Assembly (NCBI GenBank): GCA_049889275.1
Contig: JBMHDS010000129.1
Coordinates: 28,751 to 92,750 of the forward strand
Source: Bradymonadia bacterium
Lineage (GTDB): Bacteria > Myxococcota_A > Bradymonadia > UBA7976 > UBA1532
Length of the DNA stretch: 64,000 nucleotides
Direction of reading: 5' to 3'
The number at the start of each line of letters is the position of its first letter. The first letter of the stretch is position 1. This document shows positions 1-64,000 of the stretch, piece after piece. Made by a program: the position numbers and the translations under genes. The notes under the pieces were generated by a model. The model was not told the DNA's origin. It ran no database searches and saw only the letters and a program-made list of their open reading frames with translations.

Positions 1-772
1 GGCCATGGTAGGTGTCGACGATCACAAAGATATGTTCGCCTGCAACCAAGTCCAGCGAGAGCGCACTATGGCGGACGGCCAGCGCTTCCGATGCGTCATT
101 AGAGCAGGCTAACTCGGTGACAGCTCGCTCACATTCGGTCCGCACGGCCAGGACTGTGTCGATCTGACTCCCCGATGTCTCGAGGACCCAAGTGCCGGCT
201 GATGGCACGGTCAATCGATGCACGCGGTCAGCGCCGGCAGTGCCGTCGGCACTGCAGGACAGACGAAATCGATTACCGCGAACAGTACCAGACAGCTGAA
301 AGCCGGGCTCGCTATCGAGAGCATGCTCGTTCAGATTGACAAACGGAAGCTCGCCGCAAGCGCCCGGTGGCATCGGCGCCTCCACATCGTTGGTCACAGC
401 AGCGTCTTGTGCTGCGGCATCACCTGCAGGTGATTGGTCTGTCAAAACACCAACATCACTGGCCGTCGCGGCATCTGATGGCGCGGTCTTAGCATCGAGC
501 TCCGAGGCGTCGACTTGAGCATGACTTTGAGAACCATCATCGAATTGAGTACGCGCATCATCGACGACAGTCGGCCCATCGAGCCCAACAAAGCTGCTAT
601 CTAGACTGAGCATCGGACGTGGCGTGGACTCATCGCAACCGACGAGGAGGGCGCCCGCAGTGACCAAGAGGACACAAACCAACCTATGGACAATTTTTGG
701 TCGTCGCGATGGCCTAAAATAACCAGCATTACCCAAAATCAGAGCCAGTCGCTGGATAGAAAACGTGTACAT
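1..772 (-). CDS. hypothetical secreted lipoprotein; 3' end truncated by the window edge
   Basis: Reverse-strand frame is open from the ATG at 772..770 to the window start, with an in-frame TAA at 775..773 just upstream. The N-terminus '...RLVCVLLVTAGALLVGCDES' reads as a signal peptide plus lipobox. The C-terminal part ('DTYHG', beta-rich) resembles a pre-peptidase C-terminal (PPC) like module. It is missing from the ORF track because no stop codon falls inside the window. Translated by hand. Confidence 0.45.
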   Translation of the reverse strand, partial: MYTFSIQRLALILGNAGYFRPSRRPKIVHRLVCVLLVTAGALLVGCDESTPRPMLSLDSSFVGLDGPTVVDDARTQFDDGSQSHAQVDASELDAKTAPSDAATASDVGVLTDQSPAGDAAAQDAAVTNDVEAPMPPGACGELPFVNLNEHALDSEPGFQLSGTVRGNRFRLSCSADGTAGADRVHRLTVPSAGTWVLETSGSQIDTVLAVRTECERAVTELACSNDASEALAVRHSALSLDLVAGEHIFVIVDTYHG

Positions 773-792
773 TTAGAAACTCGAAACCAGTA

Positions 793-2646
793 ATGCCGTT
801 TTTTTTGTCGGGCGAACAATGTCATATTGCGGCCATGACGAATGCAAATCAAACGAAAGACGCGACGAGCCAGGGCTACAGGCCCCTCGGCATGATCGTC
901 GCGCTCTTTATCATGTCGATCGCATCGTCCATTCTACCCCAGCTCAGGCCTGACACATCGACGATTGCCCTTTTGATGACGGCCGCCATCCTCGGCCTCG
1001 CACTCTGTTTGCGGGTTGTGGTGAGCCATGAGCATGCGCGGGACCGACGCATCGTTATCACTGGTCTCAAGCGACCGGAGCTTTATCGCATCGTGTCTCT
1101 CTGCGCACTTTTTGGCTGGGGGCTATCATCGGAGACCATTGGGTTAGGAGGTGTTGTCGGCTGGCTGTCACTGCTGCCCTTGGTCTACCTCTTCGACATG
1201 ATGTTCGAGATGAGACATTCAACCCACTACGCCCTCGGCTTGAGGCCGATGTTTCTGACCGGTTTAATGTACCTCTGCTGGCCAGGGCAAAACCCGAGCG
1301 CGGTGGGGCTTTTGTTAGCGGCCCTTGTTTGCACAGGAGTACGCCATCAACCCGGTGATACAGCCGCACGGCGCATCGTCCGTCGAATCCCAGTCCATGC
1401 GGTCGTCATTGCGATGGTCTGCGTATTCCTGATGTATGCCGATATCAACCAAGCCCGCGGTTTTTTACTGAGTTACCCTTGGCATGAATCCGGCGTCTCA
1501 CTGCTCGTTCTGACCCTCACTATCGGCTTGCTGCAACCACAAGGGCACATCTTGGCCACCGTTGCGGCGGCGATTATTTTTGCTGCTATCGACCATCTCT
1601 ATCAACTGACAGGGCTCAACTCAGTCTTTCCCGTCGGCGTGTTTCCAGCGGGTTATCTGCTGGTTTTAGGCGTCTCATGGCCAGGTTATCGCGAATCGAC
1701 ACCATCGACCGCCCACGCGTTCTTAACCGGTCTGATTTACGCTGTCGGTTGTCTCATTTTGCTCGCTGTACTCACCAAAACATCAGCGTTCTTCGATGGC
1801 GGTGATCACACACGTTTTGCCCCCTATTTGGCCGCAGGCTTGACACCCCTTCTCACTCTGGCCGTGAACCCCAGACAAGAGACGTCAACATTTCAGCCGG
1901 GACGCTACAGCATGGCGCTGGCGTGCTTGGCTGGGATCATCTGGTCCACACACCATGATTTTTCCGCACGTGTTGACGGAGCGCTCATTCAAGCATCGAC
2001 GCGCTGCGCAAAAGACTCGGATACGTGTGACCGTTTTGTTGGCTTATTCATGAATGAATGTGAGGGACCAAGTACTGTCAGCAGGCCCCTCAGCTGTCGC
2101 CAAGTGGCGACGCACATTGAAGAGCTCGGGTGCGCGCGTGGGATCAAGACACGGTGTCGAACGCTGGGCCGCAGCAAACTCAGAAGTTCCGAACCGTCAA
2201 CGCAAAGAGAAGGTCGGCGTCTGATGTCGACCGCTTGCACCGACGGCCTGATAGAAGCCTGCATTGACTTGGCTCAATTCCTCGAAGAAAGCGATCCACA
2301 GGCCCACGCCTTGCGCCGAAGGGTGAGCCGAATCGCCTGTGATCAAGGCGATCGCCTCGGCTGTGAGCTACTTGGATTCTCGATGTTGGATACGGCAAAG
2401 ACAGCGAACGAATACAAGGCAGCTTCAGAGAAGCTGTATTTTGCCTGCCAGGTTCATAGACCGAGGGCGTGCACCAAGCTCGCCGAGATGCTCTTGATCG
2501 GGCAATTTGGCAAAACGAGTCCGGCGCGCGCGCGAATCCTCCTCGATGGTGCTTGCCGACGTGGTCATGAGCCGGCTTGCGAGCGCTTACGCAACCACAA
2601 AGCGCTGAACGGAGCGGCCTCACCGACGCAACCGAGGCAGCCATGA
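793..2646 (+). CDS. polytopic membrane protein with C-terminal Sel1/TPR-like repeats
   Basis: 617-aa ORF. About 10-12 hydrophobic helices span the first ~380 aa. The C-terminal ~150 aa hold repeated motifs such as 'ACTKLAEMLLIGQFG' and 'DGACRRGHEPACERL', typical of Sel1 repeats. Its stop overlaps the recX start (ATGA). Confidence 0.6.
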   Translation: MPFFLSGEQCHIAAMTNANQTKDATSQGYRPLGMIVALFIMSIASSILPQLRPDTSTIALLMTAAILGLALCLRVVVSHEHARDRRIVITGLKRPELYRIVSLCALFGWGLSSETIGLGGVVGWLSLLPLVYLFDMMFEMRHSTHYALGLRPMFLTGLMYLCWPGQNPSAVGLLLAALVCTGVRHQPGDTAARRIVRRIPVHAVVIAMVCVFLMYADINQARGFLLSYPWHESGVSLLVLTLTIGLLQPQGHILATVAAAIIFAAIDHLYQLTGLNSVFPVGVFPAGYLLVLGVSWPGYRESTPSTAHAFLTGLIYAVGCLILLAVLTKTSAFFDGGDHTRFAPYLAAGLTPLLTLAVNPRQETSTFQPGRYSMALACLAGIIWSTHHDFSARVDGALIQASTRCAKDSDTCDRFVGLFMNECEGPSTVSRPLSCRQVATHIEELGCARGIKTRCRTLGRSKLRSSEPSTQREGRRLMSTACTDGLIEACIDLAQFLEESDPQAHALRRRVSRIACDQGDRLGCELLGFSMLDTAKTANEYKAASEKLYFACQVHRPRACTKLAEMLLIGQFGKTSPARARILLDGACRRGHEPACERLRNHKALNGAASPTQPRQP

Positions 2647-3224
2647 AGACGTACCGCAAACCAAAACCACTGACCTATCAACAGGTCGAAAGAATGGCTG
2701 TCTCCTATCTGCAAAGATTTCCAGCGAGCATCGAGAGATTTCGTGAGGTCATGGCCCGCAAGATCAAACGCTATGAGGCACGCAGTGAGACGGTGGTAGC
2801 CACGGCCTTAGAATGGGTCGCCAAAGCCGAGTCGTTCTGCCTACGCGTCGGGCTGCTAGACGATAAAGCGCTCGCGAAAGGTCTCGTTCAGAGCTACCAC
2901 CGTAGGGGGGATGGGCTCGCGGCGATCCGGATGAAGCTTATCCGCAAAGGGATTCGGTCACCCGAACTCGATGAGGCGGTCGCGATGCTCACCGAAAAGT
3001 ACGAAAGCACCGGCACATCCGTAGAACTCGTGGCAGCAGTTCGATACTTACGTCGCCGACGTTTCGGTCCATTTTACGACGGTGAACTCGACTGGCATAC
3101 CCGTCGTAAACAGGTCGCATCCCTAGCCCGACGCAGACTACCTGCGGATGTCTGCTGGACGGCGATCAAACTGACGCGGGACGAAGCAGATGCGATTCTT
3201 TACGAGGCCCAACAGAACGCGTAG
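2643..3224 (+). CDS. recX: regulatory protein RecX
   Basis: Three-helix repeat pattern: 'AVSYLQRFPASIERFREVMARKIKRYE', 'GLLDDKALAKGLVQSYHRRGDGLAAIRMKLIRKGI', 'VAAVRYLRRRRFGP'. The ATG at 2643 overlaps the upstream stop (ATGA), so this start is preferred over the track start at 2577. Confidence 0.75.
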   Translation: MKTYRKPKPLTYQQVERMAVSYLQRFPASIERFREVMARKIKRYEARSETVVATALEWVAKAESFCLRVGLLDDKALAKGLVQSYHRRGDGLAAIRMKLIRKGIRSPELDEAVAMLTEKYESTGTSVELVAAVRYLRRRRFGPFYDGELDWHTRRKQVASLARRRLPADVCWTAIKLTRDEADAILYEAQQNA

Positions 3225-3245
3225 CATGCCGACCGTAACCAATTG

Positions 3246-4064
3246 ATGAGAGCGATCTTGAACCAAATGCCCATACAGTTCTTGCGTCTCCTGGCTTGCT
3301 GCGCCTGTCTCATCTCGACTGGCTGGGCTGAAATCAATTGGAGTCAGCAGACGCTTTCGCAAGACGGCCTCACGGCCACGCGTGCCACCGATATCAACGC
3401 AATGCTCAAAGACAAATTACTGAACTTTGCAGGCCAGCGTGGTGCCATGACTGAATGTGAGACCACGACCGAGACAAAACGTGCTTGTGTTGCGTACACC
3501 ATCCACGGTCTCAATGGTGACCGATTGAAATTGCGTGTTGGACCAGATGAACCTCACGTCAAGATATTGCAGAACGCTGAATTCGTTTCGGTCAAGCGCT
3601 GCGCCGCGCTCACTGCTGCGCGCGTTGGCCTTGGCTGGGAGGTCGACTGTGACGCCACAGACGATACCCAAGTTGACGCAATTGGGCTCCAAGACGTGTT
3701 TGCGCTCGAAAGTGGGGCTACGAAGTCAGCAGAATGGACAACCGTTGTCCGCAAGATACAGCCACGGCCCGGTCGGCCGCTCTCACTGCCAAAAGGGCGT
3801 TTGAAGCTTCGTGGTCAAGGGACTGTGAAGGCCCTCTCAAAATGCAGCCCGCTCAGCCCGGTTTATCGCCTCATCACCGATTGTCGCCGTATTGAACTCA
3901 AAGCCGGTCGGCTGCACCTCACGGTTTATATGCGCGGTGACCAAACATCTAAGGGTCGAAAACCAAAGCTAAAGAAGACCTTTCGTTTTAGCGACTGCCG
4001 GCTGGTGCGCGTCGTGCCCTGGTCGGTCTGGACAAGCGTGAGTTGTGTGATCCCTCCACGCTGA
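3246..4064 (+). CDS. hypothetical secreted protein
   Basis: Second M of the 3243 ORF is an ATG. Signal-like N-terminus 'FLRLLACCACLISTGWA'. No recognisable domain. Confidence 0.5.
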   Translation: MRAILNQMPIQFLRLLACCACLISTGWAEINWSQQTLSQDGLTATRATDINAMLKDKLLNFAGQRGAMTECETTTETKRACVAYTIHGLNGDRLKLRVGPDEPHVKILQNAEFVSVKRCAALTAARVGLGWEVDCDATDDTQVDAIGLQDVFALESGATKSAEWTTVVRKIQPRPGRPLSLPKGRLKLRGQGTVKALSKCSPLSPVYRLITDCRRIELKAGRLHLTVYMRGDQTSKGRKPKLKKTFRFSDCRLVRVVPWSVWTSVSCVIPPR

Positions 4065-4258
4065 TGTGCCAGCATCTTGACTGCCCTCACTCATACGCAG
4101 CCTTATTTTTGAGCCTTAGAAGCACTTAATACACTGCAATTAGCTTGCAAAGCGTGGTAGCTATGGGCGCGGTCTGTGTGTTTGCCTTTGTCGGGAATGC
4201 AAACAAAGCGGACCACTAATCGTTGAGGCACTTCAGTTTGCAGGCACGCTCCCAAAAG

Positions 4259-5362
4259 ATGCTCGCCGGCTTGGGCACGGTCGTATTGTTTTGCGGTCTT
4301 TTTGGTACCGTTTTAGGCATTGCGATCGCGCTCCCCATCGGTCAAACAGCCGTCGTTGGCGCCGTGCGAGGGCTGATTACTGGACTGAGCGCAGGGGTCA
4401 TGGTTGGTGGTTTGGAGACATTATTCGACCGAGGCTCTCTAATGTGGATTGTGCGTCGAACCCGCCTCTCGATCGTGTTAACCGGGCGCGTCACCTACTA
4501 CTTGTTCAGCATTTCTCTGAGCATTCTGCTCGGTCGCATCAGCGCCTACGCGATGTTCGGGCTCCCCGGCGACCCAATGGCATTTGACCTTGAGTTTTTG
4601 GGTGCATTTATCCTGACAGTCGGAATTGGTCTCTTACTGCTCCTGCTGTACAAAGCCACCCCACATATCGGTAAAGGGATGCTGTTCAAACTCTTGATCG
4701 GCACCTATATGAAACCCAGGCATGAGAAACGCACCATCGTATTTATGGACCTGATCGGTTCCACCCGGCTCACCGAAGAGATCGGGGACTCAGGTTTCAT
4801 GCGATTTCTAAACGATACGATTTTCAAGCTGACCCAACCCATCTTACAGCACAGGGGCACGATCTACCGCTACGTCGGTGATGAAGTGATCATTACCTGG
4901 CCCGTCGAACAAACCACCGCCGCGGTCCAGTGCGTGTTCGATATGATGATCGCCCTAAAGGAGCAGCGACCGTATTTCGAACAACGCTACGGGCACAGTC
5001 CGCGCTTTCGTTTCGGTATGCACGTGGGACAGGTCATGGTGGGTGAACTCGGTGACCTCCACGTGGAGATCGCGATGCTTGGAGACGCGATCAATACCAC
5101 CAAGAGGATTGAAGATGCGTGCCGACAGTTCGATTTCAACGTCATGGCATCATCCAAGCTCGTAAAGCATGCCGAGTTGCCGCCCGATATCCACGCGGTG
5201 CCAGTCGAGGAAATCGCCGTACGTGGTAAGGCCGACAAGCTCAAGCTCTGTGGTCTCGTCAACAGCAACCACCGTTTGGTCTCCAATCCGCGCATTGTGC
5301 TGGCGGATTATTCATCGCTGCAAAACAAGCAAACGCTTCCGACGCAGACAGGTCCGTCTTAG
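4259..5362 (+). CDS. membrane-anchored class III adenylate/guanylate cyclase
   Basis: N-terminal half has ~5-6 TM helices. C-terminal cyclase motifs: 'RTIVFMDLIGSTRL', 'YVGDEVIITWP', 'FRFGMHVGQVMVGELGD', 'LGDAINTTKRIED'. Start taken at the internal ATG ('MLAGLGTVVLF'). Confidence 0.8.
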   Translation: MLAGLGTVVLFCGLFGTVLGIAIALPIGQTAVVGAVRGLITGLSAGVMVGGLETLFDRGSLMWIVRRTRLSIVLTGRVTYYLFSISLSILLGRISAYAMFGLPGDPMAFDLEFLGAFILTVGIGLLLLLLYKATPHIGKGMLFKLLIGTYMKPRHEKRTIVFMDLIGSTRLTEEIGDSGFMRFLNDTIFKLTQPILQHRGTIYRYVGDEVIITWPVEQTTAAVQCVFDMMIALKEQRPYFEQRYGHSPRFRFGMHVGQVMVGELGDLHVEIAMLGDAINTTKRIEDACRQFDFNVMASSKLVKHAELPPDIHAVPVEEIAVRGKADKLKLCGLVNSNHRLVSNPRIVLADYSSLQNKQTLPTQTGPS

Positions 5363-6768
5363 AGTCGGTCCCTAAAGAGAGAATCAATCCCCTCAAAATA
5401 ATAACCGATCATGACACCTGTATCTTGAATCTGAGCGATGCCGCGCCGAGACGCATCGTCAGACAACCAGACGTCTTCGGCGAACAGACGAAAGAAAATC
5501 GAGCTGGTGAGAAAACCTGTGTATGAGAGAATGACGACACGCTCACCAACCCATATATGAGGTGAGTCAGCCCCTTCGGATATCTGAATATAGGAGCCAC
5601 CCAATCCAAACTCGATGGACACAGCGCCGACCGGTGTATGGCCCGTCAGAGTGGCTATTCCATGTAATCCGAGCCGCGTAAACCGAGTGGAATCTCTGTC
5701 GTCTCGAATGGTCAAAGGCTCGAACAAATCGAGCGCAAAGCCAGGTCCTAGGTTTAAGTCGTAGTCCCAATTTCGAAAAGCATCAGGATGTGACACCGAC
5801 AAGAGTTTTGCACTCAATCGCGCTGCCCGCTCAGTCCCCTCCCCCGATTCGTTTGCTGACTCTGCGGTGTTTGAGACCCGCCTCACCTGGCTTGCGACGG
5901 CGACACTCTCAGGGACCAGGCTCAGGGTGCTTCGTAAGAGGCCCAGCAGCGAAAACCCGCGAGTGCTCGTCAGATCGATGTCTGTGCCTAATGACATGGG
6001 CGCTGCGGGCACGACAACACCTGTATGAAGGTCCGCCACATCACCTATGAGCATGTCCATCCCATCGGAACCACTCTTGACCTCAAGCGACGCGATGTGA
6101 CTGGCGTCGGTCTCGTAGCCGAAGCGGTTGAATCGCCCACGGTCCCATTCTCTGTCACCGATGGTTGCCAGATTGACCCGCAAGCGCCTCGCCCAAACCG
6201 CAGACTTACTCGGATCCACCGACTCAGCGCACGGCTCGGTACGTCTTACGGATTTCATCCACTCATCGGTCATTTTTTGGCGCGCGGTCGGTGCGTATGC
6301 CAAGGGCAAATGTACAACATATTTGGGGCAAGATTTCGCCTTTAATGCGCTCTTTACCACGACCCGTCTGGGGCAATTGAAGGCCGCGCCCGTCCACCAA
6401 TCGACCCCGATCCCCGCGCCCCAAACACCGAGTAAACCAAGGCCACCCAATGGTGCCCCCAGTAAACCAATGCAGAAGTTCTCGAGCGGTGACCCAAGCC
6501 AAGAATATCGGCAGTCTCGCTGAGTCCAATGGCGGTCGCCATCGGCGCCACGCACATAATATGACAGCTGCTGCTGTTGAGAGACTTGTGCAAAAAATGG
6601 GGTCTTACCGACGACGCGCCCCTTCGCGTCATGAACCTGCGCACCTCGCGGGCTAGAATCTACGGACACGTACTGACTCTGCCCCATCAATGAGCCACAG
6701 CCACCCACCACAACACTCAAGACGCTCAAGACCACCAGCCAGGTAAACTTAAAACAGGTTCGAACCAC
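5359..6768 (-). CDS. hypothetical lipoprotein
   Basis: 469-aa ORF. Signal plus lipobox 'LSVLSVVVGGCGS'. Converges on the cyclase gene with a 4-nt overlap. Confidence 0.5.
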   Translation of the reverse strand: MVRTCFKFTWLVVLSVLSVVVGGCGSLMGQSQYVSVDSSPRGAQVHDAKGRVVGKTPFFAQVSQQQQLSYYVRGADGDRHWTQRDCRYSWLGSPLENFCIGLLGAPLGGLGLLGVWGAGIGVDWWTGAAFNCPRRVVVKSALKAKSCPKYVVHLPLAYAPTARQKMTDEWMKSVRRTEPCAESVDPSKSAVWARRLRVNLATIGDREWDRGRFNRFGYETDASHIASLEVKSGSDGMDMLIGDVADLHTGVVVPAAPMSLGTDIDLTSTRGFSLLGLLRSTLSLVPESVAVASQVRRVSNTAESANESGEGTERAARLSAKLLSVSHPDAFRNWDYDLNLGPGFALDLFEPLTIRDDRDSTRFTRLGLHGIATLTGHTPVGAVSIEFGLGGSYIQISEGADSPHIWVGERVVILSYTGFLTSSIFFRLFAEDVWLSDDASRRGIAQIQDTGVMIGYYFEGIDSLFRDRL

Positions 6769-6856
6769 ACGGAGCCGCTGAATGCGCGCTCGATCATCCT
6801 GACTGGTTTTCTCTAGTCGGCGCAGCGTCGTACTCGTCTATCGTTTTTTGAACGCC

Positions 6857-7720
6857 TTATTCGGCGTAGACGTGGGTGTGTTCGATGGCCGCGACCGCAT
6901 CGCAACTGGCATCTTCAGGGGCAAGCGGCTGCATCAAGAAAGCATGTTTTTCGTCAACCAGCTCAAGCTTACCAAGCGCCTTATCGAGGCTCTTCTTTAC
7001 GTTCACGAAGGGCACACTGTCACCATAGACTTCAATGTCGATACGTACAGCAGCATCGCCAGTGGCGCTTTGGTCTTCCGCGATTTCGCCGTCGAGTTCA
7101 AAGCGGTACCGCAACCCAACATACACCCGGTAGCCATCGATGGTGACCGTCATGCCAGGCTCACCATCATCGTCGATGTCGACGAGGCGTTCATCATCAT
7201 CTGTCGCCGGTAGCTCATCAGAGACGGGATTCTCCAGTTCAGCGCCAGCGATTAAGGCCATCTGCGGTGTCTGCAGTTGGGGCGAGGCCAATTCACCTGT
7301 CAACGCAAGGTCGACTGGCAGCGATGAGACCGATTGAAGGGCCTCCGGCGCCATCTCAATGGTCCGACCGTCCAACTCCGGCAACGCCACCTGGCAGGGC
7401 ATCACGTATAGCTTCGCGCCCGCCTCATCGACAACGCGTACTGCGCGTCCTCGAAACTGGGCGCGCCACTCTTTTGGCTCATCATCCTCGTCTTCCGCTG
7501 TCTTGAGCCAAGTGTCGATGATGAGCGCATAGTCTTGAGCCATAACCTCTGCTGCATCTGGCAACAGTTCGCCTTCACCGGTTTCGTCCGCCTTGCCACC
7601 GGCGCCGTTTTCAACATCTGTTCCGATGGGCTCCACAGGTTCGTCGGAGCAACCCAGCGCGCCTGAAAGAACCAAGCTCGCAGCGAAAAGATGAATCATG
7701 ACTTTGGACATAATTGACAT
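6857..7720 (-). CDS. acidic secreted lipoprotein, hypothetical
   Basis: Signal plus lipobox 'LVLSGALGCSDE'. Very D/E-rich mature region. Confidence 0.5.
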   Translation of the reverse strand: MSIMSKVMIHLFAASLVLSGALGCSDEPVEPIGTDVENGAGGKADETGEGELLPDAAEVMAQDYALIIDTWLKTAEDEDDEPKEWRAQFRGRAVRVVDEAGAKLYVMPCQVALPELDGRTIEMAPEALQSVSSLPVDLALTGELASPQLQTPQMALIAGAELENPVSDELPATDDDERLVDIDDDGEPGMTVTIDGYRVYVGLRYRFELDGEIAEDQSATGDAAVRIDIEVYGDSVPFVNVKKSLDKALGKLELVDEKHAFLMQPLAPEDASCDAVAAIEHTHVYAE

Positions 7721-7893
7721 AAACAGCGCCCCACTCCACGTTGGCGGAGTATACAGTATGGCTGGAAAATTTTCCTAGTACAATTTATCAGGTCAGGGCT
7801 TCCGTCAGATCACAGCGCGCTGTATGCACGTCTACGCCATGTCTCCGCGGAAGGTATTGCCGAATTCGGCAACCCAATCATCAGCGCCAGCCG

Positions 7894-8898
7894 TCAAACT
7901 TCGCGGTGCAATTTCGGGCGATGACCAGCCAGCAACCAAGTGTATTTACCGGTCAACCGAGTCTTGAATCCCTGCTGATTGAGATACCTTCGAAAAGCGC
8001 TGACCTGACGAAAAAGTGTAGAGAACTCGGGCTCCGCATAGTTCTTGACGCGGGCGCCATAGCGAAGCGTCATGTTCTCGTAACGGCAATTTGGGAAACC
8101 TAGAATGAGTGTACCGTTTGCCGTCAACACATCTTTGACAACCCGCCGACAGATGGCCTGTCCGTCGAGTGTGGGGCTGTGCAAAGTGTTGATAGCGACC
8201 ACCAGATCGAAGGCCCCACTCGAAGACCAATCAAAATCGTCGAGGTCTGCGCAATGAAACATTGTGTTCAGCTCAGCAAATCTGTTTTCTGCCTCGGCGA
8301 TCGCCGATGGACAGTGGTCGACACCAACCCATTCGATCTCTTGCCTAATCGCGGGGTCTAGGAGACCGTTCAAGCCTTCGATCTCGTCACCTCGATTCAC
8401 ACCGAGAATGAGAACACGCTGTCCAGACGACAATCGTGCTTCCCTCATGGCCTCGGCGATACCATGGACAAAGCTTGGTTCCTCAAAACGACGCAGTCGC
8501 GCGTACTCAGACGCGACGCCATACTTCTCCGTCTCACCCGATTTCATCGCAGCACGGTGCAGACATTGAGTCTCGGCGATGGGCTCAAACCGAAGTTGCA
8601 TGAAGGGCGGCTCTAGCCGCCGCGGGACAGATAACCGACAGCGCAAACTCTCTGCCAACTCAAGCCAACACTGGATTGTACGATAACGGACGGGTTGACC
8701 CTCGTAGTCGACAAACTCACCGTCAAAATGGGCCGGAAAATAGTCGGGGTTGATGACCCTAAACTCTATAGCTTCACGCCGATGACCAATGTCCAAATGG
8801 TCTAGCAAAACAGCACGAATCTCAAGCAGTGTTTCCTGACAAAAAGTGAGCATCGAGTTGACCCTACAGCTCAATTCACCTGACGATTTGCGGCGCAC
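7894..8898 (-). CDS. class I SAM-dependent methyltransferase-like protein with unknown N-terminal domain
   Basis: C-terminal half has Rossmann motif-I-like 'RVLILGVNRGDEI' and 'FDLVVAINTLH' (methyltransferase motif II/III-like). The N-terminal ~150 aa are unassigned. Confidence 0.5.
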   Translation of the reverse strand: MRRKSSGELSCRVNSMLTFCQETLLEIRAVLLDHLDIGHRREAIEFRVINPDYFPAHFDGEFVDYEGQPVRYRTIQCWLELAESLRCRLSVPRRLEPPFMQLRFEPIAETQCLHRAAMKSGETEKYGVASEYARLRRFEEPSFVHGIAEAMREARLSSGQRVLILGVNRGDEIEGLNGLLDPAIRQEIEWVGVDHCPSAIAEAENRFAELNTMFHCADLDDFDWSSSGAFDLVVAINTLHSPTLDGQAICRRVVKDVLTANGTLILGFPNCRYENMTLRYGARVKNYAEPEFSTLFRQVSAFRRYLNQQGFKTRLTGKYTWLLAGHRPKLHREV

Positions 8899-9484
8899 CG
8901 TGTTTGCGTTCCCAGCTGCGATACTTGGCTAAATATTCGGCCGCCTTCGCCTGTCTAAGTTTGATGGAGCGAATACCGGTGCTCTTCCCTTTGGGCCCAA
9001 AGATCTTTTCTTCAAATGTCAGACTATCGCCCATCCGTTTGACCTCAACCTTTTTGCTACCCGCACGCAATAGATCGACGGCATAACGCCATGCGGACGC
9101 GGTCCAGGGGCTGCCCTCATAGAAAACTTGTCCCCGCTCGCGTGGTGGCATCGCATCATACTCGGCCGAGGGCGCGTCGGGGGACACCTTGATGGTTCTC
9201 GTAAGCTGACTGAGCGCAATGACGAGATGCTCTGTGATGGTTCCACTCGATTTCGAGACCACACGCTTCAGCAGCGCGATACGACGCGGACCATAGAGCT
9301 GCTTTCCATCCACCGAGGCATCTTGAAAATCGCCCACGTAGTATTCGATACGGTCGGATGACGTGCTCGCAGGCTCGAGTTTTTTGGAGGCGTCGGCACG
9401 TGCTGTTTGCACTGTCGTCAAGAGCATCAAAACGCAGGCTGATATAAACGTCGTGTGAACACGGCTTCCCAGGCGATTCAACAT
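8876..9484 (-). CDS. hypothetical secreted protein
   Basis: Start moved to the internal M ('MLNRLGSRVHTTFISACVLMLLTTVQTARA', a signal peptide). The ORF-track start at 9556 is also possible. Confidence 0.45.
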   Translation of the reverse strand: MLNRLGSRVHTTFISACVLMLLTTVQTARADASKKLEPASTSSDRIEYYVGDFQDASVDGKQLYGPRRIALLKRVVSKSSGTITEHLVIALSQLTRTIKVSPDAPSAEYDAMPPRERGQVFYEGSPWTASAWRYAVDLLRAGSKKVEVKRMGDSLTFEEKIFGPKGKSTGIRSIKLRQAKAAEYLAKYRSWERKHGAPQIVR

Positions 9485-9587
9485 ACGGAAAAGTCTCCTG
9501 TTCTTAGTTTCAGCGGTTCCGTGACCGTAGGCATAACGCAACCCCTGCGCCGTCATTCAAATTGAGACGACGGCCCCTTCCACTCAG

Positions 9588-10868
9588 CTAGAGCCCACTC
9601 TCGCAAATCGCATACGTCTTAAGCAACCTCCGAAATGCCTGACGGGCTTGCCGGCGGGCCTCGCGGAATGCAGCAGACAGTTCTTCAATGTCTCTCTTGA
9701 CCGCGACGGTGCGCTCCGAGCGAGGCATCTTCCTGGCCCGACGGCGTTTCGCGAGCAGCGCTGTGCGCCGCGATTTCAGCTCGAGCAGCGCGGACTCGAG
9801 CTGGCCCTCAGCCTCTTCAAAACGACGGACGAGATAGCTGCGCAAGAGCTCTATGCGCTCACTAACTCGTGTCTGATCGTGATTCGCGTCTTTGAGCAGC
9901 TTAAAACGTTGCGCCAGGAGTGAGGGTCCTTCTCTAAACGTGGCCGCCCAGTCTTCAAAGCTCCGTCCAGGCCGGCTCGCAAGACGCGTCAATAGACGCT
10001 CCTTTTCAAACTTCGACCGAGACCGCATCAAGGCTTCATCGGGCGTTCTCTGCAAATCCCAAACAAGACGCATGTGCGAGAGCGACCAGATCAGCCATTT
10101 GCTCGGGTCATAATTATACCATTTGGGACCGTTTCGATAATCATACTGATAGGCGTGATGGTAATTGTGATAGCCCTCACCGAACGAGAGGATGCTGAGA
10201 AACCAATTGTCTCGTGCGGTGTTTCCCTTAGACCAAGGCTGTCGACCCCACATGTGTGCCAACGAGTTGATCGTGAATGTGAAGTGGTGCACGAGCACCA
10301 CCCGGACCAGGCCGGCAAACAAGAGCATGCCACCAATTCGGCCAGTCCAGATTCCAAGAGCAAGGGGTATGAGCACATTGAAGCCGATCGCGATGGGCCA
10401 ATAAAACCGATGCTGAAAGCGGCAGATGGGGTCAGCCCACAGATCCGGTACATTCGGATAGCTCGGGTCGCGGCGACCGCCGATGAAGATCCAGCCGATG
10501 TGGCTGTACCAGAAACCACGATTTGCGTCATAAGGGTCGCGGTCGGTATCGACAAATTTGTGATGAATTCGATGATCAGAGCACCACGCGATGATGCTGT
10601 TCTGACACGCGGCAGCCCCAATGATCGCGAAGAATAAACGAACAGGCCAAGACCCCTTGTAACTCCGATGGGAGAAGAGCCGATGGTAGCCTGCCGTGAT
10701 GCCCAACCCCGTGAGGAACCAGAGTCCGACACACGCCCAAACTTCGCTGGGGCGAATGCCGTGCTCTAGGATGTAGATGGGCGTCACAACGAGCGCTGCG
10801 AGAGGCGTGAGTGTTAAAAAAGCGACATTGAGCCATAAAATCTCTGGCCGCTCGGTCTGAGTGTTCAT
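9588..10868 (-). CDS. acyl-CoA delta-9 (stearoyl-CoA type) fatty acid desaturase with ~130-aa Arg-rich coiled-coil C-terminal extension
   Basis: Three His boxes: 'HRLFSHRSYK', 'HRIHHKFVDTDRDPY', 'HNYHHAYQYDYRNG'. Four TM segments. The extra C-terminal tail is 'ELLRSYLVRRFEEAEGQLESALLELKSRRTALLAKRRRARK...'. Confidence 0.85.
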   Translation of the reverse strand: MNTQTERPEILWLNVAFLTLTPLAALVVTPIYILEHGIRPSEVWACVGLWFLTGLGITAGYHRLFSHRSYKGSWPVRLFFAIIGAAACQNSIIAWCSDHRIHHKFVDTDRDPYDANRGFWYSHIGWIFIGGRRDPSYPNVPDLWADPICRFQHRFYWPIAIGFNVLIPLALGIWTGRIGGMLLFAGLVRVVLVHHFTFTINSLAHMWGRQPWSKGNTARDNWFLSILSFGEGYHNYHHAYQYDYRNGPKWYNYDPSKWLIWSLSHMRLVWDLQRTPDEALMRSRSKFEKERLLTRLASRPGRSFEDWAATFREGPSLLAQRFKLLKDANHDQTRVSERIELLRSYLVRRFEEAEGQLESALLELKSRRTALLAKRRRARKMPRSERTVAVKRDIEELSAAFREARRQARQAFRRLLKTYAICESGL

Positions 10869-11077
10869 GGGTGTACCTCCAATGCGCAGAGTGTGCCACT
10901 AGGCCGCCGACAAATAAAACAAATCTTAAGGGTATCGAAAGCCATGTGGATACCGACGCAGGCCGGCCCGCCAAAGAGAGATGTGTGAGAAGCGGGTGTT
11001 GGTGTCACACCGGATTTATTTTGCATCGATCAGGGGTGACACCGGGGATAGGGAATCGTTCAGCGAATGCGTCCGAT

Positions 11078-12037
11078 TTATTTCTTAGCCGGTGCCGCCG
11101 GCTTGGCTGGCGCAGCAGCTTTGGGTGCTGCTGGCTTTGCCGCTGGCTTACCCATCGGCGCAGGGCCAGCAGATGGCTTGCCAATGCTCGGCCGTAACTT
11201 CTCCGCGCACTTTTGCAGCTTCGTTCGAACCGGCTCCATCTTTGCGATCTGCTCGGTGGTCGGTGCGACTGTTGGTGGCTTGACCTTGCGAAGACCGATC
11301 ATAGACATCTGGAAGCATGTCATATCTTTACATCCACATGCCTTATCCGCTGCCTCTTGGAACGCTGCAAACCACGCTGTGAAGCGCTTGGCGTTTTCTT
11401 CTGGTGTCGGCGCCTTCTCAATCTCGAGGAGTTCAACGTCAAAGACGAGCGTGCCGGCAGGTGCGCCTGGCCGTGCAGGCTTGTCGCCGTAGGCGAGGTT
11501 ACCTGGGATCCAAAAACGTCGTTTCTCGCCGACGACCATCAGCGCAACACCCTCGGTCCATCCCTTGATCACGCCGTTGAGTGGGAAGGTGGCTGGCGTA
11601 CCGCGTGCCACAGAGCTGTCGAACATCTTCCCGTCCGTTGTCCAACCGGTGTAGTGTACCTTGACCGTGTCGGTCTTACCGGGCTTCGCCTTGCCCGTAC
11701 CTGGCGTGAGCACCTTCCAGGCGAGACCCGATGCGCTCTTCTCCGCGTCAGCCGGTGCTGCTTTGACGTCGGCAGGTGCAGGAATCGCTTTGGGCTTTGG
11801 CGGCATTCCAGGAATCGCCTTCGCTGGTTTGGCGTCGGCGGGTTTCGCAGCCTTGGTGTCGGTAGCCGCCGTGGTTTTCTTTTCAGTCGTCTTTGCAGCC
11901 TTCTTGTCCGAAGCGGTCTCAGCAGCCTTCGCGGGTGCTTCGGGCTTCTTCTCAGCTTCTGGTTTCTTGGCGCAACCAAGTGCGAACACGAGGGTGATTG
12001 ATGCGAGTAAGATTGACTTCATATCGTTGAACTCCAC
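11078..12037 (-). CDS. FKBP-type peptidyl-prolyl cis-trans isomerase lipoprotein with K/A/P-rich low-complexity flanks
   Basis: FKBP core 'VKVHYTGWTTDGKMFDSSV...FPLNGVIKGWTEGVALMVVGEKRRFWIPGNLAYGDKPARPGAPAGTLVFDVELLEIE'. Lipobox 'LVFALGC'. AKP repeats at both ends. Confidence 0.8.
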   Translation of the reverse strand: MEFNDMKSILLASITLVFALGCAKKPEAEKKPEAPAKAAETASDKKAAKTTEKKTTAATDTKAAKPADAKPAKAIPGMPPKPKAIPAPADVKAAPADAEKSASGLAWKVLTPGTGKAKPGKTDTVKVHYTGWTTDGKMFDSSVARGTPATFPLNGVIKGWTEGVALMVVGEKRRFWIPGNLAYGDKPARPGAPAGTLVFDVELLEIEKAPTPEENAKRFTAWFAAFQEAADKACGCKDMTCFQMSMIGLRKVKPPTVAPTTEQIAKMEPVRTKLQKCAEKLRPSIGKPSAGPAPMGKPAAKPAAPKAAAPAKPAAPAKK

Positions 12038-12165
12038 GCACAGAGCTTAGTCGCTGGAGCAAACACCGCTCAAGCTGCCAAAAAGTGCGTATGTAAATTG
12101 GCCCGTTATAACGGCGCCTGGTTGGAATTAGGTCAGGTCTTTCACCACTGACAGAAGAAATACGG

Positions 12166-12185
12166 ACTGCCTCGGGCAGTTTTTC
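12166..12185 (+). terminator. terminator-like hairpin (ACTGCC-tcg-GGCAGT followed by TTTT) in intergenic DNA between two minus-strand genes
   Basis: 6-bp GC-rich stem, 3-nt loop, T4 run on the plus strand. The flanking genes are on the minus strand, so its function is uncertain (weak or bidirectional). Confidence 0.25.
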
Positions 12186-12277
12186 GGACATCCTATACAA
12201 CTGCTTTGGCTCAGACACAAGCAGACCAGACCACAAAGCCGATTCAACCTCTGTTCGGTCAGCCGTGGGATGAACGG

Positions 12278-13423
12278 CTACCGAATCGCGCCCTGTGCCC
12301 TCAACTGCTCGATCTCATCGTCAGAGATCCCGAGGGATTTCAGCGTAGCGGTTGTGCTTTCCGTGGTTTGGCTGGCGGATGATTTTAGCGTCACAGGCGT
12401 CTTGCTAAAGCGCGGCGCGGGCGCCGGCTGCACGACCCCATCGACTTCAACAAAAGTACCGCGGGCACGATTATGTGGATGGTGAGGCGCTTCCGTCAGC
12501 GACAGTACGGGATAGACACAAGCATCTCGATGTTCGAAAATCGCACGCCACTCGGCACTGGTCTTTTGTTTAAAACAATCCTCGAAGCGCGCCTGAAGAT
12601 CAGGCCAACGGGTCTGGTCGTACTGAGAAGGGAGCGTTTCATGCGTGAGGCCGAGGCCGTCGAGGAGCTGAAGATAAAACTTGGGTTCGATAGCGCCGAC
12701 CGACATATACTTTCCGTCGCTGGTCTCGTAGCACCGATAGAACGGTGCGCCACCATCGAGGAGGTTTGACTCGCGCTTGTCCTGCCACATGCCCGAGGCC
12801 GAGAGTCCGTGAAACATGGTCGTGAGCAGCGCCGTGCCGTCGGTCATGGCCGCGTCGATCACTTGCCCTTCACCGGTGGCGCGTGCATGAACGATGGCGG
12901 CTAAGATACCTACAGCGAGCAACATGCCGCCACCACCAAAGTCGGCAACAAAATTCAGCGGAACGCTCGGCGGACCTGCAGCGGGTCCGATGGGTTCGAG
13001 GGCACCGGCGAGCGCGATGTAGTTGATGTCGTGGCCGGCTCGCTCAGCGACGGGGCCTGTCTGCCCCCACCCCGTGATACGACCGTATACGAGCGCCGGA
13101 TTAATCTCGTGGCATACATCGGGGCCGAGACCGAGTCGTTCGATCACGCCGGGTCGGAAGCCCTCGATGAACACGTCGGCGTCCTCCACCAGCTTTTTGA
13201 CCAGTGTCACGCCCGCAGCGGACTTTAAGTTTACGGCGAGATTCTTACGCCCGCGATTCAATAAATCCATGGGCACAGTCATCGCACCATTCAGACGCTC
13301 GATGCGCGTGACATCTGCACCTAAGTCAGCGAGCATCATCCCGCAAAAGGGTCCTGGTCCGAGACCTGCGATTTCAATGACCTTAAGCCCTGTGAGTGGC
13401 CCCGACATACCTAACCTCCCCAA
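12278..13423 (-). CDS. family III CoA-transferase (CaiB/BaiF / alpha-methylacyl-CoA racemase family)
   Basis: N-terminus 'LTGLKVIEIAGLGPGPFCGMMLADLGADVTRIERLNG' is the hallmark of family III CoA-transferases. Full-length 381 aa. Confidence 0.85.
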   Translation of the reverse strand: MGRLGMSGPLTGLKVIEIAGLGPGPFCGMMLADLGADVTRIERLNGAMTVPMDLLNRGRKNLAVNLKSAAGVTLVKKLVEDADVFIEGFRPGVIERLGLGPDVCHEINPALVYGRITGWGQTGPVAERAGHDINYIALAGALEPIGPAAGPPSVPLNFVADFGGGGMLLAVGILAAIVHARATGEGQVIDAAMTDGTALLTTMFHGLSASGMWQDKRESNLLDGGAPFYRCYETSDGKYMSVGAIEPKFYLQLLDGLGLTHETLPSQYDQTRWPDLQARFEDCFKQKTSAEWRAIFEHRDACVYPVLSLTEAPHHPHNRARGTFVEVDGVVQPAPAPRFSKTPVTLKSSASQTTESTTATLKSLGISDDEIEQLRAQGAIR

Positions 13424-13432
13424 TCGCCCGAC

Positions 13433-14248
13433 CTAGTTTCCGCTGCAACACGCCACAGGGTGTGATTCGCCGGCAACCCGATTCACTGAGAATGCACCGT
13501 TGGCGCTCACACCGAGATGGCGGCCGGCCCCCTGCCAGCCGCGGCATGTAAAATGGTCCGGACTCGCGAACAGTCCTGAACGGTCAAAGGCATAGACGTT
13601 GCCATCTGGGCGGACTGAAAAATCAACGAAAGATGGTAAGATCCAACCGTCGCGCATGTGCACCGGTGGCTCGACCGCTTCAATATAGTCGGTCGACGTG
13701 CAAGGTACACTCCCCTCAAAAGAATCTCGGCAAGCACTCTGAAGAGCGCGCACGCCATCCCCGCAGCCAACGCTCGCATCGCTCATCCCTAAGAATAAGC
13801 GAACGTTGCCGCCTCCATTCCCCGCAGGTCCCGGAGGACCCGCTGGTCCTTGTGGTCCAGCCGCGCCGGCCGGCCCTTGAGGCCCCGCTGGCCCTTGTGG
13901 GCCCTGAATGCCCTGCGGCCCTGCTGCACCTGCTGGTCCCGCCGCACCGGCTGGTCCCGCTGCACCGGCAGGACCTGGCGGACCGGCAGGACCTGGCACA
14001 CCGCCGTTTCCAACCTGACCAACTCCGCTATCGCGCGCTGTGCTGTTTTCACGCTGGTCGTCACCGTCACTCAACGGCGCGGTCATCAACATGTCTCGAC
14101 GAAGATAGTCGCCCTGATTGGTGCTCGACGCCGGACTCGAGTCGTTACAGCCATAGGCTGACACGAAGAATAGGGCGCAAATAGACCAGCGGGCGCCCAC
14201 GGGCGATGCGCAAAGTGTAAGCCTGAACACGAATTTGGGTCCTTCCAC
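13433..14248 (-). CDS. collagen-like triple-helix repeat lipoprotein with unassigned Cys-containing C-terminal domain
   Basis: About 26 uninterrupted G-X-Y triplets ('[58 protein letters not shown]'). Lipobox 'FVSAYGC'. The C-terminal ~130 aa contain 6 Cys and no recognisable family. Confidence 0.65.
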
Positions 14249-14438
14249 TTGTGTTGGCGGTCTTTTTCATTACCGTATAAAGTCTTGGCCGGCGTTGCAA
14301 TCAACCGCAGAGTTGTGCCGACAACGAGGCGATAAGAACGGGAATGGTGCGGCGGTGACAGAGCGCCTGCACGGTGGGAGACGAGGTTTGACTGAGCGTA
14401 ACGACGATTATCAATACCGAGAACGGCAGATAGACAAC

Positions 14439-15539
14439 ATGGCCGATCGCGCGCTGCTCCCGGGTACGGGCCGCATTAGCGGATACGCGAGTTGTTTCCT
14501 CGGCATCATCAGCTTTTTTGGCGCGCTGTGCTTCAAGTACCCTGAATACTTGACCACGAGAGAGCTGCGCGAAGTATACAATCCATACGTGCTACAAGAC
14601 GTACTCAAGTGGGCGATGTGGACCGCGTTGGCGCTGGGTGTTTATACCTTCATTCAGGGTAGACGTCGACGCTTGGGCGCCATCGGTATCGGTGGCACGC
14701 TGCTCGCCTTTGCGTTAGGAGGCTATACCATCTCGCCCAGAGCCGTAACACCAACGGAAGTCTCGCTCGGGCTCGACTGGTTTGTGCTCGACCTGATGAT
14801 CTCGGCTGCCGTTTTTGTGTGCATTGAAAAAATCTGGCCCAAATACAAAGAGCAGGCCGTACTGCGCCCGGAATGGCGAACAGACCTCATCTATTTCGGG
14901 GTGAACCATCTGTTGATCGCGATTCTCCTGTTGGCCGCTAATGGATTTGCACCGAAGTTTTTCAGCTGGGCCATCAACAGTGATGTGCGGGGTTTCATGC
15001 ACAGCATGCCCATCTGGGGGCAAGCCCTGGTGATGGCCCTCTGTGCCGACTTTGTGCTCTACTGGTCGCACCGATTTTTTCACGAAGTGCCTGCCCTGTG
15101 GAAGTTCCATGCGGTGCATCACTGTACAGAGCACATGGATTGGCTGGCGGGCTCCCGTAATCACCCCGTCCAGATGTTTGTCGATCGCTGCGCTGCGATG
15201 GTCCCCCTCTACCTGCTCGGCGGCCAAAAAGAAGCCCTCGACCTCTATGTAACGCTGGCCGCTTTTCAGGCGGTTTTTGTGCACGCAAACGTGGGCATTC
15301 CCTTCGGCCCGCTCAAGTATGTGATCGCGACCCCACAGTTCCATCACTGGCATCACAGCTCCGAGAAACCAGCCATCGACACGAACTACGCGGTGCACTT
15401 CCCGCTCTTCGACTACCTCTTTGGTACAGCCCATATGCCGGACGAAAACTGGCCTGCAGAGTATGGCACAACCAAACGCTTACCCCGCACGTTCTGGCCC
15501 CAACTGCTCTATCCATTTCGTAAGTCAGAGCCTGAGTAA
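14439..15539 (+). CDS. fatty acid hydroxylase superfamily membrane protein (sterol desaturase-like)
   Basis: His boxes 'HRFFHEVPALWKFHAVHH' and 'HHWHHSSE'. Multiple TM helices. Start at the ATG ('MADRALLPG') rather than the track start at 14235, which overlaps the divergent gene. Confidence 0.75.
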   Translation: MADRALLPGTGRISGYASCFLGIISFFGALCFKYPEYLTTRELREVYNPYVLQDVLKWAMWTALALGVYTFIQGRRRRLGAIGIGGTLLAFALGGYTISPRAVTPTEVSLGLDWFVLDLMISAAVFVCIEKIWPKYKEQAVLRPEWRTDLIYFGVNHLLIAILLLAANGFAPKFFSWAINSDVRGFMHSMPIWGQALVMALCADFVLYWSHRFFHEVPALWKFHAVHHCTEHMDWLAGSRNHPVQMFVDRCAAMVPLYLLGGQKEALDLYVTLAAFQAVFVHANVGIPFGPLKYVIATPQFHHWHHSSEKPAIDTNYAVHFPLFDYLFGTAHMPDENWPAEYGTTKRLPRTFWPQLLYPFRKSEPE

Positions 15540-15743
15540 GGCGACGACGTTAAGCCTTTAGAAGGGCCTCACTCAAGACGCACCGTCAGGCCCGGGCCGA
15601 CCAGCCCATACCAGCGAATATCACAGCCACACAACGCGACAACCAAAAGGTTGCGGAACCCCAACTGGGCAAAAACGCGAGCGCGTTGAATGCGAACTCG
15701 CCCCTGTGCAAGAATGCAATGAACGTTCAAATGGGGGTCGGCC

Positions 15744-17219
15744 ATGCGCATTGGATTGTTAATCGTAGCGTGCCTGATATCGACGCAGGTGAGTGCGCGC
15801 ACAGTGCTCCAAAATGATTCCGTTGTGGCAGGGGCGGAGATCGCGTTTTATCCCAACATGCGGGGCGGCGAATCCTTCGTCTCCATTTTTGATGTGCCAG
15901 CCGAATATGAGAACTATCAGGTCTGCAGAATCTTGCTTTGGATTGGGCCTGCAGGCTTCAACATTTTCACTTTCCGACTGGCCGAAGCAGACGAAAACGG
16001 TAATGAAGCGCAGTTGATTTGGCAGAGTGATCTGGATGCCTATCAGGTTTTTGGCAGCCGTGAACAGCTCAGCAGCGTCGATTTGGCTGCCCTTGGCATT
16101 CGAACCAATGTCAGACGCCTCAGGATCAGGGGAAGGCACGTCGACGGTCAAGGCGCCCCCCCCGGGATCGCGTCCGACACCGACGGGATCACACCCGGCC
16201 GAAACCGTTTACGAATGCTCATGCGGAACGGCGGTTGGTTCAGCGATTTTACAGAAATCCTCGAGGAAAACGGAACACCGCAGCGCCCGCCAGGAGACTG
16301 GATCTTCCGTCTTGAAATCGCTCATTTAGATGAAGCTTGCCCGAACGGCGAAGCGGTCTTACCCGATATGTCGATGCCGCCTCCAGTCCGCGACGCGGCC
16401 GTATCGATGGACGCACAGACTCAAGAACTCGACGCCGGGCTCGCGCCCCCCGATGTAAGCGTTGACGCGGGCGTTGATGCGACACCGATGACCGACACAC
16501 GCCCATCTGTACCGGATGAGGGGTTCGTTGAAGATGCACAGACCATGCGAGCCGATCGCGCGTTCAACGCGCTCGACCCTCTCGAACTCACACGCGTCTC
16601 TCCCGGTGTTGGCCCGCGAGACCGAAACACAGAAGTCGTGATCAATGGACGCGGCTTCCCGGTGGACGAGCCGCCGTTCATTGAACTCGACTCAACGCGC
16701 CTGCTCGAGGTGGACGTTTTGTCAGGCTCGACGATTACAGCGGTCGTCCCCGCGGGGATGGATGAAGGCCTCCACGACCTACGGCTGACTCGTTATGACG
16801 GTCAAGTCGCGCTGTTGCCAAATGCGTTCGAGGTCACGGGCGCAGCACTACAGGTCACAGCGGTCTCGCCGCGTGAAGTCCCGCAATATACCCCCGCGGA
16901 CATCAGTATTCAGGGCCGTGGTTTTGCACCTGAGACCGAGTTTTCAATCGGCGGCGTCGGTTTGCAAAACGTGACCATCGAATCCTCCGAGGTGGCTCGA
17001 GGGACCTTGTCGGCAAGCTTGCCACCCGGTACGTACGACCTTGTGGCCACGAACGAGACCGATAATGCGCGCTTGCTCGACGCCATTACGGTGCTCGACA
17101 ATGGCGGCGCGCGCGGCGCCGATAGCGGTGGCTGTGTACAAGTACCAAAAGACCACCAAAGCCCACTCTACGGCCTCGTTTTGGTGGCGGTTCTCATGAT
17201 GGTGAGGCGGCGGCGTTGA
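15744..17219 (+). CDS. secreted IPT/TIG-domain protein with MYXO-CTERM-like C-terminal sorting signal
   Basis: Signal peptide 'LLIVACLISTQVSA'. Two IPT/TIG-like beta-sandwich units ('VSPGVGPRDRNTEVVINGRGF...', 'VSPREVPQYTPADISIQGRGF...'). C-terminus 'GGCVQ...LYGLVLVAVLMMVRRRR'. Confidence 0.65.
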   Translation: MRIGLLIVACLISTQVSARTVLQNDSVVAGAEIAFYPNMRGGESFVSIFDVPAEYENYQVCRILLWIGPAGFNIFTFRLAEADENGNEAQLIWQSDLDAYQVFGSREQLSSVDLAALGIRTNVRRLRIRGRHVDGQGAPPGIASDTDGITPGRNRLRMLMRNGGWFSDFTEILEENGTPQRPPGDWIFRLEIAHLDEACPNGEAVLPDMSMPPPVRDAAVSMDAQTQELDAGLAPPDVSVDAGVDATPMTDTRPSVPDEGFVEDAQTMRADRAFNALDPLELTRVSPGVGPRDRNTEVVINGRGFPVDEPPFIELDSTRLLEVDVLSGSTITAVVPAGMDEGLHDLRLTRYDGQVALLPNAFEVTGAALQVTAVSPREVPQYTPADISIQGRGFAPETEFSIGGVGLQNVTIESSEVARGTLSASLPPGTYDLVATNETDNARLLDAITVLDNGGARGADSGGCVQVPKDHQSPLYGLVLVAVLMMVRRRR

Positions 17220-19174
17220 GACGCCTCGGCTTGCTACTCTGTCTTCCGTTGTTGGGTTGTGACGACTCAGCGATCGGATCTCGAAGCGCCCAAGACAGCA
17301 CAGCGTCGATGGATTTCAGCCGAGACGGTGGCGACATCGCCACGGACGCGAGCATAACCAGTGCTCGGGTTTTCTTTGTGGCACCCGCCGCTGAAGATGG
17401 GGCTGACGGTAGTCGACACCGTCCCTTCGGCGACGTCCTTAGCGCATATGCACAGACAACGAACGGCGACATCGTGCTCCTTTTGCCTGGCCGCTACGGC
17501 AAGGTCACGCCACCGCCAGACGGGGTTTTTCTGCAAGGCAGCGGCGCAGGGGCGACGTATATCGAAGGCCCACTTGTGTTCACTAAACAGAGTCAGGGTC
17601 TGCGTGAAGTCACCGTCACCGGCGGCGAGGTGGCAATCACTGTGTCTGGTACTGCGGTCATTGAAGATGTGGTCATAGAGAATGCTCAAACGGCCATCGT
17701 TGTGAACGGTGAGCTGACCGCTGATCGCCTCACGGTCACCCGTATCGATGGACCGGACCAAAATGCCCGCAGTTATAGTGGCCCACGGCCAGCCGAAGGG
17801 TCTGCGATTCGCGTCGAGGCACCCGGTCGGTTGGAGATGACTGCAAGCCGGCTCGGCACTCTCGGTTGGACCGGCTTGACCATCCGCGGGCGGGCGCAGC
17901 TGAGTCAGGTCAGCATCGGTACAACCGGAGGGCCAGCGGTCGTGCTTGATGCAGGTGAACTCGCGCTCACCAACACTCGATTTGATACTGTGGCCAATGC
18001 AGCGATACTTATGCTGGACGGTACCTTGAGCGGTGAGACAGTTACGGTTGAAGACGTTCAGGAAACGATGGGCTTCCCGTTGCGATGTGGTCTGGCCATG
18101 TACGGCGGCAAAGCGGATATCACCCGAATGACGATGACCGGTATTAATCGCGGAATTCGTTTGAGCGCTGGCGCTGACCTCGAGGTGCGGAACGTTCATG
18201 TGATGAATCCCCGGATCGATGGCATATCCCTCGATGGGGCGCGTCTCAATGGTGGTGACCTTCGGATTGATGAACCCGCCAACACAGGTCTGAGCGCGGT
18301 CGATGGCTCAGAGGTGTCCGCGCGCTCGGTCTCAATCACAGCACCTGGCCGCATCGGGGTGCTCATCGATTCATCAACGTTCGCCTTGGACGGGGTCAAT
18401 GTGACCGACAGCGTCTCTCGGGGCGTCGTGCTGCAATACACGTCCGGCCGTCTGACGGACGTGACCGTTGAAAACGCAGGGAATGTGGGGATTCAATTGA
18501 CGGATGCGAGCGGCCCGCTGACCATAGACGGGGGACGTGTGACCAATAACGCGACGAGCGGCATTGCTGTGACGGGCCGATCGGGTGATGTGCATATTAC
18601 AGGCATCGTAAGCGAGCAAACCCGTGTCGGCGAAGCGGACCTTGCCGAGGGGTTACACATCTATCAGGCGAGCGTGCGCTTATCGAACCTTGTTTCGAGA
18701 CGTAATGGCGGCGCAGGTATCCTCGCGGAGTTCTCCGAACTGGATGCGACGACGCTAGAACTGAGCGATAACTTAGGTCCAGGTACGGTGCTCGTCGATA
18801 CCGGTGAGAACACCCGCTTTCAGACAGTTCAAGCCGAGCGGAACGCCGGGGTCGGTGTCCTCATTCTACAAGGTTTTGCAACACTCGAAGACATGGTCGT
18901 CAGAGACACTCGAACCGTCTTGAGTGCGGGGCCTGGCGACGGCATCAGCGTAGACTTTGGTGGACGCATCAATCTAACCCGCGCTGAGAGCACCGGTAAT
19001 CAGCGCCATGGTGTATCGGTCGGCTCTGGCTCACAGGCAGACTTGAGCGAGGTCACCGCCACATCAAACGCTGGATACGGACTCAACCTCGACTGTGCTC
19101 AGAGCGTCGTCGCCGTCGGCGATGACTGTCGTTTTGAGTCGAACACCAGAGGCGCGCAGCCTTTTTGTCAGTAG
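17216..19174 (+). CDS. right-handed parallel beta-helix repeat lipoprotein (pectate-lyase fold)
   Basis: TTG start overlapping the upstream stop. Lipobox 'LLCLPLLGCDD'. More than 15 repeats of the form 'G..VTGG.VAITVSG', 'N.GIQLTDASG', 'SGIAVTGRSG'. Confidence 0.7.
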   Translation: MRRLGLLLCLPLLGCDDSAIGSRSAQDSTASMDFSRDGGDIATDASITSARVFFVAPAAEDGADGSRHRPFGDVLSAYAQTTNGDIVLLLPGRYGKVTPPPDGVFLQGSGAGATYIEGPLVFTKQSQGLREVTVTGGEVAITVSGTAVIEDVVIENAQTAIVVNGELTADRLTVTRIDGPDQNARSYSGPRPAEGSAIRVEAPGRLEMTASRLGTLGWTGLTIRGRAQLSQVSIGTTGGPAVVLDAGELALTNTRFDTVANAAILMLDGTLSGETVTVEDVQETMGFPLRCGLAMYGGKADITRMTMTGINRGIRLSAGADLEVRNVHVMNPRIDGISLDGARLNGGDLRIDEPANTGLSAVDGSEVSARSVSITAPGRIGVLIDSSTFALDGVNVTDSVSRGVVLQYTSGRLTDVTVENAGNVGIQLTDASGPLTIDGGRVTNNATSGIAVTGRSGDVHITGIVSEQTRVGEADLAEGLHIYQASVRLSNLVSRRNGGAGILAEFSELDATTLELSDNLGPGTVLVDTGENTRFQTVQAERNAGVGVLILQGFATLEDMVVRDTRTVLSAGPGDGISVDFGGRINLTRAESTGNQRHGVSVGSGSQADLSEVTATSNAGYGLNLDCAQSVVAVGDDCRFESNTRGAQPFCQ

Positions 19175-19181
19175 GCCTGAA

Positions 19182-21644
19182 TCACTGCCCACCACCGAAA
19201 TCAGACGAAGTGCGCGGCATGATTCGTCGACGATCAAAGCGATAGGTCATCACACCTGTAACCGGTACCGAGCCGATGTTGTCGGCCCAATCGTCCGATC
19301 CGTAGCTCCTATCGAATACGATGATTTCATCGTTTGAATCGCCCTGACCCCTGACCGTCCATAGCGCTTCGTCGGAGCAATTTTCATTGTCGACAGCACA
19401 TGAGTAGTTCAGATCACCTGGGACCGCATCGATGAGTCTGACGAGCACACCTTCATAGGCTTCTTCCAAAGCGTCGGCCACAGAGACCTCTGTGACAATC
19501 GGCTCTACACTCATGCCCAGACTGGTGACAATCGCCTCCGAGAGCTGCGTGTCATCGAAATACTCCTGTACGTCCGCGTCGATGGAGATGACATCGCCAA
19601 TTTCATGAGGGGTGTCACCATTGCCCAAGAACACGGCGACACCGGCATATTCACCCGAGCCGCTCTGGACCCAAATACCACGGTCCCAAACGGCGGTGAC
19701 CACCGCTTCGGGAATAAAGACCCGGGTTCCCTCAGAGATCTCGCCTCGCTGGATTTCAGCGATCGTGGCGGGCTGTCCTGCGGCAGGGAGACACACGCTC
19801 TCCGGATTGGGTGCTTCGGGGCAAAAATCGCATGCGTCACCGCGCCGGTCCATATCACTGTCGGTCTGGTCTGGGTTGGCCTCGAGGGGACAATTATCAT
19901 CTTCGTTGGCGACTGCATCACCATCGAGGTCTGAAGGCAGCGGGCTGTCATCACATGCATCGCCCAACCCGTCATTATCCGCATCGCCCTGGGTGTTGCC
20001 CTTGTAGGGTAAGCGCGGGTTGAACACCCTCGGACAATTATCATCGTCATTGTTAATGCCATCACCGTCGAGATCGTTTTCAGTCGGTAAGCCTGAAAAT
20101 TCACCCGGTCGACTCGGGATGCAAGTCGGCTCAGACGGCGGCTCCGAGTCACAGAAGATGGCCGGGTAAGCCGCATTGCCCCCATTGACATCACGCTCGA
20201 TGGTCGCAAAGGAGGTACCAAACTCATCCTGCGCGCAAATCATATATGCCTGCCCACACACATCCATGGTCTCGCAAGTCCTCAGCGCACTGACCAGCGC
20301 CGAGCGGCCAAACAGCGCTTCGCCCCCGCGTAGGACGAGCAGCACATCTTGATTACCGGCATCGATGACCGCGCGGTAGCCGGACGTACGATCACCCGCG
20401 AACACAGTGATATCAGCGAGCTTGCCCTGTTCCAGAGAGCCGATGATATGCTCATTCGCCGTCGCTCGAGCCGCATCTAGAGTCGCCATCAGCCAAAGGT
20501 CGCGATCGGTGAAGTAATTGTCGAGATAGGCGGTATTCCAAGCAGACGCACACGCCAGCTCCCGCAACATGTTCGCAGATCCTGAATAAGTCCAATCCGT
20601 GCTGAGCGCCAGTGTGCCGCCGAACCGGTGAAAGGTCTGCACCTCGGCGGTTGTGCCGTACAGGGAGATGTTCGATCTAGGCGACCAGATGAGCTTAGTG
20701 CCGTCTTGGACCATCGACCAATAATCAGCAGCGTTCAGGCCGATGGAGTGAATGTGGGCTGTATTCTTTTCCGTGAAATCTTGCCCGTTATCAAAGGACG
20801 TACTTTGGCAACGAAATTCCTCTTGTGCATACTCATCGATGCCTTCAGCCACGTGGGGTATGAAGGCTTCGAACTGCGAGACTTCATATTCGTCGTAGCG
20901 ATAATCCCATCCGCAATTAGCCCGAAATCGCCGGTTTGCGTCGCCGAGCGAAAAGGTCTGGAAGGTGACCTGCTTGAAGCCAAGTGCCCGTTCCGCATCG
21001 TCGAGCCTGTCGAGGTTTCTGATCAGGCCATTGGCTTTGCCCGAGCCCACGTAGCCCGTCACACCGCTAAAGAGCATTCGCAGCTCACCCCAACGGTTAC
21101 CGCTCGAATCTGCACCTGTGCCATGGGCATTGGACGGTGTTGAGAGCGCCTGGCGCCATTCGTGCCGATGGTCGTACCGGGTCTCTCCATGGTCGATGGG
21201 GGTGCCCTCAGTGAATGTGAGGTGGTCATGGGGATTGATGAGCCCCGGCGAGATCACCGCATCTCCACAATCGATGCGCGTCGCCATGTCAAAACCCATC
21301 TCATCGGCGCAGTCACAACCCACACAAGCAATGCGCCCATCCACGACGTAAACGGAACCGCGGCTCAAGATGCCGTTGGGAAGCAGCACTGAACCGACTA
21401 AGACCATGGACCCATTTGAACCCTCCGTGATTCGACAGGTCTCATCAGGCCCCAATTCAATCGGTTCGCCGCAGCTTTGGTCGCCTCCGCCAGAATCAAC
21501 AGTAAATCCATCTGATACGCTCTGGTCCATCGGTGCCGCATCTGTAAACGCCATGGCATCGACCGTACTCGATCCGCTACTCGATTCGTCACAGCCGAAC
21601 GTGAGCAAGCAGATGAAGACCAAGATTGCAGATGTATTTTTCAT
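19182..21644 (-). CDS. amidohydrolase-family lipoprotein fused to thrombospondin type-3 (calcium-binding) repeats and a C-terminal beta-rich domain
   Basis: Lipobox 'LTFGCDESS'. Metal-binding 'GLINPHDHLTF'. TSP3 motifs 'DLDGDGINNDDDNCP', '[12 protein letters not shown]', 'DLDGDAVANEDDNCPLEANPDQTDSDMDRRGDACDFCP'. Start at the internal ATG ('MKNTSAIL'). Confidence 0.7.
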   Translation of the reverse strand: MKNTSAILVFICLLTFGCDESSSGSSTVDAMAFTDAAPMDQSVSDGFTVDSGGGDQSCGEPIELGPDETCRITEGSNGSMVLVGSVLLPNGILSRGSVYVVDGRIACVGCDCADEMGFDMATRIDCGDAVISPGLINPHDHLTFTEGTPIDHGETRYDHRHEWRQALSTPSNAHGTGADSSGNRWGELRMLFSGVTGYVGSGKANGLIRNLDRLDDAERALGFKQVTFQTFSLGDANRRFRANCGWDYRYDEYEVSQFEAFIPHVAEGIDEYAQEEFRCQSTSFDNGQDFTEKNTAHIHSIGLNAADYWSMVQDGTKLIWSPRSNISLYGTTAEVQTFHRFGGTLALSTDWTYSGSANMLRELACASAWNTAYLDNYFTDRDLWLMATLDAARATANEHIIGSLEQGKLADITVFAGDRTSGYRAVIDAGNQDVLLVLRGGEALFGRSALVSALRTCETMDVCGQAYMICAQDEFGTSFATIERDVNGGNAAYPAIFCDSEPPSEPTCIPSRPGEFSGLPTENDLDGDGINNDDDNCPRVFNPRLPYKGNTQGDADNDGLGDACDDSPLPSDLDGDAVANEDDNCPLEANPDQTDSDMDRRGDACDFCPEAPNPESVCLPAAGQPATIAEIQRGEISEGTRVFIPEAVVTAVWDRGIWVQSGSGEYAGVAVFLGNGDTPHEIGDVISIDADVQEYFDDTQLSEAIVTSLGMSVEPIVTEVSVADALEEAYEGVLVRLIDAVPGDLNYSCAVDNENCSDEALWTVRGQGDSNDEIIVFDRSYGSDDWADNIGSVPVTGVMTYRFDRRRIMPRTSSDFGGGQ

Positions 21645-21790
21645 GGCTAACCCCTCTATTGGTGCAACACAATAAGGGTAAGGCAGGCGCGGTTTCAACT
21701 AATGTGTCGGCCTCGAGCCTGCAATCCGTCGCGCGGGCCGCGCGTGGGACGCCCATGGTTAATGGCGGTTGAACCCATTACGATTGACCG

Positions 21791-22450
21791 TCACTCGACC
21801 CGCAGGAACGGCTTCAACGCTTCTGGGGGCACGCCACCCGCCACATCAGCGGTCGACAGGTCGCCTCGCGCCCATAGACTGCGGTCGACGAAGGTATCGA
21901 AGAGAGGCTGAATTTGGGTCGAGATGGTATCTGACTCGAGTATATCGAGGGCGCGCGAGACGGCCTCGAAGGTGGACAGGAAGCGTGGGTTTTGATGCCT
22001 ACGCAGTCGATATCGCGACAGCGCGCCGCCCTGAATTGTCACCCGAGGTAGGTTGGCGAGTTCCGGTTCACGCCAGATCATCTTCTTCGCCTGCCGCCAG
22101 TTGCCATCGGGGACAATGAGATGGACGGGCATCTCCAAAGAGTCGACCCACTCGGCGGTGAGCACCGTGGCGTCTTCACTTGGAAAGAGCACACAATCGT
22201 AGTGCCCTTGTCGATGCAGACCCTGCTGCATGCCTGGCGTATCCTGCCGACCTCGAATACGAATCTGGCAATGTCTGATTCCCAGTGGCAACAAATGCCC
22301 CGTATTGGTGGAACGCCGGGACTCCTTCGCGTGCATGAGGAGCGTGCAACGCGTACGCGTGTCGATTGGTTTCATCGTGCCGCATAAGCAGAGCGGCACG
22401 TGAAGCGCGCACGCAGAACAGCGCGGTATAATGCCGCTGCGCAAGCGCAT
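21791..22450 (-). CDS. DTW-domain protein (tRNA-uridine aminocarboxypropyltransferase family)
   Basis: N-terminal Cys cluster 'CSACALHVPLCLC', motif 'LIVPDGNWRQAKKM' (DTW-like). Start chosen at 'MRLRSG', giving the typical ~220-aa length. Confidence 0.65.
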   Translation of the reverse strand: MRLRSGIIPRCSACALHVPLCLCGTMKPIDTRTRCTLLMHAKESRRSTNTGHLLPLGIRHCQIRIRGRQDTPGMQQGLHRQGHYDCVLFPSEDATVLTAEWVDSLEMPVHLIVPDGNWRQAKKMIWREPELANLPRVTIQGGALSRYRLRRHQNPRFLSTFEAVSRALDILESDTISTQIQPLFDTFVDRSLWARGDLSTADVAGGVPPEALKPFLRVE

Positions 22451-22475
22451 CACATCAGCGCTCTGTGCCACTTCG

Positions 22476-23750
22476 TCAGGGGGTTTCGGCATCATCGTCC
22501 ATGGGTAAATAGCGGTCCGGCCAGTTGGAGCAAAAACGGCATCCCGGTCCACTCGGCTCGGCAGCGCAGGCATCACAGACGGGGTCAGTGAAGCAGCCGT
22601 CATCTACACAACGCACCGAGTCTGGTGACGTTTCACCACTGACGAGCTGTGAGACCCAATCCCTGAACTTGATATCGTTGACGGTGCGGGTATCGAAGAA
22701 TGGATAGAATGAGATGCAGTGCATAGAACCCGGCGCCATGTACACGCGAAAGTTTGGCGCTGCCGCCTCGATGTTGTCCAGCGTGGTCCGTAGCCGCGGC
22801 GAGAACTCTTGGAAGTCGCCCCCCATGGCCTCCCAGAAGAAGATCTGGTCTTGATCAAAGGCTGTCGTGTACTGCGTGAAGCGATGATTGGGAAACGACT
22901 CGGCGATGGAGATGTAGACATCTTCGATGCTCAACGTTTCGAGCGGCGCTTGCAGGCGCTCGAGATAATCAGGTAGATGGGAGAGCGCATTCCAATTCGG
23001 AAAACTGTCGGTCAAAAAAGAATCCGTGATGATACCCGCCCCCGAATCTGCAAGTACTGAGACGATGGCATCCGGGTATTGAGTGGCCACCCGCGCCGAG
23101 TTCAAAATGGACCCGTATGCGCCAGCGCTGCAGCCGGTCACGAACACGGACTCGGGGTCGACAATCTTCTCGTAAGCAAACTCGAGCGCGGCCTTCGTGT
23201 TGAGGTAGCCTCGATGGTGAATGACAAGATCTTCGGTGTATTCCACCGTCGCGTTGCCCCAATGCACATCTCCGGTACAATAGGGCACATAAACAATTGA
23301 CCAGTCTTTAAACAGGCCATCGGCACTCGTATCGAAAATGCCCACGTTGAAAACGCTCTCAGCGAGGGTGTTCAAGTCTTCAGGCTCGTAGACTTTGTCG
23401 GAAAAGATGGCGTCAGCGACCGAGCATGTGAATTGATTCCAACAAGCGCCTCCGCCTTGAAAATAAACCACCAATTTCTTGGGGTCGCCATGGCGGTAGT
23501 AGAAGCGATAGGGGTCACCTCGAGAACAAATGGTCTCACCGCCTGGATATACGGTCTGCCAGGTCCCCTTCTCATAGCTTTGCATGCCACCATCGACCAT
23601 GTTCGATGCATCTGACAGCGGCCCGCCATCGCCGCCCGTCTCATTGTTAACAGCAGCATCTTCACGCGGCCTGTCAACGTTATCATCTGACTCCGAACAG
23701 CCTGGGGCGACCCAGCAAAGACATGCCAGTAATGCAAAATGAATTCTCAA
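22476..23750 (-). CDS. secreted pectin-acetylesterase / Notum-like carbohydrate esterase lipoprotein
   Basis: Lipobox 'WVAPGCSES'. Motifs 'FQGGGACWNQFTC', 'YVPYCTGDVHWGN' and the nucleophile elbow 'GCSAGAYGS' match the PAE/Notum family (PF03283-like). Cys-rich C-terminal tail. Confidence 0.6.
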   Translation of the reverse strand: MRIHFALLACLCWVAPGCSESDDNVDRPREDAAVNNETGGDGGPLSDASNMVDGGMQSYEKGTWQTVYPGGETICSRGDPYRFYYRHGDPKKLVVYFQGGGACWNQFTCSVADAIFSDKVYEPEDLNTLAESVFNVGIFDTSADGLFKDWSIVYVPYCTGDVHWGNATVEYTEDLVIHHRGYLNTKAALEFAYEKIVDPESVFVTGCSAGAYGSILNSARVATQYPDAIVSVLADSGAGIITDSFLTDSFPNWNALSHLPDYLERLQAPLETLSIEDVYISIAESFPNHRFTQYTTAFDQDQIFFWEAMGGDFQEFSPRLRTTLDNIEAAAPNFRVYMAPGSMHCISFYPFFDTRTVNDIKFRDWVSQLVSGETSPDSVRCVDDGCFTDPVCDACAAEPSGPGCRFCSNWPDRYLPMDDDAETP

Positions 23751-24003
23751 CGTGACCGTCTCCCACCAATCTGGGCGCCGACCCTGGGGCGCCCGTCGTA
23801 CTTATGATTCAAGCGCACATCTGTGGCTATCGAACTCGGCACTCGAGCCAATATTTATGCCTTGGTGTGCCACCCCTCGTCGGCTACACTACCATATGAG
23901 CTTCAGTGACGCTCAAATGTTTCAGGGCGTCTTGAGTGAGAGATTGAGCCTGCGGACGTAAGGCCCATTGGGCTGGTCTGATGCTTTAGATATGGAGTAC
24001 GAG

Positions 24004-25062
24004 ATGAGGCGCATCCGCTTGGCCCTTATGGCGACCTTGGTCATTTTCTCAATCGGCTGTGGGACCGATGACGATGCGTCGTCGGACATGATGTTTACAC
24101 TGGATGGGGGCATGCACAACGCGCAACCCGACAGCACAGCACCCACCATCGAAAAACCCGACTGTGTCTCAGCAACACTGCCGACGGCGATCCCGGCGAC
24201 GCTGGAACAGGACACATCGACGTCAAACGACACCTTTGGCCCTGCACCGTGCGTGGTCGATGGCACGGACGGGTCGAACGATTTCTCAGTGTTTTTTGTG
24301 GCGCCCGCCGCGGGTCAGTACCGTTTTAGCACCTTAGGTTCGAGCTTTGATACGGTGCTGCATGCACGCACGCCCGCCTGCGATGGCGAGCCTATCGAGT
24401 GCAATGACGATGCAGAAGAGACGACGTCGGCCTTCACCTTGGCGCTCGATAGCGGCGAGGCCGTGATCCTTGTCATCGATGGTTTTAATCGGGAAACGGG
24501 CCGAGCTGTCCTCACTGTGAGTGGCGTTGAGACCGCCTGTGACAACGGCATGGATGATGATAATGACGGTGTGTCCGATTGCGACGACAGCGATTGTTTT
24601 CTCAGCTGCGAGGATCCTGCCGACTGGCCGCAACCCTGGGTCGAATATGAGCGTGAGGTCTTAGAAGAGACCAATCGGGCGCGGGCTGAAGCACGTAACT
24701 GTGCCAACGACCGGTTTGAGCCCGCGCCGCCCCTTGAGATGGACATCTACCTGACCTACAGCGCCCGCCTCCATGCACGTGACATGGGCATCAATGATTA
24801 TTTTGAGCATACCAGCCTCGACGGTCGGTCAGCCACTGACCGCATGCGCCAAGCAGGCTTTATGGGCGCCTCACCCACAGGAGAGAACATCGCTGCCGGA
24901 CAAAATAGCCCAGCGGAAGTGGTGCAAGCCTGGATCGACAGCCCCGGTCATTGTCGAAACCTGATGGATCCAGAGTACCGTGTACTCGGCGTTGGCTATT
25001 CCGATGGACATGAGGGGCAATTCTCAAAGTTTTGGGTGCAGAACTTCGGTGGTTCACACTAG
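24004..25062 (+). CDS. secreted CAP/SCP (PR-1-like) domain lipoprotein with N-terminal PPC-like beta domain
   Basis: Lipobox 'VIFSIGCGTDDD'. C-terminal CAP signature 'GHCRNLMDPEYRVLGVGYS' and 'GENIAAGQNSPAEVVQAWIDSPGH'. Confidence 0.7.
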   Translation: MRRIRLALMATLVIFSIGCGTDDDASSDMMFTLDGGMHNAQPDSTAPTIEKPDCVSATLPTAIPATLEQDTSTSNDTFGPAPCVVDGTDGSNDFSVFFVAPAAGQYRFSTLGSSFDTVLHARTPACDGEPIECNDDAEETTSAFTLALDSGEAVILVIDGFNRETGRAVLTVSGVETACDNGMDDDNDGVSDCDDSDCFLSCEDPADWPQPWVEYEREVLEETNRARAEARNCANDRFEPAPPLEMDIYLTYSARLHARDMGINDYFEHTSLDGRSATDRMRQAGFMGASPTGENIAAGQNSPAEVVQAWIDSPGHCRNLMDPEYRVLGVGYSDGHEGQFSKFWVQNFGGSH

Positions 25063-25229
25063 GCGGAGAGGGCCTTGCCTGTCCGGGTTATCTCGGTACG
25101 ACGCGCACCACGTCGCGGCACGAGAGATTGCGCTCAAACAATGAAGGTATCGCTGACTTGGTCGACCGGAGACAAGTTCGCTTGTCCATACACGTGAAAT
25201 CTTGTACGAAGGCTGCAGTCCACGAAGCA

Positions 25230-25259
25230 GACCGCATACACCGTCGCGGTGTCTCGGTC
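25230..25259. promoter_or_regulatory. imperfect 30-nt hairpin (GACCG-cat-ACACCG-tcg-CGGTGT-ct-CGGTC) in the metG leader/promoter region
   Basis: Perfect 6-bp core palindrome ACACCGtcgCGGTGT flanked by a further 5-bp complementary arm. Lies 50 nt upstream of the metG ATG. Not followed by a U-run. Confidence 0.25.
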
Positions 25260-25309
25260 TCTGCTGCCTGCTGACGCAACTTGAGACCCAAAGTGATCGA
25301 GGGAACCCC

Positions 25310-27208
25310 ATGGATTTAAAGACCATACTCAGTCGACTCGAACGACCATCAAAAGCCGTTGTGACGGCAGGTATGCCCTACGCGAACGGCCCCCTACACA
25401 TCGGGCACATCGCAGGCGCGCAACTGCCGGCGGATATTCACGCTCGCTGGGTCGGGTTACTGATCGGTAGAGACAACGTGCTCTACGTGTGCGGCACCGA
25501 TGACCATGGCAGCACCAGCGAACTCACCGCGATGAAAGCCGGTATCCCTGTCGGTGAAGCGATCGCGAAGATACATGCCCAACAGGCCGCCGTTCTTGAG
25601 CGCTACGACATTGGACTCGACATCTATTCGGGGACCTCGAGGCCTGAGACTTTTGAACGACACGCAGCCCGGTCGCAGGCGATGATTCGCAAGCTGTATG
25701 ACAACGGTATGCTCACCAAGCGCGTCAGCAAACATTGGTACGACCCCGGCGTCGAGCGATTCCTACCGGATCGTATGGTCACGGGCACATGTCCAAACCC
25801 CAAGTGCGACAACACCCGGGCCTACAGTGATGAATGCGATGCCTGTGGCGCCAAATATGACGCGTCTGACCTGCTCAACCCACAAAGCGCAGTCAGCGAC
25901 GCCACACCCGAGCTCCGAGATTCGGCTCACCTGTGGTTGGACATGTGGCAGGTCTCCCATCTCATGAAGGAGTGGGTAGAGACGAAGGGCAAAAAATGGC
26001 GCCCGGTGGTACTACAGCAGGTCCTCGACGATCTCAAACCGTCACTTAAGTTTTCTCAGACACGGGAGGACGAATACCGAACCATCGCCGCCGAGTTACC
26101 CAAGCACAAAAAGAAGTATGCTCGCGATAAAGAGATGATGCTGCAGTTCTCGTCGAAGGCGGACCTCGCTATCGCAGGAGACGCCTTAGCAAGAATCGGT
26201 ATCGAGTCGGCGATTGTGGATGGCTGGGCACATCGCTCAATCTCACGAGATATCCCGTGGGGTATTCCGATTCCAGACATCGACCCCGACCTAAAAAATA
26301 AAACACTTTACGTGTGGCCTGATTCACTCATCGCACCCATCGCATTCACGGAAGCGGCATTGGAAAAACGCGGTCAGTCCACGGAAGATGTCGTCACATA
26401 TTGGCGCGATCCAAACGCCAAAATATACCAGTTTTTAGGGCAAGATAACGTTTTCTTCTACGTACTCATGCAGGCTGCGATGTGGTTGGGAAGCCAAGAA
26501 GATATCACGCGGTTGCCCGAGGCGGGTGACCGACAGCTCAACGAGGTGTTTGGCTGCTTTCACCTCATGGTCGACGGCCATAAGATGAGCAAGAGTCGGG
26601 GTAATTTCTACACGGCAGCACAGCTGCTCGACGAACGAGGGTACAGCGTTGACCAAATCCGCTATTACCTGGCACTCCTCGGACTCGGGGACAAAACCGG
26701 CGACCTCGACTTTGAGAACTTTGATGCGCGCAATGCATTCCTTGCAGGCCGTATGAATGCTGCGTTTGAGAAGCCCATTTCAGCTGCAAACTCTAAGTTT
26801 GGCGGCAAGGTACCCGAGGGTACTCTCGTCGATAAGGTCGAAATGGACACCTTTAGGATGGTGACGCGCTATATCAAATCGATGAAGCTCGCCAATTATC
26901 CCAATCTGCTCTACGAGCTCGAGAATTATGCGCGTAAGATCAACGCCCTGTTTACCAAGTATAAGCCCCATGATGATCGACACCCCGAGGAGCAGCGCAA
27001 GAACGCACTCTACAGCGCCTTTTTCATGCTCAAGAATCTGATGATTATGTTGCATCCATTCGTGCCCGGGGCGATGGAGCGATTACGAACATCGCTGCGC
27101 TTACCTGAATCGGTCTTGAGTATAGATGAACTTGGATCCGGCATTGAAGCAGGGCACGAAGTGGGCGAAAAGCAGGTCTATTTCCCCGCCGTCGAGTCTG
27201 CGGATTAA
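25310..27208 (+). CDS. metG: methionine--tRNA ligase (class I, zinc-knuckle type, no C-terminal tRNA-binding domain)
   Basis: HIGH motif 'PYANGPLHIGHIAG', KMSKS motif 'HKMSKSRGN', zinc knuckle 'CPNPKCDNTRAYSDECDACG'. Start at ATG 25310 ('MDLKTIL'). Confidence 0.9.
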   Translation: MDLKTILSRLERPSKAVVTAGMPYANGPLHIGHIAGAQLPADIHARWVGLLIGRDNVLYVCGTDDHGSTSELTAMKAGIPVGEAIAKIHAQQAAVLERYDIGLDIYSGTSRPETFERHAARSQAMIRKLYDNGMLTKRVSKHWYDPGVERFLPDRMVTGTCPNPKCDNTRAYSDECDACGAKYDASDLLNPQSAVSDATPELRDSAHLWLDMWQVSHLMKEWVETKGKKWRPVVLQQVLDDLKPSLKFSQTREDEYRTIAAELPKHKKKYARDKEMMLQFSSKADLAIAGDALARIGIESAIVDGWAHRSISRDIPWGIPIPDIDPDLKNKTLYVWPDSLIAPIAFTEAALEKRGQSTEDVVTYWRDPNAKIYQFLGQDNVFFYVLMQAAMWLGSQEDITRLPEAGDRQLNEVFGCFHLMVDGHKMSKSRGNFYTAAQLLDERGYSVDQIRYYLALLGLGDKTGDLDFENFDARNAFLAGRMNAAFEKPISAANSKFGGKVPEGTLVDKVEMDTFRMVTRYIKSMKLANYPNLLYELENYARKINALFTKYKPHDDRHPEEQRKNALYSAFFMLKNLMIMLHPFVPGAMERLRTSLRLPESVLSIDELGSGIEAGHEVGEKQVYFPAVESAD

Positions 27209-27314
27209 GCCAGGATATCCAACACGGTGCACACGCGTCTGAGCGAAGGGACTTGCGCAAGTGCAATGACACGCAGACCAAGCTGCGCACCTTTGGCTTG
27301 GTCGCTGAGCCGAG

Positions 27315-27692
27315 ATGGGAGAGCCGATGCGCCATCGCCATAAAGCGCTCCAGCGACAGACAACCGTACTGGTCATTCTTATCGCTGGACTCAGTGCCAC
27401 CGCGTTCTCTATGTGGGATGCTGTCGGCTTCTTCCCGTCGTATCTGATGGCCATCAACGCGGTCACATTGATGGCATTCGCCTTCGACAAGGCCATCGCA
27501 GCACGTGAGTACACACGCATACCTGAGCGCACTCTGTTTGCCCTTGCTTTACTGGGCGGAACCCCCGCAGCGCTCGTCGCCATGTCCCTGTTTCGGCACA
27601 AGATCTCCAAGCGATTATTCAAGCGGGTGGTCGGTGGGATCATCGTGGTACAAACCACCGCCTGCGTCGTTTGGTTCCAGTGGTTTCGATAG
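27315..27692 (+). CDS. DUF1294-family small membrane protein
   Basis: Motif 'RIPERTLFALALLGGTPAALVAMSLFRHKISKRLF' matches the conserved DUF1294 core. Three predicted TM helices. Confidence 0.6.
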   Translation: MGEPMRHRHKALQRQTTVLVILIAGLSATAFSMWDAVGFFPSYLMAINAVTLMAFAFDKAIAAREYTRIPERTLFALALLGGTPAALVAMSLFRHKISKRLFKRVVGGIIVVQTTACVVWFQWFR

Positions 27693-27722
27693 ACCCAACG
27701 CGACCCGTCTCATATGTCGAGA

Positions 27723-30700
27723 TCAGGCGGCTGGAATCAGGGTGTGCTCGACCAGTGGTGGCCCGGGCTGAGGCTGCTTCCAAAACCCAACCCAGGCATC
27801 CCACATCAAACGTTGGGCACCAAAGAAGAGGCTCATCGCCATCGGATCGGGCCTACCTAAACCTCTCAGTTGAGCGCGCGCCTGTCCTAAATCATAGATA
27901 GACTCGAGTTGTTTTGTTTGCTCTGACCAGGCGACCACATGGCCGGAACGAATATCGTAGGTCTCCTCAATGCCCAATACCGATTCGAGCTGTTCGCGTA
28001 CAATCTCCACGCCAGCGAGCTTGTAGTAGCCTGTTAATGCAGCGAGCAGCCAACCCAACGATTTGTCATCGAGCGTGGATACCCAGCCCGACTGCAGCGT
28101 ACCGACCACCAACCACCCCGACTTCTCTTCGAAAGCAATTTCGAATGGCCGCTCCCCCGCCTTACGACCGATCTCGACGGTGATTCGGTGGCTGCTCAAA
28201 CCGATATGTCTAACATGGGTCTTCCACAGCGCCGGCGTCGGCGCCATTGACAATGTCTTGATCAAAAACCGTGTGGTAAAGCGCTCGATCGCTGCCTCTA
28301 CGTGATGCAAACCTTCTTCAAATTTAACGGTCTTATGACCCTGTCCTTTGTGTTGAGCGAGCCTAAGCTTTCCGTACAGCGAGGGCAGCGTGCCCGAATG
28401 AAAGCCCGGCTTCATAAAGCGAAGCATCGTTTCACTGTGGTCGCCGATAATCTCCGTTTTAAAACCACCCCCCTGATTCGCGGCATACAAATTCCAATTG
28501 CTCTTAAACTCCCAAACGAGAAAGCCAAAGACACCAGGCAGTAAAACCACAGTCGCCGTTGCAATCGCATTGCCGATGACAACACCAAACACAGGCACCA
28601 AGGGGGTGGCGAACAGCGTGATCAATGTTTTTGTCAGCGGCAAAATAATCTTGTGCGACACGGTGACCACCGGAAAATGTTTGATTGGGTTGACCTGTGG
28701 TTCCACGAGCAGATTGATATAGATTCGGATCAGGTAGGTGCAGATGAACCAAGGTATGTTGAGCGCAAGCTTGAGGCCAAAGGTCAGACGACTGTCACCG
28801 CTTCTTAAGCGGAGCCATTCGTCGACGGTATAGATCGCGCGCTCCATGTATTCGATCATCCGATTGAAGGCTTGCATGACCAACTCGAACACACCGGGAA
28901 TGACATGGAACCGAACCGCCCGCCAGCTTCGAAACATCAACTCTGAGACCCCCTCTTCAAACCAACGCCAAGGGCCAGAGTTGAGGATGATGTTGGTGCA
29001 GATGAACAGGCTGCTCAGGATGATGTCTGCAGACAAACCAAAAAGTGGAAAAACCCTGATGACAGTCCAGGTAATGGCTGTGGCAAGGGATGGCTTCACA
29101 ACAAACTGAATACTGAACCGATACACGGTATGTGCTGTCAAACGACGCACCCAATCTTGCCTCATGAATCGAACCGGACCGTCTACGACGATGAACCTGA
29201 GTGCGCGCCAGGCGCTTTGAGCTGCCCGCACGACCACATTGAGCACTCTGCGCGAGTGAATCATAAAGCCGATCAACAAACCGAGCGCGCCGATGGCAGG
29301 CCAGCTCACAATACTGGCCGGACTCGAGGTGAATTTGTTGACCGCGACCATGATAGAATGCTCCAGCCCTTCCAAGAGCACAAAGGCCCCACCGAATGGA
29401 AGAACGAGGTACAGGGTCAATAGACGGCCGAGCGCGGTACCGAAGCTGAGTGAGCTCAGTTTTTGCAAACCACGCATATAAACCTCACCGCGGCGGTACA
29501 CGCCCGGCAAAGCGTCGGCGAGTCGTCTGTCAGCTCTGAGAAGTTTGTCGCCCGAGAGCAGTGCCTTTGCCGTCACATCGGGCAGTTTGAGGTCGTTCTG
29601 CGCGATCACATCGCGCAAATCACCGATATTGATAAATCCTCGGTTACAAATACGATCGAGCAACTCTTCTGTCAGCTTGGCCCATTCTATGGACTCAGCG
29701 CGATTGCTCGGTACCATTTCGGCTGCCTCTAGGGCCGCACTGATGACGCTTCGAAAGTCATCACGCAGCGCGCGTTCGCAATGGACCTCGAGATGACCTA
29801 ACTGAAGAAGTAAGGACTGAGCATCGAGTCTTGACAAACGGGTCTTGGCGATGCGCTTCATCGCCCCTCGAAGCCGCCTCAACATCTGGACTCGACGTTG
29901 CTTGCCTAACTCTTGGACCAGAGACCTTTGTCCGCGAGAACGGATCCAATCGATGGGCGCGAGTTGGTGCAGGGTCTCTTCGTGCGCGATGCACACTTTT
30001 TCGAGGTCATACAAGACCCGAGCTTCCACATTGAAGCGTTGTTTTTCGCAGTGACTCAGCAGCGAAATCAGCGACTGTGTCACGACGTCGACATCGGTGT
30101 CTGCCGAGGGGATCGCCTGAAGCAAGCGCTCAGCCAAGGTCTCCACGGCCAATCGAGCCCGATCAAGATCGGCTTCAGCGGACCTCCGATCACCATCGCT
30201 CACCCGCGCAGCGGTCGCATACAGAATCGCCGTTCGGGCGGCATTACCCTTGTCTCGAAACGTACCTGCGATCGCCCGCAAATTCGATGCAGTCCGCTCG
30301 GAGACGGGGCTGAGCGGTGCGCGCTGCGGCATCACCGGTGCGGTTGTTTTTTCAGCACTCGGTGGCATGCCGGCGCACAGAGCCGGTCTGCATGCATTAA
30401 GGATGTCTGCTTCGTCAACCTGGCCCAGCACGATGCCTGCAATATGTGGATGGTCGGACTGATGAGGAAAGGTCGCCAAAAATCCGTCCGGATCAAAATG
30501 TCGCAGCTCGAGATAAGTCGCGATGAATTCGCAATAAATCGCCCGATCATCATCCGGCTGAGCCACCCGACCCATGTGCTGAATTGCGGCGCGGATCTCA
30601 TCAAACTGGGTCTGTCCAATCCGATTGATCGTATCCCAGACAGCGTCATTGGGGAGCATGCCCGCATCGACCTGACGCCTCAACTCAGCGGTCAACAGCG

Positions 30701-31073
30701 CATAGAAGGCAAGCCTCCAACTTCGTCGTGCCAGATAGACTCTGCTGCGACTTCGCAACTCATCTACAGTGGGCTCAACCAAAACATAGACGCATGGAGC
30801 ATCTGACTGTGAGCGCGCCGCACGCAGCGCGGGTAGCGCGCGCCCTTGTGCCGGTGAGACTGAGAAGGACTCAAGTTCAGCCACATCGAATCCACGTTTT
30901 TTCTCAGCAAAAACCGCCTTGGCGGCCCGCCGAAAATAACGGCGCGATAACATCACCGCATCGGGCAGGTCTCGGGTGAGTTCCGACTTCAGCTCCGCCA
31001 AGAGCACGCTCCGCTCCGACTGACCCCTCGGTCCCTTTAACCCATCGCCTCGGGCGCCTTGCTCCATCAACAT
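27723..31073 (-). CDS. large (1116 aa) hypothetical membrane protein; soluble N-terminal ~520 aa plus C-terminal multi-TM region
   Basis: Single uninterrupted ORF. About 10 hydrophobic helices between aa ~560 and ~900. No recognisable catalytic motif. Transcribed immediately downstream of the MCE-domain gene. Confidence 0.6.
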   Translation of the reverse strand: MLMEQGARGDGLKGPRGQSERSVLLAELKSELTRDLPDAVMLSRRYFRRAAKAVFAEKKRGFDVAELESFSVSPAQGRALPALRAARSQSDAPCVYVLVEPTVDELRSRSRVYLARRSWRLAFYALLTAELRRQVDAGMLPNDAVWDTINRIGQTQFDEIRAAIQHMGRVAQPDDDRAIYCEFIATYLELRHFDPDGFLATFPHQSDHPHIAGIVLGQVDEADILNACRPALCAGMPPSAEKTTAPVMPQRAPLSPVSERTASNLRAIAGTFRDKGNAARTAILYATAARVSDGDRRSAEADLDRARLAVETLAERLLQAIPSADTDVDVVTQSLISLLSHCEKQRFNVEARVLYDLEKVCIAHEETLHQLAPIDWIRSRGQRSLVQELGKQRRVQMLRRLRGAMKRIAKTRLSRLDAQSLLLQLGHLEVHCERALRDDFRSVISAALEAAEMVPSNRAESIEWAKLTEELLDRICNRGFINIGDLRDVIAQNDLKLPDVTAKALLSGDKLLRADRRLADALPGVYRRGEVYMRGLQKLSSLSFGTALGRLLTLYLVLPFGGAFVLLEGLEHSIMVAVNKFTSSPASIVSWPAIGALGLLIGFMIHSRRVLNVVVRAAQSAWRALRFIVVDGPVRFMRQDWVRRLTAHTVYRFSIQFVVKPSLATAITWTVIRVFPLFGLSADIILSSLFICTNIILNSGPWRWFEEGVSELMFRSWRAVRFHVIPGVFELVMQAFNRMIEYMERAIYTVDEWLRLRSGDSRLTFGLKLALNIPWFICTYLIRIYINLLVEPQVNPIKHFPVVTVSHKIILPLTKTLITLFATPLVPVFGVVIGNAIATATVVLLPGVFGFLVWEFKSNWNLYAANQGGGFKTEIIGDHSETMLRFMKPGFHSGTLPSLYGKLRLAQHKGQGHKTVKFEEGLHHVEAAIERFTTRFLIKTLSMAPTPALWKTHVRHIGLSSHRITVEIGRKAGERPFEIAFEEKSGWLVVGTLQSGWVSTLDDKSLGWLLAALTGYYKLAGVEIVREQLESVLGIEETYDIRSGHVVAWSEQTKQLESIYDLGQARAQLRGLGRPDPMAMSLFFGAQRLMWDAWVGFWKQPQPGPPLVEHTLIPAA

Positions 31074-31085
31074 ACCATGCTCCGT

Positions 31086-32042
31086 CTACTCACCGATTGC
31101 GGTGATCGTGAGCTCGAATGTCACAAGGTTGTCGCGCGTCAGCTCGAGCGTTTTTGTGCCTGTGATCTCGCGAGCTGAGGCCGGCAAGACAACGGAGCCG
31201 ATTGTATCATCGTTTCGAAGGTCTCGGTCGACGACTCTGATGCCAACACTCTGCCCCTCTGGCCACGAAAACACCTCGGATATTAGATCATGGGGCCCGA
31301 GATCGAGAGCGTAGGTGTTTTGATAGCGTGCGCTTTGCAGAATATTTGTGTCACCACACCAAGCCTCGAAAACGAGATCTGGCGCGCCTTGCAATACGTC
31401 CCAAGCCTTTCCATTTAGCTTTGAGTCTGCGACTGAGACACGCCGCACAGCAATTCGAAAGCGCTTTTCCACGGGCGTGGGGGCTGCGTCGACTGCGATC
31501 GCGGCATCTGCTTTACTCAAGGCAGCGATGGCGGTCACTTGCGTTGTCGACGTGTCGACGTCTGCACCCTGAATCGTCTGAGGGTTTTCGACGCGTGGTT
31601 CGACCTGTAGAAGCGCTTGAGCGGCCCGCAAATGGTCACCGTCATGAATCAAAGGGCCGGGTGGTGTCCCAGGTATCAGCTGCAGCGTCTTGCTCGTTTT
31701 CTTGTCCGTCTTTGAGATCACCTGATGGGTCATTCGCCGATCCATGAGATAGCGGTATTGTCGCTCAGCGCGGACCCGAACCCGCTGTCCTTCAGTGCGC
31801 TGAAGCACCTCGGCTACGCGTCCAACCACCATCTCATCGACCGCGACCAGATCGCCTTGGGTCAATGCGTTAGGCTGGCTTACCCAGACGGTGAATTCAA
31901 TCTCCTCTGTGTTTGGATCGGTGGTCTGAAAATGCCAAAACCCGATCAGCAACGCTGTGCAAGCGAGGGCGATGAGAACAGCTCGAATCGGTGAGATTCT
32001 AGGGTCTGAATCAAGCATTCCAAGACATCCGAGGGGGCACAT
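31086..32042 (-). CDS. MCE/MlaD-domain protein (single N-terminal TM plus MCE beta-barrel)
   Basis: TM 'AVLIALACTALLIGFW' followed by 'EIEFTVWVSQPNALTQGDLVAVDEMVVGRVAEVLQRTEGQRVRVRAE', which is MlaD-like. An alternative start at 32018 is possible. Confidence 0.5.
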   Translation of the reverse strand: MCPLGCLGMLDSDPRISPIRAVLIALACTALLIGFWHFQTTDPNTEEIEFTVWVSQPNALTQGDLVAVDEMVVGRVAEVLQRTEGQRVRVRAERQYRYLMDRRMTHQVISKTDKKTSKTLQLIPGTPPGPLIHDGDHLRAAQALLQVEPRVENPQTIQGADVDTSTTQVTAIAALSKADAAIAVDAAPTPVEKRFRIAVRRVSVADSKLNGKAWDVLQGAPDLVFEAWCGDTNILQSARYQNTYALDLGPHDLISEVFSWPEGQSVGIRVVDRDLRNDDTIGSVVLPASAREITGTKTLELTRDNLVTFELTITAIGE

Positions 32043-32238
32043 TTGTCCACAGTTAGACTGAACTATACATAGCCGGTAATTTCAACTCACAAGGAATCGG
32101 CGCAAGCCATTCTGAGACGGGTCAATATATCTCCAAGCGCACCAACCGCTTCGAGCAGCGAAACATTCGCGAAAAGCGTGAAAAGTCATCGAGCGTAGAC
32201 TAATGTGGCTCACAGGCCAGTGTTTACGGGAGGGCTCC

Positions 32239-34995
32239 ATGTGGTTTCGGTACATAGGTTTGGTAATGGTGTTCCTCGCGAGTCAGTCCGCACCTGTGTG
32301 GTCGCTGCCGAATCAATTTGCTCAATCAGGCTTTCTGACCGACGGAGATGATAGGCCACTCGATGGGCTCTTCAACATTCGAGTTTTACTGCATGACAGG
32401 GCCGAGCCACGCAATGCACAACTCTTGTTCGAAGAGCTCCATCAAAACGTCGTTGTGGAGGACGGATGGTACTTTGTTCACGTGGGCAGCCAAGATGAAT
32501 TGCCCAGTGCGCTTTTTCAGCGGGATGCGCTGTATTTCTCTATCTCCGTAGATGGCGGCCGAGAGGTCACGCCGAGGATCTCCTTAGGCCAAGTACCCGC
32601 AGCGTTTATCGCTAACGTTGCTCTGAACGTGATCGGCGACATCGAGCCCCGCAGTGTGCGTATCAATGGCCAAGTGGTCATCGATGAGAATGGACGATGG
32701 GTCGGTGCACCGGCCGGTTTAGCGGGTCCCGCGGGTCCTGAAGGGCCGGCCGGTCCGGCTGGTCCCCAGGGGCCTCAGGGTGAACCGGGCGCTGGTGGTT
32801 CGGACACCCCCGCACAAGTCCTGGCTAAACTGCTCACGGTAGATGGTCGAGACAGTCGTCTGGACAGTGACCTACTCGACGGCTTCACGAGTGATGATTT
32901 TGTTCGCACAGCGGGACAAGTCTTGACCCGACTCAGAGCCGTGGACGGCTCTGGTTCCGGTGTCGATGCGGACCGATTAGACGGCTTGGACAGCAGCGAA
33001 TTTGTACGAACCGCAGCCGAGGTATTGGCCCGTCTTCGGACAGTCGATGGCGTCAACTCAGGCATCGATGCCGACCGTTTTGATGGTCTCGACAGCAGTG
33101 AGTTCCCTCGCACAGGCGCCCAGATACTTGAGAGACTGCGCGAGGTCGACGGCGAAGATTCCAGGCTTGATGCAGACCGTTTAGATGGGTTGAACAGCGG
33201 TCAGTTCATGCGCACAGACCGAGATACTGGCACACTCGGCAACCTAAATGTAACGGGGGCCGTCACGGCTCAACACCTGCGCATGGGCGCAGGTTCGACC
33301 ATCGGCGTCGGCGTGGCGCAGCCGGCCGCTGAGGTGGATGTCAATGGTCGGATACGGGCCAATTCTCTGGTCCTGACACCGCAAGCAGCCCCCCCTGAAC
33401 AGCCCACCGCCGGCCAAGTTTATTTCGATGAGGAGATGGCCACGCTTCGATTTTTTAACGGACAGGAATGGGTCAGCCTAGGGGCCGCGCCGCCAGACCC
33501 AGATGCAGAACGTGTCGACGACTATGTGGCACTCGTGAGAGGCCATGGCGCGATCGCCTATTGGCGACTCGACGATGAAGCCGGCCCAGCACTCGACAGT
33601 TCGGGTTCTGGCCATCACGGGAGCTATCAGGGAAACGTCATCCGAGCAGCAGAAGGCGCGATCGGACCTGGTGTGAACATTAATGAGGCCGGTTACATCG
33701 ATACACCCGTCGGTCTCAACGACCTAATCCGCAACGGAACGGCCGCAACTGTTACAGCCATCGTCAGACTGCCGAACGATTTCACTCAGGGTGGTGACCG
33801 TCCCTTCCGCTCAACACACCATATCTGGTCTACATTTGCCTATTGGCAGGGGGCAAGTATTGGGACTGTCGCGGGCGTTTCCGGCGTCCATTTCTGGAGT
33901 TTTTACAACGGCAGTAATGAGTATAAGATCAGCATCGGGGCTCAACCGGGTACCTGGGTACATGTCGCCTGGGTTTACCGGGGCAATCAGTTCTGCGGTT
34001 ACGTAAACGGCATCGGTCAATGCGTCAACGCGCCACTGCCCATCGAGCGCAGCAGCAATCGCCTGTTCAACATTGGCCGTTTTCATCAAGACCAAACCTT
34101 TCCGCCAACCTATCCCTCCGTGATTCAACATGTTGCCGTTTTCAATCAGTCGCTCACCGTTGAACAAATCCGTGAACAGGTCACCGGCTTGAGGGGCGAT
34201 ACCGTTCTCGACGGGTCAACGCGGGAATTGGCGGCGCCGACATGTCGAGAACTGCTCGAATCAAACCCACAGCTCGCCGGCCAGGACGGTGGTTATTGGA
34301 TCAATCCATACAGTCCCAACCCGAACGATGCCGTCCAAACCTACTGCGATATGAGCACCGATGGGGGCGGCTGGACGCTGGCGGCGTATTCGAGCGAGGG
34401 CAGCGGTGGGGGCGCCGATTGCCCTGCACGAGCGAGGCGGAATTTGTTTCCGATGAGTGAAGGTGGTGGCGCTTTCGAATTGGGCCGCCAAAATCCCGCG
34501 GCCTCGCTGCGCGCGGTGCCAATTGCCCGCCGCTCCCGGGACATGCTCCTGGCCCGGTCTAATCTGAACCGGTATGCGGGTAATATCGCGGGTCACACGG
34601 TCGCGACCAAGATCCGGATCCCCAACCCAGCCGTCGTCACATTGGCCAACGCGAGTAACCAGGCGGGAGAAGATCGGGGTGAGTGCGTGCGGGCAGAGAT
34701 CACCACGCTCGTCGGTCCCAATGCCACAGGCGCGGTGCGCTACTGGTTCAACCGCTCCCTCTCGGCGAGCTGGACCGACACCTATCCAACGAGTTATGGC
34801 GTCAGTGGTGCGGCGACATGTATGAACAATACACAAGGTCCTGCCTTCGCCACCTCATTCACGGGCCGTTCAGCGAGGCAACGGTATTGCTGGCCACACG
34901 ACGAACAAGGCGGTGCGTACTCTTACTGGCACAGGGGCTGGTACGATCCCACGGCTGATAGTCGTGGCGGTGCCGTCAGCATATGGTTTCGATAA
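32239..34995 (+). CDS. secreted multidomain protein: short collagen-like segment, four ~33-aa tandem repeats, LamG/pentraxin-like domain, fibrinogen C-terminal (FReD)-like domain
   Basis: Signal 'MWFRYIGLVMVFLASQSAPVWS'. Collagen triplets '[29 protein letters not shown]'. Repeats 'A.VL.RLR.VDG..SG.DADRLDGLDSSEF.RT' x4. FReD signature 'CRELLESNPQLAGQDGGYWINPYSPNPNDAVQTYCDMSTDGGGWTL'. Confidence 0.7.
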   Translation: MWFRYIGLVMVFLASQSAPVWSLPNQFAQSGFLTDGDDRPLDGLFNIRVLLHDRAEPRNAQLLFEELHQNVVVEDGWYFVHVGSQDELPSALFQRDALYFSISVDGGREVTPRISLGQVPAAFIANVALNVIGDIEPRSVRINGQVVIDENGRWVGAPAGLAGPAGPEGPAGPAGPQGPQGEPGAGGSDTPAQVLAKLLTVDGRDSRLDSDLLDGFTSDDFVRTAGQVLTRLRAVDGSGSGVDADRLDGLDSSEFVRTAAEVLARLRTVDGVNSGIDADRFDGLDSSEFPRTGAQILERLREVDGEDSRLDADRLDGLNSGQFMRTDRDTGTLGNLNVTGAVTAQHLRMGAGSTIGVGVAQPAAEVDVNGRIRANSLVLTPQAAPPEQPTAGQVYFDEEMATLRFFNGQEWVSLGAAPPDPDAERVDDYVALVRGHGAIAYWRLDDEAGPALDSSGSGHHGSYQGNVIRAAEGAIGPGVNINEAGYIDTPVGLNDLIRNGTAATVTAIVRLPNDFTQGGDRPFRSTHHIWSTFAYWQGASIGTVAGVSGVHFWSFYNGSNEYKISIGAQPGTWVHVAWVYRGNQFCGYVNGIGQCVNAPLPIERSSNRLFNIGRFHQDQTFPPTYPSVIQHVAVFNQSLTVEQIREQVTGLRGDTVLDGSTRELAAPTCRELLESNPQLAGQDGGYWINPYSPNPNDAVQTYCDMSTDGGGWTLAAYSSEGSGGGADCPARARRNLFPMSEGGGAFELGRQNPAASLRAVPIARRSRDMLLARSNLNRYAGNIAGHTVATKIRIPNPAVVTLANASNQAGEDRGECVRAEITTLVGPNATGAVRYWFNRSLSASWTDTYPTSYGVSGAATCMNNTQGPAFATSFTGRSARQRYCWPHDEQGGAYSYWHRGWYDPTADSRGGAVSIWFR
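32815..33226 (+). repeat. four in-frame tandem repeats of ~99 bp inside the collagen/FReD gene
   Basis: Units: 'AQVLAKLLTVDGRDSRLDSDLLDGFTSDDFVRT', 'AGQVLTRLRAVDGSGSGVDADRLDGLDSSEFVRT', 'AAEVLARLRTVDGVNSGIDADRFDGLDSSEFPRT', 'GAQILERLREVDGEDSRLDADRLDGLNSGQFMRT'. Confidence 0.6.
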
Positions 34996-37538
34996 TGGAG
35001 ACACTGATGCAGAAATACCCATGGGCGATGTGTTGCCTGACCATCACATTTACGCTGGGGTGCAACTCGGACTCAGGTGCAGGGGGCCCCGCGCCCGGAA
35101 TGGATATGGCAGGGAGCGATGCCGCCGTTGATGCGGCCCCAGCACCAGACCGATCGATCACGGCTCCTGACGCTGACCGACCCGATTGCGGTGGCTGCAG
35201 TGGCCAGCAGGTCTGCAACCCTGAGACCTTAGAATGCGAAGAACCGGACCGCTGTGACGGCGATGTGGATTGCGTCGAGAGCCGCGTGTGCATCGAGTCC
35301 GCTTGCGCGACGCCCTGTTCAGTGACTGGTTGCAGGGCGGGACTGCTCTGCCTCGATGACGGACGCTGCGGCGAGAGTACACCCTGTGAGGGTGACGAGC
35401 AATGTCTCGACGGCCGTCTGTGCGTTAACGCTCAATGCGTTGATGCGTGTGATGAGGACGCCGATTGCCCAGGACGCCAATCATGTGATGTGGAGACGGG
35501 TCGCTGCGGACTCGAGGGAGATTGTCAAAACGATGCCGACTGCAACGGCCTGCGGTGTACTGACGGCGTTTGTGTTTCGATGTGCAGCGCGATGATGCCC
35601 TGTCCTGGACGGCAAGCCTGTGCCGATGGACGTTGCTTCGAGCCCGAAGCATGTGAACTCGCCATCGATTGCATCGGTGCTCGGGTGTGCGCACTCAACC
35701 GCTGCGTCGAGCCCTGCCAAGAAGATGCAGACTGTCCAGAAGCCAGACGATGCGACCAAGAGACAGGCCTATGTCCTGAGCCAATGTCGTGTATGGCCGA
35801 TGAGGCGTGTGACCCAGGAAGGCGTTGTGTGGCGCGGCAATGCGCTGATGCCTGCGTGCCAGGCGAGTGCCCGGGCGGCCAAACCTGTTCGGAGGGCGTA
35901 TGCATTGAGCCCGACCGCTGTATTGGTGATATCGACTGCCTCGGTCGGCGACTCTGTGTGAGAGACAGATGCTCGGAGCCATGCGCTGATAACAGCGACT
36001 GCCTCGGCTCCGATCTGTGCGAGCCTGAATCGGGTCGCTGCGTTGAGTTCCAACCGGAGTGTATTCTCGATGGTGATTGTCCAGGTGAAGCTGCTTGTAT
36101 CCTCGGTACCTGCCGAGAAGGCCGATGCGAGGCGCATCGTAATTGCGCAGATGGCCTGGACTGCATCGACGGAGGCTGTGCCCCACCCTTGAGACCAATG
36201 TGTCGCGTCGATGCAGACTGCGGGAATGGTGAGGTGTGTGGTGACATCGGCCGCTGCGTTGACGCCTCGCCTTGTGAAGAGGATGGGGATTGCGAAGGTC
36301 TGCGCGGTATTTGCTACGCTGGTCAATGCATTGATTGTCGCGTCGACAGCGACTGTTTCCCGAGCGAAATTTGTGCCGGGTATCGTTGTGAATCCAGCGG
36401 TTTTTGTATGGTCGATGGAGACTGTCGCGGTGTCGGCAGCACGTGCATCGACAACCAATGTGCACCACGGGCATGCGTAGGTGACGAATATGACTTGCGT
36501 TTAGGCAGCCCACAGCTCGCGCCTCGAACCTATACCAATATGGTGCTGTGCGATGACGATGTGGACGTCTATCGCATTGAGATTGGACCCAACGAGGGGG
36601 TCTCCGCCCGCATCTCCCATGAGCCCGGAGCAGGAGATATCATGCTAACGCTGCGCTCCCTGGACGAAGAAGCCGTCGGTGTGAGTGAAGCCGGTGTTGC
36701 CCGTGCGGGCCTGCTTGCGCGTGGACTGCCCCGCATGATCGATATCATCATTTCGGGTCGACCAGGCTCCACTACAGCCTATACGCTGGATCTACGGATT
36801 CAATCTGCGGCGGTCTGTGCACCGGATAACTTTGAGCCTCCATTGGGCAATGCATCTCAGGACCAGCCCCAACAACCCCTCGGACAGGCGCCGCCCCTCG
36901 TGAGCCGTCTTTGCCAAGGAGACGTCGACTGGTTTGCAGTGACCGTACCCGGCGGCGTCACGCTGACCACGACCCTGAGCAGCGATCGCTTAAACGCAGT
37001 GGAGGCAACAATACTCGACGCCCTTGGACGGCCTGGGCCCGATTTCGAGAATACAGGACGCGATAAGCGCGCCGTCAGCGCGCCAATGCGCCGCACCGAT
37101 TATCGGGTGGGACTCTCGCTGCAGGCAGGCGCTGACAACGCCACCAGCTTCCTCGACTTTAACATCGAGATCTTACCAGGCGCGCGCGCTGCTGCATGCC
37201 TCGATGCCCCTCTAGCGGTGGTTGGTCGTCCTTTTTGGTTCGCCCCCCAACTCGCCGCGGACCGGTTTAGTCTGACGTGTGATGCAGATGCGACGTTTAA
37301 TGACCGAGTCGCCCGATTTCGTATCGCTGAGCGTGGGCTCTACCGCATCCTCACCGCTCAACCCGACCGCGGCACTCGTATCGCCGTCAGACAGAGCTGC
37401 GTTGATAACGCCACGGAGATCGCCTGCGAGCTCGGCGGGGAGATTCCAGCGCTGATGTTGGAACCAGGCGAATACAGTCTAATCATCGACTCACCGCTCA
37501 ACTCGATCATGGGTTTTACCGTCACCCCTGTTCGATAG
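34995..37538 (+). CDS. secreted cysteine-rich repeat protein (~20 CxxDxDC-type modules) with C-terminal PPC-like beta domain
   Basis: ATG overlaps the upstream TAA (TAATG). Lipobox 'ITFTLGCNSD'. Repeats such as 'CDGDVDCVESRVCIESAC', 'CEGDEQCLDGRLCVNAQC', 'CDEDADCPGRQSCDVETGRC'. C-terminus 'DVDVYRIEIGPNEG'. Confidence 0.7.
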   Translation: METLMQKYPWAMCCLTITFTLGCNSDSGAGGPAPGMDMAGSDAAVDAAPAPDRSITAPDADRPDCGGCSGQQVCNPETLECEEPDRCDGDVDCVESRVCIESACATPCSVTGCRAGLLCLDDGRCGESTPCEGDEQCLDGRLCVNAQCVDACDEDADCPGRQSCDVETGRCGLEGDCQNDADCNGLRCTDGVCVSMCSAMMPCPGRQACADGRCFEPEACELAIDCIGARVCALNRCVEPCQEDADCPEARRCDQETGLCPEPMSCMADEACDPGRRCVARQCADACVPGECPGGQTCSEGVCIEPDRCIGDIDCLGRRLCVRDRCSEPCADNSDCLGSDLCEPESGRCVEFQPECILDGDCPGEAACILGTCREGRCEAHRNCADGLDCIDGGCAPPLRPMCRVDADCGNGEVCGDIGRCVDASPCEEDGDCEGLRGICYAGQCIDCRVDSDCFPSEICAGYRCESSGFCMVDGDCRGVGSTCIDNQCAPRACVGDEYDLRLGSPQLAPRTYTNMVLCDDDVDVYRIEIGPNEGVSARISHEPGAGDIMLTLRSLDEEAVGVSEAGVARAGLLARGLPRMIDIIISGRPGSTTAYTLDLRIQSAAVCAPDNFEPPLGNASQDQPQQPLGQAPPLVSRLCQGDVDWFAVTVPGGVTLTTTLSSDRLNAVEATILDALGRPGPDFENTGRDKRAVSAPMRRTDYRVGLSLQAGADNATSFLDFNIEILPGARAAACLDAPLAVVGRPFWFAPQLAADRFSLTCDADATFNDRVARFRIAERGLYRILTAQPDRGTRIAVRQSCVDNATEIACELGGEIPALMLEPGEYSLIIDSPLNSIMGFTVTPVR

Positions 37539-37693
37539 CGTCGAGTATTTGAGCGGCTCGCAATCGAATGCTAAGCTGCTAGGCGAACGTCCATATCCGG
37601 GGGGAGATGACATGTTCAAAAATAAAATGTGTGAGATCTTGCTCCCGCCCTGCGTCATGGGCATGACCCTGTTCATGGGGTCGGGGGAGTTCG

Positions 37694-39055
37694 ATGAAGC
37701 GCACTGATTTTTTTGTTTATCTCGTTGGTTTGTTCGCCGCTGTTCTTTTGGCGACCACGAGCGCTTACGGCGCCCCGCCAAACGATTATTATGCTGCAGC
37801 AGCTGAGTTAGACGGCCAAGCCCTCCGCCAAGCGCTTCACGACACCATCGTCAACCACCAAGTGCTGCCCTACAGCAGCACCCGATTCGACGTACACGAC
37901 GGCATCGATGTCCTCGACGAACTCACAGAGCAGCCTGATGCAGTTCGCTTGCTCTATTCCAATTCTATAGCGAAGAAGACGTCATGGCCGGGATACAATC
38001 GCGAGCACGTATGGCCGGTCTCCCTGGGCGCCGCCGATGGCACGCCCGCACACACTGACCTTCACCACATCTTCGCATGCGACGCTAACGTGAATTCGGC
38101 ACGCGGTAATCGCCCGTATGACGAATGTGAAGGTGATTGTAATACCCACATAGAAGCGCCTGAAGCGCCCTTTTCTGCGCGTGCTTGGGAGCCACCCGAT
38201 CACCAGAAAGGGGACGTGGCACGCGCACTGTTTTACATGGATGTTCGATATGAGGGTGACTTCCAGAATGAGCCCGACCTGCGCCTGGTGGAATGGGGCG
38301 TGGAGACTGGCTGCAATTGCATGGGCCGTTTATCGAGACTGCGTGCGTGGCATGAGCTCGATCCGGTCGACGACGCCGAGCGACAACGCAATGACTCTGT
38401 GTACGCTATCCAAGGGAACCGAAACCCCTTTGTCGATCACCCAGAATGGGTGGACTCAGTTTATGATGTCGTCGTGATCGAAGAAGAAGATTTCGATATC
38501 TACGACCCGACAGAGATCGCCCCCTGGGTGAATGAATTTCACTACGACAACGAGGGCGTCGACATAAACGAGGGGATTGAGATTGCGGGCGAAGCCGGCA
38601 TGCGATTGTGGGGCTGGACGATCTTGCTCTACAACGGACGAGATGGACGTGCCTACGCCGAAATCGCACTCGACGGAACCATCGACGATGAAGGTCTGGG
38701 CTTCGGTGCCGTTTGGTTTGAGGTACCGAGAATGCAAAATGGTGGCGCCGATGCCATCGCATTGGTCGATCCAACGGGTCACGTGGTTGAGTTCATCAGT
38801 TATGAAGGGGCTCTTGTCGCCTTGGATGGACCGGCCAATGGCATGATGAGCACCGACATTGGTCTCGTTGAGAATGAGCAAACTCAACCGCTATCCAGCC
38901 TGCAGCGCATAGGCATCGGATTCGACGGTCTCGGCTTTGCCTGGGGTGGTGCCTTGAGGTCACCAGGCGTACTCAACTACGGACAAACATTGCTGCGCAG
39001 TGTACGCTTCCCAGTCATCGGTTTTGAACTGCCTTTCCTATTCCCCATGTTCTAG
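37694..39055 (+). CDS. secreted endonuclease I (EndA/NucM family) fused to a C-terminal lamin-tail-like domain
   Basis: Signal 'LVGLFAAVLLATTSAYG'. Endonuclease I core 'NREHVWPVSLGAADGTPAHTDLHHIFACDANVNSARGNRPYDE'. LTD-like 'WVNEFHYDNEGVDINEGIEIAGEAG'. Confidence 0.75.
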   Translation: MKRTDFFVYLVGLFAAVLLATTSAYGAPPNDYYAAAAELDGQALRQALHDTIVNHQVLPYSSTRFDVHDGIDVLDELTEQPDAVRLLYSNSIAKKTSWPGYNREHVWPVSLGAADGTPAHTDLHHIFACDANVNSARGNRPYDECEGDCNTHIEAPEAPFSARAWEPPDHQKGDVARALFYMDVRYEGDFQNEPDLRLVEWGVETGCNCMGRLSRLRAWHELDPVDDAERQRNDSVYAIQGNRNPFVDHPEWVDSVYDVVVIEEEDFDIYDPTEIAPWVNEFHYDNEGVDINEGIEIAGEAGMRLWGWTILLYNGRDGRAYAEIALDGTIDDEGLGFGAVWFEVPRMQNGGADAIALVDPTGHVVEFISYEGALVALDGPANGMMSTDIGLVENEQTQPLSSLQRIGIGFDGLGFAWGGALRSPGVLNYGQTLLRSVRFPVIGFELPFLFPMF

Positions 39056-39074
39056 CTCTGGAGGCCGCCTAACT

Positions 39075-39506
39075 ATGGCTCGTTTTGGTGCCAACCTCCC
39101 CTGCCCGTGTCATAGTGGACAAAAGTATAAGCGATGTTGTCTACCCTATCATCGCGGCCGGAGAGCGGGCGCGCCGCAGACCCTCATGAGAGCGCGCTAC
39201 GCTGCCTATGCCATCGGCCTGACCGACTTCATCGTGGATACAACAGACAGCGAAGGTCCGATGTGGCAAACCGATGGTATCAGGTGGCGAGATGAGCTCA
39301 GCGCCTTTACCGAGTCGACTCAATTTTCAGGCCTCACCATCGAGACCGTAGAGAACGGCGAGGGCGTCGCATGGGTGACCTTCCATGCAAAGCTGCTCCA
39401 AGAATCAACAGAGCACTTGATGGTTGAGCGAAGTCGCTTTCGCCAAATTGACTCACGATGGCTCTATGTCGGTGCCGATGACCTCTCATTCGAAAAAGAC
39501 AACTGA
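39075..39506 (+). CDS. YchJ-like SEC-C motif / NTF2-like protein
   Basis: N-terminal 'CPCHSGQKYKRCC' (SEC-C metal-binding motif), then 'LMRARYAAYAIGLTDFIVDTT' as in the YchJ/UPF0225 family. SD 'GAGG' 10 nt before the ATG at 39075. Confidence 0.65.
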   Translation: MARFGANLPCPCHSGQKYKRCCLPYHRGRRAGAPQTLMRARYAAYAIGLTDFIVDTTDSEGPMWQTDGIRWRDELSAFTESTQFSGLTIETVENGEGVAWVTFHAKLLQESTEHLMVERSRFRQIDSRWLYVGADDLSFEKDN

Positions 39507-39704
39507 GCTCGAACCGTGGTTCGTAGGCCAGATGCGCTGAGCGATCATGATGGGTAAAGCGCTCACCGTTCGGACGGCCGAACACCATGGGCACTTGCTG
39601 TTAAGAGCAATCCCGAACATGATGTCGTAAGGATACACGACAATGAGCGTCGGTGTTCGCTCCGTCACCTCATAAAGACGCGCCATAGAAGGATTTGTTT
39701 GTTC

Positions 39705-40616
39705 ATGGAACTGACTCAAAAGCTTGGTCGTTATGAGCCCATCGTGGCGGAATTTGACAAATTTATTGTCAGCGCTCGGCAACCGTTACCGCGGGTCATC
39801 TGGGCTAACCCTCTGAAGCGAGATATCGAATCTATCGGTGCTGATATTCGTAAGATATGCCCCCAAGCAACTCGGCTAAACTGGACGGTAAATGGCTGGC
39901 GTCTACCATCTGATGCTCAGCCTGGTCGATGGCTGTCACACGTGATTGGCGAGATTTTTGGCCAAGAGGAGGCCTCGATGCTCGCGGCGGATATGCTTGA
40001 TGCCCAACCGGGTGAAAGCATCCTCGACATGTGTGCGGCACCTGGTGGTAAGAGCGCACGTATCGCAGTCAAGATGAACGATCGAGGACACCTGGTCGCC
40101 AACGAGAAAAAGCACGGTCGTATCGGTGGTCTGCGCTGGAACCTGAATCGCCTCGGCATCACCTGTGCGACGGTCAACCATGATGATGCACTCAGACTAA
40201 AGACACCCGAGGTGCTGTTCGACCGGGTACTGGTAGACGCGCCGTGCAGCTGTGAGGGCACGACGCGTAAATCTCAATCACGTGACCCGCTCATCTCAGC
40301 TCAAGAGCGCGACACGCTGACACAGGTACAAGTGGGATTACTCCGCAAAGCGATTGAGCTCGCGAAACCTGGTGGGCGCATCATTTACTCGACGTGCACT
40401 TACGCGCCTGAGGAAAATGAAGGTGTGCTCGACCGAATCGACCGCTCCAAGGTCGCGTTGGAGCCACTCAATATACCAGAGGGATTCAGAGTGACGCCCG
40501 GCATCACCACTTGGCAGGAAAAAGCTTACCGCGAGGACGTATCACACAGCGCACGGGTGTGGCCTCACCTCAACGACACAGGAGGGTTTTTCATTGCGCA
40601 ACTCCGTCGCCTTTAG
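39705..40616 (+). CDS. NOL1/NOP2/Sun (RsmB/RsmF-type) rRNA m5C methyltransferase catalytic domain
   Basis: SAM motif 'ILDMCAAPGGKS', catalytic 'DRVLVDAPCSCEGTTRK' and 'GGRIIYSTCTY', C-terminal 'GGFFIAQLRRL'. Ends where RsmF-type enzymes continue into a C-terminal domain. Confidence 0.8.
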   Translation: MELTQKLGRYEPIVAEFDKFIVSARQPLPRVIWANPLKRDIESIGADIRKICPQATRLNWTVNGWRLPSDAQPGRWLSHVIGEIFGQEEASMLAADMLDAQPGESILDMCAAPGGKSARIAVKMNDRGHLVANEKKHGRIGGLRWNLNRLGITCATVNHDDALRLKTPEVLFDRVLVDAPCSCEGTTRKSQSRDPLISAQERDTLTQVQVGLLRKAIELAKPGGRIIYSTCTYAPEENEGVLDRIDRSKVALEPLNIPEGFRVTPGITTWQEKAYREDVSHSARVWPHLNDTGGFFIAQLRRL

Positions 40617-41076
40617 CCCACATCCGCAACCAGACCTGGTACCGAGTTGGTGCCTAAACCATTTTGGTATCCCGCCCGACGCTTTCTCTGCTCATCGTTT
40701 TTGGCAAAAGCAGGGGCAGTCAGAAATCTGGATCGCGCCGCGGGACAATACGCCTGCATCAGTAGGCTGCCTCGTGTCATTCGGGTTGATGGTGATGCGG
40801 CGCCCACCGCCTCGAGGCAAACCTACGAGCGTCTTTCTGCAACGCTTTGGTCGACACGCATCGCGAAATGTGGTCGAGCTTACATCGACTGAGTTACAGG
40901 TTTATTTGAGCCGAACACCGCTCGCGGTGACCCGAACCAATCTGACGTCCGGAGACTGTATCGTACGCTACGAGGGGCGCGTGCTCGGTTGTGGCCGCTA
41001 TACCGATGGACGCTTGGTCAATTACTGGCCCAAACACTTCACCGCACCATTACCCAATCAGATGCCTTTATTCTAA
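40594..41076 (+). CDS. RsmF C-terminal-domain-like ORF in the +1 frame (possible frameshifted continuation of the methyltransferase)
   Basis: TTG-initiated 160-aa ORF overlapping the methyltransferase stop by 23 nt. Combined length (~465 aa) matches RsmF-type enzymes. No independent RBS. Confidence 0.4.
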   Translation: MRNSVAFSPHPQPDLVPSWCLNHFGIPPDAFSAHRFWQKQGQSEIWIAPRDNTPASVGCLVSFGLMVMRRPPPRGKPTSVFLQRFGRHASRNVVELTSTELQVYLSRTPLAVTRTNLTSGDCIVRYEGRVLGCGRYTDGRLVNYWPKHFTAPLPNQMPLF

Positions 41077-41877
41077 TGACGCGTTCTTAGAGTGAGCATG
41101 TCGCTCGAGATGGTGTTGAAAGGCGGCATGCGTCTCTTTATGGAGCGCGTCGACGCACGCTTGACCATCCACGTCACCAGGCCTGATCGGTGGCAAGATA
41201 TCTATTGAGATCCGATTGGGTCTCAGCCGCCAGTCGCCCCGATGTTTTGACGCGAATGCACCCCTAATCACCACGGGGAGAATGGGAACCTGATAGCGAC
41301 CGGCGAGATGAAACGGTCCTTTTTTGAACGGAGCAAGTGCCCCAGTGGGGCTTCGAGTGCCCTCAGGGGCGACGAGCAATGAGTGGCCATTCGCGAAACT
41401 CTCGCCAACGACATCGAGGGTTGCGATCGCTGCAGCACGATCTGCCCGGTCAATGGGTAAAGCGCCCCATCTTTTGATAATCCATCCCCAGATGGGCACA
41501 TCAAATTGTTCTTTCTTGCCAACGGCATTGGTGTGCTCGGGCAGTAATGCGATCATGATGAGCGTGTCGAGCATCGAGGTGTGATTAAACACGTAGATGA
41601 ACGGCCCCTCCTTCGGGTCCGGGAAACGCCCATTGACGATGAGACGTTGGCCTCCACACATCAATGCCAGGCGGCACATCCAGCGCCCGAGTACGTGTAA
41701 ATGACGGATGGGCACGACAAAGGCCAGCAACAAGTACAGGAGGCCAAAACAGAGAAAAAGTGAGCCGGCAAGCAACCACAGACACACTGATATGCTCGTC
41801 TCTTTGATTCGCGACACTGTAAACCTAAGCTCGTTGGCGACGTGTTCAAGACTAGCCCAATGCACGTTGTCCGTCAC
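41068..41877 (-). CDS. 1-acyl-sn-glycerol-3-phosphate acyltransferase (PlsC/LPLAT family)
   Basis: HX4D motif 'FNHTSMLDTL', 'VAPEGTRSP', 'PILPVVIRG'. N-terminal TM anchor. Confidence 0.8.
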   Translation of the reverse strand: MTDNVHWASLEHVANELRFTVSRIKETSISVCLWLLAGSLFLCFGLLYLLLAFVVPIRHLHVLGRWMCRLALMCGGQRLIVNGRFPDPKEGPFIYVFNHTSMLDTLIMIALLPEHTNAVGKKEQFDVPIWGWIIKRWGALPIDRADRAAAIATLDVVGESFANGHSLLVAPEGTRSPTGALAPFKKGPFHLAGRYQVPILPVVIRGAFASKHRGDWRLRPNRISIDILPPIRPGDVDGQACVDALHKETHAAFQHHLERHAHSKNASLE

Positions 41878-42009
41878 CGCCTATTGCCCAGCAAAGCGGG
41901 GCGACATACCCTGCGGGTAATTTCATGGAGACTATTTTTGAGTATTCCACAAGGTGAACCTTCGTATTGGCAGGCAGCCAAAATACACTTGAGAACCTGC
42001 GACAGCACC

Positions 42010-42564
42010 ATGAAGGACCTCATCGACGAATTCGAGGAACCACCCCTGCGTTCGCACGGCCGGCTCTTCGAGACTCTGGCGCGCGCCATCGTCGGACAAC
42101 AAATTTCAGCGAAGGCCGCGGACGCGGTGTGGGGCCGCTTGCTAGAGCTGATTAAAACTGCCGAGCCCAGTTGCGTACTCGAGCAGACACCAGAGGCGCT
42201 TCGTAGTGTAGGGCTGTCAGGTCGCAAGGTTGAATACATTCAAAGTCTGGCTGAGCGAGCCGATTGGCTGAGCCACCAACCCTGGTCTACGATGTCGGAC
42301 AAAGACGTCATCAAGCAACTGTGCACATTGCGTGGAATCGGACCATGGACAGCGGAGATGATGCTGATCTTCACATTACTCCGACCTGATGTCCTGCCGC
42401 TCGGCGACATCGGTGTGGTTCGATGTATCGAGAAGCTCTATGCTGGCGGTCAAGCCCTCGATGAAGCCCAACTCCTGAAAATTGCAGAGCCGTGGAGACC
42501 CTATCGAACCGTGGGGGTCTGGTATCTCTGGCGTTATCTAGACGCCGAGCCCGTTCTTTACTAG
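42010..42564 (+). CDS. DNA-3-methyladenine glycosylase II-like (AlkA, HhH-GPD superfamily)
   Basis: 'FETLARAIVGQQISAKAADAVWGRL', HhH 'LCTLRGIGPWTAEMMLIFTLLRPDVLPLGDIGV' with the catalytic Asp. Start at ATG 42010 ('MKDLIDEF'). Confidence 0.7.
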   Translation: MKDLIDEFEEPPLRSHGRLFETLARAIVGQQISAKAADAVWGRLLELIKTAEPSCVLEQTPEALRSVGLSGRKVEYIQSLAERADWLSHQPWSTMSDKDVIKQLCTLRGIGPWTAEMMLIFTLLRPDVLPLGDIGVVRCIEKLYAGGQALDEAQLLKIAEPWRPYRTVGVWYLWRYLDAEPVLY

Positions 42565-42650
42565 TCAGACGTTTCGTCAGACTGGAAAAGTTTACAAAAA
42601 GCGGTTATCCTCACGCGACTTAGGGGTCTGTTATAGGTTGGTCACTCAAG

Positions 42651-43853
42651 GTGCACATCGATTCATACAGGAGCGTAAGCCTCGGGCTGTTCAGCGCTAT
42701 GGTTCTATTTGCACTTGCGTGCTCCGATCCACGAGTAGCGGTCGAGTCGCATCCCGTCTCTGCTGACCTGACCAACACGGAGGCCGGTAAAGCCGACAGT
42801 ACAGCATTCAACGCCAATAAATTGATGACAGATGAAGTCTTTGAGGACTCAGAATTCATCACCGCGGCTGAAATCCAGCGGTTCTTAGAGCAGACCCCAT
42901 ACGGGCACCCTAGTTTTCTGGCCGCTTACGAAGAAAACGGGATGAGCGTCGCCGAGAAGATTGCGCAAGCAGCGCAGATGTATCGCATTAATCCGCTGGT
43001 CATTCTGGTCAAACTGCAAGTGGAGAGCAGCCTCATTTTCAAGGTGGAGCGGCCCGGTCAATTTTTACTGGACAGAGCGATGGGCTGCGGTTGCCATGAC
43101 GGCGACCCTTCGTGCCATCGGGGCGAACTCGGCCTGTTCCCGCAAATCGATTGTGGCGCGAGACTGTTGAGGTCCTACATTTCCGAACTAGACACCCATG
43201 GCCAGACCATCAGCGGTTGGCGGGTTGGCGGCTCAAAGCTCACCTCAGATGAAACGGTCATCGTGCCGCGCAATCGCGCAACTGCGGCGCTCTACACGTA
43301 CACACCATGGGTGCTCGTCGGTTCGGGCGGAAACTGGCTCTATTGGAACGTGATGCGACGATTCTCGCGCCAACTGCTCAAATATCGACCCAATCACCGT
43401 TGGATAGGAGGCCCTTGTCGAACCGCAAACGACTGCGGATATGATGGCGCCATTTGCATCAATGAGTCACCCAATACGGGCAACCCAAACGTGGGATACG
43501 TCGAACGACTCGGAATCTGCTCGCTTAATTGCGAGACCACTTGCCCCGACTCGAACCAGCCATACACCGCGACGACCATCTGCGCTGTGGACGTGGAGAA
43601 TCCTATCGGGCTGACCGGTGGCCTGTGTCTGTCTCGATGCGTCCCGTCACTCGGCGAAGGTGCATGTGAACCGGGGCGTGTGTGCGCCGAGGTCACACGA
43701 GCCACGAACATGTCATCAAGCTCATATTCGGCTTGTCTGCCCTCATCGACACCGGACCCCGCCGCCACGGGTGACGACGATGAAGTGCCTCCCAACGACA
43801 GCGACGACGAAACCCTGCCACCGGACGATGAAGGCGAATTCGGTAACGAGTAG
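42651..43853 (+). CDS. hypothetical lipoprotein with acidic C-terminal tail
   Basis: Lipobox 'VLFALACSDP'. Cys-rich middle region. C-terminal 'DDDEVPPNDSDDETLPPDDEGEFGNE'. Confidence 0.5.
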   Translation: MHIDSYRSVSLGLFSAMVLFALACSDPRVAVESHPVSADLTNTEAGKADSTAFNANKLMTDEVFEDSEFITAAEIQRFLEQTPYGHPSFLAAYEENGMSVAEKIAQAAQMYRINPLVILVKLQVESSLIFKVERPGQFLLDRAMGCGCHDGDPSCHRGELGLFPQIDCGARLLRSYISELDTHGQTISGWRVGGSKLTSDETVIVPRNRATAALYTYTPWVLVGSGGNWLYWNVMRRFSRQLLKYRPNHRWIGGPCRTANDCGYDGAICINESPNTGNPNVGYVERLGICSLNCETTCPDSNQPYTATTICAVDVENPIGLTGGLCLSRCVPSLGEGACEPGRVCAEVTRATNMSSSSYSACLPSSTPDPAATGDDDEVPPNDSDDETLPPDDEGEFGNE

Positions 43854-43983
43854 CGACCAAGCGGACGCAGAATGGCCCTGTACCTTAAAGGCTGAATGGA
43901 TCAGTACCCTACAATCAGCGCTGCTAGCGCCAAGGTTCTATCGACAAAGGGCTGGTTAGGTTGCTTGTAAGCGCCCTGTTTTG

Positions 43984-44760
43984 CTACGCGCAGGCGAGCC
44001 AAGCGCGCTCGACGGGAAGCACCGCATTGATCTGGTCGATGACGCTGAGCGTATGATTGACGACGTCATGTTGGGAACCTGGCATGATGAGGTTGTCCAT
44101 CCGGAAGCGAACCGTCTGCCCATCATCGCCGATGTTCACATCACCGAGTAAGTAACACTGAGCGTCGGTCTTCTCTTGGCAGAGACCGCGACTGCGTGCA
44201 ACGTGGTCGGTATAAGGTGCGAGCCAGTGCTGACAAAACGCGACGATCACACCCGCTGACTCCGGACATACCCGACCGGCCAGCTTAAAATGCATCGCAA
44301 ACTGCTCGAGCTGCCGTCCAACGCCATGTGGCAAGTGCCCCTCGCATTGCATTGACGGGCCTTGTGCGGTCGGTGCGCCATTACGCCATCGGATCTCGCC
44401 CGTGGTCGCCCGCTCGGAGACGTCGACACAGGTGTTCACCAAAAAGGCCCAGGCTTCGGCAAGGCCGAGTTCGTCTTTCAGTCTGTCGAGTATGGCACGC
44501 TGCTGTGCGACGTCCGCTGTCGTCCGCGGGGCGCAGTGACCGAGCGCAAAAAGTTGCTTCAAGCCGATCGCAGGCAGCGCCGGGATCGAATTTCGGTCGA
44601 GCCTGCCGTTGGCTGATGTCATGCCCGCGTCTTCGAGTATCGAAAGGAATTTCAGGTGTTCGAGCGCGGTCAGCATACGTTCGAACCGATAAACGCCCAA
44701 CCCAGAGACCACATCTCCGGATGGTATCGAGTCAAAACCATGAAATGCATGCGCGCGCAT
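43984..44760 (-). CDS. hypothetical cytoplasmic protein (258 aa), no recognisable domain
   Basis: Strong SD 'CAGGAGG' 6 nt upstream of the ATG at 44760. Conserved-looking His/Cys ('CEGHLPHG', 'CQHWLAPYTDH'). Confidence 0.5.
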   Translation of the reverse strand: MRAHAFHGFDSIPSGDVVSGLGVYRFERMLTALEHLKFLSILEDAGMTSANGRLDRNSIPALPAIGLKQLFALGHCAPRTTADVAQQRAILDRLKDELGLAEAWAFLVNTCVDVSERATTGEIRWRNGAPTAQGPSMQCEGHLPHGVGRQLEQFAMHFKLAGRVCPESAGVIVAFCQHWLAPYTDHVARSRGLCQEKTDAQCYLLGDVNIGDDGQTVRFRMDNLIMPGSQHDVVNHTLSVIDQINAVLPVERAWLACA

Positions 44761-44846
44761 TTAGCCTCCTGGAGCGCCAGTTTACACTGTGAAAAGGCGC
44801 AGCGCTAAAAAATGGAGATTTAGTTCGTTCTGATCAACTCAATTTG

Positions 44847-44869
44847 TGCAAATGCGAGCTGAATTTGCA
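44847..44869. promoter_or_regulatory. inverted repeat TGCAAAT-N9-ATTTGCA inside an unusually AT-rich intergenic region with four AATTTG direct repeats
   Basis: Seen directly. Lies ~90-110 nt upstream of the 44760 start codon. AATTTG recurs at 44841, 44862, 44869 and 44881. Confidence 0.25.
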
Positions 44870-44969
44870 ATTTGCGCCTCAATTTAGGAGAAACTGAGTC
44901 GCTCTTTTTTCGAAAATCGGGCGTTCAAGGAAATGTCTTTTTTGCCCATGAAAAAGACGCTGCTGCCAT

Positions 44970-47072
44970 CTAAAGTCTCACCTTAAGACGATTGTATCCC
45001 GGATGAGTCACCGAAAGCTCCGTATCCCCTGATGGCACAACCCCATCCAGAATCACGCGTCCTTCAGAGTCGGTTTCAAAACCCGTTTCAGGCTCACACG
45101 TCACACACACCACCGATGCATTCGATACGGGCGCGTCGGTGTTGGCGTCGACCAAGCGTAAGATCAAACGGTTCGGGTCTCCACCGTCTAGCTGCGCGCG
45201 CATGTTCTTAAGGTAGACAAGTCCTGCCGATAGCATATTCGTTTTGACGCCGGCTGCTCTGATGCGGTCGTGAACGTTCGAGCGTCGCGTGCGGTCCTGG
45301 AGCGCCATGCCATGATCTGCGGTGACAATGAACAACGTCTCATCGAATTCGCCACGGCGTTCATAATGCTCGATAATTCGCCCAACCAAGGCATCCAGGT
45401 CCGCTAGGTTTGTGCGAAGGAGGTCCGAATTTGGACCAGCCTGCTCGCCGGCTGCGTCGGTTGCGAGCAAAGAGAGTTGCAGAAGTTTTGGTGTGGGTTG
45501 TTCTTCGTCGCCAAATAGATTGTCGATTTGCAAACCGGCGAGCCGGTCGGCCGCTTGATACTCGAATAATTTCTTTTCAACACCTGAGCCGAAAAAACGC
45601 AGTGTGTTGAAGTCAGCGTCTTTAAAGGTCAGTTCGTTGATGATTGCGACGAAAGCCCCCTGCCCTGAGGCAGCGTCATACGGTCCAAAAGCGCGATGCA
45701 TTGCCTGCGCGAGATTCTCAGCCCTTGGGTTGATCAGCCTCTCATATAAGCTCAAGGCCGACCCTGGCTCACTCAGATACGCAGGCAAATTCTCCAATAG
45801 GTCGAAGGGCGTAATCACGCGGGACTCCGCCCGCCCGTAAAACCGATTGCTCAAAGCGCCATGATGGCCCGGCCAGAGTCCAGTGCCTACGGTGACATGT
45901 CCGGGCGCTGAATAGGACGGAAACCCCGATAGGGCACCGCCTGCGAAGATGGCGCCGCTGTTCGCAATCCTCTTCAGATGCGGTAGGTCTACTGCGGGTT
46001 CAGGCGTGCTCAGTAAATGGTTTAGCTCTGTCGACAAAAGCCCGTCGAACAAAACAAGCACTGCCTGTTTTGCCTTGCGACAGGCATCCGGCACAAGAAT
46101 CTGGGACAACACATCGCCGTCTTGCCACTTGAGATAGAGCCCGTCGGCATGTTCTCCCTCCGGCCCGCGTCCGGCCACGGTAGGCGCCCCCAGAACATGT
46201 AGGAGAGTGGGGGCAATATCAACGAGTCGCGCAGCGTCTTGCAGGACCACACCAGACTTGATTCCCGGACCAGAAAATAAAAGCGCAGCCCGACTCTGAA
46301 GCAAGTCAAGACCCCCATGTGAACCGACTCCGCCCCGTGAATACGACCGCACCCCGTAGATGAGATCAGGTGCGTCTTCGGCGTGAAAGAGCGTTGCAAT
46401 CCGAAGCAATGGGAGCGGGTAACTCTCTTGTTCGTTCGACAAAAAGCCAATGCGCTCATCGTCCGCGACATAGTCGTAGTCGGCGAGGCTGACTCCGTTT
46501 GGGTTGGTCACCGCGTTGATAAAGTCTGTGTAGTTCGCAAAGGCCATGGGGTCACGATTGGGAAAGAGTGCATCAAGGCTGCCCTCTGTGACGACGAAGC
46601 GCGAACCCTCTTCGTCCTGCGAACGCGCTCTAAACCTGATCACGGAAGGCGCGCCTTGTGCGCTGTAACGCACCTCAAACTGTTCAATATCGTGGCGATA
46701 GGTCGCCACAAAGAGCGCATATGGGTCATCCAACATCGCTGCTGCGAAGGTCTGCCATGACTCCAATTCGTCCACGTCGATGCCCGCCTGAGCGGGAATC
46801 TCCACCGATGTCATTGCGTTCGGTTCACTGGGCACGAATGGCGGACATGGACTGGGGCCTAGGTCAGACTCATTTTCCAGCAGCGCATCAACCGCAATGA
46901 CCGCATCCACCTCGCGCACGGCTTGGTCTTGAGCTTGAGTGTCGGTGTCGCCGCCTGCGTCTCGCATGCTCGATGTGGCGTCTGTACACCCAAAAACAAG
47001 CATGCTGAAGAGCACCATCAGCGCTGGTAGAGGCGTGCTCGGCCTCGGCTTATTCTGTACAGCTTCATCCAT
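44970..47072 (-). CDS. secreted ectonucleotide pyrophosphatase/phosphodiesterase (alkaline-phosphatase superfamily) with C-terminal carboxypeptidase-regulatory-like domain
   Basis: Lipobox 'MLVFGCTDA'. 'QAVLVLFDGL', 'LFIVTADHGMAL' (type I phosphodiesterase/NPP signature). C-terminal 'RLILRLVDANTDAPVSNASVVCV...'. Start could also be at 47168 or 47114. Confidence 0.7.
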   Translation of the reverse strand: MDEAVQNKPRPSTPLPALMVLFSMLVFGCTDATSSMRDAGGDTDTQAQDQAVREVDAVIAVDALLENESDLGPSPCPPFVPSEPNAMTSVEIPAQAGIDVDELESWQTFAAAMLDDPYALFVATYRHDIEQFEVRYSAQGAPSVIRFRARSQDEEGSRFVVTEGSLDALFPNRDPMAFANYTDFINAVTNPNGVSLADYDYVADDERIGFLSNEQESYPLPLLRIATLFHAEDAPDLIYGVRSYSRGGVGSHGGLDLLQSRAALLFSGPGIKSGVVLQDAARLVDIAPTLLHVLGAPTVAGRGPEGEHADGLYLKWQDGDVLSQILVPDACRKAKQAVLVLFDGLLSTELNHLLSTPEPAVDLPHLKRIANSGAIFAGGALSGFPSYSAPGHVTVGTGLWPGHHGALSNRFYGRAESRVITPFDLLENLPAYLSEPGSALSLYERLINPRAENLAQAMHRAFGPYDAASGQGAFVAIINELTFKDADFNTLRFFGSGVEKKLFEYQAADRLAGLQIDNLFGDEEQPTPKLLQLSLLATDAAGEQAGPNSDLLRTNLADLDALVGRIIEHYERRGEFDETLFIVTADHGMALQDRTRRSNVHDRIRAAGVKTNMLSAGLVYLKNMRAQLDGGDPNRLILRLVDANTDAPVSNASVVCVTCEPETGFETDSEGRVILDGVVPSGDTELSVTHPGYNRLKVRL

Positions 47073-47243
47073 CACTCGCTTGCTCTCCCACTTGCCCACA
47101 GCACTCGTAGCCATCACCTCCGCGTCCTGTAAATATTTTAACGATAACGTCCGGCCCACATTTTGCAATCACCCCCTGCAACGTAAGAAGCGAGACGTTC
47201 ATCCGTCTTGTGGTCCAAGTTCTCACAGAAGGATTTTCCGAGT

Positions 47244-47459
47244 ATGCCTGATCGCACAAACTCTTCCAAGACGAGCCCATGCTACTGCCCATCGTGTCAA
47301 CGGCTCTTTCGCACAGCGCCCACGGGCTATCTTTGCCCACACGATGAGACACCTGTCATCGATGTGGCCGACCCGCTACCGATATCGACTGCCTGGACCA
47401 TCGTGCCCACCGTCATCGCCTTCTCGGTGGTCCTCGGCATTGGCACTCAATATTTGTAA
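47244..47459 (+). CDS. small zinc-ribbon protein with C-terminal TM helix (hypothetical)
   Basis: 'CYCPSCQRLF...YLCPHDETPV' has two CxxC-like pairs, then TM 'TIVPTVIAFSVVLGIG'. Sits in a 396-nt gap between two minus-strand genes. Confidence 0.35.
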   Translation: MPDRTNSSKTSPCYCPSCQRLFRTAPTGYLCPHDETPVIDVADPLPISTAWTIVPTVIAFSVVLGIGTQYL

Positions 47460-47468
47460 GGGCTCGAC

Positions 47469-48440
47469 CTAACCGTCTTCCTCGGGCCAAACGCGGACGG
47501 TGACCGTCGACTCGCCTTCTCGCAGCCAGGCTCGTCCCATACCCGCAGTGTCGAATGCGGTCGTGATCGCGCCTTGTGGATCCACACCGATAAGACCCGC
47601 ACGACCCGGCCCGAATCGGGCCCTGAGCGCCTCGATAGTGGCAACGCCGGCAGCTTCAATGGATAAGCCGCGCTGAACGTAATGTTTGAGTTCACTTGCG
47701 AGGGCGCCTCGCAGGATGAACTCACCGGTACCGGTCGTGGCGCACGCGACCTGACCATCTTCAGCCCACAATCCCGCGCCAGCGACCGGTGAATCTCCCA
47801 CTCGCCCACTGGCCTTCAACCAGAGACCACCTGTGCTGACGGCCGCCGCGAGATGCCCGCGGGTATCGAGGACAACTGCGCCAACCGTATCCCCCTCGTC
47901 ATGAGTACCGCCCATGTCAGCCAAGTCATCTTCACTCACGTTCGTGCCGAAGCGCTTGTCTTTTTGGGCCCTAAACTGCTTGAGTCGATCTTCGCTGGGC
48001 TCCACGAACTCGCAGTCCGCACCGGGTAACGCAGTCAGGCTCGCCAAAGCCTGCTGGCCAGCAAACAGACAATGTGGCGAATGTCGACGAACCGCATCTG
48101 CGAGTAAAACGGCATTGCCCAGGTCGGGTATCGCCGCCACACCGCCGTAGGACAGATCTCTGCCATCCATGACTGCGGCGTCGGCCTCCACACGTCCGGC
48201 CTCTGACAGACAACTTCCATGCCCGGCATTGAATGCGCATGACTGTTCCATGCTGCTGACCGCCGCTATCGCTGCGTCCACCGCTTCGCCATCTGAGTTG
48301 AGCACATGCACGCCGGCACGAACCGCCGCTTCAAGCCCGGCCCGATACTGCGCCTCCTTGGCGGCGCTCATCGAACGCATAGCGCCCGCCCCGCCGTGCA
48401 CGAGCACGACCCACTTCTTGGAATTCTGAATCACCCCCAT
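47469..48440 (-). CDS. isoaspartyl peptidase / L-asparaginase (Ntn-hydrolase, plant-type asparaginase family)
   Basis: 'VVLVHGGAGA', autoprocessing and nucleophile site 'GDTVGAVVLD', 'TGGLWLKASGRVGDSPVAGAGLWA'. Start at ATG 48440. Confidence 0.85.
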   Translation of the reverse strand: MGVIQNSKKWVVLVHGGAGAMRSMSAAKEAQYRAGLEAAVRAGVHVLNSDGEAVDAAIAAVSSMEQSCAFNAGHGSCLSEAGRVEADAAVMDGRDLSYGGVAAIPDLGNAVLLADAVRRHSPHCLFAGQQALASLTALPGADCEFVEPSEDRLKQFRAQKDKRFGTNVSEDDLADMGGTHDEGDTVGAVVLDTRGHLAAAVSTGGLWLKASGRVGDSPVAGAGLWAEDGQVACATTGTGEFILRGALASELKHYVQRGLSIEAAGVATIEALRARFGPGRAGLIGVDPQGAITTAFDTAGMGRAWLREGESTVTVRVWPEEDG

Positions 48441-48486
48441 GTCGCTACGCCTCCTGCAATGACGTCCAAATTTAAATCGAGAGCGA

Positions 48487-49584
48487 TCACTTGGGCTCGG
48501 GGCAGAATGGAAAAGTCGTCTCACTCTTCTTAGGCGCCGTTTGAGGCCGACTGTCCACAGGCTGCGGCGGTCCCGTCAGAACGCTTAAGGCTCCTTTTGC
48601 GCAGTTTTGCAGCGCTTTGGGTACAACAACCGGCACCTCGCCTTCGAGTTGACCTCGCGCAAGCATTTCAAGCGTCTTCGCACTCTCCACCGTCAGCTTC
48701 GCAAGTGACCCTCCCCGCTCGAAGTATGCTTTCGCCAAGGCCGTCAAGTGACAAGGTGCAGCTTCGTCGCCTCTTCGAGCTCGCGCTTCCATGATCTTTA
48801 TGACAGCTGCGACACCTTCAGCCCGTCGTTCCACCAGCGCGGCCTTAACTTTTGAACCATTCGGATTGGTGTTCAGCTCGCTTGCGATGAAGGCCAATGT
48901 CGCGGCCTTTTCGAGAGGTCCGCCAAGTATCGCTGTCACACAGGGAGAGGCGAAGTAACCGCTCATCCCCGTCGCAGCGAGGATTTCAGGTGCCTTCTTT
49001 GCACCTAACCGTTCTAAGGTCTCGCACGCCATGCTCAAATCCGATGGTGGTCGTACCCCACTCAATCTGCCCAAGCATTGTCGCTTCTCGTCTTCGCTTG
49101 GGACGAGCACCGCGCCGCCGATGGACGCCCCTCTTAGTTTTGCGATGCAGCGATTAAACCGAACCATCCAGCTGTCACGCGCCACGTTCAAGACGTATCT
49201 TTCGGCATTGATGGCGCTCAGACCGAGCCGACCGAGTAAATGCAACGCCAGGGGCTTTTCGTGTACCCGACCCTCGGTCAGTTTTTTCGACAGAAACTCC
49301 TGAGCTTGGTCGGGATGCTTGAGAAACAACTGATATTGTCGCCTACAATACCCAAGGTGCGCTTTAGGACTCGGTTTTTTGTAGCCGGCGGTCAAAACAG
49401 CCCTGAAAGCTGTGCGAAAGTCTGGCTCCGCTTGCCCTTTATCCAATTTTTTCTTGGCCTGCTTTACACTGTCGGACGACACCTCGGCGGTTTCTTCCGC
49501 GGACTGAACCCGCTTGGCCTGTTCACCGCTCGTCTTCTTCGGCGAACACGCAATTGAGCACATTAACGCGCCCAAGATGAACAT
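48487..49584 (-). CDS. hypothetical lipoprotein, alpha-helical (HEAT/TPR-like)
   Basis: Lipobox 'LMCSIACSPK'. Helical repeats. No catalytic motifs. Confidence 0.5.
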   Translation of the reverse strand: MFILGALMCSIACSPKKTSGEQAKRVQSAEETAEVSSDSVKQAKKKLDKGQAEPDFRTAFRAVLTAGYKKPSPKAHLGYCRRQYQLFLKHPDQAQEFLSKKLTEGRVHEKPLALHLLGRLGLSAINAERYVLNVARDSWMVRFNRCIAKLRGASIGGAVLVPSEDEKRQCLGRLSGVRPPSDLSMACETLERLGAKKAPEILAATGMSGYFASPCVTAILGGPLEKAATLAFIASELNTNPNGSKVKAALVERRAEGVAAVIKIMEARARRGDEAAPCHLTALAKAYFERGGSLAKLTVESAKTLEMLARGQLEGEVPVVVPKALQNCAKGALSVLTGPPQPVDSRPQTAPKKSETTFPFCPEPK

Positions 49585-49635
49585 ATGTCTCGTCTCTCGG
49601 TGTCTCCACAGATTCATTGTATGACTCCTATACAT

Positions 49636-50556
49636 TCAACAACTGGAACGATGATTCATCAACCGTCTGCTCACCGCACAGTAACGTGTCCCCTCGACCG
49701 CACATCCCTGCCCTTGGCCTCGGCGGATTCTCACGAGTGTGGTTAAACCGTATAGCCCAATCAGCGCGGACAAGATACTGCGTTCATCATCCTTGAGTGT
49801 GCGTCCATATCCTTCGACAAATGCATGCCAAGATGACGTCAAACCACACGCCATCGTCTCCATGTACACATGTACAAAGTCACACAGATAATAGTCAGCG
49901 CGACATTGTCCAAAGTCGATGAGCGAGATTTCATCAGCTCCAGGGGCGATGAGCCAATTTCGGCGTCGGTAATCGCGATGACACATCACGCGACGACCGA
50001 TTACTTTGTCACCAAGGACCCTGATACAGGTCTCTAGCAACGACCGTTCGCTGGATTCCAGGAGGTGCTGAAAAAGCGCCGTACCACGCCGCACATAGGC
50101 CTCGGCCAAGGGCATCGAGTCCAAATCTCGGTAAGGCGCTTTATGGAGCTGATCGAGCAGCTGACCCGCCCGTCCGTAGAGCTTAGACGAGGCAGTCATG
50201 GCCGGTGTCCCCGGCATCTTCTCGAGCAATAGAAAACGAGCATCTTCGCTCCACACATCGACGAGTTGAGGTACCGATTGGAAGCCAACGCCAGACAACA
50301 TGCGATACGCCATGAACTCGCGCTTCGCGGCTGCCAGCTGTTGATGCGCCTTCAAGATGAGCTCCGAGCCATCACCTGCCGTCAGCACGAATACGTCAGA
50401 CTGCTCATGAATGCCCGCCAACGGTGTCGCGTTCTGAATGCCGTGAGTCTTGATCAACCATACCAATAACGATTTGGTTGCCGTCAAATCATCGAGCTCT
50501 GACAGCACTCGGGCCATCTCGTTGAGCTGCTTATCCATTTCGCTCATTCGATTCAT
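49636..50556 (-). CDS. aminoglycoside/choline-kinase-like phosphotransferase (APH fold)
   Basis: Catalytic loop 'HRDYRRRNWL' (HxDxxxxN) and 'ISLIDFGQC' (D of the DFG-equivalent). N-terminal nucleotide-binding lobe. Confidence 0.6.
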   Translation of the reverse strand: MNRMSEMDKQLNEMARVLSELDDLTATKSLLVWLIKTHGIQNATPLAGIHEQSDVFVLTAGDGSELILKAHQQLAAAKREFMAYRMLSGVGFQSVPQLVDVWSEDARFLLLEKMPGTPAMTASSKLYGRAGQLLDQLHKAPYRDLDSMPLAEAYVRRGTALFQHLLESSERSLLETCIRVLGDKVIGRRVMCHRDYRRRNWLIAPGADEISLIDFGQCRADYYLCDFVHVYMETMACGLTSSWHAFVEGYGRTLKDDERSILSALIGLYGLTTLVRIRRGQGQGCAVEGTRYCAVSRRLMNHRSSC

Positions 50557-50659
50557 TAGACTTCGGCGACGCGATGTGGCAAGGAGTACAGGAGGATAAG
50601 AGTTGTTCGCCCATGGGGCTATCATATCTCCACCGGATAGACATTAGGAGTCAAAACAA

Positions 50660-50878
50660 ATGCCATATATCTGGATTTTCATGTTGGTGCTCACAACGGT
50701 CTGGGCATTTTGGGCGGACGTCGTCTTCGCACCGATCATGCCTTTCGCAGCCACTGATGGCGGCTGGCTCATCGGGCTTCTCGTATTGAGCATCGGCACA
50801 ACTGTGCTACTCACCTTGATGAACATGGTCGAAGAGAAGATCATGAACAGCGCCGCGGCCGAGCACGACCACCACTAA
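50660..50878 (+). CDS. small membrane protein (72 aa, two TM helices)
   Basis: SD 'TAGGAG' 9 nt upstream of ATG 50660. Two hydrophobic helices. C-terminal 'AAAEHDHH'. Confidence 0.4.
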   Translation: MPYIWIFMLVLTTVWAFWADVVFAPIMPFAATDGGWLIGLLVLSIGTTVLLTLMNMVEEKIMNSAAAEHDHH

Positions 50879-51219
50879 GTCTCGCAGACCATCCGCTCAT
50901 CGCCACCGCAAAAAAGCGCGGTGAATGATCACCAAACTGACCAAAGTGAGGGCGACGACCCACGCCACCCTCCCAGCAAATCTTTGACCCGATCGTGATT
51001 GGAGTCCGACACGTAGGCGTAATTGATGCCCGCTGGGAGACGCCAACAAACGCGATTTTATGTAAGCAAAACCTGCGGAGATGTTGCATCTGCCGCCAGG
51101 GACAGTGCATGCGTTCGAGACGTGGATTCATACCTTCGAACGACAGCTGAAAGACAACTGAATCGAAGGCGTGTACCTACGCGGCGGACGGAGAATGATA
51201 GCCAGCGGTGCAGCTTTGG

Positions 51220-53667
51220 CTAGCGCCGGCGTCTATGCGCGAGGAGAAGAATCATGCCCAAGAGCCAAACGGAGCTGCCTGGACCACTATCGTATCCAAC
51301 CAAGCAGTGACAACCAGGCGCAGCCTCTTCATCGAGCATGGCTGTGTTATCGACCGGCGGATTTATCCCTGTTCCTCCACCGCCAGCGATACCCGCGTCG
51401 CTAAATTGTCGATTGCCGCCGTCCGCCCGTGGCGCTGGCGAATCACCGCCGATGATCACATCCCGACCCGGTGGACCTGTCTGCGCGTTGAAGCACTGAG
51501 CAGTGCCAAGGATGAGATAACAAGCTTGGCCAGGCGGACAAGTGACATTTCGGCATGGGTCACCTGCGCATTGGCCCTCGACACAACGCTCGTGAGCTGG
51601 ACAATTGACACCATCGCATGGATCGGGCTGGCACTGACCATCGATACATGCATCACCATCTGGGCAGCTGAAGCTGCCACATGGGTCTTCTGTGCATGTC
51701 CCATCAACGCATGATTCACCCACCGCACATGACACCAAAGCGCAAGAATCGACGCATGCACCCGCGCGACAAAACTGGCCGTTGGGACAATTCAACATCC
51801 CGCACGGGTCATTTGCACATTGACCATCGATACATGCCTGTCCAACGGGGCAACCATGCAACTCGCAATCACCGTCCCGACAGGAGCCATGCACACAAAG
51901 CTGCCCTGGGCCGCAATTCAGATTGCCACAGGGGTCATCGCAAGCCCCCGTGTCGACTTGGCATTCGGACCCATCCGCGCACTCGACTCCGAAACAGAAT
52001 TCAACACAGACCTGTGGCTCCGCTTCGCATCGTTCACCGGCCGCAAAGCACTCACCGTTGGCACAGCGGTCGCGACATTGTCCGGCGAAACACAGTTGAT
52101 TATCCGGGCACAGATCTCCTTCGTCGAAGTTACCATCACAGTCATTATCGACGGCATCGCAAATCTCACCCGCGCCATCACAGAATCCGCACGCGTTCAG
52201 CAAACCTTCATCGATGCTACCATCGCAGTCATCGTCGAGCTGATTACACACTTCGTCCTGTGGTCCGACCTCGCCTGTGCATGTGAAGAAACCATTGATG
52301 CATTGCAGCTCACCCAATCGGCAGACACCAGGCAAGTCAGTCCCGCACGCATCGCCATCTGGCGGCACACCGGGCGTACATGGACGCTCACAGACATCAC
52401 CGATGCCATCTTCATCTTCATCTTCTTGTTCCGGGTTCTCAACGGTCGGACAGTTGTCGCAGGCATCGCCGAGGCCGTCGCCATCCGTATCCCGCTGGTC
52501 AGGGTTGGGGACTTCGGGGCAATTGTCGTCAGGACCGCAGAGCTCATCGTCGTCAACGTCAATACAAGCGCCGCCCAAGCTTCTCTCGAGCACCAAAATC
52601 GCGTAGGCCGTTGCGGCACCGACCCGCCAGTTGTCTGGCCTAGACCATCCGCCGTTCGCATCCTGCAACTGAATCAGTTTGTAAGCATAGTCGAAGTACC
52701 AGCCCTGCGGCTCTTCTGGATAGCCGTATGCATTGGGGTCGAGCTGTCCACCGATCTCTTCGCTGTTAATGCCTTGATGGGCGTCGGCTGTGACTTCATA
52801 GCCCTTCGCGGAAGCCCACATCGCATAGTAATAGCTGTTGCCCTGGTTCGCCTCGATGTCATGGTTCTGCTGCAACCATCGCAAGGCCGACTGCACGCGC
52901 TCATCTTCAGTGGGTACACTCGAGAGGCGGTACGTCCACACCCCCGATGATGTCATCGCGGTGGTGCTTCCGCTGTTTGAACTATTGCCACGATACCGAT
53001 GCCCACCGTCGGCGTTTTTCACGTTCGATAGAAACCGAGGTGTCATCATCAGGGGATTCGCCGCGTTTGGATACAGGGCCGATGCAGCCGACAGCCCTGC
53101 CGCCGCAAACTGCGTGGTCGACAAGTCGCCGTCTTCGTCGGCCTCCATCTCTTCATAGTCCCACCCCCCAGTGTTCGGGCCTCGGAACACCTGGTTCTCG
53201 GTGAGCCCAGCCACCCCGTTTTGAATCGCTTGAGTCACGGTACGACCAGCGCCGACCTCGTCGGGACCACCCGTCGTCAGATAAACGCTCAGCGCCATCA
53301 GGCTTGAACCGGTGACATACGATTGGGCTCTATTACCCAGTAAACCGGGGTCGTTTTGTAGGAGATATCTGACCGCTCGCTGAATCCTGTCTTGGTCTGC
53401 TGCATCCATGCCCACATAACCGACCGGTGGCGCATTCCAATCAGCGCTTGCTCGCCGCTCGAGGAAACATAAGATAGCGAGGCCTGTCACTCGAGGCTCA
53501 CCCGCAACATCAAAAGCGCCGGCGTTGTTTTGGCTATCGCGCAAAAAGTTAAGACCACGGTCGATCGCTGCGGTCACTTCCCGTCCAAACGGCGTCTCGA
53601 ATGCGGTCGCTTGCCCAAAAGGCAACAAAGCGAGCATCAAGCTGACGATGATGAAACGTGCATGCAT
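51220..53667 (-). CDS. chimeric surface protein: N-terminal prenyltransferase/squalene-oxidase-type alpha-alpha toroid repeats, TSP3 and MopE-like CxxxDxDCDGxxDE motifs, Cys-rich repeats, MYXO-CTERM-like tail
   Basis: Signal '[13 protein letters not shown]'. Repeats '[33 protein letters not shown]', '[12 protein letters not shown]'. '[44 protein letters not shown]'. '[15 protein letters not shown]'. C-terminus 'APGCHCLV...[14 protein letters not shown]'. Confidence 0.7.
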
Positions 53668-53961
53668 GTCGACCTCCTACTGAGAACTGCGTTCGTGGCC
53701 CGATTACGTGGGTATTATCGCATATAGGTGCCAAAATGGACCAGCTTGAAATCGACCGCCTACGCTTTTCGCGAAGACAATCGCGCATGTGAGCGCGTAT
53801 AGTAGTGCTCCGGCCGCTTTTGATTGTGATGATTGTAGCAGTGCTTGGCAAGCCGAACAGAGCCGATTAGCGGTAAAAATTTCGCGTAAATGGTGAGTTT
53901 GCCTACTCAAACGTCGTCCTTTTTGCGATGCAGGCCCAACCCCGAGGAGAATGACTGAATC

Positions 53962-54564
53962 ATGAGACCGATGCTCCGACTGTGCACCATAAACTGGATG
54001 CTCTATCTCACGCTTACGAGCAGTGGATGCAAAACCGGAGACCCATGCGCCACGAGCGAAGGGTGTAAAGAGCGTGGGCTGTGCGTGGGTTTTCAAGGCG
54101 TCTGCATCGCAGCGGCACCCAGTCACTGTTTGAACTCCAAGTACTGCCAAGAAGAAGGCCACTGCTCCGTCGTTGACGGCAAGTGCGCCGTGGCATCGAG
54201 CGATGATTGCCGCAAAAATTCAAGTGTCTGTACTCGCACAGGGCGGTGCGACCTCAGCCAAGGACAATGCGTCACCCGACGCTCCGATGCATGCCGCCTC
54301 GCCCGAGAAAAGATTCGAGACGTCAGTCGGTCTTATGTGGAGGTTGAACTCTGTAGTGGCCTCGGCCATTGCATCGCGAAAGATGGTCGCTGCCAGCCCG
54401 GTGGGGATCTTGACTGCCGCAATGCTTTTGTCTGCAGGGAGTGGGGTCGCTGCAGTGCTCATCGAGGTACGTGCTTGGCGCAACGGGACAGTGACTGCAA
54501 GAAATCTCGAGCATGCTCGCAGACGGGTGCGTGCACAGCGAAGATGGGAAAATGCGCCAAGTAA
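53962..54564 (+). CDS. small secreted cysteine-rich repeat protein (six ~27-aa four-Cys modules)
   Basis: Lipobox 'LTLTSSGCKTG'. Modules such as 'CQEEGHCSVVDGKCAVASSDDCRKNSSV', 'CTRTGRCDLSQGQCVTRRSDAC', 'CREWGRCSAHRGTCLAQRDSDC'. Confidence 0.55.
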   Translation: MRPMLRLCTINWMLYLTLTSSGCKTGDPCATSEGCKERGLCVGFQGVCIAAAPSHCLNSKYCQEEGHCSVVDGKCAVASSDDCRKNSSVCTRTGRCDLSQGQCVTRRSDACRLAREKIRDVSRSYVEVELCSGLGHCIAKDGRCQPGGDLDCRNAFVCREWGRCSAHRGTCLAQRDSDCKKSRACSQTGACTAKMGKCAK

Positions 54565-54635
54565 TGGGTTCAATCCTTGAAACCAAGCGCTTGGAGCGTT
54601 GAGTATTTCCAATACTTTCGTCACCATGTCCAAGA

Positions 54636-56525
54636 GTGTTCAACGGAAAGAGCGAATTGAAGAGTCTAAGACGGTCCATAGCGATGCTGACGCTCTCGTG
54701 CGTCGTCAGCGGTTGCGGTGACGAGCGGCCAAACAACTCGGTAGACGGCTCAATGGTTTCGGCGCTCGATGCGGCCACGCTCAATGACGCAGCCATCATC
54801 GAGGACGCGACGCCTCGAGACCAAACCACCATAGATGCAAATTTGGTTGATGTAGCTTTCGATGCTGATGTAAACGACGCTGAGCCACTCGACGCGCAAA
54901 GGGATGCAGCGCGCCCGATGGATTACCGGGTCGTCGACGACCCCAACACACTATCAAGTGACGAAGTGTTCGCTTGTGATTCGACACGTCAACGCACCAC
55001 ACCGAGCCGTCTATGGCGGCTCACTTCGAAGCAATATCGCAGACTGGTCAGCCAAGTCGTCGGGGTCAGATTTAGCCGTCTAGATACAAGTAACCCGTTC
55101 GACGGCCTCAGCTCGGGCAATCAATTTACGGCGTTGGCCGACGATTTCGGCATGGATGCCCCGACCTTCGATCTGCTCCGCCAAAATGCAAGAGCCATCT
55201 CCGACCAGCTAACTCAACCGGCCGGTCGCTTACCAGCCTGCATTCACGACCCGGAGGTACGCGCGTCGGTTGAATGCCAGCGGGCAGTACTCGACCAGGT
55301 CGCCCTTGAGCTTTGGCGGCGACCTTTGGCGGAAGATGAGGCCGTACGCTACCTCGAGATGGCAGAGCGGCAGAGCGATGAGCTGTCACCACTGGACATT
55401 ATCGCTGTACTCGTGGAAGCGATGGCACTCTCGCCCAACGCCTACTTCAGAGCCGAGCTCGGCGCGGAGCAAGCCGACGAGACAGGTCGCCATCGGCTTA
55501 CAGACCATGAAATCGCCGATGCGCTGTCTTTCGGGATTCTCGATGGACCTCCAGACGATATTTTGCGACTTGCGGCGAGCGAAGGGCGTCTGTCGGCGCC
55601 CGACGCCATCGCAGCGCAAGTCAGGCGACTCTTGTCAGCGAGAGAAGAGCGGCGTGCAATCCCACGTTTTTTTCAGGAGCTACTCGGCTACACAAAGGCG
55701 GTGAATGTCTTTAAGGATCCGGAAGTGTATCCCGACCTCGACATCGCCAGCATCGTGCGCTCTGCCGATCATACCATCGACTACCTTGTCAGACGCGGCG
55801 GTGACTCTCTGCGGCGCTTATTGACATCAACCGTTTTTGTGCCCGATTTACCGCTCTCATGTGAGACCTGTTTCGACGCCGAAGAGCTCGGTGCCCCCGG
55901 CACACCCACACGACAAGACCCAACCATTCGAGCGGGCCTTCTCACCCACCCTGCCTGGTTGATCGCACACTCGCGTAACGATGAGACCGATCCAGTCGGT
56001 CGAGGCAAATTTATCCGAGAAGCGCTGCTGTGCCAATCCGTCCCCGACGTACCCATCGACGTCATCCAACAGCTCCCATCCCCCGACGAATTCGAAACGA
56101 TGCGAGAACGGCTAGAGCAGCATAGCGCGCCGCAATGCGCTGGATGCCACCAATTGATGGATCCTCTCGGCCTCGCTTTCGAGACATACGACCATGTGGG
56201 GATCATGCAGGGGGGTCCGAACAGCCCCATCGATACAAATGCCATCTTGGTCGGCAGCGGTGACACCGACGGACCTGTGGCCGACGCCTTGGAGTTGACG
56301 CGCAGGCTCGCAGATTCTCGCGCCGTACAGCTTTGCCTGACTCGCGCTGCGTTTCGGTTTTTCATGGGCCGAAATGAACAGTTGGGTGATGGCTGTACGC
56401 TGACAGACGTTCAGACACAAGTGGATGAGGCAGGGGGCGACTTTAGCCAACTTCTGACCGCTTTGTTCGCATCCGACACCTTTTTGTATCGGCACCCGCA
56501 TGTAGACCGAGGGGATATGCCATGA
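54636..56525 (+). CDS. DUF1592/DUF1588-family protein (partner of DUF1501)
   Basis: Conserved Cys pair 'CAGCHQLMDPLGLAFETYDHVG' typical of the DUF1588 region. Signal/lipobox 'LSCVVSGCG'. Its stop overlaps the DUF1501 start (ATGA). Confidence 0.6.
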   Translation: MFNGKSELKSLRRSIAMLTLSCVVSGCGDERPNNSVDGSMVSALDAATLNDAAIIEDATPRDQTTIDANLVDVAFDADVNDAEPLDAQRDAARPMDYRVVDDPNTLSSDEVFACDSTRQRTTPSRLWRLTSKQYRRLVSQVVGVRFSRLDTSNPFDGLSSGNQFTALADDFGMDAPTFDLLRQNARAISDQLTQPAGRLPACIHDPEVRASVECQRAVLDQVALELWRRPLAEDEAVRYLEMAERQSDELSPLDIIAVLVEAMALSPNAYFRAELGAEQADETGRHRLTDHEIADALSFGILDGPPDDILRLAASEGRLSAPDAIAAQVRRLLSAREERRAIPRFFQELLGYTKAVNVFKDPEVYPDLDIASIVRSADHTIDYLVRRGGDSLRRLLTSTVFVPDLPLSCETCFDAEELGAPGTPTRQDPTIRAGLLTHPAWLIAHSRNDETDPVGRGKFIREALLCQSVPDVPIDVIQQLPSPDEFETMRERLEQHSAPQCAGCHQLMDPLGLAFETYDHVGIMQGGPNSPIDTNAILVGSGDTDGPVADALELTRRLADSRAVQLCLTRAAFRFFMGRNEQLGDGCTLTDVQTQVDEAGGDFSQLLTALFASDTFLYRHPHVDRGDMP

Positions 56526-57862
56526 AGATGAACCGCAGGCGATTTACACAGACGCTGGCAGGTGGCGTCGTTGGCGCCACAAGTCTTGCCAGTCTCACGA
56601 TGAAGGACGCCCTCGCTTGTGGCGATATCCTCCAACCCAAGCGGGTCATCTTCGTTATCGAAGGCTGCGGTATGAACTACACACGATTCACACCCAGCGA
56701 CATACCGAATCAAGCCGCCGGCGAATATCTCGAGGTAAGCAATTTCTCGCTCTCCCCCATGATGAATCAGCTGGCACGGCATCAAGACAAGCTGGTCTTG
56801 ATCGATGGTCTGTCAAATGACCAAGGACTCGCCGGCAGTGGTCACTCAACAGCCTATGCCGCGCTGTCATGCGTACCCAATGATCCCCCCAATGAAACGG
56901 GGCGACCGGGCGGAGAGACCATCGACATGTTTCTTGGGCGAGCCATGGGGCATTGCGTCCCTTTTCCAAATCTACTGCTCGCGGCGGGCCAGACCAATGC
57001 GGCACGCCTAACGGCGATCTCAGCAACGTCAGACCGACGTCCTGTGCCTCATTTTTGCAACCCGGGTGATGCCTTTGACCAACTCTTTGGCACGGTCGCA
57101 TCGGTGGAAAACCGTAGCTTGGCTCGAAAAAGAGCTGTCTTCGAGTTGGTCCGAGGTGATCTTGAGCGCCTGGGCGCGCGCCTCACTGGCCGTCAACGAG
57201 AGAAACTCGATGCGATCACCCGGTCCATTGATGCCATCGACGCGCGCGATGCAGCGCTGACGGCGAGAGCGGATGAACTCCAGGCGTGCGTGGCAGAGCT
57301 TACCCGGCCCACCTTCGACGGGCCCGAGGAGCAGCTCGATGCGCACTTCAAAGTCGCATCCGCAGCGCTCGCATGTGATCTCACACGGGTGGTCACCATT
57401 GCGTCAGGTTGCGGATTTAACTTTCTCGATATGAGCTTTCCTGGCCTTGGTTTGTCAGGTACGAAACACGCGATGGGCCACGGATATGCCGGTGGACTCG
57501 ATGCCCTCGATATGATTCACAATTTTCACGCGGGTTTAATCGCTGATCTTTGCGATCGACTACAGGCGATTCCGGAGGGTAACGGCTCTATGCTCGATCA
57601 CACCCTGATCGTTTGGACCAATGAGAATGGCGAACAACATCACGCCGGCTATCAGCGTTGGCCGGTGGTTTTACTCGCAGGCGATGGCATCGGCATCCAG
57701 CGAGGTCGATATATTCGCTACCCGGCCAAAGGCTTCGCGGGCGCACGAACACTCGCCGATTTCTGGAATAGTCTCTGCCACCTCGCAGGCGTGCCACGCA
57801 ATGATTTTGGCGCGCAGGGGCGCGAAATGGTCACCGGCCCCCTCGAGAGCCTCTTGGCCTAA
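56522..57862 (+). CDS. DUF1501-family protein with twin-arginine signal (sulfatase-like fold)
   Basis: Tat motif 'NRRRFTQTLAGGVVGATSLASL'. Family-typical 'LVLIDGLSND', 'LIVWTNENGEQHHAG'. Confidence 0.8.
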   Translation: MKMNRRRFTQTLAGGVVGATSLASLTMKDALACGDILQPKRVIFVIEGCGMNYTRFTPSDIPNQAAGEYLEVSNFSLSPMMNQLARHQDKLVLIDGLSNDQGLAGSGHSTAYAALSCVPNDPPNETGRPGGETIDMFLGRAMGHCVPFPNLLLAAGQTNAARLTAISATSDRRPVPHFCNPGDAFDQLFGTVASVENRSLARKRAVFELVRGDLERLGARLTGRQREKLDAITRSIDAIDARDAALTARADELQACVAELTRPTFDGPEEQLDAHFKVASAALACDLTRVVTIASGCGFNFLDMSFPGLGLSGTKHAMGHGYAGGLDALDMIHNFHAGLIADLCDRLQAIPEGNGSMLDHTLIVWTNENGEQHHAGYQRWPVVLLAGDGIGIQRGRYIRYPAKGFAGARTLADFWNSLCHLAGVPRNDFGAQGREMVTGPLESLLA

Positions 57863-58742
57863 GCAGTAGCAGGCATGCGAAGAGCAGACCAAGAGATGAC
57901 TTGGGTGCGCTCTGACACCCCTGCCAGCTGACTCGTTTGTTGCGCTCTGCGCCATCTGTCGCGTCCATCTGTGGACGGCTATCTGAGTTCACGGAATCTG
58001 CATCCAAGGGCACACGTCCATCGGCGCCATCTCTGTTCACCATCGCGTCGCCCACCGCTTGGTCATCCACGGCCTGTGAGGCGTCCTCCGGCATCGCCTG
58101 GTCTGCCCGCAGAGACAGGTCTCGCAACCCCACTGAAGCCATATCCTCTGGACTGGCTCGTTGATCTAATTCGACTTGAGCATCCATTGGCATGGCCATG
58201 TCCATCGGTACAGCTGCATCGGGCGCGGGGACCGTAATACATCCATCTTGATCGATACGACAGTCATTCAGACATCGCAGCTCACCCTCTGAGAAACCAA
58301 GGGTCATACATGTTCGGCCACCGAAATCATCTCCGTCGCACGCTTCATCACCTTGAATCATGCCATCACCGCATTGGTCCGGGTCGCGTCCGTCGGCGGG
58401 GTTGGTTACCGGCTGTCTTGGCAGCGCTTGTCCCGGCCGCCATAAGCAGTCGGGGTCAGCCAACTCATCGCCATTGGTCAGCCCATCAGCGTCTGAATCG
58501 AGACCACAAATCCCCGCCTCTGGATCGTCATCCCGTGCCCAGACGCCCCGACTCAGGCCGAAATCGATGCCGAAACCAGTACGAAGATTACGATTTTGTG
58601 GATCGAGGTGGCAGGTCTCACAACCAAACTGTGTCGGCACGCGATTGACATAGGCGGGTCTGCTGTAAGCGAGCGAGGTCCATGCACAGATACTCAGACC
58701 AAGGCCTGCAGTAAACAGCCTCATGAATTGCCTGTGGTCCAT
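57831..58742 (-). CDS. secreted protein with single CxxCH haem-c motif, TSP3-like Ca-binding motif and MYXO-CTERM-like tail
   Basis: Signal 'LGLSICAWTSLAYS'. 'FGCETCHLD' (CxxCH). 'DSDADGLTNGDELADPDC'. C-terminus 'GCQSAPKSSLGLLFACLLLLRPRGSRGGR'. Confidence 0.5.
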   Translation of the reverse strand: MDHRQFMRLFTAGLGLSICAWTSLAYSRPAYVNRVPTQFGCETCHLDPQNRNLRTGFGIDFGLSRGVWARDDDPEAGICGLDSDADGLTNGDELADPDCLWRPGQALPRQPVTNPADGRDPDQCGDGMIQGDEACDGDDFGGRTCMTLGFSEGELRCLNDCRIDQDGCITVPAPDAAVPMDMAMPMDAQVELDQRASPEDMASVGLRDLSLRADQAMPEDASQAVDDQAVGDAMVNRDGADGRVPLDADSVNSDSRPQMDATDGAERNKRVSWQGCQSAPKSSLGLLFACLLLLRPRGSRGGR

Positions 58743-58858
58743 TTCCCCTCACCTCCAAGAATCGGACAATGAAATGATTAAGCGCATCTTCAGAAACTTT
58801 CGTTGTGATCCGCGCTCGACATGTCCAATATAGAGCAAATCGTTAATTGGAGCACCCT

Positions 58859-60424
58859 ATGAAGCGTCTCATCTTTTGTTCTCTTGCACTGGTATTGGCC
58901 CTTGGATGCGGGTCTGATTCCGACCCAGGCATCGGTGGTGCAGGTGGCACGGGTGGTACAGCAGGCACCGGTGGCACGGGTGGTAGCGCGGGCACGGGTG
59001 GCACTGTCGGCGGCGAAGACTGTAACGGCGTCGACGACGACGGTGATGGTGCAATCGACGAGGGCGTCGGTACGCGGGTGTGTATGTCGGCATGCGGTAC
59101 GGGTAATGAAGTTTGCCAAAATGGCGCGTGGGGCGGCTGTGACGCACCACCGGTGGTCGAAGAATTCTGTGATGGCGCCGATAACGATTGCGATGGCCAG
59201 ATCGATGAGGCGCTCACGCGCACATGCTCGTCGGACTGTGGCGACGGCTCTGAGAGCTGCATGAACGGTGATTGGGTCGGATGTGACGCACCGCTCGGCG
59301 ACGCTGAGAGTTGCGATGGTGCGGATAATGACTGCGACGGTCGCGTCGACGAGAACGTTTATCAGACCTGTACAGTGGCATGCGGTGAGGACAGTGAGAT
59401 CGAAGGCACTGAGGTGTGCGTGAACGGTACCTTTCAGGACTGTAGTGTCGTAGGTATCCCGGAGGAGACCTGTGGCAACGGCATGGACGATGACTGCGAC
59501 GACGCGGTAGACGAGGGCTGTGGCTGCCAGGCCGGCGACACCAAGCCTTGTTCGTCGGATGTGGGCGCTTGCAGCCGAGGCACCCAGACGTGTGATGAGG
59601 CGGGCGAGTGGGGGCCGTGTCTAGACGACAATGGCGACGCTGTACTTTCGCCGGGCGAACAACCGGAGGACTGTAATGGCATCGACGATGACTGTAACGG
59701 ACGCGTCGACGACCTAGAGCTCAACATGCCCTGCTCAAGCGATGTAGGCGCGTGCGTCATGGGTCAACTGACATGTGAGAACGGCGTACGGGCATGCGTC
59801 GGCGGTGTCGAGCCATCGGAAGAGACCTGTGATGCCATCGACAATGACTGCGATGGCACAGTGGACGAAAACACCGTACCCGCGCCTGAGGCCTGTGATG
59901 GCCGCGATAACGATTGTGACGAGCGCGTCGACGAAGATGTGGCCCCTGACCAGTGGGAGGGTGACAACGGCAATCAAGTCTGTGCTGGTGCTTACGAACT
60001 CGGTGAGATCCAAGAGGATGAAGAAAACCCAGCGTCTTTTGTCGGCCAGATTCAGAACGGTGCCGATACCGATACATATCATTTCGTCGTCAACGAACGA
60101 ACCCGGGTCGGCATCAACGGAAATGACATCACCGTCAGGGTTGAGTTGACTGAGGCAGACCCAAACCTCGAGTGGACGATGTGTGTTCGACTGTTGAGTC
60201 AAGATTCGGCCATAAACCCCTTTGCCGGTGCACCGGATCTAGAGGAGGCATGTGGAGTCGAGGAACAGTGCGTCGATGTCGTCAATGGCATTGGCACTTT
60301 TCAGCAAGTTGTGACCGATCGGAATGCGCGGAGCGATGATACCCGAGTGGTTGTCAAAATCAGTGCACCCCAAGCCGCAGCCTGCGCTCCTTATCGCATC
60401 ACGTACGATGCGGACGCGCCGTAG
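58859..60424 (+). CDS. secreted lipoprotein with seven MopE-like putative metal-binding repeats (CxGxDxDCDGxxDE) and C-terminal PPC-like domain
   Basis: Lipobox 'LVLALGCGSD'. Repeats 'CNGVDDDGDGAIDEG', 'CDGADNDCDGQIDEA', 'CDGADNDCDGRVDEN', 'CGNGMDDDCDDAVDEGC', 'CNGIDDDCNGRVDD', 'CDAIDNDCDGTVDEN', 'CDGRDNDCDERVDED'. C-terminal 'DTDTYHFVV'. ATG 58859 with SD 'GGAG'. Confidence 0.65.
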   Translation: MKRLIFCSLALVLALGCGSDSDPGIGGAGGTGGTAGTGGTGGSAGTGGTVGGEDCNGVDDDGDGAIDEGVGTRVCMSACGTGNEVCQNGAWGGCDAPPVVEEFCDGADNDCDGQIDEALTRTCSSDCGDGSESCMNGDWVGCDAPLGDAESCDGADNDCDGRVDENVYQTCTVACGEDSEIEGTEVCVNGTFQDCSVVGIPEETCGNGMDDDCDDAVDEGCGCQAGDTKPCSSDVGACSRGTQTCDEAGEWGPCLDDNGDAVLSPGEQPEDCNGIDDDCNGRVDDLELNMPCSSDVGACVMGQLTCENGVRACVGGVEPSEETCDAIDNDCDGTVDENTVPAPEACDGRDNDCDERVDEDVAPDQWEGDNGNQVCAGAYELGEIQEDEENPASFVGQIQNGADTDTYHFVVNERTRVGINGNDITVRVELTEADPNLEWTMCVRLLSQDSAINPFAGAPDLEEACGVEEQCVDVVNGIGTFQQVVTDRNARSDDTRVVVKISAPQAAACAPYRITYDADAP

Positions 60425-60660
60425 CGCTGTCCCGCGGGAGGCGGCTGCTCAAACAGATCGGTTCCTTCTCACTCGATACGAACGACCAGAGACGACCACT
60501 CTTGGTCGTTCGACACACGCCGACCGCATCAACTCCACACCGCCAACCTGACCATCCGCTACGAGCGTTCATGTCAAGTCGGAGTCATCCACCATATTTC
60601 TCTCGTTGAGACTGGACCCACGGTCGTGTGCGGTGCCCGCCACGGCTCGTTTGAATCCAC

Positions 60661-60690
60661 TTGACCCATACCCCATAGGGGTATTATTGT
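60661..60690 (+). promoter_or_regulatory. sigma70-like promoter (TTGACC -35; TATTAT / TATTGT -10) with CsoR-box-like palindrome ATACCCC-ATA-GGGGTAT (60668..60684) in the spacer
   Basis: Read directly. AT-rich island 27 nt upstream of the GTG at 60717. The palindrome closely matches the GC-rich pseudopalindromes (ATACCCnnnGGGTAT type) that I recall as CsoR operators. Confidence 0.45.
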
Positions 60691-60716
60691 CAGATGAATT
60701 TATTGGATAACTAACC

Positions 60717-61370
60717 GTGTTTTACCCCGCTCGTCACAAAGCGCTCTCTACGTTGGTTCTCGTCTGCTCGGTGCTCATACCGCACGCTGGTTCAGCACAT
60801 CCTGTGACCTTTGAAGATGGCATTGCGTTCTCAGGCATTTTTCAACCGGGCGCAGTTCTGCTCGAAGGCGGCTACACGTTATCGCGCCACGTCGCAGTCG
60901 GTAGCACGTATACACGAATACAAACAAAAGACGGCGAGGTTCACGGTGGGTTTGCACACGCGAATTTGCTGGCCTACCGATATAACGGAGATGGCAGTCA
61001 AGGCAATGTATATGCCATCGCCGGTGGTGGAGGGGGACAATACCGCGGTCAAGATAACACTGGTCTCGGTTATGCAGCACTTCAACTCGATTACGAGACC
61101 ATCCGTTTCTACAACGCGTTTATGGCCCGCGCGATCACAGATCTCGACGAACACACCTATCGGGCCACATACCGCATTGGCTTCGCCCCCTATGCGGCCC
61201 CGTATAATAGCCTCCAGTCTTGGCTGGTTGCGCAAACCATGTACATGCCGCAAATGGACGATGAATGGAATTATTCGGTGCTGCTACGGTTCTTTTACAA
61301 AACGGTCCTTTGGGAAATCGGTGGTGACCTTAAGGGGCGCCCCTGGATTCAGCTCATGGTGCATTATTAG
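60717..61370 (+). CDS. hypothetical outer-membrane beta-barrel protein (first gene of the metal operon)
   Basis: GTG start. Signal 'LVLVCSVLIPHAGSA'. Alternating hydrophobic beta-strand pattern. Aromatic C-terminus '...WIQLMVHY'. Confidence 0.5.
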   Translation: MFYPARHKALSTLVLVCSVLIPHAGSAHPVTFEDGIAFSGIFQPGAVLLEGGYTLSRHVAVGSTYTRIQTKDGEVHGGFAHANLLAYRYNGDGSQGNVYAIAGGGGGQYRGQDNTGLGYAALQLDYETIRFYNAFMARAITDLDEHTYRATYRIGFAPYAAPYNSLQSWLVAQTMYMPQMDDEWNYSVLLRFFYKTVLWEIGGDLKGRPWIQLMVHY

Positions 61371-61378
61371 GAGGCCAA

Positions 61379-61732
61379 ATGTTGCAACTTAAGTTTATCG
61401 GCTTCGTGCTTTTATCCGTCTTGCTTTCACCGACGATCCCCCAGGCTGCAGAGTCGGCGGCGAGCATTCGTGTCAAAGTAAAAGGCATGGTCTGTTCGTT
61501 CTGCGTACAAGGCGTGGAGAAGAAACTACTCGGCATAGATGGCGTCAAGAAGGTCACCGTCAATCTCGAGACCAAGACGGTTGAGATATGGCTCCACCAA
61601 GGTAAAACGGTTGCCGATGCGCAGATCAAGGACGCGATCGAATCAGCTGGCTACAATATCGCCACGATCACTCGGCCAGGTGAGACCACACCCAAAGCCC
61701 CTCAAGCGCCCCCGGTAGGAGAGCGAGGTTGA
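61379..61732 (+). CDS. merP: periplasmic heavy-metal-associated (HMA) domain protein, MerP-like
   Basis: Signal peptide followed by 'VKVKGMVCSFCVQGVEKKL' (GMxCxxC ferredoxin-like HMA fold). Length 117 aa. Overlaps the merT start by 4 nt. Confidence 0.75.
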   Translation: MLQLKFIGFVLLSVLLSPTIPQAAESAASIRVKVKGMVCSFCVQGVEKKLLGIDGVKKVTVNLETKTVEIWLHQGKTVADAQIKDAIESAGYNIATITRPGETTPKAPQAPPVGERG

Positions 61733-62094
61733 ACCGGGTTGTCGCCTTCGCCGCGCTGTTTACGTCTGTCGGCACATTATTCTGTTGTGCATTGCCGGCG
61801 CTCTTCGTGCTCTTGGGCGCGGGGGCAACCTTCGCATCGCTCACCAATGCGGTGCCAGGCATACTCCTCTTTGGCGAATATAAGACCGCTGTGTTCATCA
61901 GCGCAGGCATCTGTCTCGGTTATGGCTGGTTTTCTCAGCGCGAGGCGAGCGCGAATGTGACGTGTGACATTGAAACAAACGGTGAGACGGCGTGTGCGAC
62001 GACTCAAACCTGGATACGACCCTTGCTCATTGTTGCCAGTATCATGTATCTGATCGGGTTAAGCTTCGCTTATGTGCTGCCGTACTTCATGTGA
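61729..62094 (+). CDS. merT: MerT-family inner-membrane metal transporter
   Basis: First-TM 'LFCCALPALFVLLGAG' Cys pair. Cytoplasmic-loop Cys pair 'VTCDIETNGETAC'. C-terminal 'FAYVLPYFM'. Three TMs, 121 aa. Collinear with MerT of Tn501 as I recall it. Confidence 0.8.
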   Translation: MNRVVAFAALFTSVGTLFCCALPALFVLLGAGATFASLTNAVPGILLFGEYKTAVFISAGICLGYGWFSQREASANVTCDIETNGETACATTQTWIRPLLIVASIMYLIGLSFAYVLPYFM

Positions 62095-62107
62095 GGGTAA
62101 TTGAGCT

Positions 62108-62389
62108 GTGTCCAAACATCCTGACCACTCCGCTAATCTGAACCGTATTCGCCGAATTAAGGGTCAAATGGACGGCATTGAGCGTATGATCATCGAAGGT
62201 CGATACTGTCCCGACATCCTCACGCAGACCAGCGCGGTCGCGGCTGCGCTGAGAGGCTTGGAGCGTAGACTGCTCGAACGCCACCTGGCCCATTGCGTCA
62301 CCAATGCTTTCGAGGGTGACAATCAGGAGGAGCGCGAACAGAAGATAAGTGAGCTGCTTCAAATTTTTGAGAAACGTCTCGCTAAGTAG
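62108..62389 (+). CDS. csoR: CsoR/RcnR-family metal-sensing transcriptional repressor (x-C-H-C fingerprint, CsoR-like)
   Basis: 'NRIRRIKGQMDGIERMIIEGRYCPDILTQTSAVAAALRGL' with the alpha2 Cys in 'RYCPD', then 'HLAHCV' (His and Cys four apart). GTG start 9 nt after 'GAGGG'. Confidence 0.8.
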   Translation: MSKHPDHSANLNRIRRIKGQMDGIERMIIEGRYCPDILTQTSAVAAALRGLERRLLERHLAHCVTNAFEGDNQEEREQKISELLQIFEKRLAK

Positions 62390-62661
62390 CGCCACGGACC
62401 CCCGCCACAGACCACCGAGGTCAAGCGCCTGGATCTCATCTTAAAACCGGCACTCGTTCCATCATCTCAATCGCGGGCAAACCAATATCGAGAGAGATTG
62501 AAAACGGCGCTGACAATGACAGCCCCTCCGGTCTGGCTCGCCGCGCAGCCGGATGAACTCGGAAGAAATAGGGCCGGTCGAGCGTGGCGTGAGCACAGCG
62601 ATGGTGGTGCTTCGCCTAAGGCAGTCTGATAGACTGATGAAGGTGTCGTCTTAAGGCAAAC

Positions 62662-63936
62662 TCAGGGTTCGTAGACGTTATCGTCTTCACCGGTCACCAG
62701 GACCAACTGATCGTCGGCGATGTTGGCGAAGATTTCGTCATAGGTCAGCGGCTTATCTGGGTTTGACAATGCGTCCACCATGGCCATGCTAGCCTCGGTC
62801 ATGTCCCGAAAGTAAGCGGGCATGGCGTTGGTCACCAGATCGACATAGCGGGTACCAATCGGGTCGTCGGGGTTCACCTCACGGTGCGCTGCGTACAGGG
62901 CGTCGTCGACGTATGCGTAAGTATCACAACCGTTCATGAAGACGATGACGTACTGCTCCGCCACCCAATCGCCCCTTGAGGCGAGGGCCTTTATGTTACG
63001 CCCAAGTCCGGCATGACCGTTGTAGATGATCAGGTCGGCTGTAGGCGTCAGGCTCCGATAGCGCTCTTGGAAGTCAGACCCGGCGGTCCGGACATTGTCG
63101 ACAACCAATACTGTGACCGAGATTTTGCGCTCATCATCCAGTTGCCCTTCGATGTGCATGTCGGTGATATCAACACCAAGATTACCTTCGTATTCAGCGG
63201 GTGTACTGACAGCGTTTGGAACAACGTTCTCGATCTTGCGGATGAAATTCCTAAAGTTGCGGGTGCCGATGTCGGTGTCGGCTGGTTTGTCCTCGCTCGC
63301 TCGACCGAAGATGGCGACCACCTCGAGACGTCCATCTTTCCACACATCGTCATATTCTGGATATTTCCCAGATGTTTGCAGCGTGCTCGGCGCAACGGAT
63401 GCCACAGTCTTCATCACGTCAATCTCATCGAGTTTACAAAAGGTCATGCCCGGTCGGTAATAGTACCACATGCTGCCCGAGTCGACATCGTGCGCGCTGT
63501 AAGACACACAGTCCTTTCCGTACTTCTCAGCAAAGCGCGTGAGGTCCTGGTAGCGCGTGCTGATAGGCAGTACGAACTCATACGTCTCTGGCACAGGGCT
63601 CGTCTTGCCCCAGGCCACGGGCATGGTCACCGTGTAATCAAACCGATAATCACCGTCGATCTTCTCAATCTCCAAATCGGTGACTTCCACTTTGTCTAGG
63701 CGACCGACCGCGTTGTTCCCGTTGAGCTGCCCGATGGTGTAGAGCAATTGCTGCTCGATAGTCCGCTCAGGATTCCAGTCGTTACTTGCATAGAGCACAC
63801 CGTCGAAGGTCATGTCGACAAACGTGGCATGAAAGCTCGACTCTTTCTCCTCGATGTTGGATTCGGGTGTCTCGAGTTGATTACATCCGGCCAAGAAGGC
63901 CGAGAAGAGTGCAGCAAGAATGACGGTGTTCTTCAT
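62662..63936 (-). CDS. hypothetical lipoprotein with caspase-fold-like His/Cys dyad (possible C11/C25-type cysteine peptidase)
   Basis: Lipobox 'LFSAFLAGCNQ'. 'IIYNGHAGLG' followed ~35 aa later by 'VIVFMNGCDTYAY', the spacing and context typical of caspase/gingipain catalytic His and Cys. Start at the internal ATG ('MKNTVIL'). Confidence 0.5.
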   Translation of the reverse strand: MKNTVILAALFSAFLAGCNQLETPESNIEEKESSFHATFVDMTFDGVLYASNDWNPERTIEQQLLYTIGQLNGNNAVGRLDKVEVTDLEIEKIDGDYRFDYTVTMPVAWGKTSPVPETYEFVLPISTRYQDLTRFAEKYGKDCVSYSAHDVDSGSMWYYYRPGMTFCKLDEIDVMKTVASVAPSTLQTSGKYPEYDDVWKDGRLEVVAIFGRASEDKPADTDIGTRNFRNFIRKIENVVPNAVSTPAEYEGNLGVDITDMHIEGQLDDERKISVTVLVVDNVRTAGSDFQERYRSLTPTADLIIYNGHAGLGRNIKALASRGDWVAEQYVIVFMNGCDTYAYVDDALYAAHREVNPDDPIGTRYVDLVTNAMPAYFRDMTEASMAMVDALSNPDKPLTYDEIFANIADDQLVLVTGEDDNVYEP

Positions 63937-64000
63937 GACGATAGGCTCCGTGAAAGCATGTAGATGATGCCCCACAGATGCAGAAGATGTGCCAAGCCAA

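Follow-up and report, generated by a model that had tools for sequence, protein, structure and literature searches.

The fibers closest to the one described here are the mosaic adhesive trimers (MATs), whose host is Bdellovibrio bacteriovorus (Caulton et al. 2024, PMC10769870). In the parts of that report on which we draw, the MAT N-domain has no PDB homologue, the tips reported are of the S74, TNF-like, C-type lectin, SPRY, and beta-sandwich types, examples from Bradymonadaceae and Myxococcales and with FGE tips are listed, and the surface element holding the fibers is described as still unknown. On the side of the lectins, phage and bacterial fibrinogen-related domains (FReDs) related to intelectins have been discussed, and trimers are the building units of intelectin-1 and of the lamprey lectin (PMC9682848). 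Relatives from Bdellovibrio, Archangium, Nannocystaceae, Gracilibacteria, and Elusimicrobiota already go by the name "fibrinogen-like YCDxxxxGGGW domain-containing protein," and a curated model exists, NCBIfam NF040941 (GGGWT_bact), so that a fibrinogen-like domain is not a new kind of domain in bacteria. A first-pass annotation of the present locus had regarded such domains as rare in bacteria; this was overstated, given that name and the 1332 cluster representatives that match the C-terminal domain of our protein at an E value of ≤1e-3. A search for literature on fibrinogen-like proteins in myxobacteria found none.

The protein studied here, encoded within a window of 64 kb (the whole stretch of DNA that was analyzed), resembles the MATs, as these are portrayed in the passages of PMC10769870 concerned, in several respects. 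Thus, straight after the signal peptide comes a beta-rich domain, conserved and ∼130 aa long, without a PDB homologue, the fiber is long and phage-like, and swappable adhesive or lectin tips are carried on a constant N-terminal part. The size (∼900 to 1000 aa), the presence of several paralogues per genome, and an FGE tip, also found in the family of our fiber, are further points in common. By contrast, the stalk consists of collagen triplets and 34-aa Asp-rich repeats, whereas that of the MATs is mainly beta-helix; the LamG plus fibrinogen/intelectin-like tip is absent from the tips reported in those passages; and a Cys-rich lipoprotein gene is seen beside the fiber gene, while none is mentioned there.

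An HMM of the MAT capping loop (motif xVGIGTxxPxxKLx) was built from Supplementary Fig. 18 of PMC10769870. The site TIGVGVAQPAAEVD of the window protein scored only 1.0 bit, and a crude PSSM gave no significant result for the same protein (as high a score was obtained with 866 of 2000 shuffles). Across the family, 25 sites of at least 5 bits (5 to 13.5) were found in 16 of 120 members, and none was found in shuffles. Judged by analogy, from its layout and the capping-loop HMM, the family matches the MAT plan, the N-domains being likened by description only; the PDB entries for Bdellovibrio MATs comprise just C-terminal fragments.

We consider it probable (roughly 0.6) that the gene product is a secreted, cell-associated adhesive fiber of the mosaic adhesive trimer type. 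The kind of fiber is already recognized, and the new points are the LamG plus fibrinogen/intelectin type of tip and the adjacent, conserved Cys-rich lipoprotein gene. The tips of MAT-like predatory or adhesive fibers would now extend to such a head, and current understanding is not overturned by these findings.

Gene, N-domain, and stalk

The ORF list gave a real, single long frame on the plus strand (32203..34995, 930 aa), whose longest version is used here for residue numbering. Its most likely true start is the ATG at 32239, which would yield a 918-aa product; this start was preferred over 32203 because GGGAGGG lies 5 to 6 nt upstream and a signal peptide comes next. Full-length orthologues comprise 912 to 924 aa, with 52 to 75% identity. 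The mature protein begins with LPNQF, and the orthologues show AxA-type sites followed by LP[ND][QH]F. The product is a secreted, probably three-stranded fiber protein, and the bacterium is of the marine Myxococcota/Bradymonadia type. The order of domains read by the first-pass annotation (collagen, tail-fiber-like repeats, LamG, fibrinogen-like motif) was correct, and the features are collected in Table 1.

Table 1. Features of the fiber gene and of the adjoining gene (positions in the window)
Feature	Position	Strand	Basis
Fiber protein gene	32239..34995	+	ORF list, Shine-Dalgarno GGGAGGG, full-length orthologues
Sec-type signal peptide MWFRYIGLVMVFLASQSAPVWS, aa 13-34	32239..32304	+	Read from sequence
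Beta-rich N-terminal domain, ∼130 aa	32305..32697	+	AF2 model, family conservation
Collagen-like stretch, 10 GXY triplets, aa 172-201	32716..32805	+	Regex on translation
Four tandem 34-aa (102-bp) Asp-rich repeats, aa 203-338	32809..33216	+	Coordinates and identities, PHROG
Neck	33217..33612	+	AF2 pLDDT 82-95 for most; phrog_8309 match, aa 389-436
Degenerate capping-loop-like motif TIGVGVAQPAAEVD in neck	33298-33339	+	MAT capping-loop HMM, 1 bit
LamG/concanavalin-like jelly-roll domain	33613..34197	+	PF13385 (Pfam match nt 33874-34170)
C-terminal 260-aa globular fibrinogen/intelectin-like domain	34210..34992	+	NF040941, AF2, Foldseek, family alignment
GGGWT module within C-terminal domain	34240-34380	+	NF040941
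DUF7107 lipoprotein gene, 851 aa, Cys-rich (87 Cys)	34983..37538	+	Pfam DUF7107, lipobox

The N-domain, presumably the cell-proximal end, was modeled by AF2 as all-beta with a pLDDT above 90. A Foldseek search of this model against the PDB gave no significant fold, only generic beta-sandwiches (best E value, 7e-3), and hence no clue to an anchor; no phage match was obtained for it either. More than 100 Myxococcota-type proteins have the N-domain and stalk in common and differ in their C-terminal tips, the alternatives including Fibrinogen_C (three cases), CTHRC1_C (three cases), Xlink, and FGE-sulfatase, the latter carried by P0092. The members come from Bradymonadia, Nannocystaceae, Kofleriaceae, and Polyangiaceae metagenome-assembled genomes, and the several paralogues of a genome lie at scattered loci; none was found within the window. 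In Pseudoalteromonas the same N-domain heads a collagen-rich protein of 1563 aa, the gene for which adjoins an O-antigen-ligase-like gene and that of a giant cadherin/Ig protein.

The collagen-like stretch had been claimed earlier, and its 10 GXY triplets were seen directly; most close orthologues have 10 or 11. With Pfam Collagen (PF01391) it reached 15.7 bits against a cutoff of 27.2, since a run of 10 triplets is too short, and paralogues pass. As for the tandem repeats that follow, the count of four copies stands, while the period is 34 aa (102 bp) instead of the 33 aa (99 bp) first given, with the consensus xxQVLxRLRxVDGxxSGxDADRLDGLDSSxFxRT. The copies had been called near-identical and a likely site of length polymorphism. 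They share only 52 to 64% identity at the DNA level and 53 to 74% at the protein level, and Tandem Repeats Finder reported no repeat in the region 31000-36000; near-identity was dropped because the copies are too diverged for this program. The repeats are old and their number is four in most orthologues as well, so that a hotspot of slippage-driven length polymorphism appears unlikely.

The likeness of the repeats to phage tail fibers, also proposed at the outset, was clearly recovered. They matched phrog_19602 (E value, 2.9e-14) and, with four stretches, phrog_21412, and in tblastn searches repeats plus neck aligned over ∼150 aa with annotated tail fiber proteins of Campylobacter phages (35 to 39% identity). 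Repeats and neck are alike in our protein and in the tail fibers of the Campylobacter phage CP220 group, roseophage SIO1, and T4-like cyanophages. In the AF2 monomer the repeats form helix-loop-helix units of moderate confidence, and confidence in the modeled stalk is low (pLDDT, 50 to 70). EF-hand-like Ca sites were considered for these Asp-rich repeats and were unsupported, a search of repeats plus neck against PDB sequences having yielded only one EF-hand match, which was nonsignificant (E value, 0.25).

For its part, the LamG-like region that had been assigned ahead of the fibrinogen-like motif was confirmed by Pfam PF13385 (Laminin_G_3), which matched aa 558 to 656 with 35.9 bits against a cutoff of 27.6 (E value, 1e-8; profile positions 49 to 150 of 151). 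In orthologues, the match reaches an E value of 1.1e-12.

The C-terminal domain

The motif CRELLES...GGGWTL, on which the first-pass annotation had centered, lies at aa 681 to 726 (nt 34243-34380) and is far beyond chance expectation. NF040941 matched aa 680 to 726 with 53.8 bits, above its curated cutoff of 30 (E value, 1.4e-14; profile positions 1 to 45 of 46). The signature of the A-subdomain is present, C681...YC715DMSTDGGGWTL with its flanking pair of Cys; when the family is aligned, neither these Cys nor DM..GGGW vary, and the family-invariant Cys of the tip are 681/715 and 828/873. While the NF040941 model comprises 46 residues only, in the fiber protein the module stands at the front of a 260-aa domain at the tip. 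This domain is conserved in its entirety in at least 58 cluster representatives, and these diverged sequences come from genomes and metagenomes. The ∼200 residues after the module in that domain match no curated family, and the protein is an example of a bacterial GGGWT module placed at the start of a whole 260-aa domain of predicted fibrinogen fold, which such families do not yet describe.

Among the profiles proposed for testing, PF13385 passes, and PF00147 and Collagen fall below their cutoffs. Pfam Fibrinogen_C (PF00147, cutoff 22) gave 17.4 bits with the full protein and 19.7 bits with the domain alone, the match being limited to ∼35 residues (profile positions 18/19 to 53 of 221), and some match at an E value of ≤0.01 was found in 30 of 34 family members. 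Pfam COLFI (PF01410) gave 29.4 to 30.1 bits against a cutoff of 26.2 over profile positions 9 to 70 of 233 only, and to judge from this coverage the stretch matched is a module common to FReDs, not a whole COLFI domain.

When the family profile was compared with PDB sequences, the lamprey lectin 7e1e (4e-13), XEEL (3e-12), and intelectin-1 (5e-12) were the best matches, with FReDs at ∼1e-9 and COLFI at ∼5e-7, all over profile positions ∼57 to 142 only. With hhalign, 54 columns only were aligned to an approximate sequence of human intelectin-1 (probability, 97.9%). In both comparisons the likeness to animal proteins ended after ∼55 to 80 residues and nothing was alignable beyond the module; no sequence homology could be followed past the FReD-like module into the part that is specific to intelectins. 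Within the module, the degree of similarity marks the motif as a true homologue of its counterparts in animal proteins of the fibrinogen fold.

The AF2 model of the whole C-terminal domain had a pLDDT of 91.5 and a pTM of 0.91. Foldseek yielded 94 matches in the PDB at E values below 1e-3, all of them fibrinogen-fold lectins or receptors. The best were XEEL and intelectin-1 (TM, 0.48 to 0.50); 4wmo, 4wmq, 6usc, and 5zc0 were matched with TM values of 0.45 to 0.50 and a Foldseek probability of 1.0, but with an rmsd of 8 to 9 Å over the alignment, the likeness in fold being moderate. Among viral models, "fibrinogen C-terminal/tail fiber-like" proteins of marine cyanophages were found (E values, 2e-9 to 2e-4). 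The first-pass annotation had allowed for a minimal variant and for a likeness that ends with the ∼45-aa motif. The domain is full size, compact, and conserved as a unit, which rejects the former, and the model as a whole matches only fibrinogen-fold structures. On the strength of the model, the tip is predicted to be a full-size divergent relative, distantly related, of fibrinogen and intelectin domains.

Intelectins or X-type lectins (human intelectin-1 4wmq, XEEL 4wmo, and the lamprey lectin 7e1e) are the best matches in sequence as well as in fold, and they share "GGGWTL(V/A)A" with the fiber protein, where FReDs have "GGGWTVFQ"; the alignable sequence is, however, confined to those ∼55 to 80 residues, and the rmsd is large. 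With ficolins and other lectins in which a collagen stalk bears a FReD head, the protein has in common a collagen-like segment upstream of a fibrinogen-fold head, an arrangement that, in a presumably trimeric fiber, would suit multivalent glycan recognition. Unlike in ficolins, ∼470 residues of other modules separate the two parts, the TM (query normalized) is only 0.30 to 0.37, and Fibrinogen_C remains below threshold. For the evolution of animal innate immune lectins such as ficolins and intelectins, these proteins add a well-populated bacterial and phage branch, which is needed in a rooted phylogeny.

Partner gene, proposed role, and alternatives

The DUF7107 lipoprotein gene begins 13 nt before the end of the fiber gene. 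A lipobox is present in all five orthologues of its product (5/5). Of the 12 related loci that could be evaluated, 11 have a Cys-rich lipoprotein gene next to the fiber gene, its orientation varying. Searches of this partner against NCBIfam and PDB sequences found nothing. Because a promoter and terminator scan returned sites no more frequently than in shuffles, cotranscription of the two genes is suggested by the 13-nt overlap only. Otherwise, the genes around the orthologues have housekeeping functions and are unrelated. A serine recombinase gene or TrbI/CagX genes are found in the vicinity of some orthologous loci, one locus has an SLH-domain gene two genes off, and many neighboring genes in the window carry animal-like modules, e.g., TSP_3 and CAP.

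If the protein is an adhesive fiber of the MAT type, the Sec signal peptide would direct its export and the beta-rich N-domain would retain it at the surface of the producer. The collagen triplets, the four 34-aa repeats, and the neck would build a trimeric stalk, trimer formation being suggested by analogy from the 10 triplets and the likeness to phage fibers. This stalk would display three two-part heads of the lectin type, each made of LamG and the divergent fibrinogen/intelectin-fold domain, and the heads may bind a surface carbohydrate or similar epitope of other cells. Prey are plausible targets because the lineage and the relatives carrying the domain are largely predatory, a lifestyle inferred from relatives only. 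The adjacent Cys-rich lipoprotein may be a partner dedicated to the fiber and could serve as its surface anchor, and its conservation makes it a concrete candidate for holding such fibers on the cell. That the two genes form a module, the lipoprotein being the cognate outer membrane anchor or docking partner of the N-domain, is a tentative proposal that we hold to be rather doubtful; were it true, it would supply the MAT "surface element" left unknown in the part of PMC10769870 referred to above, and LamG plus an intelectin-like head would then be a bacterial counterpart of the reading of microbial glycans by animal ficolins and intelectins, serving the recognition of prey or neighbors.

Two other roles were weighed. 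A collagen-like filament of a structural matrix or surface layer, comparable to BclA or Scl, whose head would serve self-assembly and not the recognition of foreign cells, is in accordance with the collagen triplets plus globular C-terminal head and with the score of the first ∼60 residues of that head above the COLFI cutoff (29.4 against 26.2 bits), COLFI being a domain that directs chain assembly; the Pseudoalteromonas protein with its neighbors and the SLH-domain gene point the same way. We judge it unlikely, as the triplets number only 10, the COLFI match spans little of the profile, the best fold matches of the head are lectins, and an exchange of lectin-type tips while the stalk stays constant is typical of proteins that serve recognition and not of a matrix scaffold. 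A tail fiber or receptor-binding protein of a chromosomal prophage, tailocin, or contractile injection system would account for the phage matches of repeats and neck, for the occurrence of the tip fold in proteins of cyanophages, of which one carries a tail fiber-like annotation, and for the recombinase and TrbI/CagX genes. Nevertheless, no phage structural family (capsid, terminase, sheath, tube, or baseplate) was found in a Pfam scan of 30 ORFs spread over the 64 kb, nor at the orthologous loci, and the housekeeping neighbors fit poorly with such an origin. In addition, unlike phage tail fibers, the protein carries a signal peptide of the Sec type, which phage fibers do not need, and a bacterial N-domain without phage match, and its paralogues are several and scattered. 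This explanation is therefore very improbable, and an adhesive fiber retained by its producer is preferred to both.

As for the origin of the tip, a recent acquisition of the motif from animals, or a contig derived from eukaryotic contamination, could be read from the high local identity to animal FReDs and intelectin (35 to 49% over ∼55 residues) and from the animal-like modules of the neighboring genes, and we give it next to no credence. Similarity to animal sequences stops at the module, the module occurs widely among bacteria and cyanophages, a breadth that argues against recent import, and the named relatives among the diverged carriers of the 260-aa domain are bacterial. The ORFs are long and uninterrupted, a Shine-Dalgarno sequence precedes the start of the fiber gene, the housekeeping neighbors are bacterial, and the GC content of the gene (58.8%) is close to that of the window (56.6%).

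The fibre gene and its stalk

The fibre protein is encoded by a single long open reading frame (ORF) on the plus strand, whose 930 residues are used for numbering. The longest ORF opens at 32203, but translation probably starts 36 nt further downstream, at 32239; this start had been chosen in the first-pass annotation and proved preferable. Of these two ATGs, the second alone has a Shine-Dalgarno sequence (GGGAGGG, 5-6 nt upstream) and a proper, typical Sec-type signal peptide (MWFRYIGLVMVFLASQSAPVWS). Orthologues have the same beginning and a common mature N terminus, LP[ND][QH]F. The GC content of the gene is close to that of the window. Opposite-strand ORFs over the gene were rejected as unsupported; the plus frame was conserved in all homologues.

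The N-domain, comprising the ∼130 residues after the signal peptide, was confidently predicted to adopt an all-beta fold; comparison of its model with PDB folds gave no significant counterpart, and a phage search with the domain gave no match. The collagen stretch reported earlier consists of ten GXY triplets (aa 172 to 201). The four tandem repeats that follow (aa 203 to 338) were also present, but their unit had been measured wrongly: it comprises 34 aa (102 bp) instead of 33 aa. Nor are the copies near-identical, as had been claimed, since they share 53-74% identity in protein and only 52-64% in DNA; Tandem Repeats Finder reported nothing on them. Most orthologues carry four copies, three carry three and two carry five; the repeat count shifts only across long evolutionary distances.

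The suspected resemblance of the repeats to phage tail fibres was borne out by PHROG tail-fibre families, namely phrog_19602 (2.9e-14) and phrog_21412 (four matching stretches). Repeats plus neck were 35-39% identical to annotated Campylobacter phage tail fibre proteins, with additional matches in roseophages and cyanophages. The repeats are Asp-rich and form helix-loop-helix units in the predicted monomer model. Their resemblance to EF-hand pairs is faint and not significant (PDB 2pmy, E 0.25); the stalk might bind calcium, but this is unsupported. The LamG-type domain foreseen in the annotation was recovered above the Pfam cutoff (PF13385, E 1e-8).

Features of the window and of related loci
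Feature	Location	Strand	Remark
TIG	15744-17219		window ORF
Right-handed beta-helix	17216-19174		window ORF
TSP type-3 repeats fused to amidohydrolase	19182-21698		window ORF
CAP/SCP	23968-25062		window ORF
Protein without family match	27723-31073	-	1116 aa; upstream of fibre gene
MlaD/MCE-like protein	31086-32042	-	318 aa; upstream of fibre gene
Fibre gene (longest ORF)	32203-34995	+	930 aa
34-aa repeats	32809-33216		four units
Fibrinogen-like string	34243-34380		aa 681-726
Cys-rich DUF7107 protein	34983-37538	+	851 aa, 87 Cys, lipobox TLGC; overlaps fibre gene end by 13 nt
MopE metal-binding motif	58847-60424		window ORF
L001, Cys-rich gene	5438-7915
L014, Cys-rich gene	8183-10720
L015, Cys-rich gene	3360-5906
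L017, Cys-rich gene	3218-5698
L001, recombinase or conjugation genes	2701-4380
L017, recombinase or conjugation genes	153-1834

The fibrinogen/intelectin-like C-terminal domain

The fibrinogen-like string quoted in the annotation was found in the protein, and it is indeed far from chance. It matched NCBIfam NF040941 (E 1.4e-14, 53.8 bits versus a cutoff of 30), a curated model named 'GGGWT_bact, fibrinogen-like YCDxxxxGGGW domain-containing protein'; thus, the signature is already catalogued in bacteria. Pfam Fibrinogen_C remained below its cutoff (17.4-19.7 versus 22 bits), with only profile positions 18-53 of 221 aligned, and COLFI scored above its own (29.4 versus 26.2), yet was limited to positions 9-70 of 233. 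Against PDB sequences, the family profile matched the lamprey lectin 7e1e (4e-13), XEEL (3e-12) and intelectin-1 (5e-12), followed by classical FReDs (about 1e-9) and collagen C-propeptides (about 5e-7). These matches were restricted to ∼50-100 residues at the domain start in all alignments printed and in nearly all table rows. Similarly, hhalign against an approximate human intelectin-1 sequence aligned the same 54 columns.

Scanned exhaustively with HMMER, 1.84 billion cluster representatives yielded 1332 relatives of the C-terminal domain at E <= 1e-3, at least 58 of which matched all of its 250-260 aa. In the latter, the domain is almost always C-terminal, sometimes twice in tandem, in proteins of very different lengths. 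In the family alignment, the Cys pairs 681/715 and 828/873 are invariant, and conserved motifs reach well past the initial ∼50-aa YCDM-GGGW module, among them SW-D-YPT-YG, GP and a C-terminal IW[FL]R. AlphaFold2 with this alignment predicted one compact domain (pLDDT 91.5, pTM 0.91), and its 94 Foldseek matches in the PDB at E < 1e-3 were all fibrinogen-fold proteins. XEEL and intelectin-1 were the best (E about 1e-6, TM 0.48-0.50), ahead of tenascin, ficolin, FIBCD1, angiopoietin and fibrinogen (TM 0.28-0.39 on the query).

In Bdellovibrio, Archangium, Nannocystaceae, Gracilibacteria and Elusimicrobiota, relatives of the domain already carry the name 'fibrinogen-like YCDxxxxGGGW domain-containing protein'; in Bradymonadia they go by 'fibrinogen-related protein'. 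Among predicted viral structures, Foldseek matched T4-like cyanophage proteins (E 2e-9 to 2e-4) annotated as 'fibrillar collagen NC1', 'fibrinogen C-terminal' or 'tail fiber-like', and tblastn located the module in Synechococcus phages S-CAM4 and ACG-2014j. Intelectin-related phage and bacterial FReDs have already been discussed (PMC9682848). Further relatives from the HMMER scan are giant proteins (P0122, of 4522 aa, P0123, P0125 and P0129) that carry the module alone, repeated in tandem up to 15 times, some with additional Sushi/EGF or lamin-tail domains; it thus acts as an autonomous unit, separate from the remaining fibrinogen fold.

A modular fibre family and its interpretation

Comparison of the 120 best homologues by segment revealed a modular family. 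The N-domain is followed by collagen in some members, then by the 34-aa repeats in varying number, a neck where present, and differing C termini. One tip (P0015) consists of three Fibrinogen_C domains spanning profile positions 3-180; others contain three CTHRC1_C domains, Xlink, FG-GAP or FGE-sulfatase. Paralogous fibres with other 'animal matrix-like' tips on the same N-domain and stalk include P0015, P0023, P0053, P0086 and P0092. Full-length orthologues (52-75% identity) came from marine metagenomes and metagenome-assembled genomes, and genome matches from Bradymonadia (66% identity), Nannocystaceae, Kofleriaceae and Polyangiaceae. A collagen-rich Pseudoalteromonas protein is also headed by the N-domain.

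This plan is that of the mosaic adhesive trimers (MATs) of Bdellovibrio bacteriovorus, described as phage-like trimeric fibres of about 1000 aa with interchangeable adhesive tips; they are displayed on the cell surface, and one of them binds glycans of the prey (PMC10769870). The N-domain resembles theirs as described: conserved, beta-rich, ∼130 aa long, placed directly behind the signal peptide and without PDB homologue (PMC10769870). The supplement of that paper lists MATs from Bradymonadaceae and Myxococcales, plus one with an FGE tip (PMC10769870). The strain HD100 tips listed include none that is fibrinogen-like or LamG-like, the type carried by the window protein (PMC10769870). An HMM built from the MAT 'capping loop' sequences of PMC10769870 scored at least 5 bits at 25 sites, spread over 16 of the 120 family members, and at none in shuffled sequences; in the window protein, the site TIGVGVAQPAAEVD is degenerate (1 bit).

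The best-supported reading is that of an adhesive surface fibre with lectin-type heads. The protein would be exported by Sec, be held at the producer's surface by its N-domain and form trimers along a stalk of collagen, repeats and neck, presenting LamG and fibrinogen/intelectin-like heads whose ligand may be a carbohydrate-type epitope of other cells, possibly in predation. The analysis establishes the domain content, the secretion signal, the homology and fold class of the tip, the mosaic family, the setting outside phage genes and the partner gene; trimer formation, display at the surface, the kind of ligand, any part in predation and what the partner does are inferred. A fibre of a prophage or tailocin is less well supported, being contradicted by the signal peptide, the N-domain and the context: the window is ordinary chromosome, with methionyl-tRNA synthetase, RsmB-type methyltransferase, endonuclease I, metabolic enzymes and many secreted proteins, and no phage or tailocin structural family was found among 30 ORFs scanned across it. 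A purely structural collagen-like matrix protein would fit tip swapping and lectin-fold heads more poorly. Gene structure, composition and the breadth of the bacterial family all contradict animal contamination or a recent import.

The domain reading of the annotation was largely right and its finding real. The protein belongs to recognised kinds, the GGGWT/fibrinogen-like proteins of bacteria and, probably, the mosaic fibres of MAT type; new are its tip type, ∼200 uncatalogued residues of the tip domain and a conserved lipoprotein partner. The window is also rich in ORFs with extracellular-type modules, several of them eukaryote-like (15744-25062 and 58847-60424), and the two genes upstream of the fibre gene are syntenic in Tara contig L014.

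The Cys-rich lipoprotein, a probable partner

Of 12 close loci that could be evaluated, 11 have a homologue of the Cys-rich gene directly next to the fibre gene, in varying orientation. These include contig L014, syntenic with the window, and the orthologous loci L001, L006, L015/L016 and L017, where the genes are divergent or convergent. It also adjoins the differing fibres of L002, L003, L018, L019 and L021, which resemble the window protein in the shared N-terminal part only. It was missing next to both the L005 fibre and the distant N-domain proteins of L007, L008, L010 and L013. The Cys-rich DUF7107 neighbours comprise 825-2092 aa, with 8.6-9.8% Cys where measured, and all five orthologous partners have a lipoprotein signal peptide; the partner itself matched nothing in NCBIfam or among PDB sequences. 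Since the adjacency is conserved while the remaining neighbours vary from locus to locus, it points to a functional pair, in which the lipoprotein may be the surface anchor of the fibre or another cognate partner. In two orthologous loci, L001 and L017, large serine recombinase or TrbI/CagX-type conjugation genes lie within a few kb of the pair, a hint that it may sometimes reside on mobile DNA.

Follow-up and report, generated by a model that had tools for sequence, protein, structure and literature searches.

The window analysed here, a 64,000-nucleotide stretch of DNA from a Bradymonadia bacterium, carries four closely spaced genes encoding, in order, an outer-membrane beta-barrel, a periplasmic HMA protein, a MerT-like inner-membrane protein and a CsoR-family repressor, preceded by a candidate promoter with a predicted CsoR operator (Table 1). 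The intergenic gaps are 8, -4 and 13 nt, the MerT-like gene having a TTG start and overlapping the TGA of the HMA gene by 4 nt. All elements of the tight four-gene cluster described in an earlier reading of this DNA (the sequence-only reading) were recovered in place, including the -35 hexamer TTGACC followed by a palindrome in the spacer, which was read from the sequence and found by a promoter scan. The scan paired TTGACC with TATTGT (60685-60690) across an 18-nt spacer, and TATTAT (60682-60687) is an alternative -10; with either of them the palindrome covers the promoter spacer, and the candidate -10 region overlaps the operator. No RNA family of Rfam matched positions 60000-63000.

Table 1 Features of the four-gene locus and its promoter region (window coordinates).
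Feature	Position	Strand	Basis or remarks
-35 hexamer TTGACC	60661-60666	+	sequence and promoter scan
CsoR operator ATACCCC-ATA-GGGGTAT, TAC-N9-GTA type (predicted)	60668-60684	.	sequence match to published boxes
Candidate -10 region	60682-60690	+	consensus match only, no known transcription start
Outer-membrane beta-barrel gene (217 aa)	60717-61370	+	signal peptide
Periplasmic HMA protein gene (117 aa)	61379-61732	+	signal peptide, GMVCSFC
MerT-like inner-membrane protein gene (121 aa)	61729-62094	+	three helices, C19-C20, C79/C89
CsoR-family repressor gene (93 aa)	62108-62389	+	C34, H59, C63, Y33, E82

Operator and regulator resemble those of Cu(I)-CsoR systems

The palindrome ATACCCCATAGGGGTAT occurs once in the 64 kb, even when two mismatches are allowed, with 0.03 matches expected by chance in shuffled sequences. 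It contains TAC-CCCATAGGG-GTA (60669-60683) and has the G/C-tract pseudopalindrome form of Cu(I)-CsoR operators. The resemblance to such operators, which had been put forward in the sequence-only reading, turned out to be an exact match to the CsoR box of Corynebacterium glutamicum, ATACCCCnnnGGGGTAT, as quoted in PMC5057107, and the palindrome also obeys the TAC-N9-GTA rule of the Streptomyces lividans CsoR operator (PMC3902906). Among related loci, CsoR boxes were observed in 11 of the 14 with an adjacent csoR vs none of the 56 without one (Fisher p = 1.7e-10), and a TTGAC hexamer lies immediately 5' of the box in csoR-linked loci of other lineages as well.

In a profile search the regulator matched PF02583 with 94.8 bits (cut-off 22.8, E 4.3e-27); its top NCBIfam match was the copper sensor RicR and its nearest solved structures were the Cu(I)-CsoRs 4M1P and 4ADZ. 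In the alignment, C34, H59 and C63 coincide with the CsoR ligands of 4M1P, 4ADZ and 2HH7, Y33 and E82 match the second shell of Cu(I)-CsoR, and all five residues are kept in the cassette-linked CsoRs of related loci. The proposed CsoR-like regulator with an x-C-H-C fingerprint is thus borne out by family match, ligand triad and structural relatives alike. These profile and structure-database searches support a Cu(I)-type CsoR; its release from DNA by Cu(I) is inferred. CstR has no counterpart of His59, and the presence of this residue, together with Y33 and E82, speaks against the CstR-type persulfide sensor that the sequence-only reading had named as a possible refutation.

We also looked for the partners that a mercury or ATPase-driven system would bring. 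All frames of the 64 kb lack both a MerA-type class-I disulfide-reductase motif and the DKTGT motif of P-type ATPases, and no ATPase or reductase was found among the ten large ORFs of the window that were tested. Identical genes are present on a longer contig (L083), where the 4.5 kb beyond csoR hold no reductase, and a neighbour census of 80 related loci found no MerA or other reductase. The reported lack of MerA, MerR and P-type ATPase holds for the window and for the 4.5 kb beyond it, and the mer reductase just outside the window, which would have refuted the proposal, was not found in that distance.

These data bear on the possibility that the locus genuinely takes up mercury, or another metal than copper, with a reductase or partner elsewhere in the genome or a regulator that senses persulfide (CstR) or Ni/Co (InrS, RcnR). 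The membrane protein has MerT-like features, InrS is the third-best solved relative of the regulator, and an N-terminal H4-P-D-H7 motif, kept in cassette-linked CsoRs, could supply an extra His ligand as in InrS or RcnR. We consider this explanation very improbable in view of the lack of MerA and MerR in the window and the next 4.5 kb and of MerA in the census of 80 loci, the complete set of Cu(I)-CsoR residues, the RicR match and the CueR-type sensors found in other lineages.

The membrane protein is a candidate remote relative of MerT

The MerT-like protein had no PF02411 match of its own in a Pfam profile search and scored 16.1 bits vs a cut-off of 150 with the NCBIfam MerT model. Its family comes closer: 11 of 40 homologues matched PF02411 at E < 1 (best E 1.7e-7), and alignment of the family profile with Tn501 MerT by hhalign, using a comparison sequence checked as annotated merT, extended over the full length (96 columns, E 2.6e-5, probability 75%) and placed CC upon CC. 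C19-C20 in helix 1, P23, and C79 and C89 in the helix 2-3 loop are invariant in the 40 homologues. The AlphaFold model (pLDDT 76) comprises three helices with a helix break at C20-P23, so that the architecture of MerT, i.e. three helices with one Cys pair vicinal and another in a loop, is fulfilled. Since loop 2 is Lys/Arg-rich in most homologues, the second Cys pair is predicted to be cytoplasmic, as in MerT. In a plasmid collection, the protein gave only six weak matches, labelled "hypothetical" or HMA fusion. Taken as sequence evidence, these results suggest a remote relative within the MerT superfamily, not an orthologue: of the three-TM MerT homologue proposed earlier, the architecture and both Cys pairs stand, whereas orthology does not, the Pfam and NCBIfam thresholds being missed.

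A Foldseek search of the PDB with the model gave nothing significant, and a profile search of PDB sequences gave chance matches only. The best and sole other Foldseek match, CcdA (E 8.4, not significant), recalls a redox role, in which the MerT-like protein would convey cytoplasmic reducing equivalents that keep the CxxC of the HMA protein reduced under copper stress, while the HMA protein sequesters Cu(I) and copper leaves via the barrel, much as in ScsB/ScsC or DsbD/CcdA. The presence of both a membrane and a cytoplasmic Cys pair would suit such a role, and a periplasmic CxxC protein is likely to be oxidized. We nevertheless hold it improbable, as no similarity to DsbD/CcdA or thioredoxin folds is detectable, a vicinal Cys-Cys is a classic ligand for soft metals and serves poorly as a redox disulfide, and the family is related to MerT.

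A secreted HMA protein and a 12-stranded barrel

The HMA protein matched PF00403 (E 2.7e-12, profile search) and, as expected of MerP, is a secreted HMA domain with GMxCxxC; across 80 related loci a G-[ML]-V-C-x-F-C motif and an N-terminal signal segment are kept. It reached 36.8 bits with the MerP model TIGR02052 (cut-off 92.55) and 61.2 bits with CopZ models (cut-off 91), its best NCBIfam match yet still sub-threshold. The HMA domain and motif of the supposed MerP are thus confirmed, but its identity as MerP is not, CopZ models scoring better and neither threshold being reached.

The outer-membrane beta-barrel inferred for the first gene was upheld by structure prediction, which gave a confidently modelled 12-stranded barrel preceded by a signal peptide. 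It satisfies the fold criteria of such proteins (signal peptide, 12 antiparallel strands, C-terminal aromatic residue) and fits small 12-stranded outer-membrane channels of the KdgM/NanC, COG4313 type, in fold only. No Pfam or NCBIfam model covers the family, which has no name and comprises about 780 clusters at 50% identity. The mature chain begins at His28 and ends in ...M-V-H-Y, and its periplasmic rim carries a conserved N-terminal His and a C-terminal M-x-H. We considered whether the mature N-terminus forms a strict histidine-brace copper site; this idea is weakened by 17 of 136 barrel representatives in which His28 is replaced, mostly by Arg or Lys, and position 216 is usually Glu, Gln or Asn as well. 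With Arg/Glu in place of His28/His216 in some homologues, a structural latch fits as well as a metal site. A relationship to PcoB/CopB was rejected, the similarity being that of barrels in general without any specific likeness in sequence or structure.

The cassette is widespread and lies in copper-linked neighbourhoods

The barrel-HMA-MerT-like cassette was observed in at least 553 genome loci (species-level genomes). All three genes are present in 74 of the 80 best loci, with shared order and strand. The regulator varies by lineage, being a CsoR, a CueR-like MerR (in some loci, with a CPGDDxxxCP loop and a promoter with a 19-nt spacer) or an ECF sigma factor (13-16 loci); in about half of the 80 loci no adjoining regulator could be recognised. 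On comparative grounds, the recruitment of three unrelated sensors strongly supports a role in coinage-metal stress. Neighbouring genes encode multicopper oxidases, CopA-type ATPases, CusA-type pumps, cupredoxins and a DUF326 Cys-rich protein. Hosts include cultured Bdellovibrio strains, among them Bdellovibrio bacteriovorus (locus L070), and abundant marine and freshwater lineages, and complete genomes with the cassette include OZ248397.1 and NZ_CP168974.1; the cassette accompanies a divergent CueR-like gene on Pelagibacterales MAG contigs (L020, L030) and stands without an adjoining regulator in a 1.3-Mb Methylophilaceae genome (L062).

The synteny proposed as a check was therefore found, in the form of a conserved three-gene cassette in copper-linked neighbourhoods, and the copper reading gained from the CsoR and CueR-like regulators, multicopper oxidases and CopA or Cus genes of related loci. 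The arrangement had been called undescribed, and we found no description of the cassette in the searchable literature, including the text of a 2024 metallostasis review (subscription-only papers were outside the scope); it is, however, no one-off, the window holding one regulatory version of a widespread cassette.

A proteobacterial version comprises four genes, for a small secreted Cys/His protein, the barrel, the HMA protein and the MerT-like protein. It is not the gold-induced gigPABT of Cupriavidus and Legionella, as gig is a bufferin cluster (DUF2282/MNIO/DUF2063/DoxX).

Comparison with known metal systems

The closest parallel to the HMA and membrane proteins is MerT/MerP of Tn501/Tn21. 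In both systems a gene for a secreted GMxCxxC HMA protein adjoins, with overlapping reading frames, one for a three-helix membrane protein of about 120 aa, which has CC-x-x-P in helix 1 plus another Cys pair in the helix 2-3 loop and, in the window, belongs to a family alignable with Tn501 MerT over its full length. The differences are considerable: the order is reversed, the HMA gene preceding the MerT-like gene; the second Cys pair is C-x9-C in the window protein vs C-x5-C in Tn501 MerT; MerR, MerA and MerD are missing, so that the mer-operon context is not fulfilled; a barrel gene is always attached; the regulators of the cassette are copper or metal-stress sensors; and the window proteins score far under the MerT and MerP family cut-offs.

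In its regulation the locus resembles the CsoR-controlled copZA operons of Bacillus subtilis, S. lividans, C. glutamicum and G. thermodenitrificans, with which it shares a C-H-C repressor, a TAC-N9-GTA G/C-tract operator over the promoter and an HMA protein among the regulated products. In contrast to these operons, its transporter is a small MerT-like protein and not a P1B ATPase, its HMA protein is secreted, and it belongs to a Gram-negative host, a Bradymonadia bacterium, and brings an outer-membrane protein under the same control. An outer-membrane beta-barrel in a copper-responsive cluster, sometimes beside a multicopper oxidase, is also found in the pco/cop systems (PcoB/CopB). With CusCFBA and its CusF the cassette has in common copper induction and the combination of inner-membrane, periplasmic carrier and outer-membrane components; unlike it, the cassette has no RND pump, membrane-fusion protein or TolC-like channel, thiol ligands replace the Met/His clusters, and no energy source is evident.

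A proposed Cu(I)-induced thiol relay

We find it most likely that the cassette passes coinage metals across the envelope by a thiol relay under Cu(I) induction, in a direction that is unresolved. That the operon is self-regulated and copper-inducible and that its products form an envelope thiol relay has, in our estimate, a probability of roughly 0.6, with no experimental data on metal binding, induction or transport; the more general statement of a Cu(I)-induced metal-trafficking cassette is highly probable. In the absence of Cu(I), tetrameric CsoR would occupy the TAC-N9-GTA box between -35 and -10 and block RNA polymerase. A rise of cytoplasmic Cu(I) would lead to its binding by C34/H59/C63, to the departure of CsoR from the DNA and hence to transcription of all four genes, csoR itself included. 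The products would then span the envelope: the 12-stranded channel in the outer membrane, the secreted CopZ-like HMA protein, whose CxxC may hold a soft monovalent metal (Cu(I), possibly Ag(I)/Au(I)), and the MerT-like protein, in which the metal may pass by ligand exchange between the membrane CC pair and the cytoplasmic Cys pair. Gene identities, the match to published operators, the joint occurrence of box and csoR, cassette conservation and copper-linked surroundings are observed; metal binding, the relay and its direction are inferred. As the window protein falls short of the MerT thresholds of both Pfam and NCBIfam, the case for the relay depends on conserved cysteines and distant homology.

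Movement from periplasm to cytoplasm is inferred by analogy with characterised MerT relatives and remains a tentative assignment, a little short of an even bet; metal entering in this way would be passed to cytoplasmic buffers and pumps. Uptake for sequestration, as suggested by the sequence-only reading, is an untested guess. The opposite direction would amount to an ATP-free export, in which Cu(I) taken up by the cytoplasmic Cys pair would pass via the membrane CC and the HMA protein to the barrel with its His/His/Met rim and leave the cell. The sink would be provided by oxygen or a multicopper oxidase, either of which would oxidize Cu(I) once it is beyond the cytoplasm. Several observations fit this scheme. 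All three regulator types turn the cassette on at high metal, which is the logic of resistance, and import of copper amid copper excess seems counter-productive. The dedicated outer-membrane channel is invariably present, unlike in mer operons; to our knowledge, canonical mer systems do not require an outer-membrane protein, which again favours export. In some loci the gene next after the cassette encodes a multicopper oxidase, others have CopA or CusA genes nearby, and in small genomes (Pelagibacterales, the 1.3-Mb Methylophilaceae) the cassette might be the main copper defence. However, every characterised MerT-family protein that we know of is an importer, the cassette has no energy-coupling domain, the membrane potential works against cation export, and free cytoplasmic Cu(I) at the set-point of the sensor is far lower than outside. 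We thus regard export as unlikely, if far from negligible. Slightly more doubtful is its extended form, in which a MerT-type protein working in reverse would provide ATP-independent trans-envelope Cu(I) export as the principal copper defence of many Gram-negative lineages, streamlined marine ones (Pelagibacterales, Methylophilaceae) included, under lineage-specific CsoR, CueR or ECF sigma wiring.

Copper in the Gram-negative envelope is today known to be handled by P1B ATPases, Cus-type RND pumps, multicopper oxidases and Pco/Cop proteins. The Cu(I)-induced thiol relay proposed here would rest on a compact three-gene unit with neither ATPase nor RND pump, built around a MerT-like thiol protein and an unmodelled barrel family. 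Confirmation of this relay would extend bacterial copper homeostasis by a new class of component and show that the MerT fold is not mercury-specific. The question is directly testable, given culturable Bdellovibrio carriers and easy expression in E. coli.

Base composition and relatives of the barrel

The cassette has a GC content of 53.3% vs 56.6% for the window, within the lowest 1% of equal-sized windows; the range of such windows is narrow (53.0-61.7%), and the DNA to the right of the cassette is also at 52-56%. The lower GC content noted earlier is thus weakly true, while the horizontal acquisition deduced from it finds only weak support. The barrel had no match in the plasmid collection, which leaves plasmid carriage without support, and its nearest homologues belong to MAGs of Bradymonadia and Myxococcota, the same lineage as the window.

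Operon layout and promoter

The sequence-only reading had described a Mer-like transport operon of four close-packed genes under a CsoR-family repressor; all four were present as plus-strand ORFs at 60717-62389, with intergenic gaps of 8, -4 and 13 nt in gene order, and the overall view of a CsoR-controlled MerTP-like module was supported, with corrections on MerT, MerP and GC. The stretch 5' of the barrel gene (cTTGACCcATACCCCATAGGGGTATTATTGT) contains a -35 hexamer, paired with TATTGT in the promoter scan, and an alternative -10; whichever -10 is chosen, the spacer is occupied by a palindrome. An Rfam search of 60000-63000, which includes the cassette (barrel, HMA and MerT-like genes), matched no family. 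A perfect 10-nt inverted repeat (CGAACGACCA-N14-TGGTCGTTCG, window 60479-60512), 55 nt past the stop of the upstream gene, is probably the terminator hairpin of that gene, with no run of T, and sets the operon's left limit.

Features of the operon and its promoter, in window coordinates
Feature	Position	Strand	Basis
-35 hexamer TTGACC	60661-60666	+	promoter scan, paired with TATTGT
17-nt palindrome, CsoR-type box	60668-60684		pattern search and published boxes
Alternative -10 TATTAT	60682-60687	+	sequence
Barrel gene, 217 aa	60717-61370	+	ORF call
HMA gene, 117 aa	61379-61732	+	ORF call
MerT-like gene, 121 aa	61729-62094	+	ORF call
csoR, 93 aa	62108-62389	+	ORF call

Regulator and predicted operator

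Consistently with the proposed CsoR-like assignment, the regulator matched PF02583 in a profile search (E 4e-27), its best NCBIfam match was the copper sensor RicR, and its closest solved relatives were the Cu(I)-CsoRs of Geobacillus (4M1P) and Streptomyces lividans (4ADZ), to which its RYC...ERH..HC aligned residue for residue. With an x-C-H-C fingerprint at C34, H59 and C63, it is a Cu(I)-type CsoR, encoded last in the operon and with its cognate box over the promoter. The His of this fingerprint is absent from CstR-type sensors, and Y33 and E82 are the counterparts of the second-shell residues of Cu(I)-CsoR, as established for Mycobacterium tuberculosis CsoR. An N-terminal M-x-x-H-P-D-H-S is common to cassette-linked CsoRs (window 62108-62130, H4 and H7); by analogy with InrS or RcnR, it could provide an extra His ligand, with an unknown effect on selectivity.

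The likeness of the palindrome behind TTGACC to a textbook CsoR operator held: the ATACCCCNNNGGGGTAT pattern had a single match in the 64 kb with two mismatches allowed (0.03 matches in shuffles), and the palindrome is exactly the Corynebacterium glutamicum CsoR box pattern, ATACCCCnnnGGGGTAT, as quoted in PMC5057107. The streptomycete CsoR consensus is ATATACCCCTNAGGGGTATAT and binding requires a TAC-N9-GTA frame (PMC3902906), which the window box fits as TAC-CCCATAGGG-GTA. Among genome loci carrying related cassettes, a TAC-N9-GTA box with C and G tracts was found 5' of the barrel gene in 11/14 with an adjacent csoR and in 0/56 without one (Fisher p = 1.7e-10); the remaining three csoR-adjacent loci had near variants, and a TTGAC hexamer usually lay immediately 5' of the box, as in the window. 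Of the evidence for a working CsoR site at the palindrome, the way operator and regulator co-vary across phyla is the strongest.

Envelope proteins of the cassette

The three cassette products are envelope proteins in which soft-metal ligands are conserved. The 217-aa protein had no family in Pfam or NCBIfam, and structure prediction agreed with an outer-membrane beta-barrel, giving a model of 12 strands (pLDDT 89); the chain has a signal peptide and a C-terminal ...MVHY end. Its family comprises 782 clusters at 50% identity, with lengths almost always within 200-220 aa. Positions 28 (first mature residue, A|HPV; codon at window 60798-60800) and 216 (penultimate, M-x-H-aromatic; codon 61362-61364) are each His in 87% of 136 diverse barrels and co-vary (both His in 114, neither in 12, mixed in 5 + 5), Arg or Lys at 28 typically pairing with Glu, Gln or Asn at 216; these counts were not corrected for sequence relatedness. 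This co-variation implies a predicted contact between the chain ends at the periplasmic rim, where His28/His216 and Met214 could form a copper hand-off (docking) site or a mere latch.

The 117-aa protein has an N-terminal signal segment followed by an HMA domain (PF00403, E 2.7e-12) with GMVCSFC, as expected of a periplasmic HMA protein, but the name MerP was less well founded, the NCBIfam MerP model scoring only 37 bits against 61 bits for CopZ models, all under cut-off. The 121-aa protein had been called a three-TM MerT homologue with both Cys pairs. It matched nothing in Pfam and NCBIfam MerT models only weakly (E 1e-4 to 1e-2). Within its family (at least 109 database clusters), C19-C20-A-x-P in helix 1 and C79 and C89 in the second loop are invariant; PF02411 was reached by 11 of 40 members (best E 1.7e-7), and the family profile aligned end to end with Tn501 MerT, CC on CC (hhalign, E 2.6e-5, 75% probability; MerT sequence verified against annotated plasmid merT). 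In its AlphaFold model (pLDDT 76), helix 1 is broken at C20-P23 and two more long helices follow. Given the remote profile match, the conserved cysteines and the three-helix model, the protein is probably a MerT-superfamily relative of the same architecture; helices and Cys pairs were thus retained from the earlier description, but not orthology to MerT.

Conservation and genomic neighbours

Scanning one genome per species for relatives of the MerT-like protein yielded at least 553 loci, the best 80 of which were used for neighbour counts. Synteny extended to related genomes: the HMA gene lay directly 5' of the MerT-like gene in 78 of these 80, and in 74 the barrel gene was also present, with order kept on one strand. 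Since genes past the immediate neighbours were unrelated between loci, the three genes behave like an independent module. Hosts among the loci listed were Bdellovibrionota (including cultured Bdellovibrio strains), Alpha-, Beta- and Gammaproteobacteria, Pelagibacterales, Methylophilaceae, Rickettsiales, Verrucomicrobiota, Marinimicrobia, Campylobacterales and Myxococcota.

CsoR-family genes made up 16/150 immediate-neighbour ORFs of the best 80 loci, and copper or metal-stress sensors have been recruited independently in other lineages. In 13-16 loci, most of them from Bdellovibrio, the cassette adjoins an ECF sigma factor, which is usually accompanied by a multi-pass membrane protein. In Bdellovibrio-type loci (e.g. 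L070, 3910-5034) both are divergent from the cassette, and the Cys-containing membrane protein, without Pfam family, is possibly an anti-sigma factor. In the Pelagibacterales MAG L020, and likewise in several MAGs of Alphaproteobacteria and Rickettsiales, the cassette has a CueR-like MerR with a CPGDDxxxCP loop beside it; in an Oligoflexia MAG (L011) a CueR-like gene lies ~3.6 kb upstream. L020 (about 925-965) and L030 (about 985-1025) carry TTGAC, a 19-nt spacer with the dyad CCTTAACGTAAGG and then a -10, a MerR-type activation layout as judged from sequence; in these Pelagibacterales-type loci the CueR-like gene is divergent from the cassette. Multicopper oxidases, CopA-type ATPases, CusA, cupredoxin and a DUF326 Cys-rich protein also recur as neighbours. 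Three of the Bdellovibrio-type loci (L003, L006 at 4531-11341, and L007) show the order cassette, multicopper oxidase, csoR and CopA-type ATPase, all on one strand.

Many proteobacterial loci have a fourth gene directly 5' of the barrel gene (e.g. L049 4492-4902, L014 4561-4935, L063 1548-1904, L008 4625-4978), absent from the window; its secreted product of 110-135 aa, without Pfam match, has Cys/His motifs (e.g. HCEGxCxC) and a C-terminal ...RPPI / KPPI / PPPK tail. Three MAG loci of Alphaproteobacteria and Rickettsiales (L025 4613-5683, L059 3090-4181, L061 4069-5124) have one uninterrupted ORF that runs from a complete MerR/CueR-like domain, with its HTH, dimerisation helix and Cys loop, through a hydrophobic signal-like segment into the barrel, with no Met between regulator and barrel parts in L059 and L061. 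Its product could be a CueR anchored in the membrane, from which signal peptidase releases the C-terminal barrel; or the barrel could have its own, internal and non-canonical translation start.

Members of the family go by 'hypothetical protein' in their sources, apart from two JGI labels, 'mercuric ion transport protein', on distant members, and weak RefSeq plasmid relatives are annotated 'hypothetical'. No description of the cassette was found in the searchable literature, one review included, and the gig operon was rejected as its identity, being something else. The parts are known (CsoR, HMA, MerT superfamily, 12-stranded barrel); their conserved combination and copper wiring appear undescribed.

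Proposed mechanism and direction of metal transfer

The cassette is most likely a copper-responsive envelope metal trafficking system of unresolved direction, metal exchange and derepression being inferred: Cu(I) would derepress the operon, the HMA and MerT-like proteins would swap a monovalent soft metal via their cysteines, and the barrel would link the periplasm to the outside. Import, a relay from periplasm to cytoplasm, is our tentative preference (probability about 0.45), on the grounds of homology to MerT, a Cys pair on the cytoplasmic side and the absence of an energy module. As had been noted, MerA and P-type ATPase are lacking: neither a MerA-type redox motif nor DKTGT occurred in any frame of the window, no ATPase or reductase was found among the ten large window ORFs tested, and the 4.5 kb past csoR on L083, a longer contig with identical genes, held only proteins without reductase- or ATPase-type domains, so that no mer reductase, which would have refuted the reading, lies in that stretch. 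The reverse relay outward remains conceivable, if rather unlikely; it draws on excess metal as the inducer (induction itself being inferred), on the obligatory outer-membrane channel and on linkage to oxidase and efflux genes. That the MerT-like protein merely keeps the HMA CxxC reduced seems very unlikely, and other roles take up the remainder.

Origin and flanking genes

Lower GC had suggested horizontal acquisition. The dip itself was found (53.3% in the cassette versus 56.6% in the window, lowest 1% of equal-sized windows), but the range of such windows is narrow and DNA to the right is similar in GC. The closest source-named barrel homologues (55-72% identity) come from Bradymonadia, Myxococcales and Myxococcota MAGs, and the window barrel has a 100% identical counterpart in a Bradymonadia MAG. 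Since the dip is weak and the homologues are from its own lineage, recent transfer is not supported; patchy distribution and variable contexts indicate cassette mobility over long time scales.

The gene directly 5' of the cassette (window 58847-60424, +) specifies a lipoprotein-like product of 525 aa that contains six Cys/Asp repeats of the MopE 'putative metal-binding' type (PF11617, E 9e-23), and its divergent neighbour (57831-58742, -) a Temptin_C-type domain; the link of either to copper is unknown. Further upstream, a gene pair (54636-57862, +) carries DUF1592, DUF1588 and DUF1585 (PSCyt/PSD domains) and HXXSHH (DUF1552), a pairing of unknown function that is common in planctomycetes and myxobacteria.
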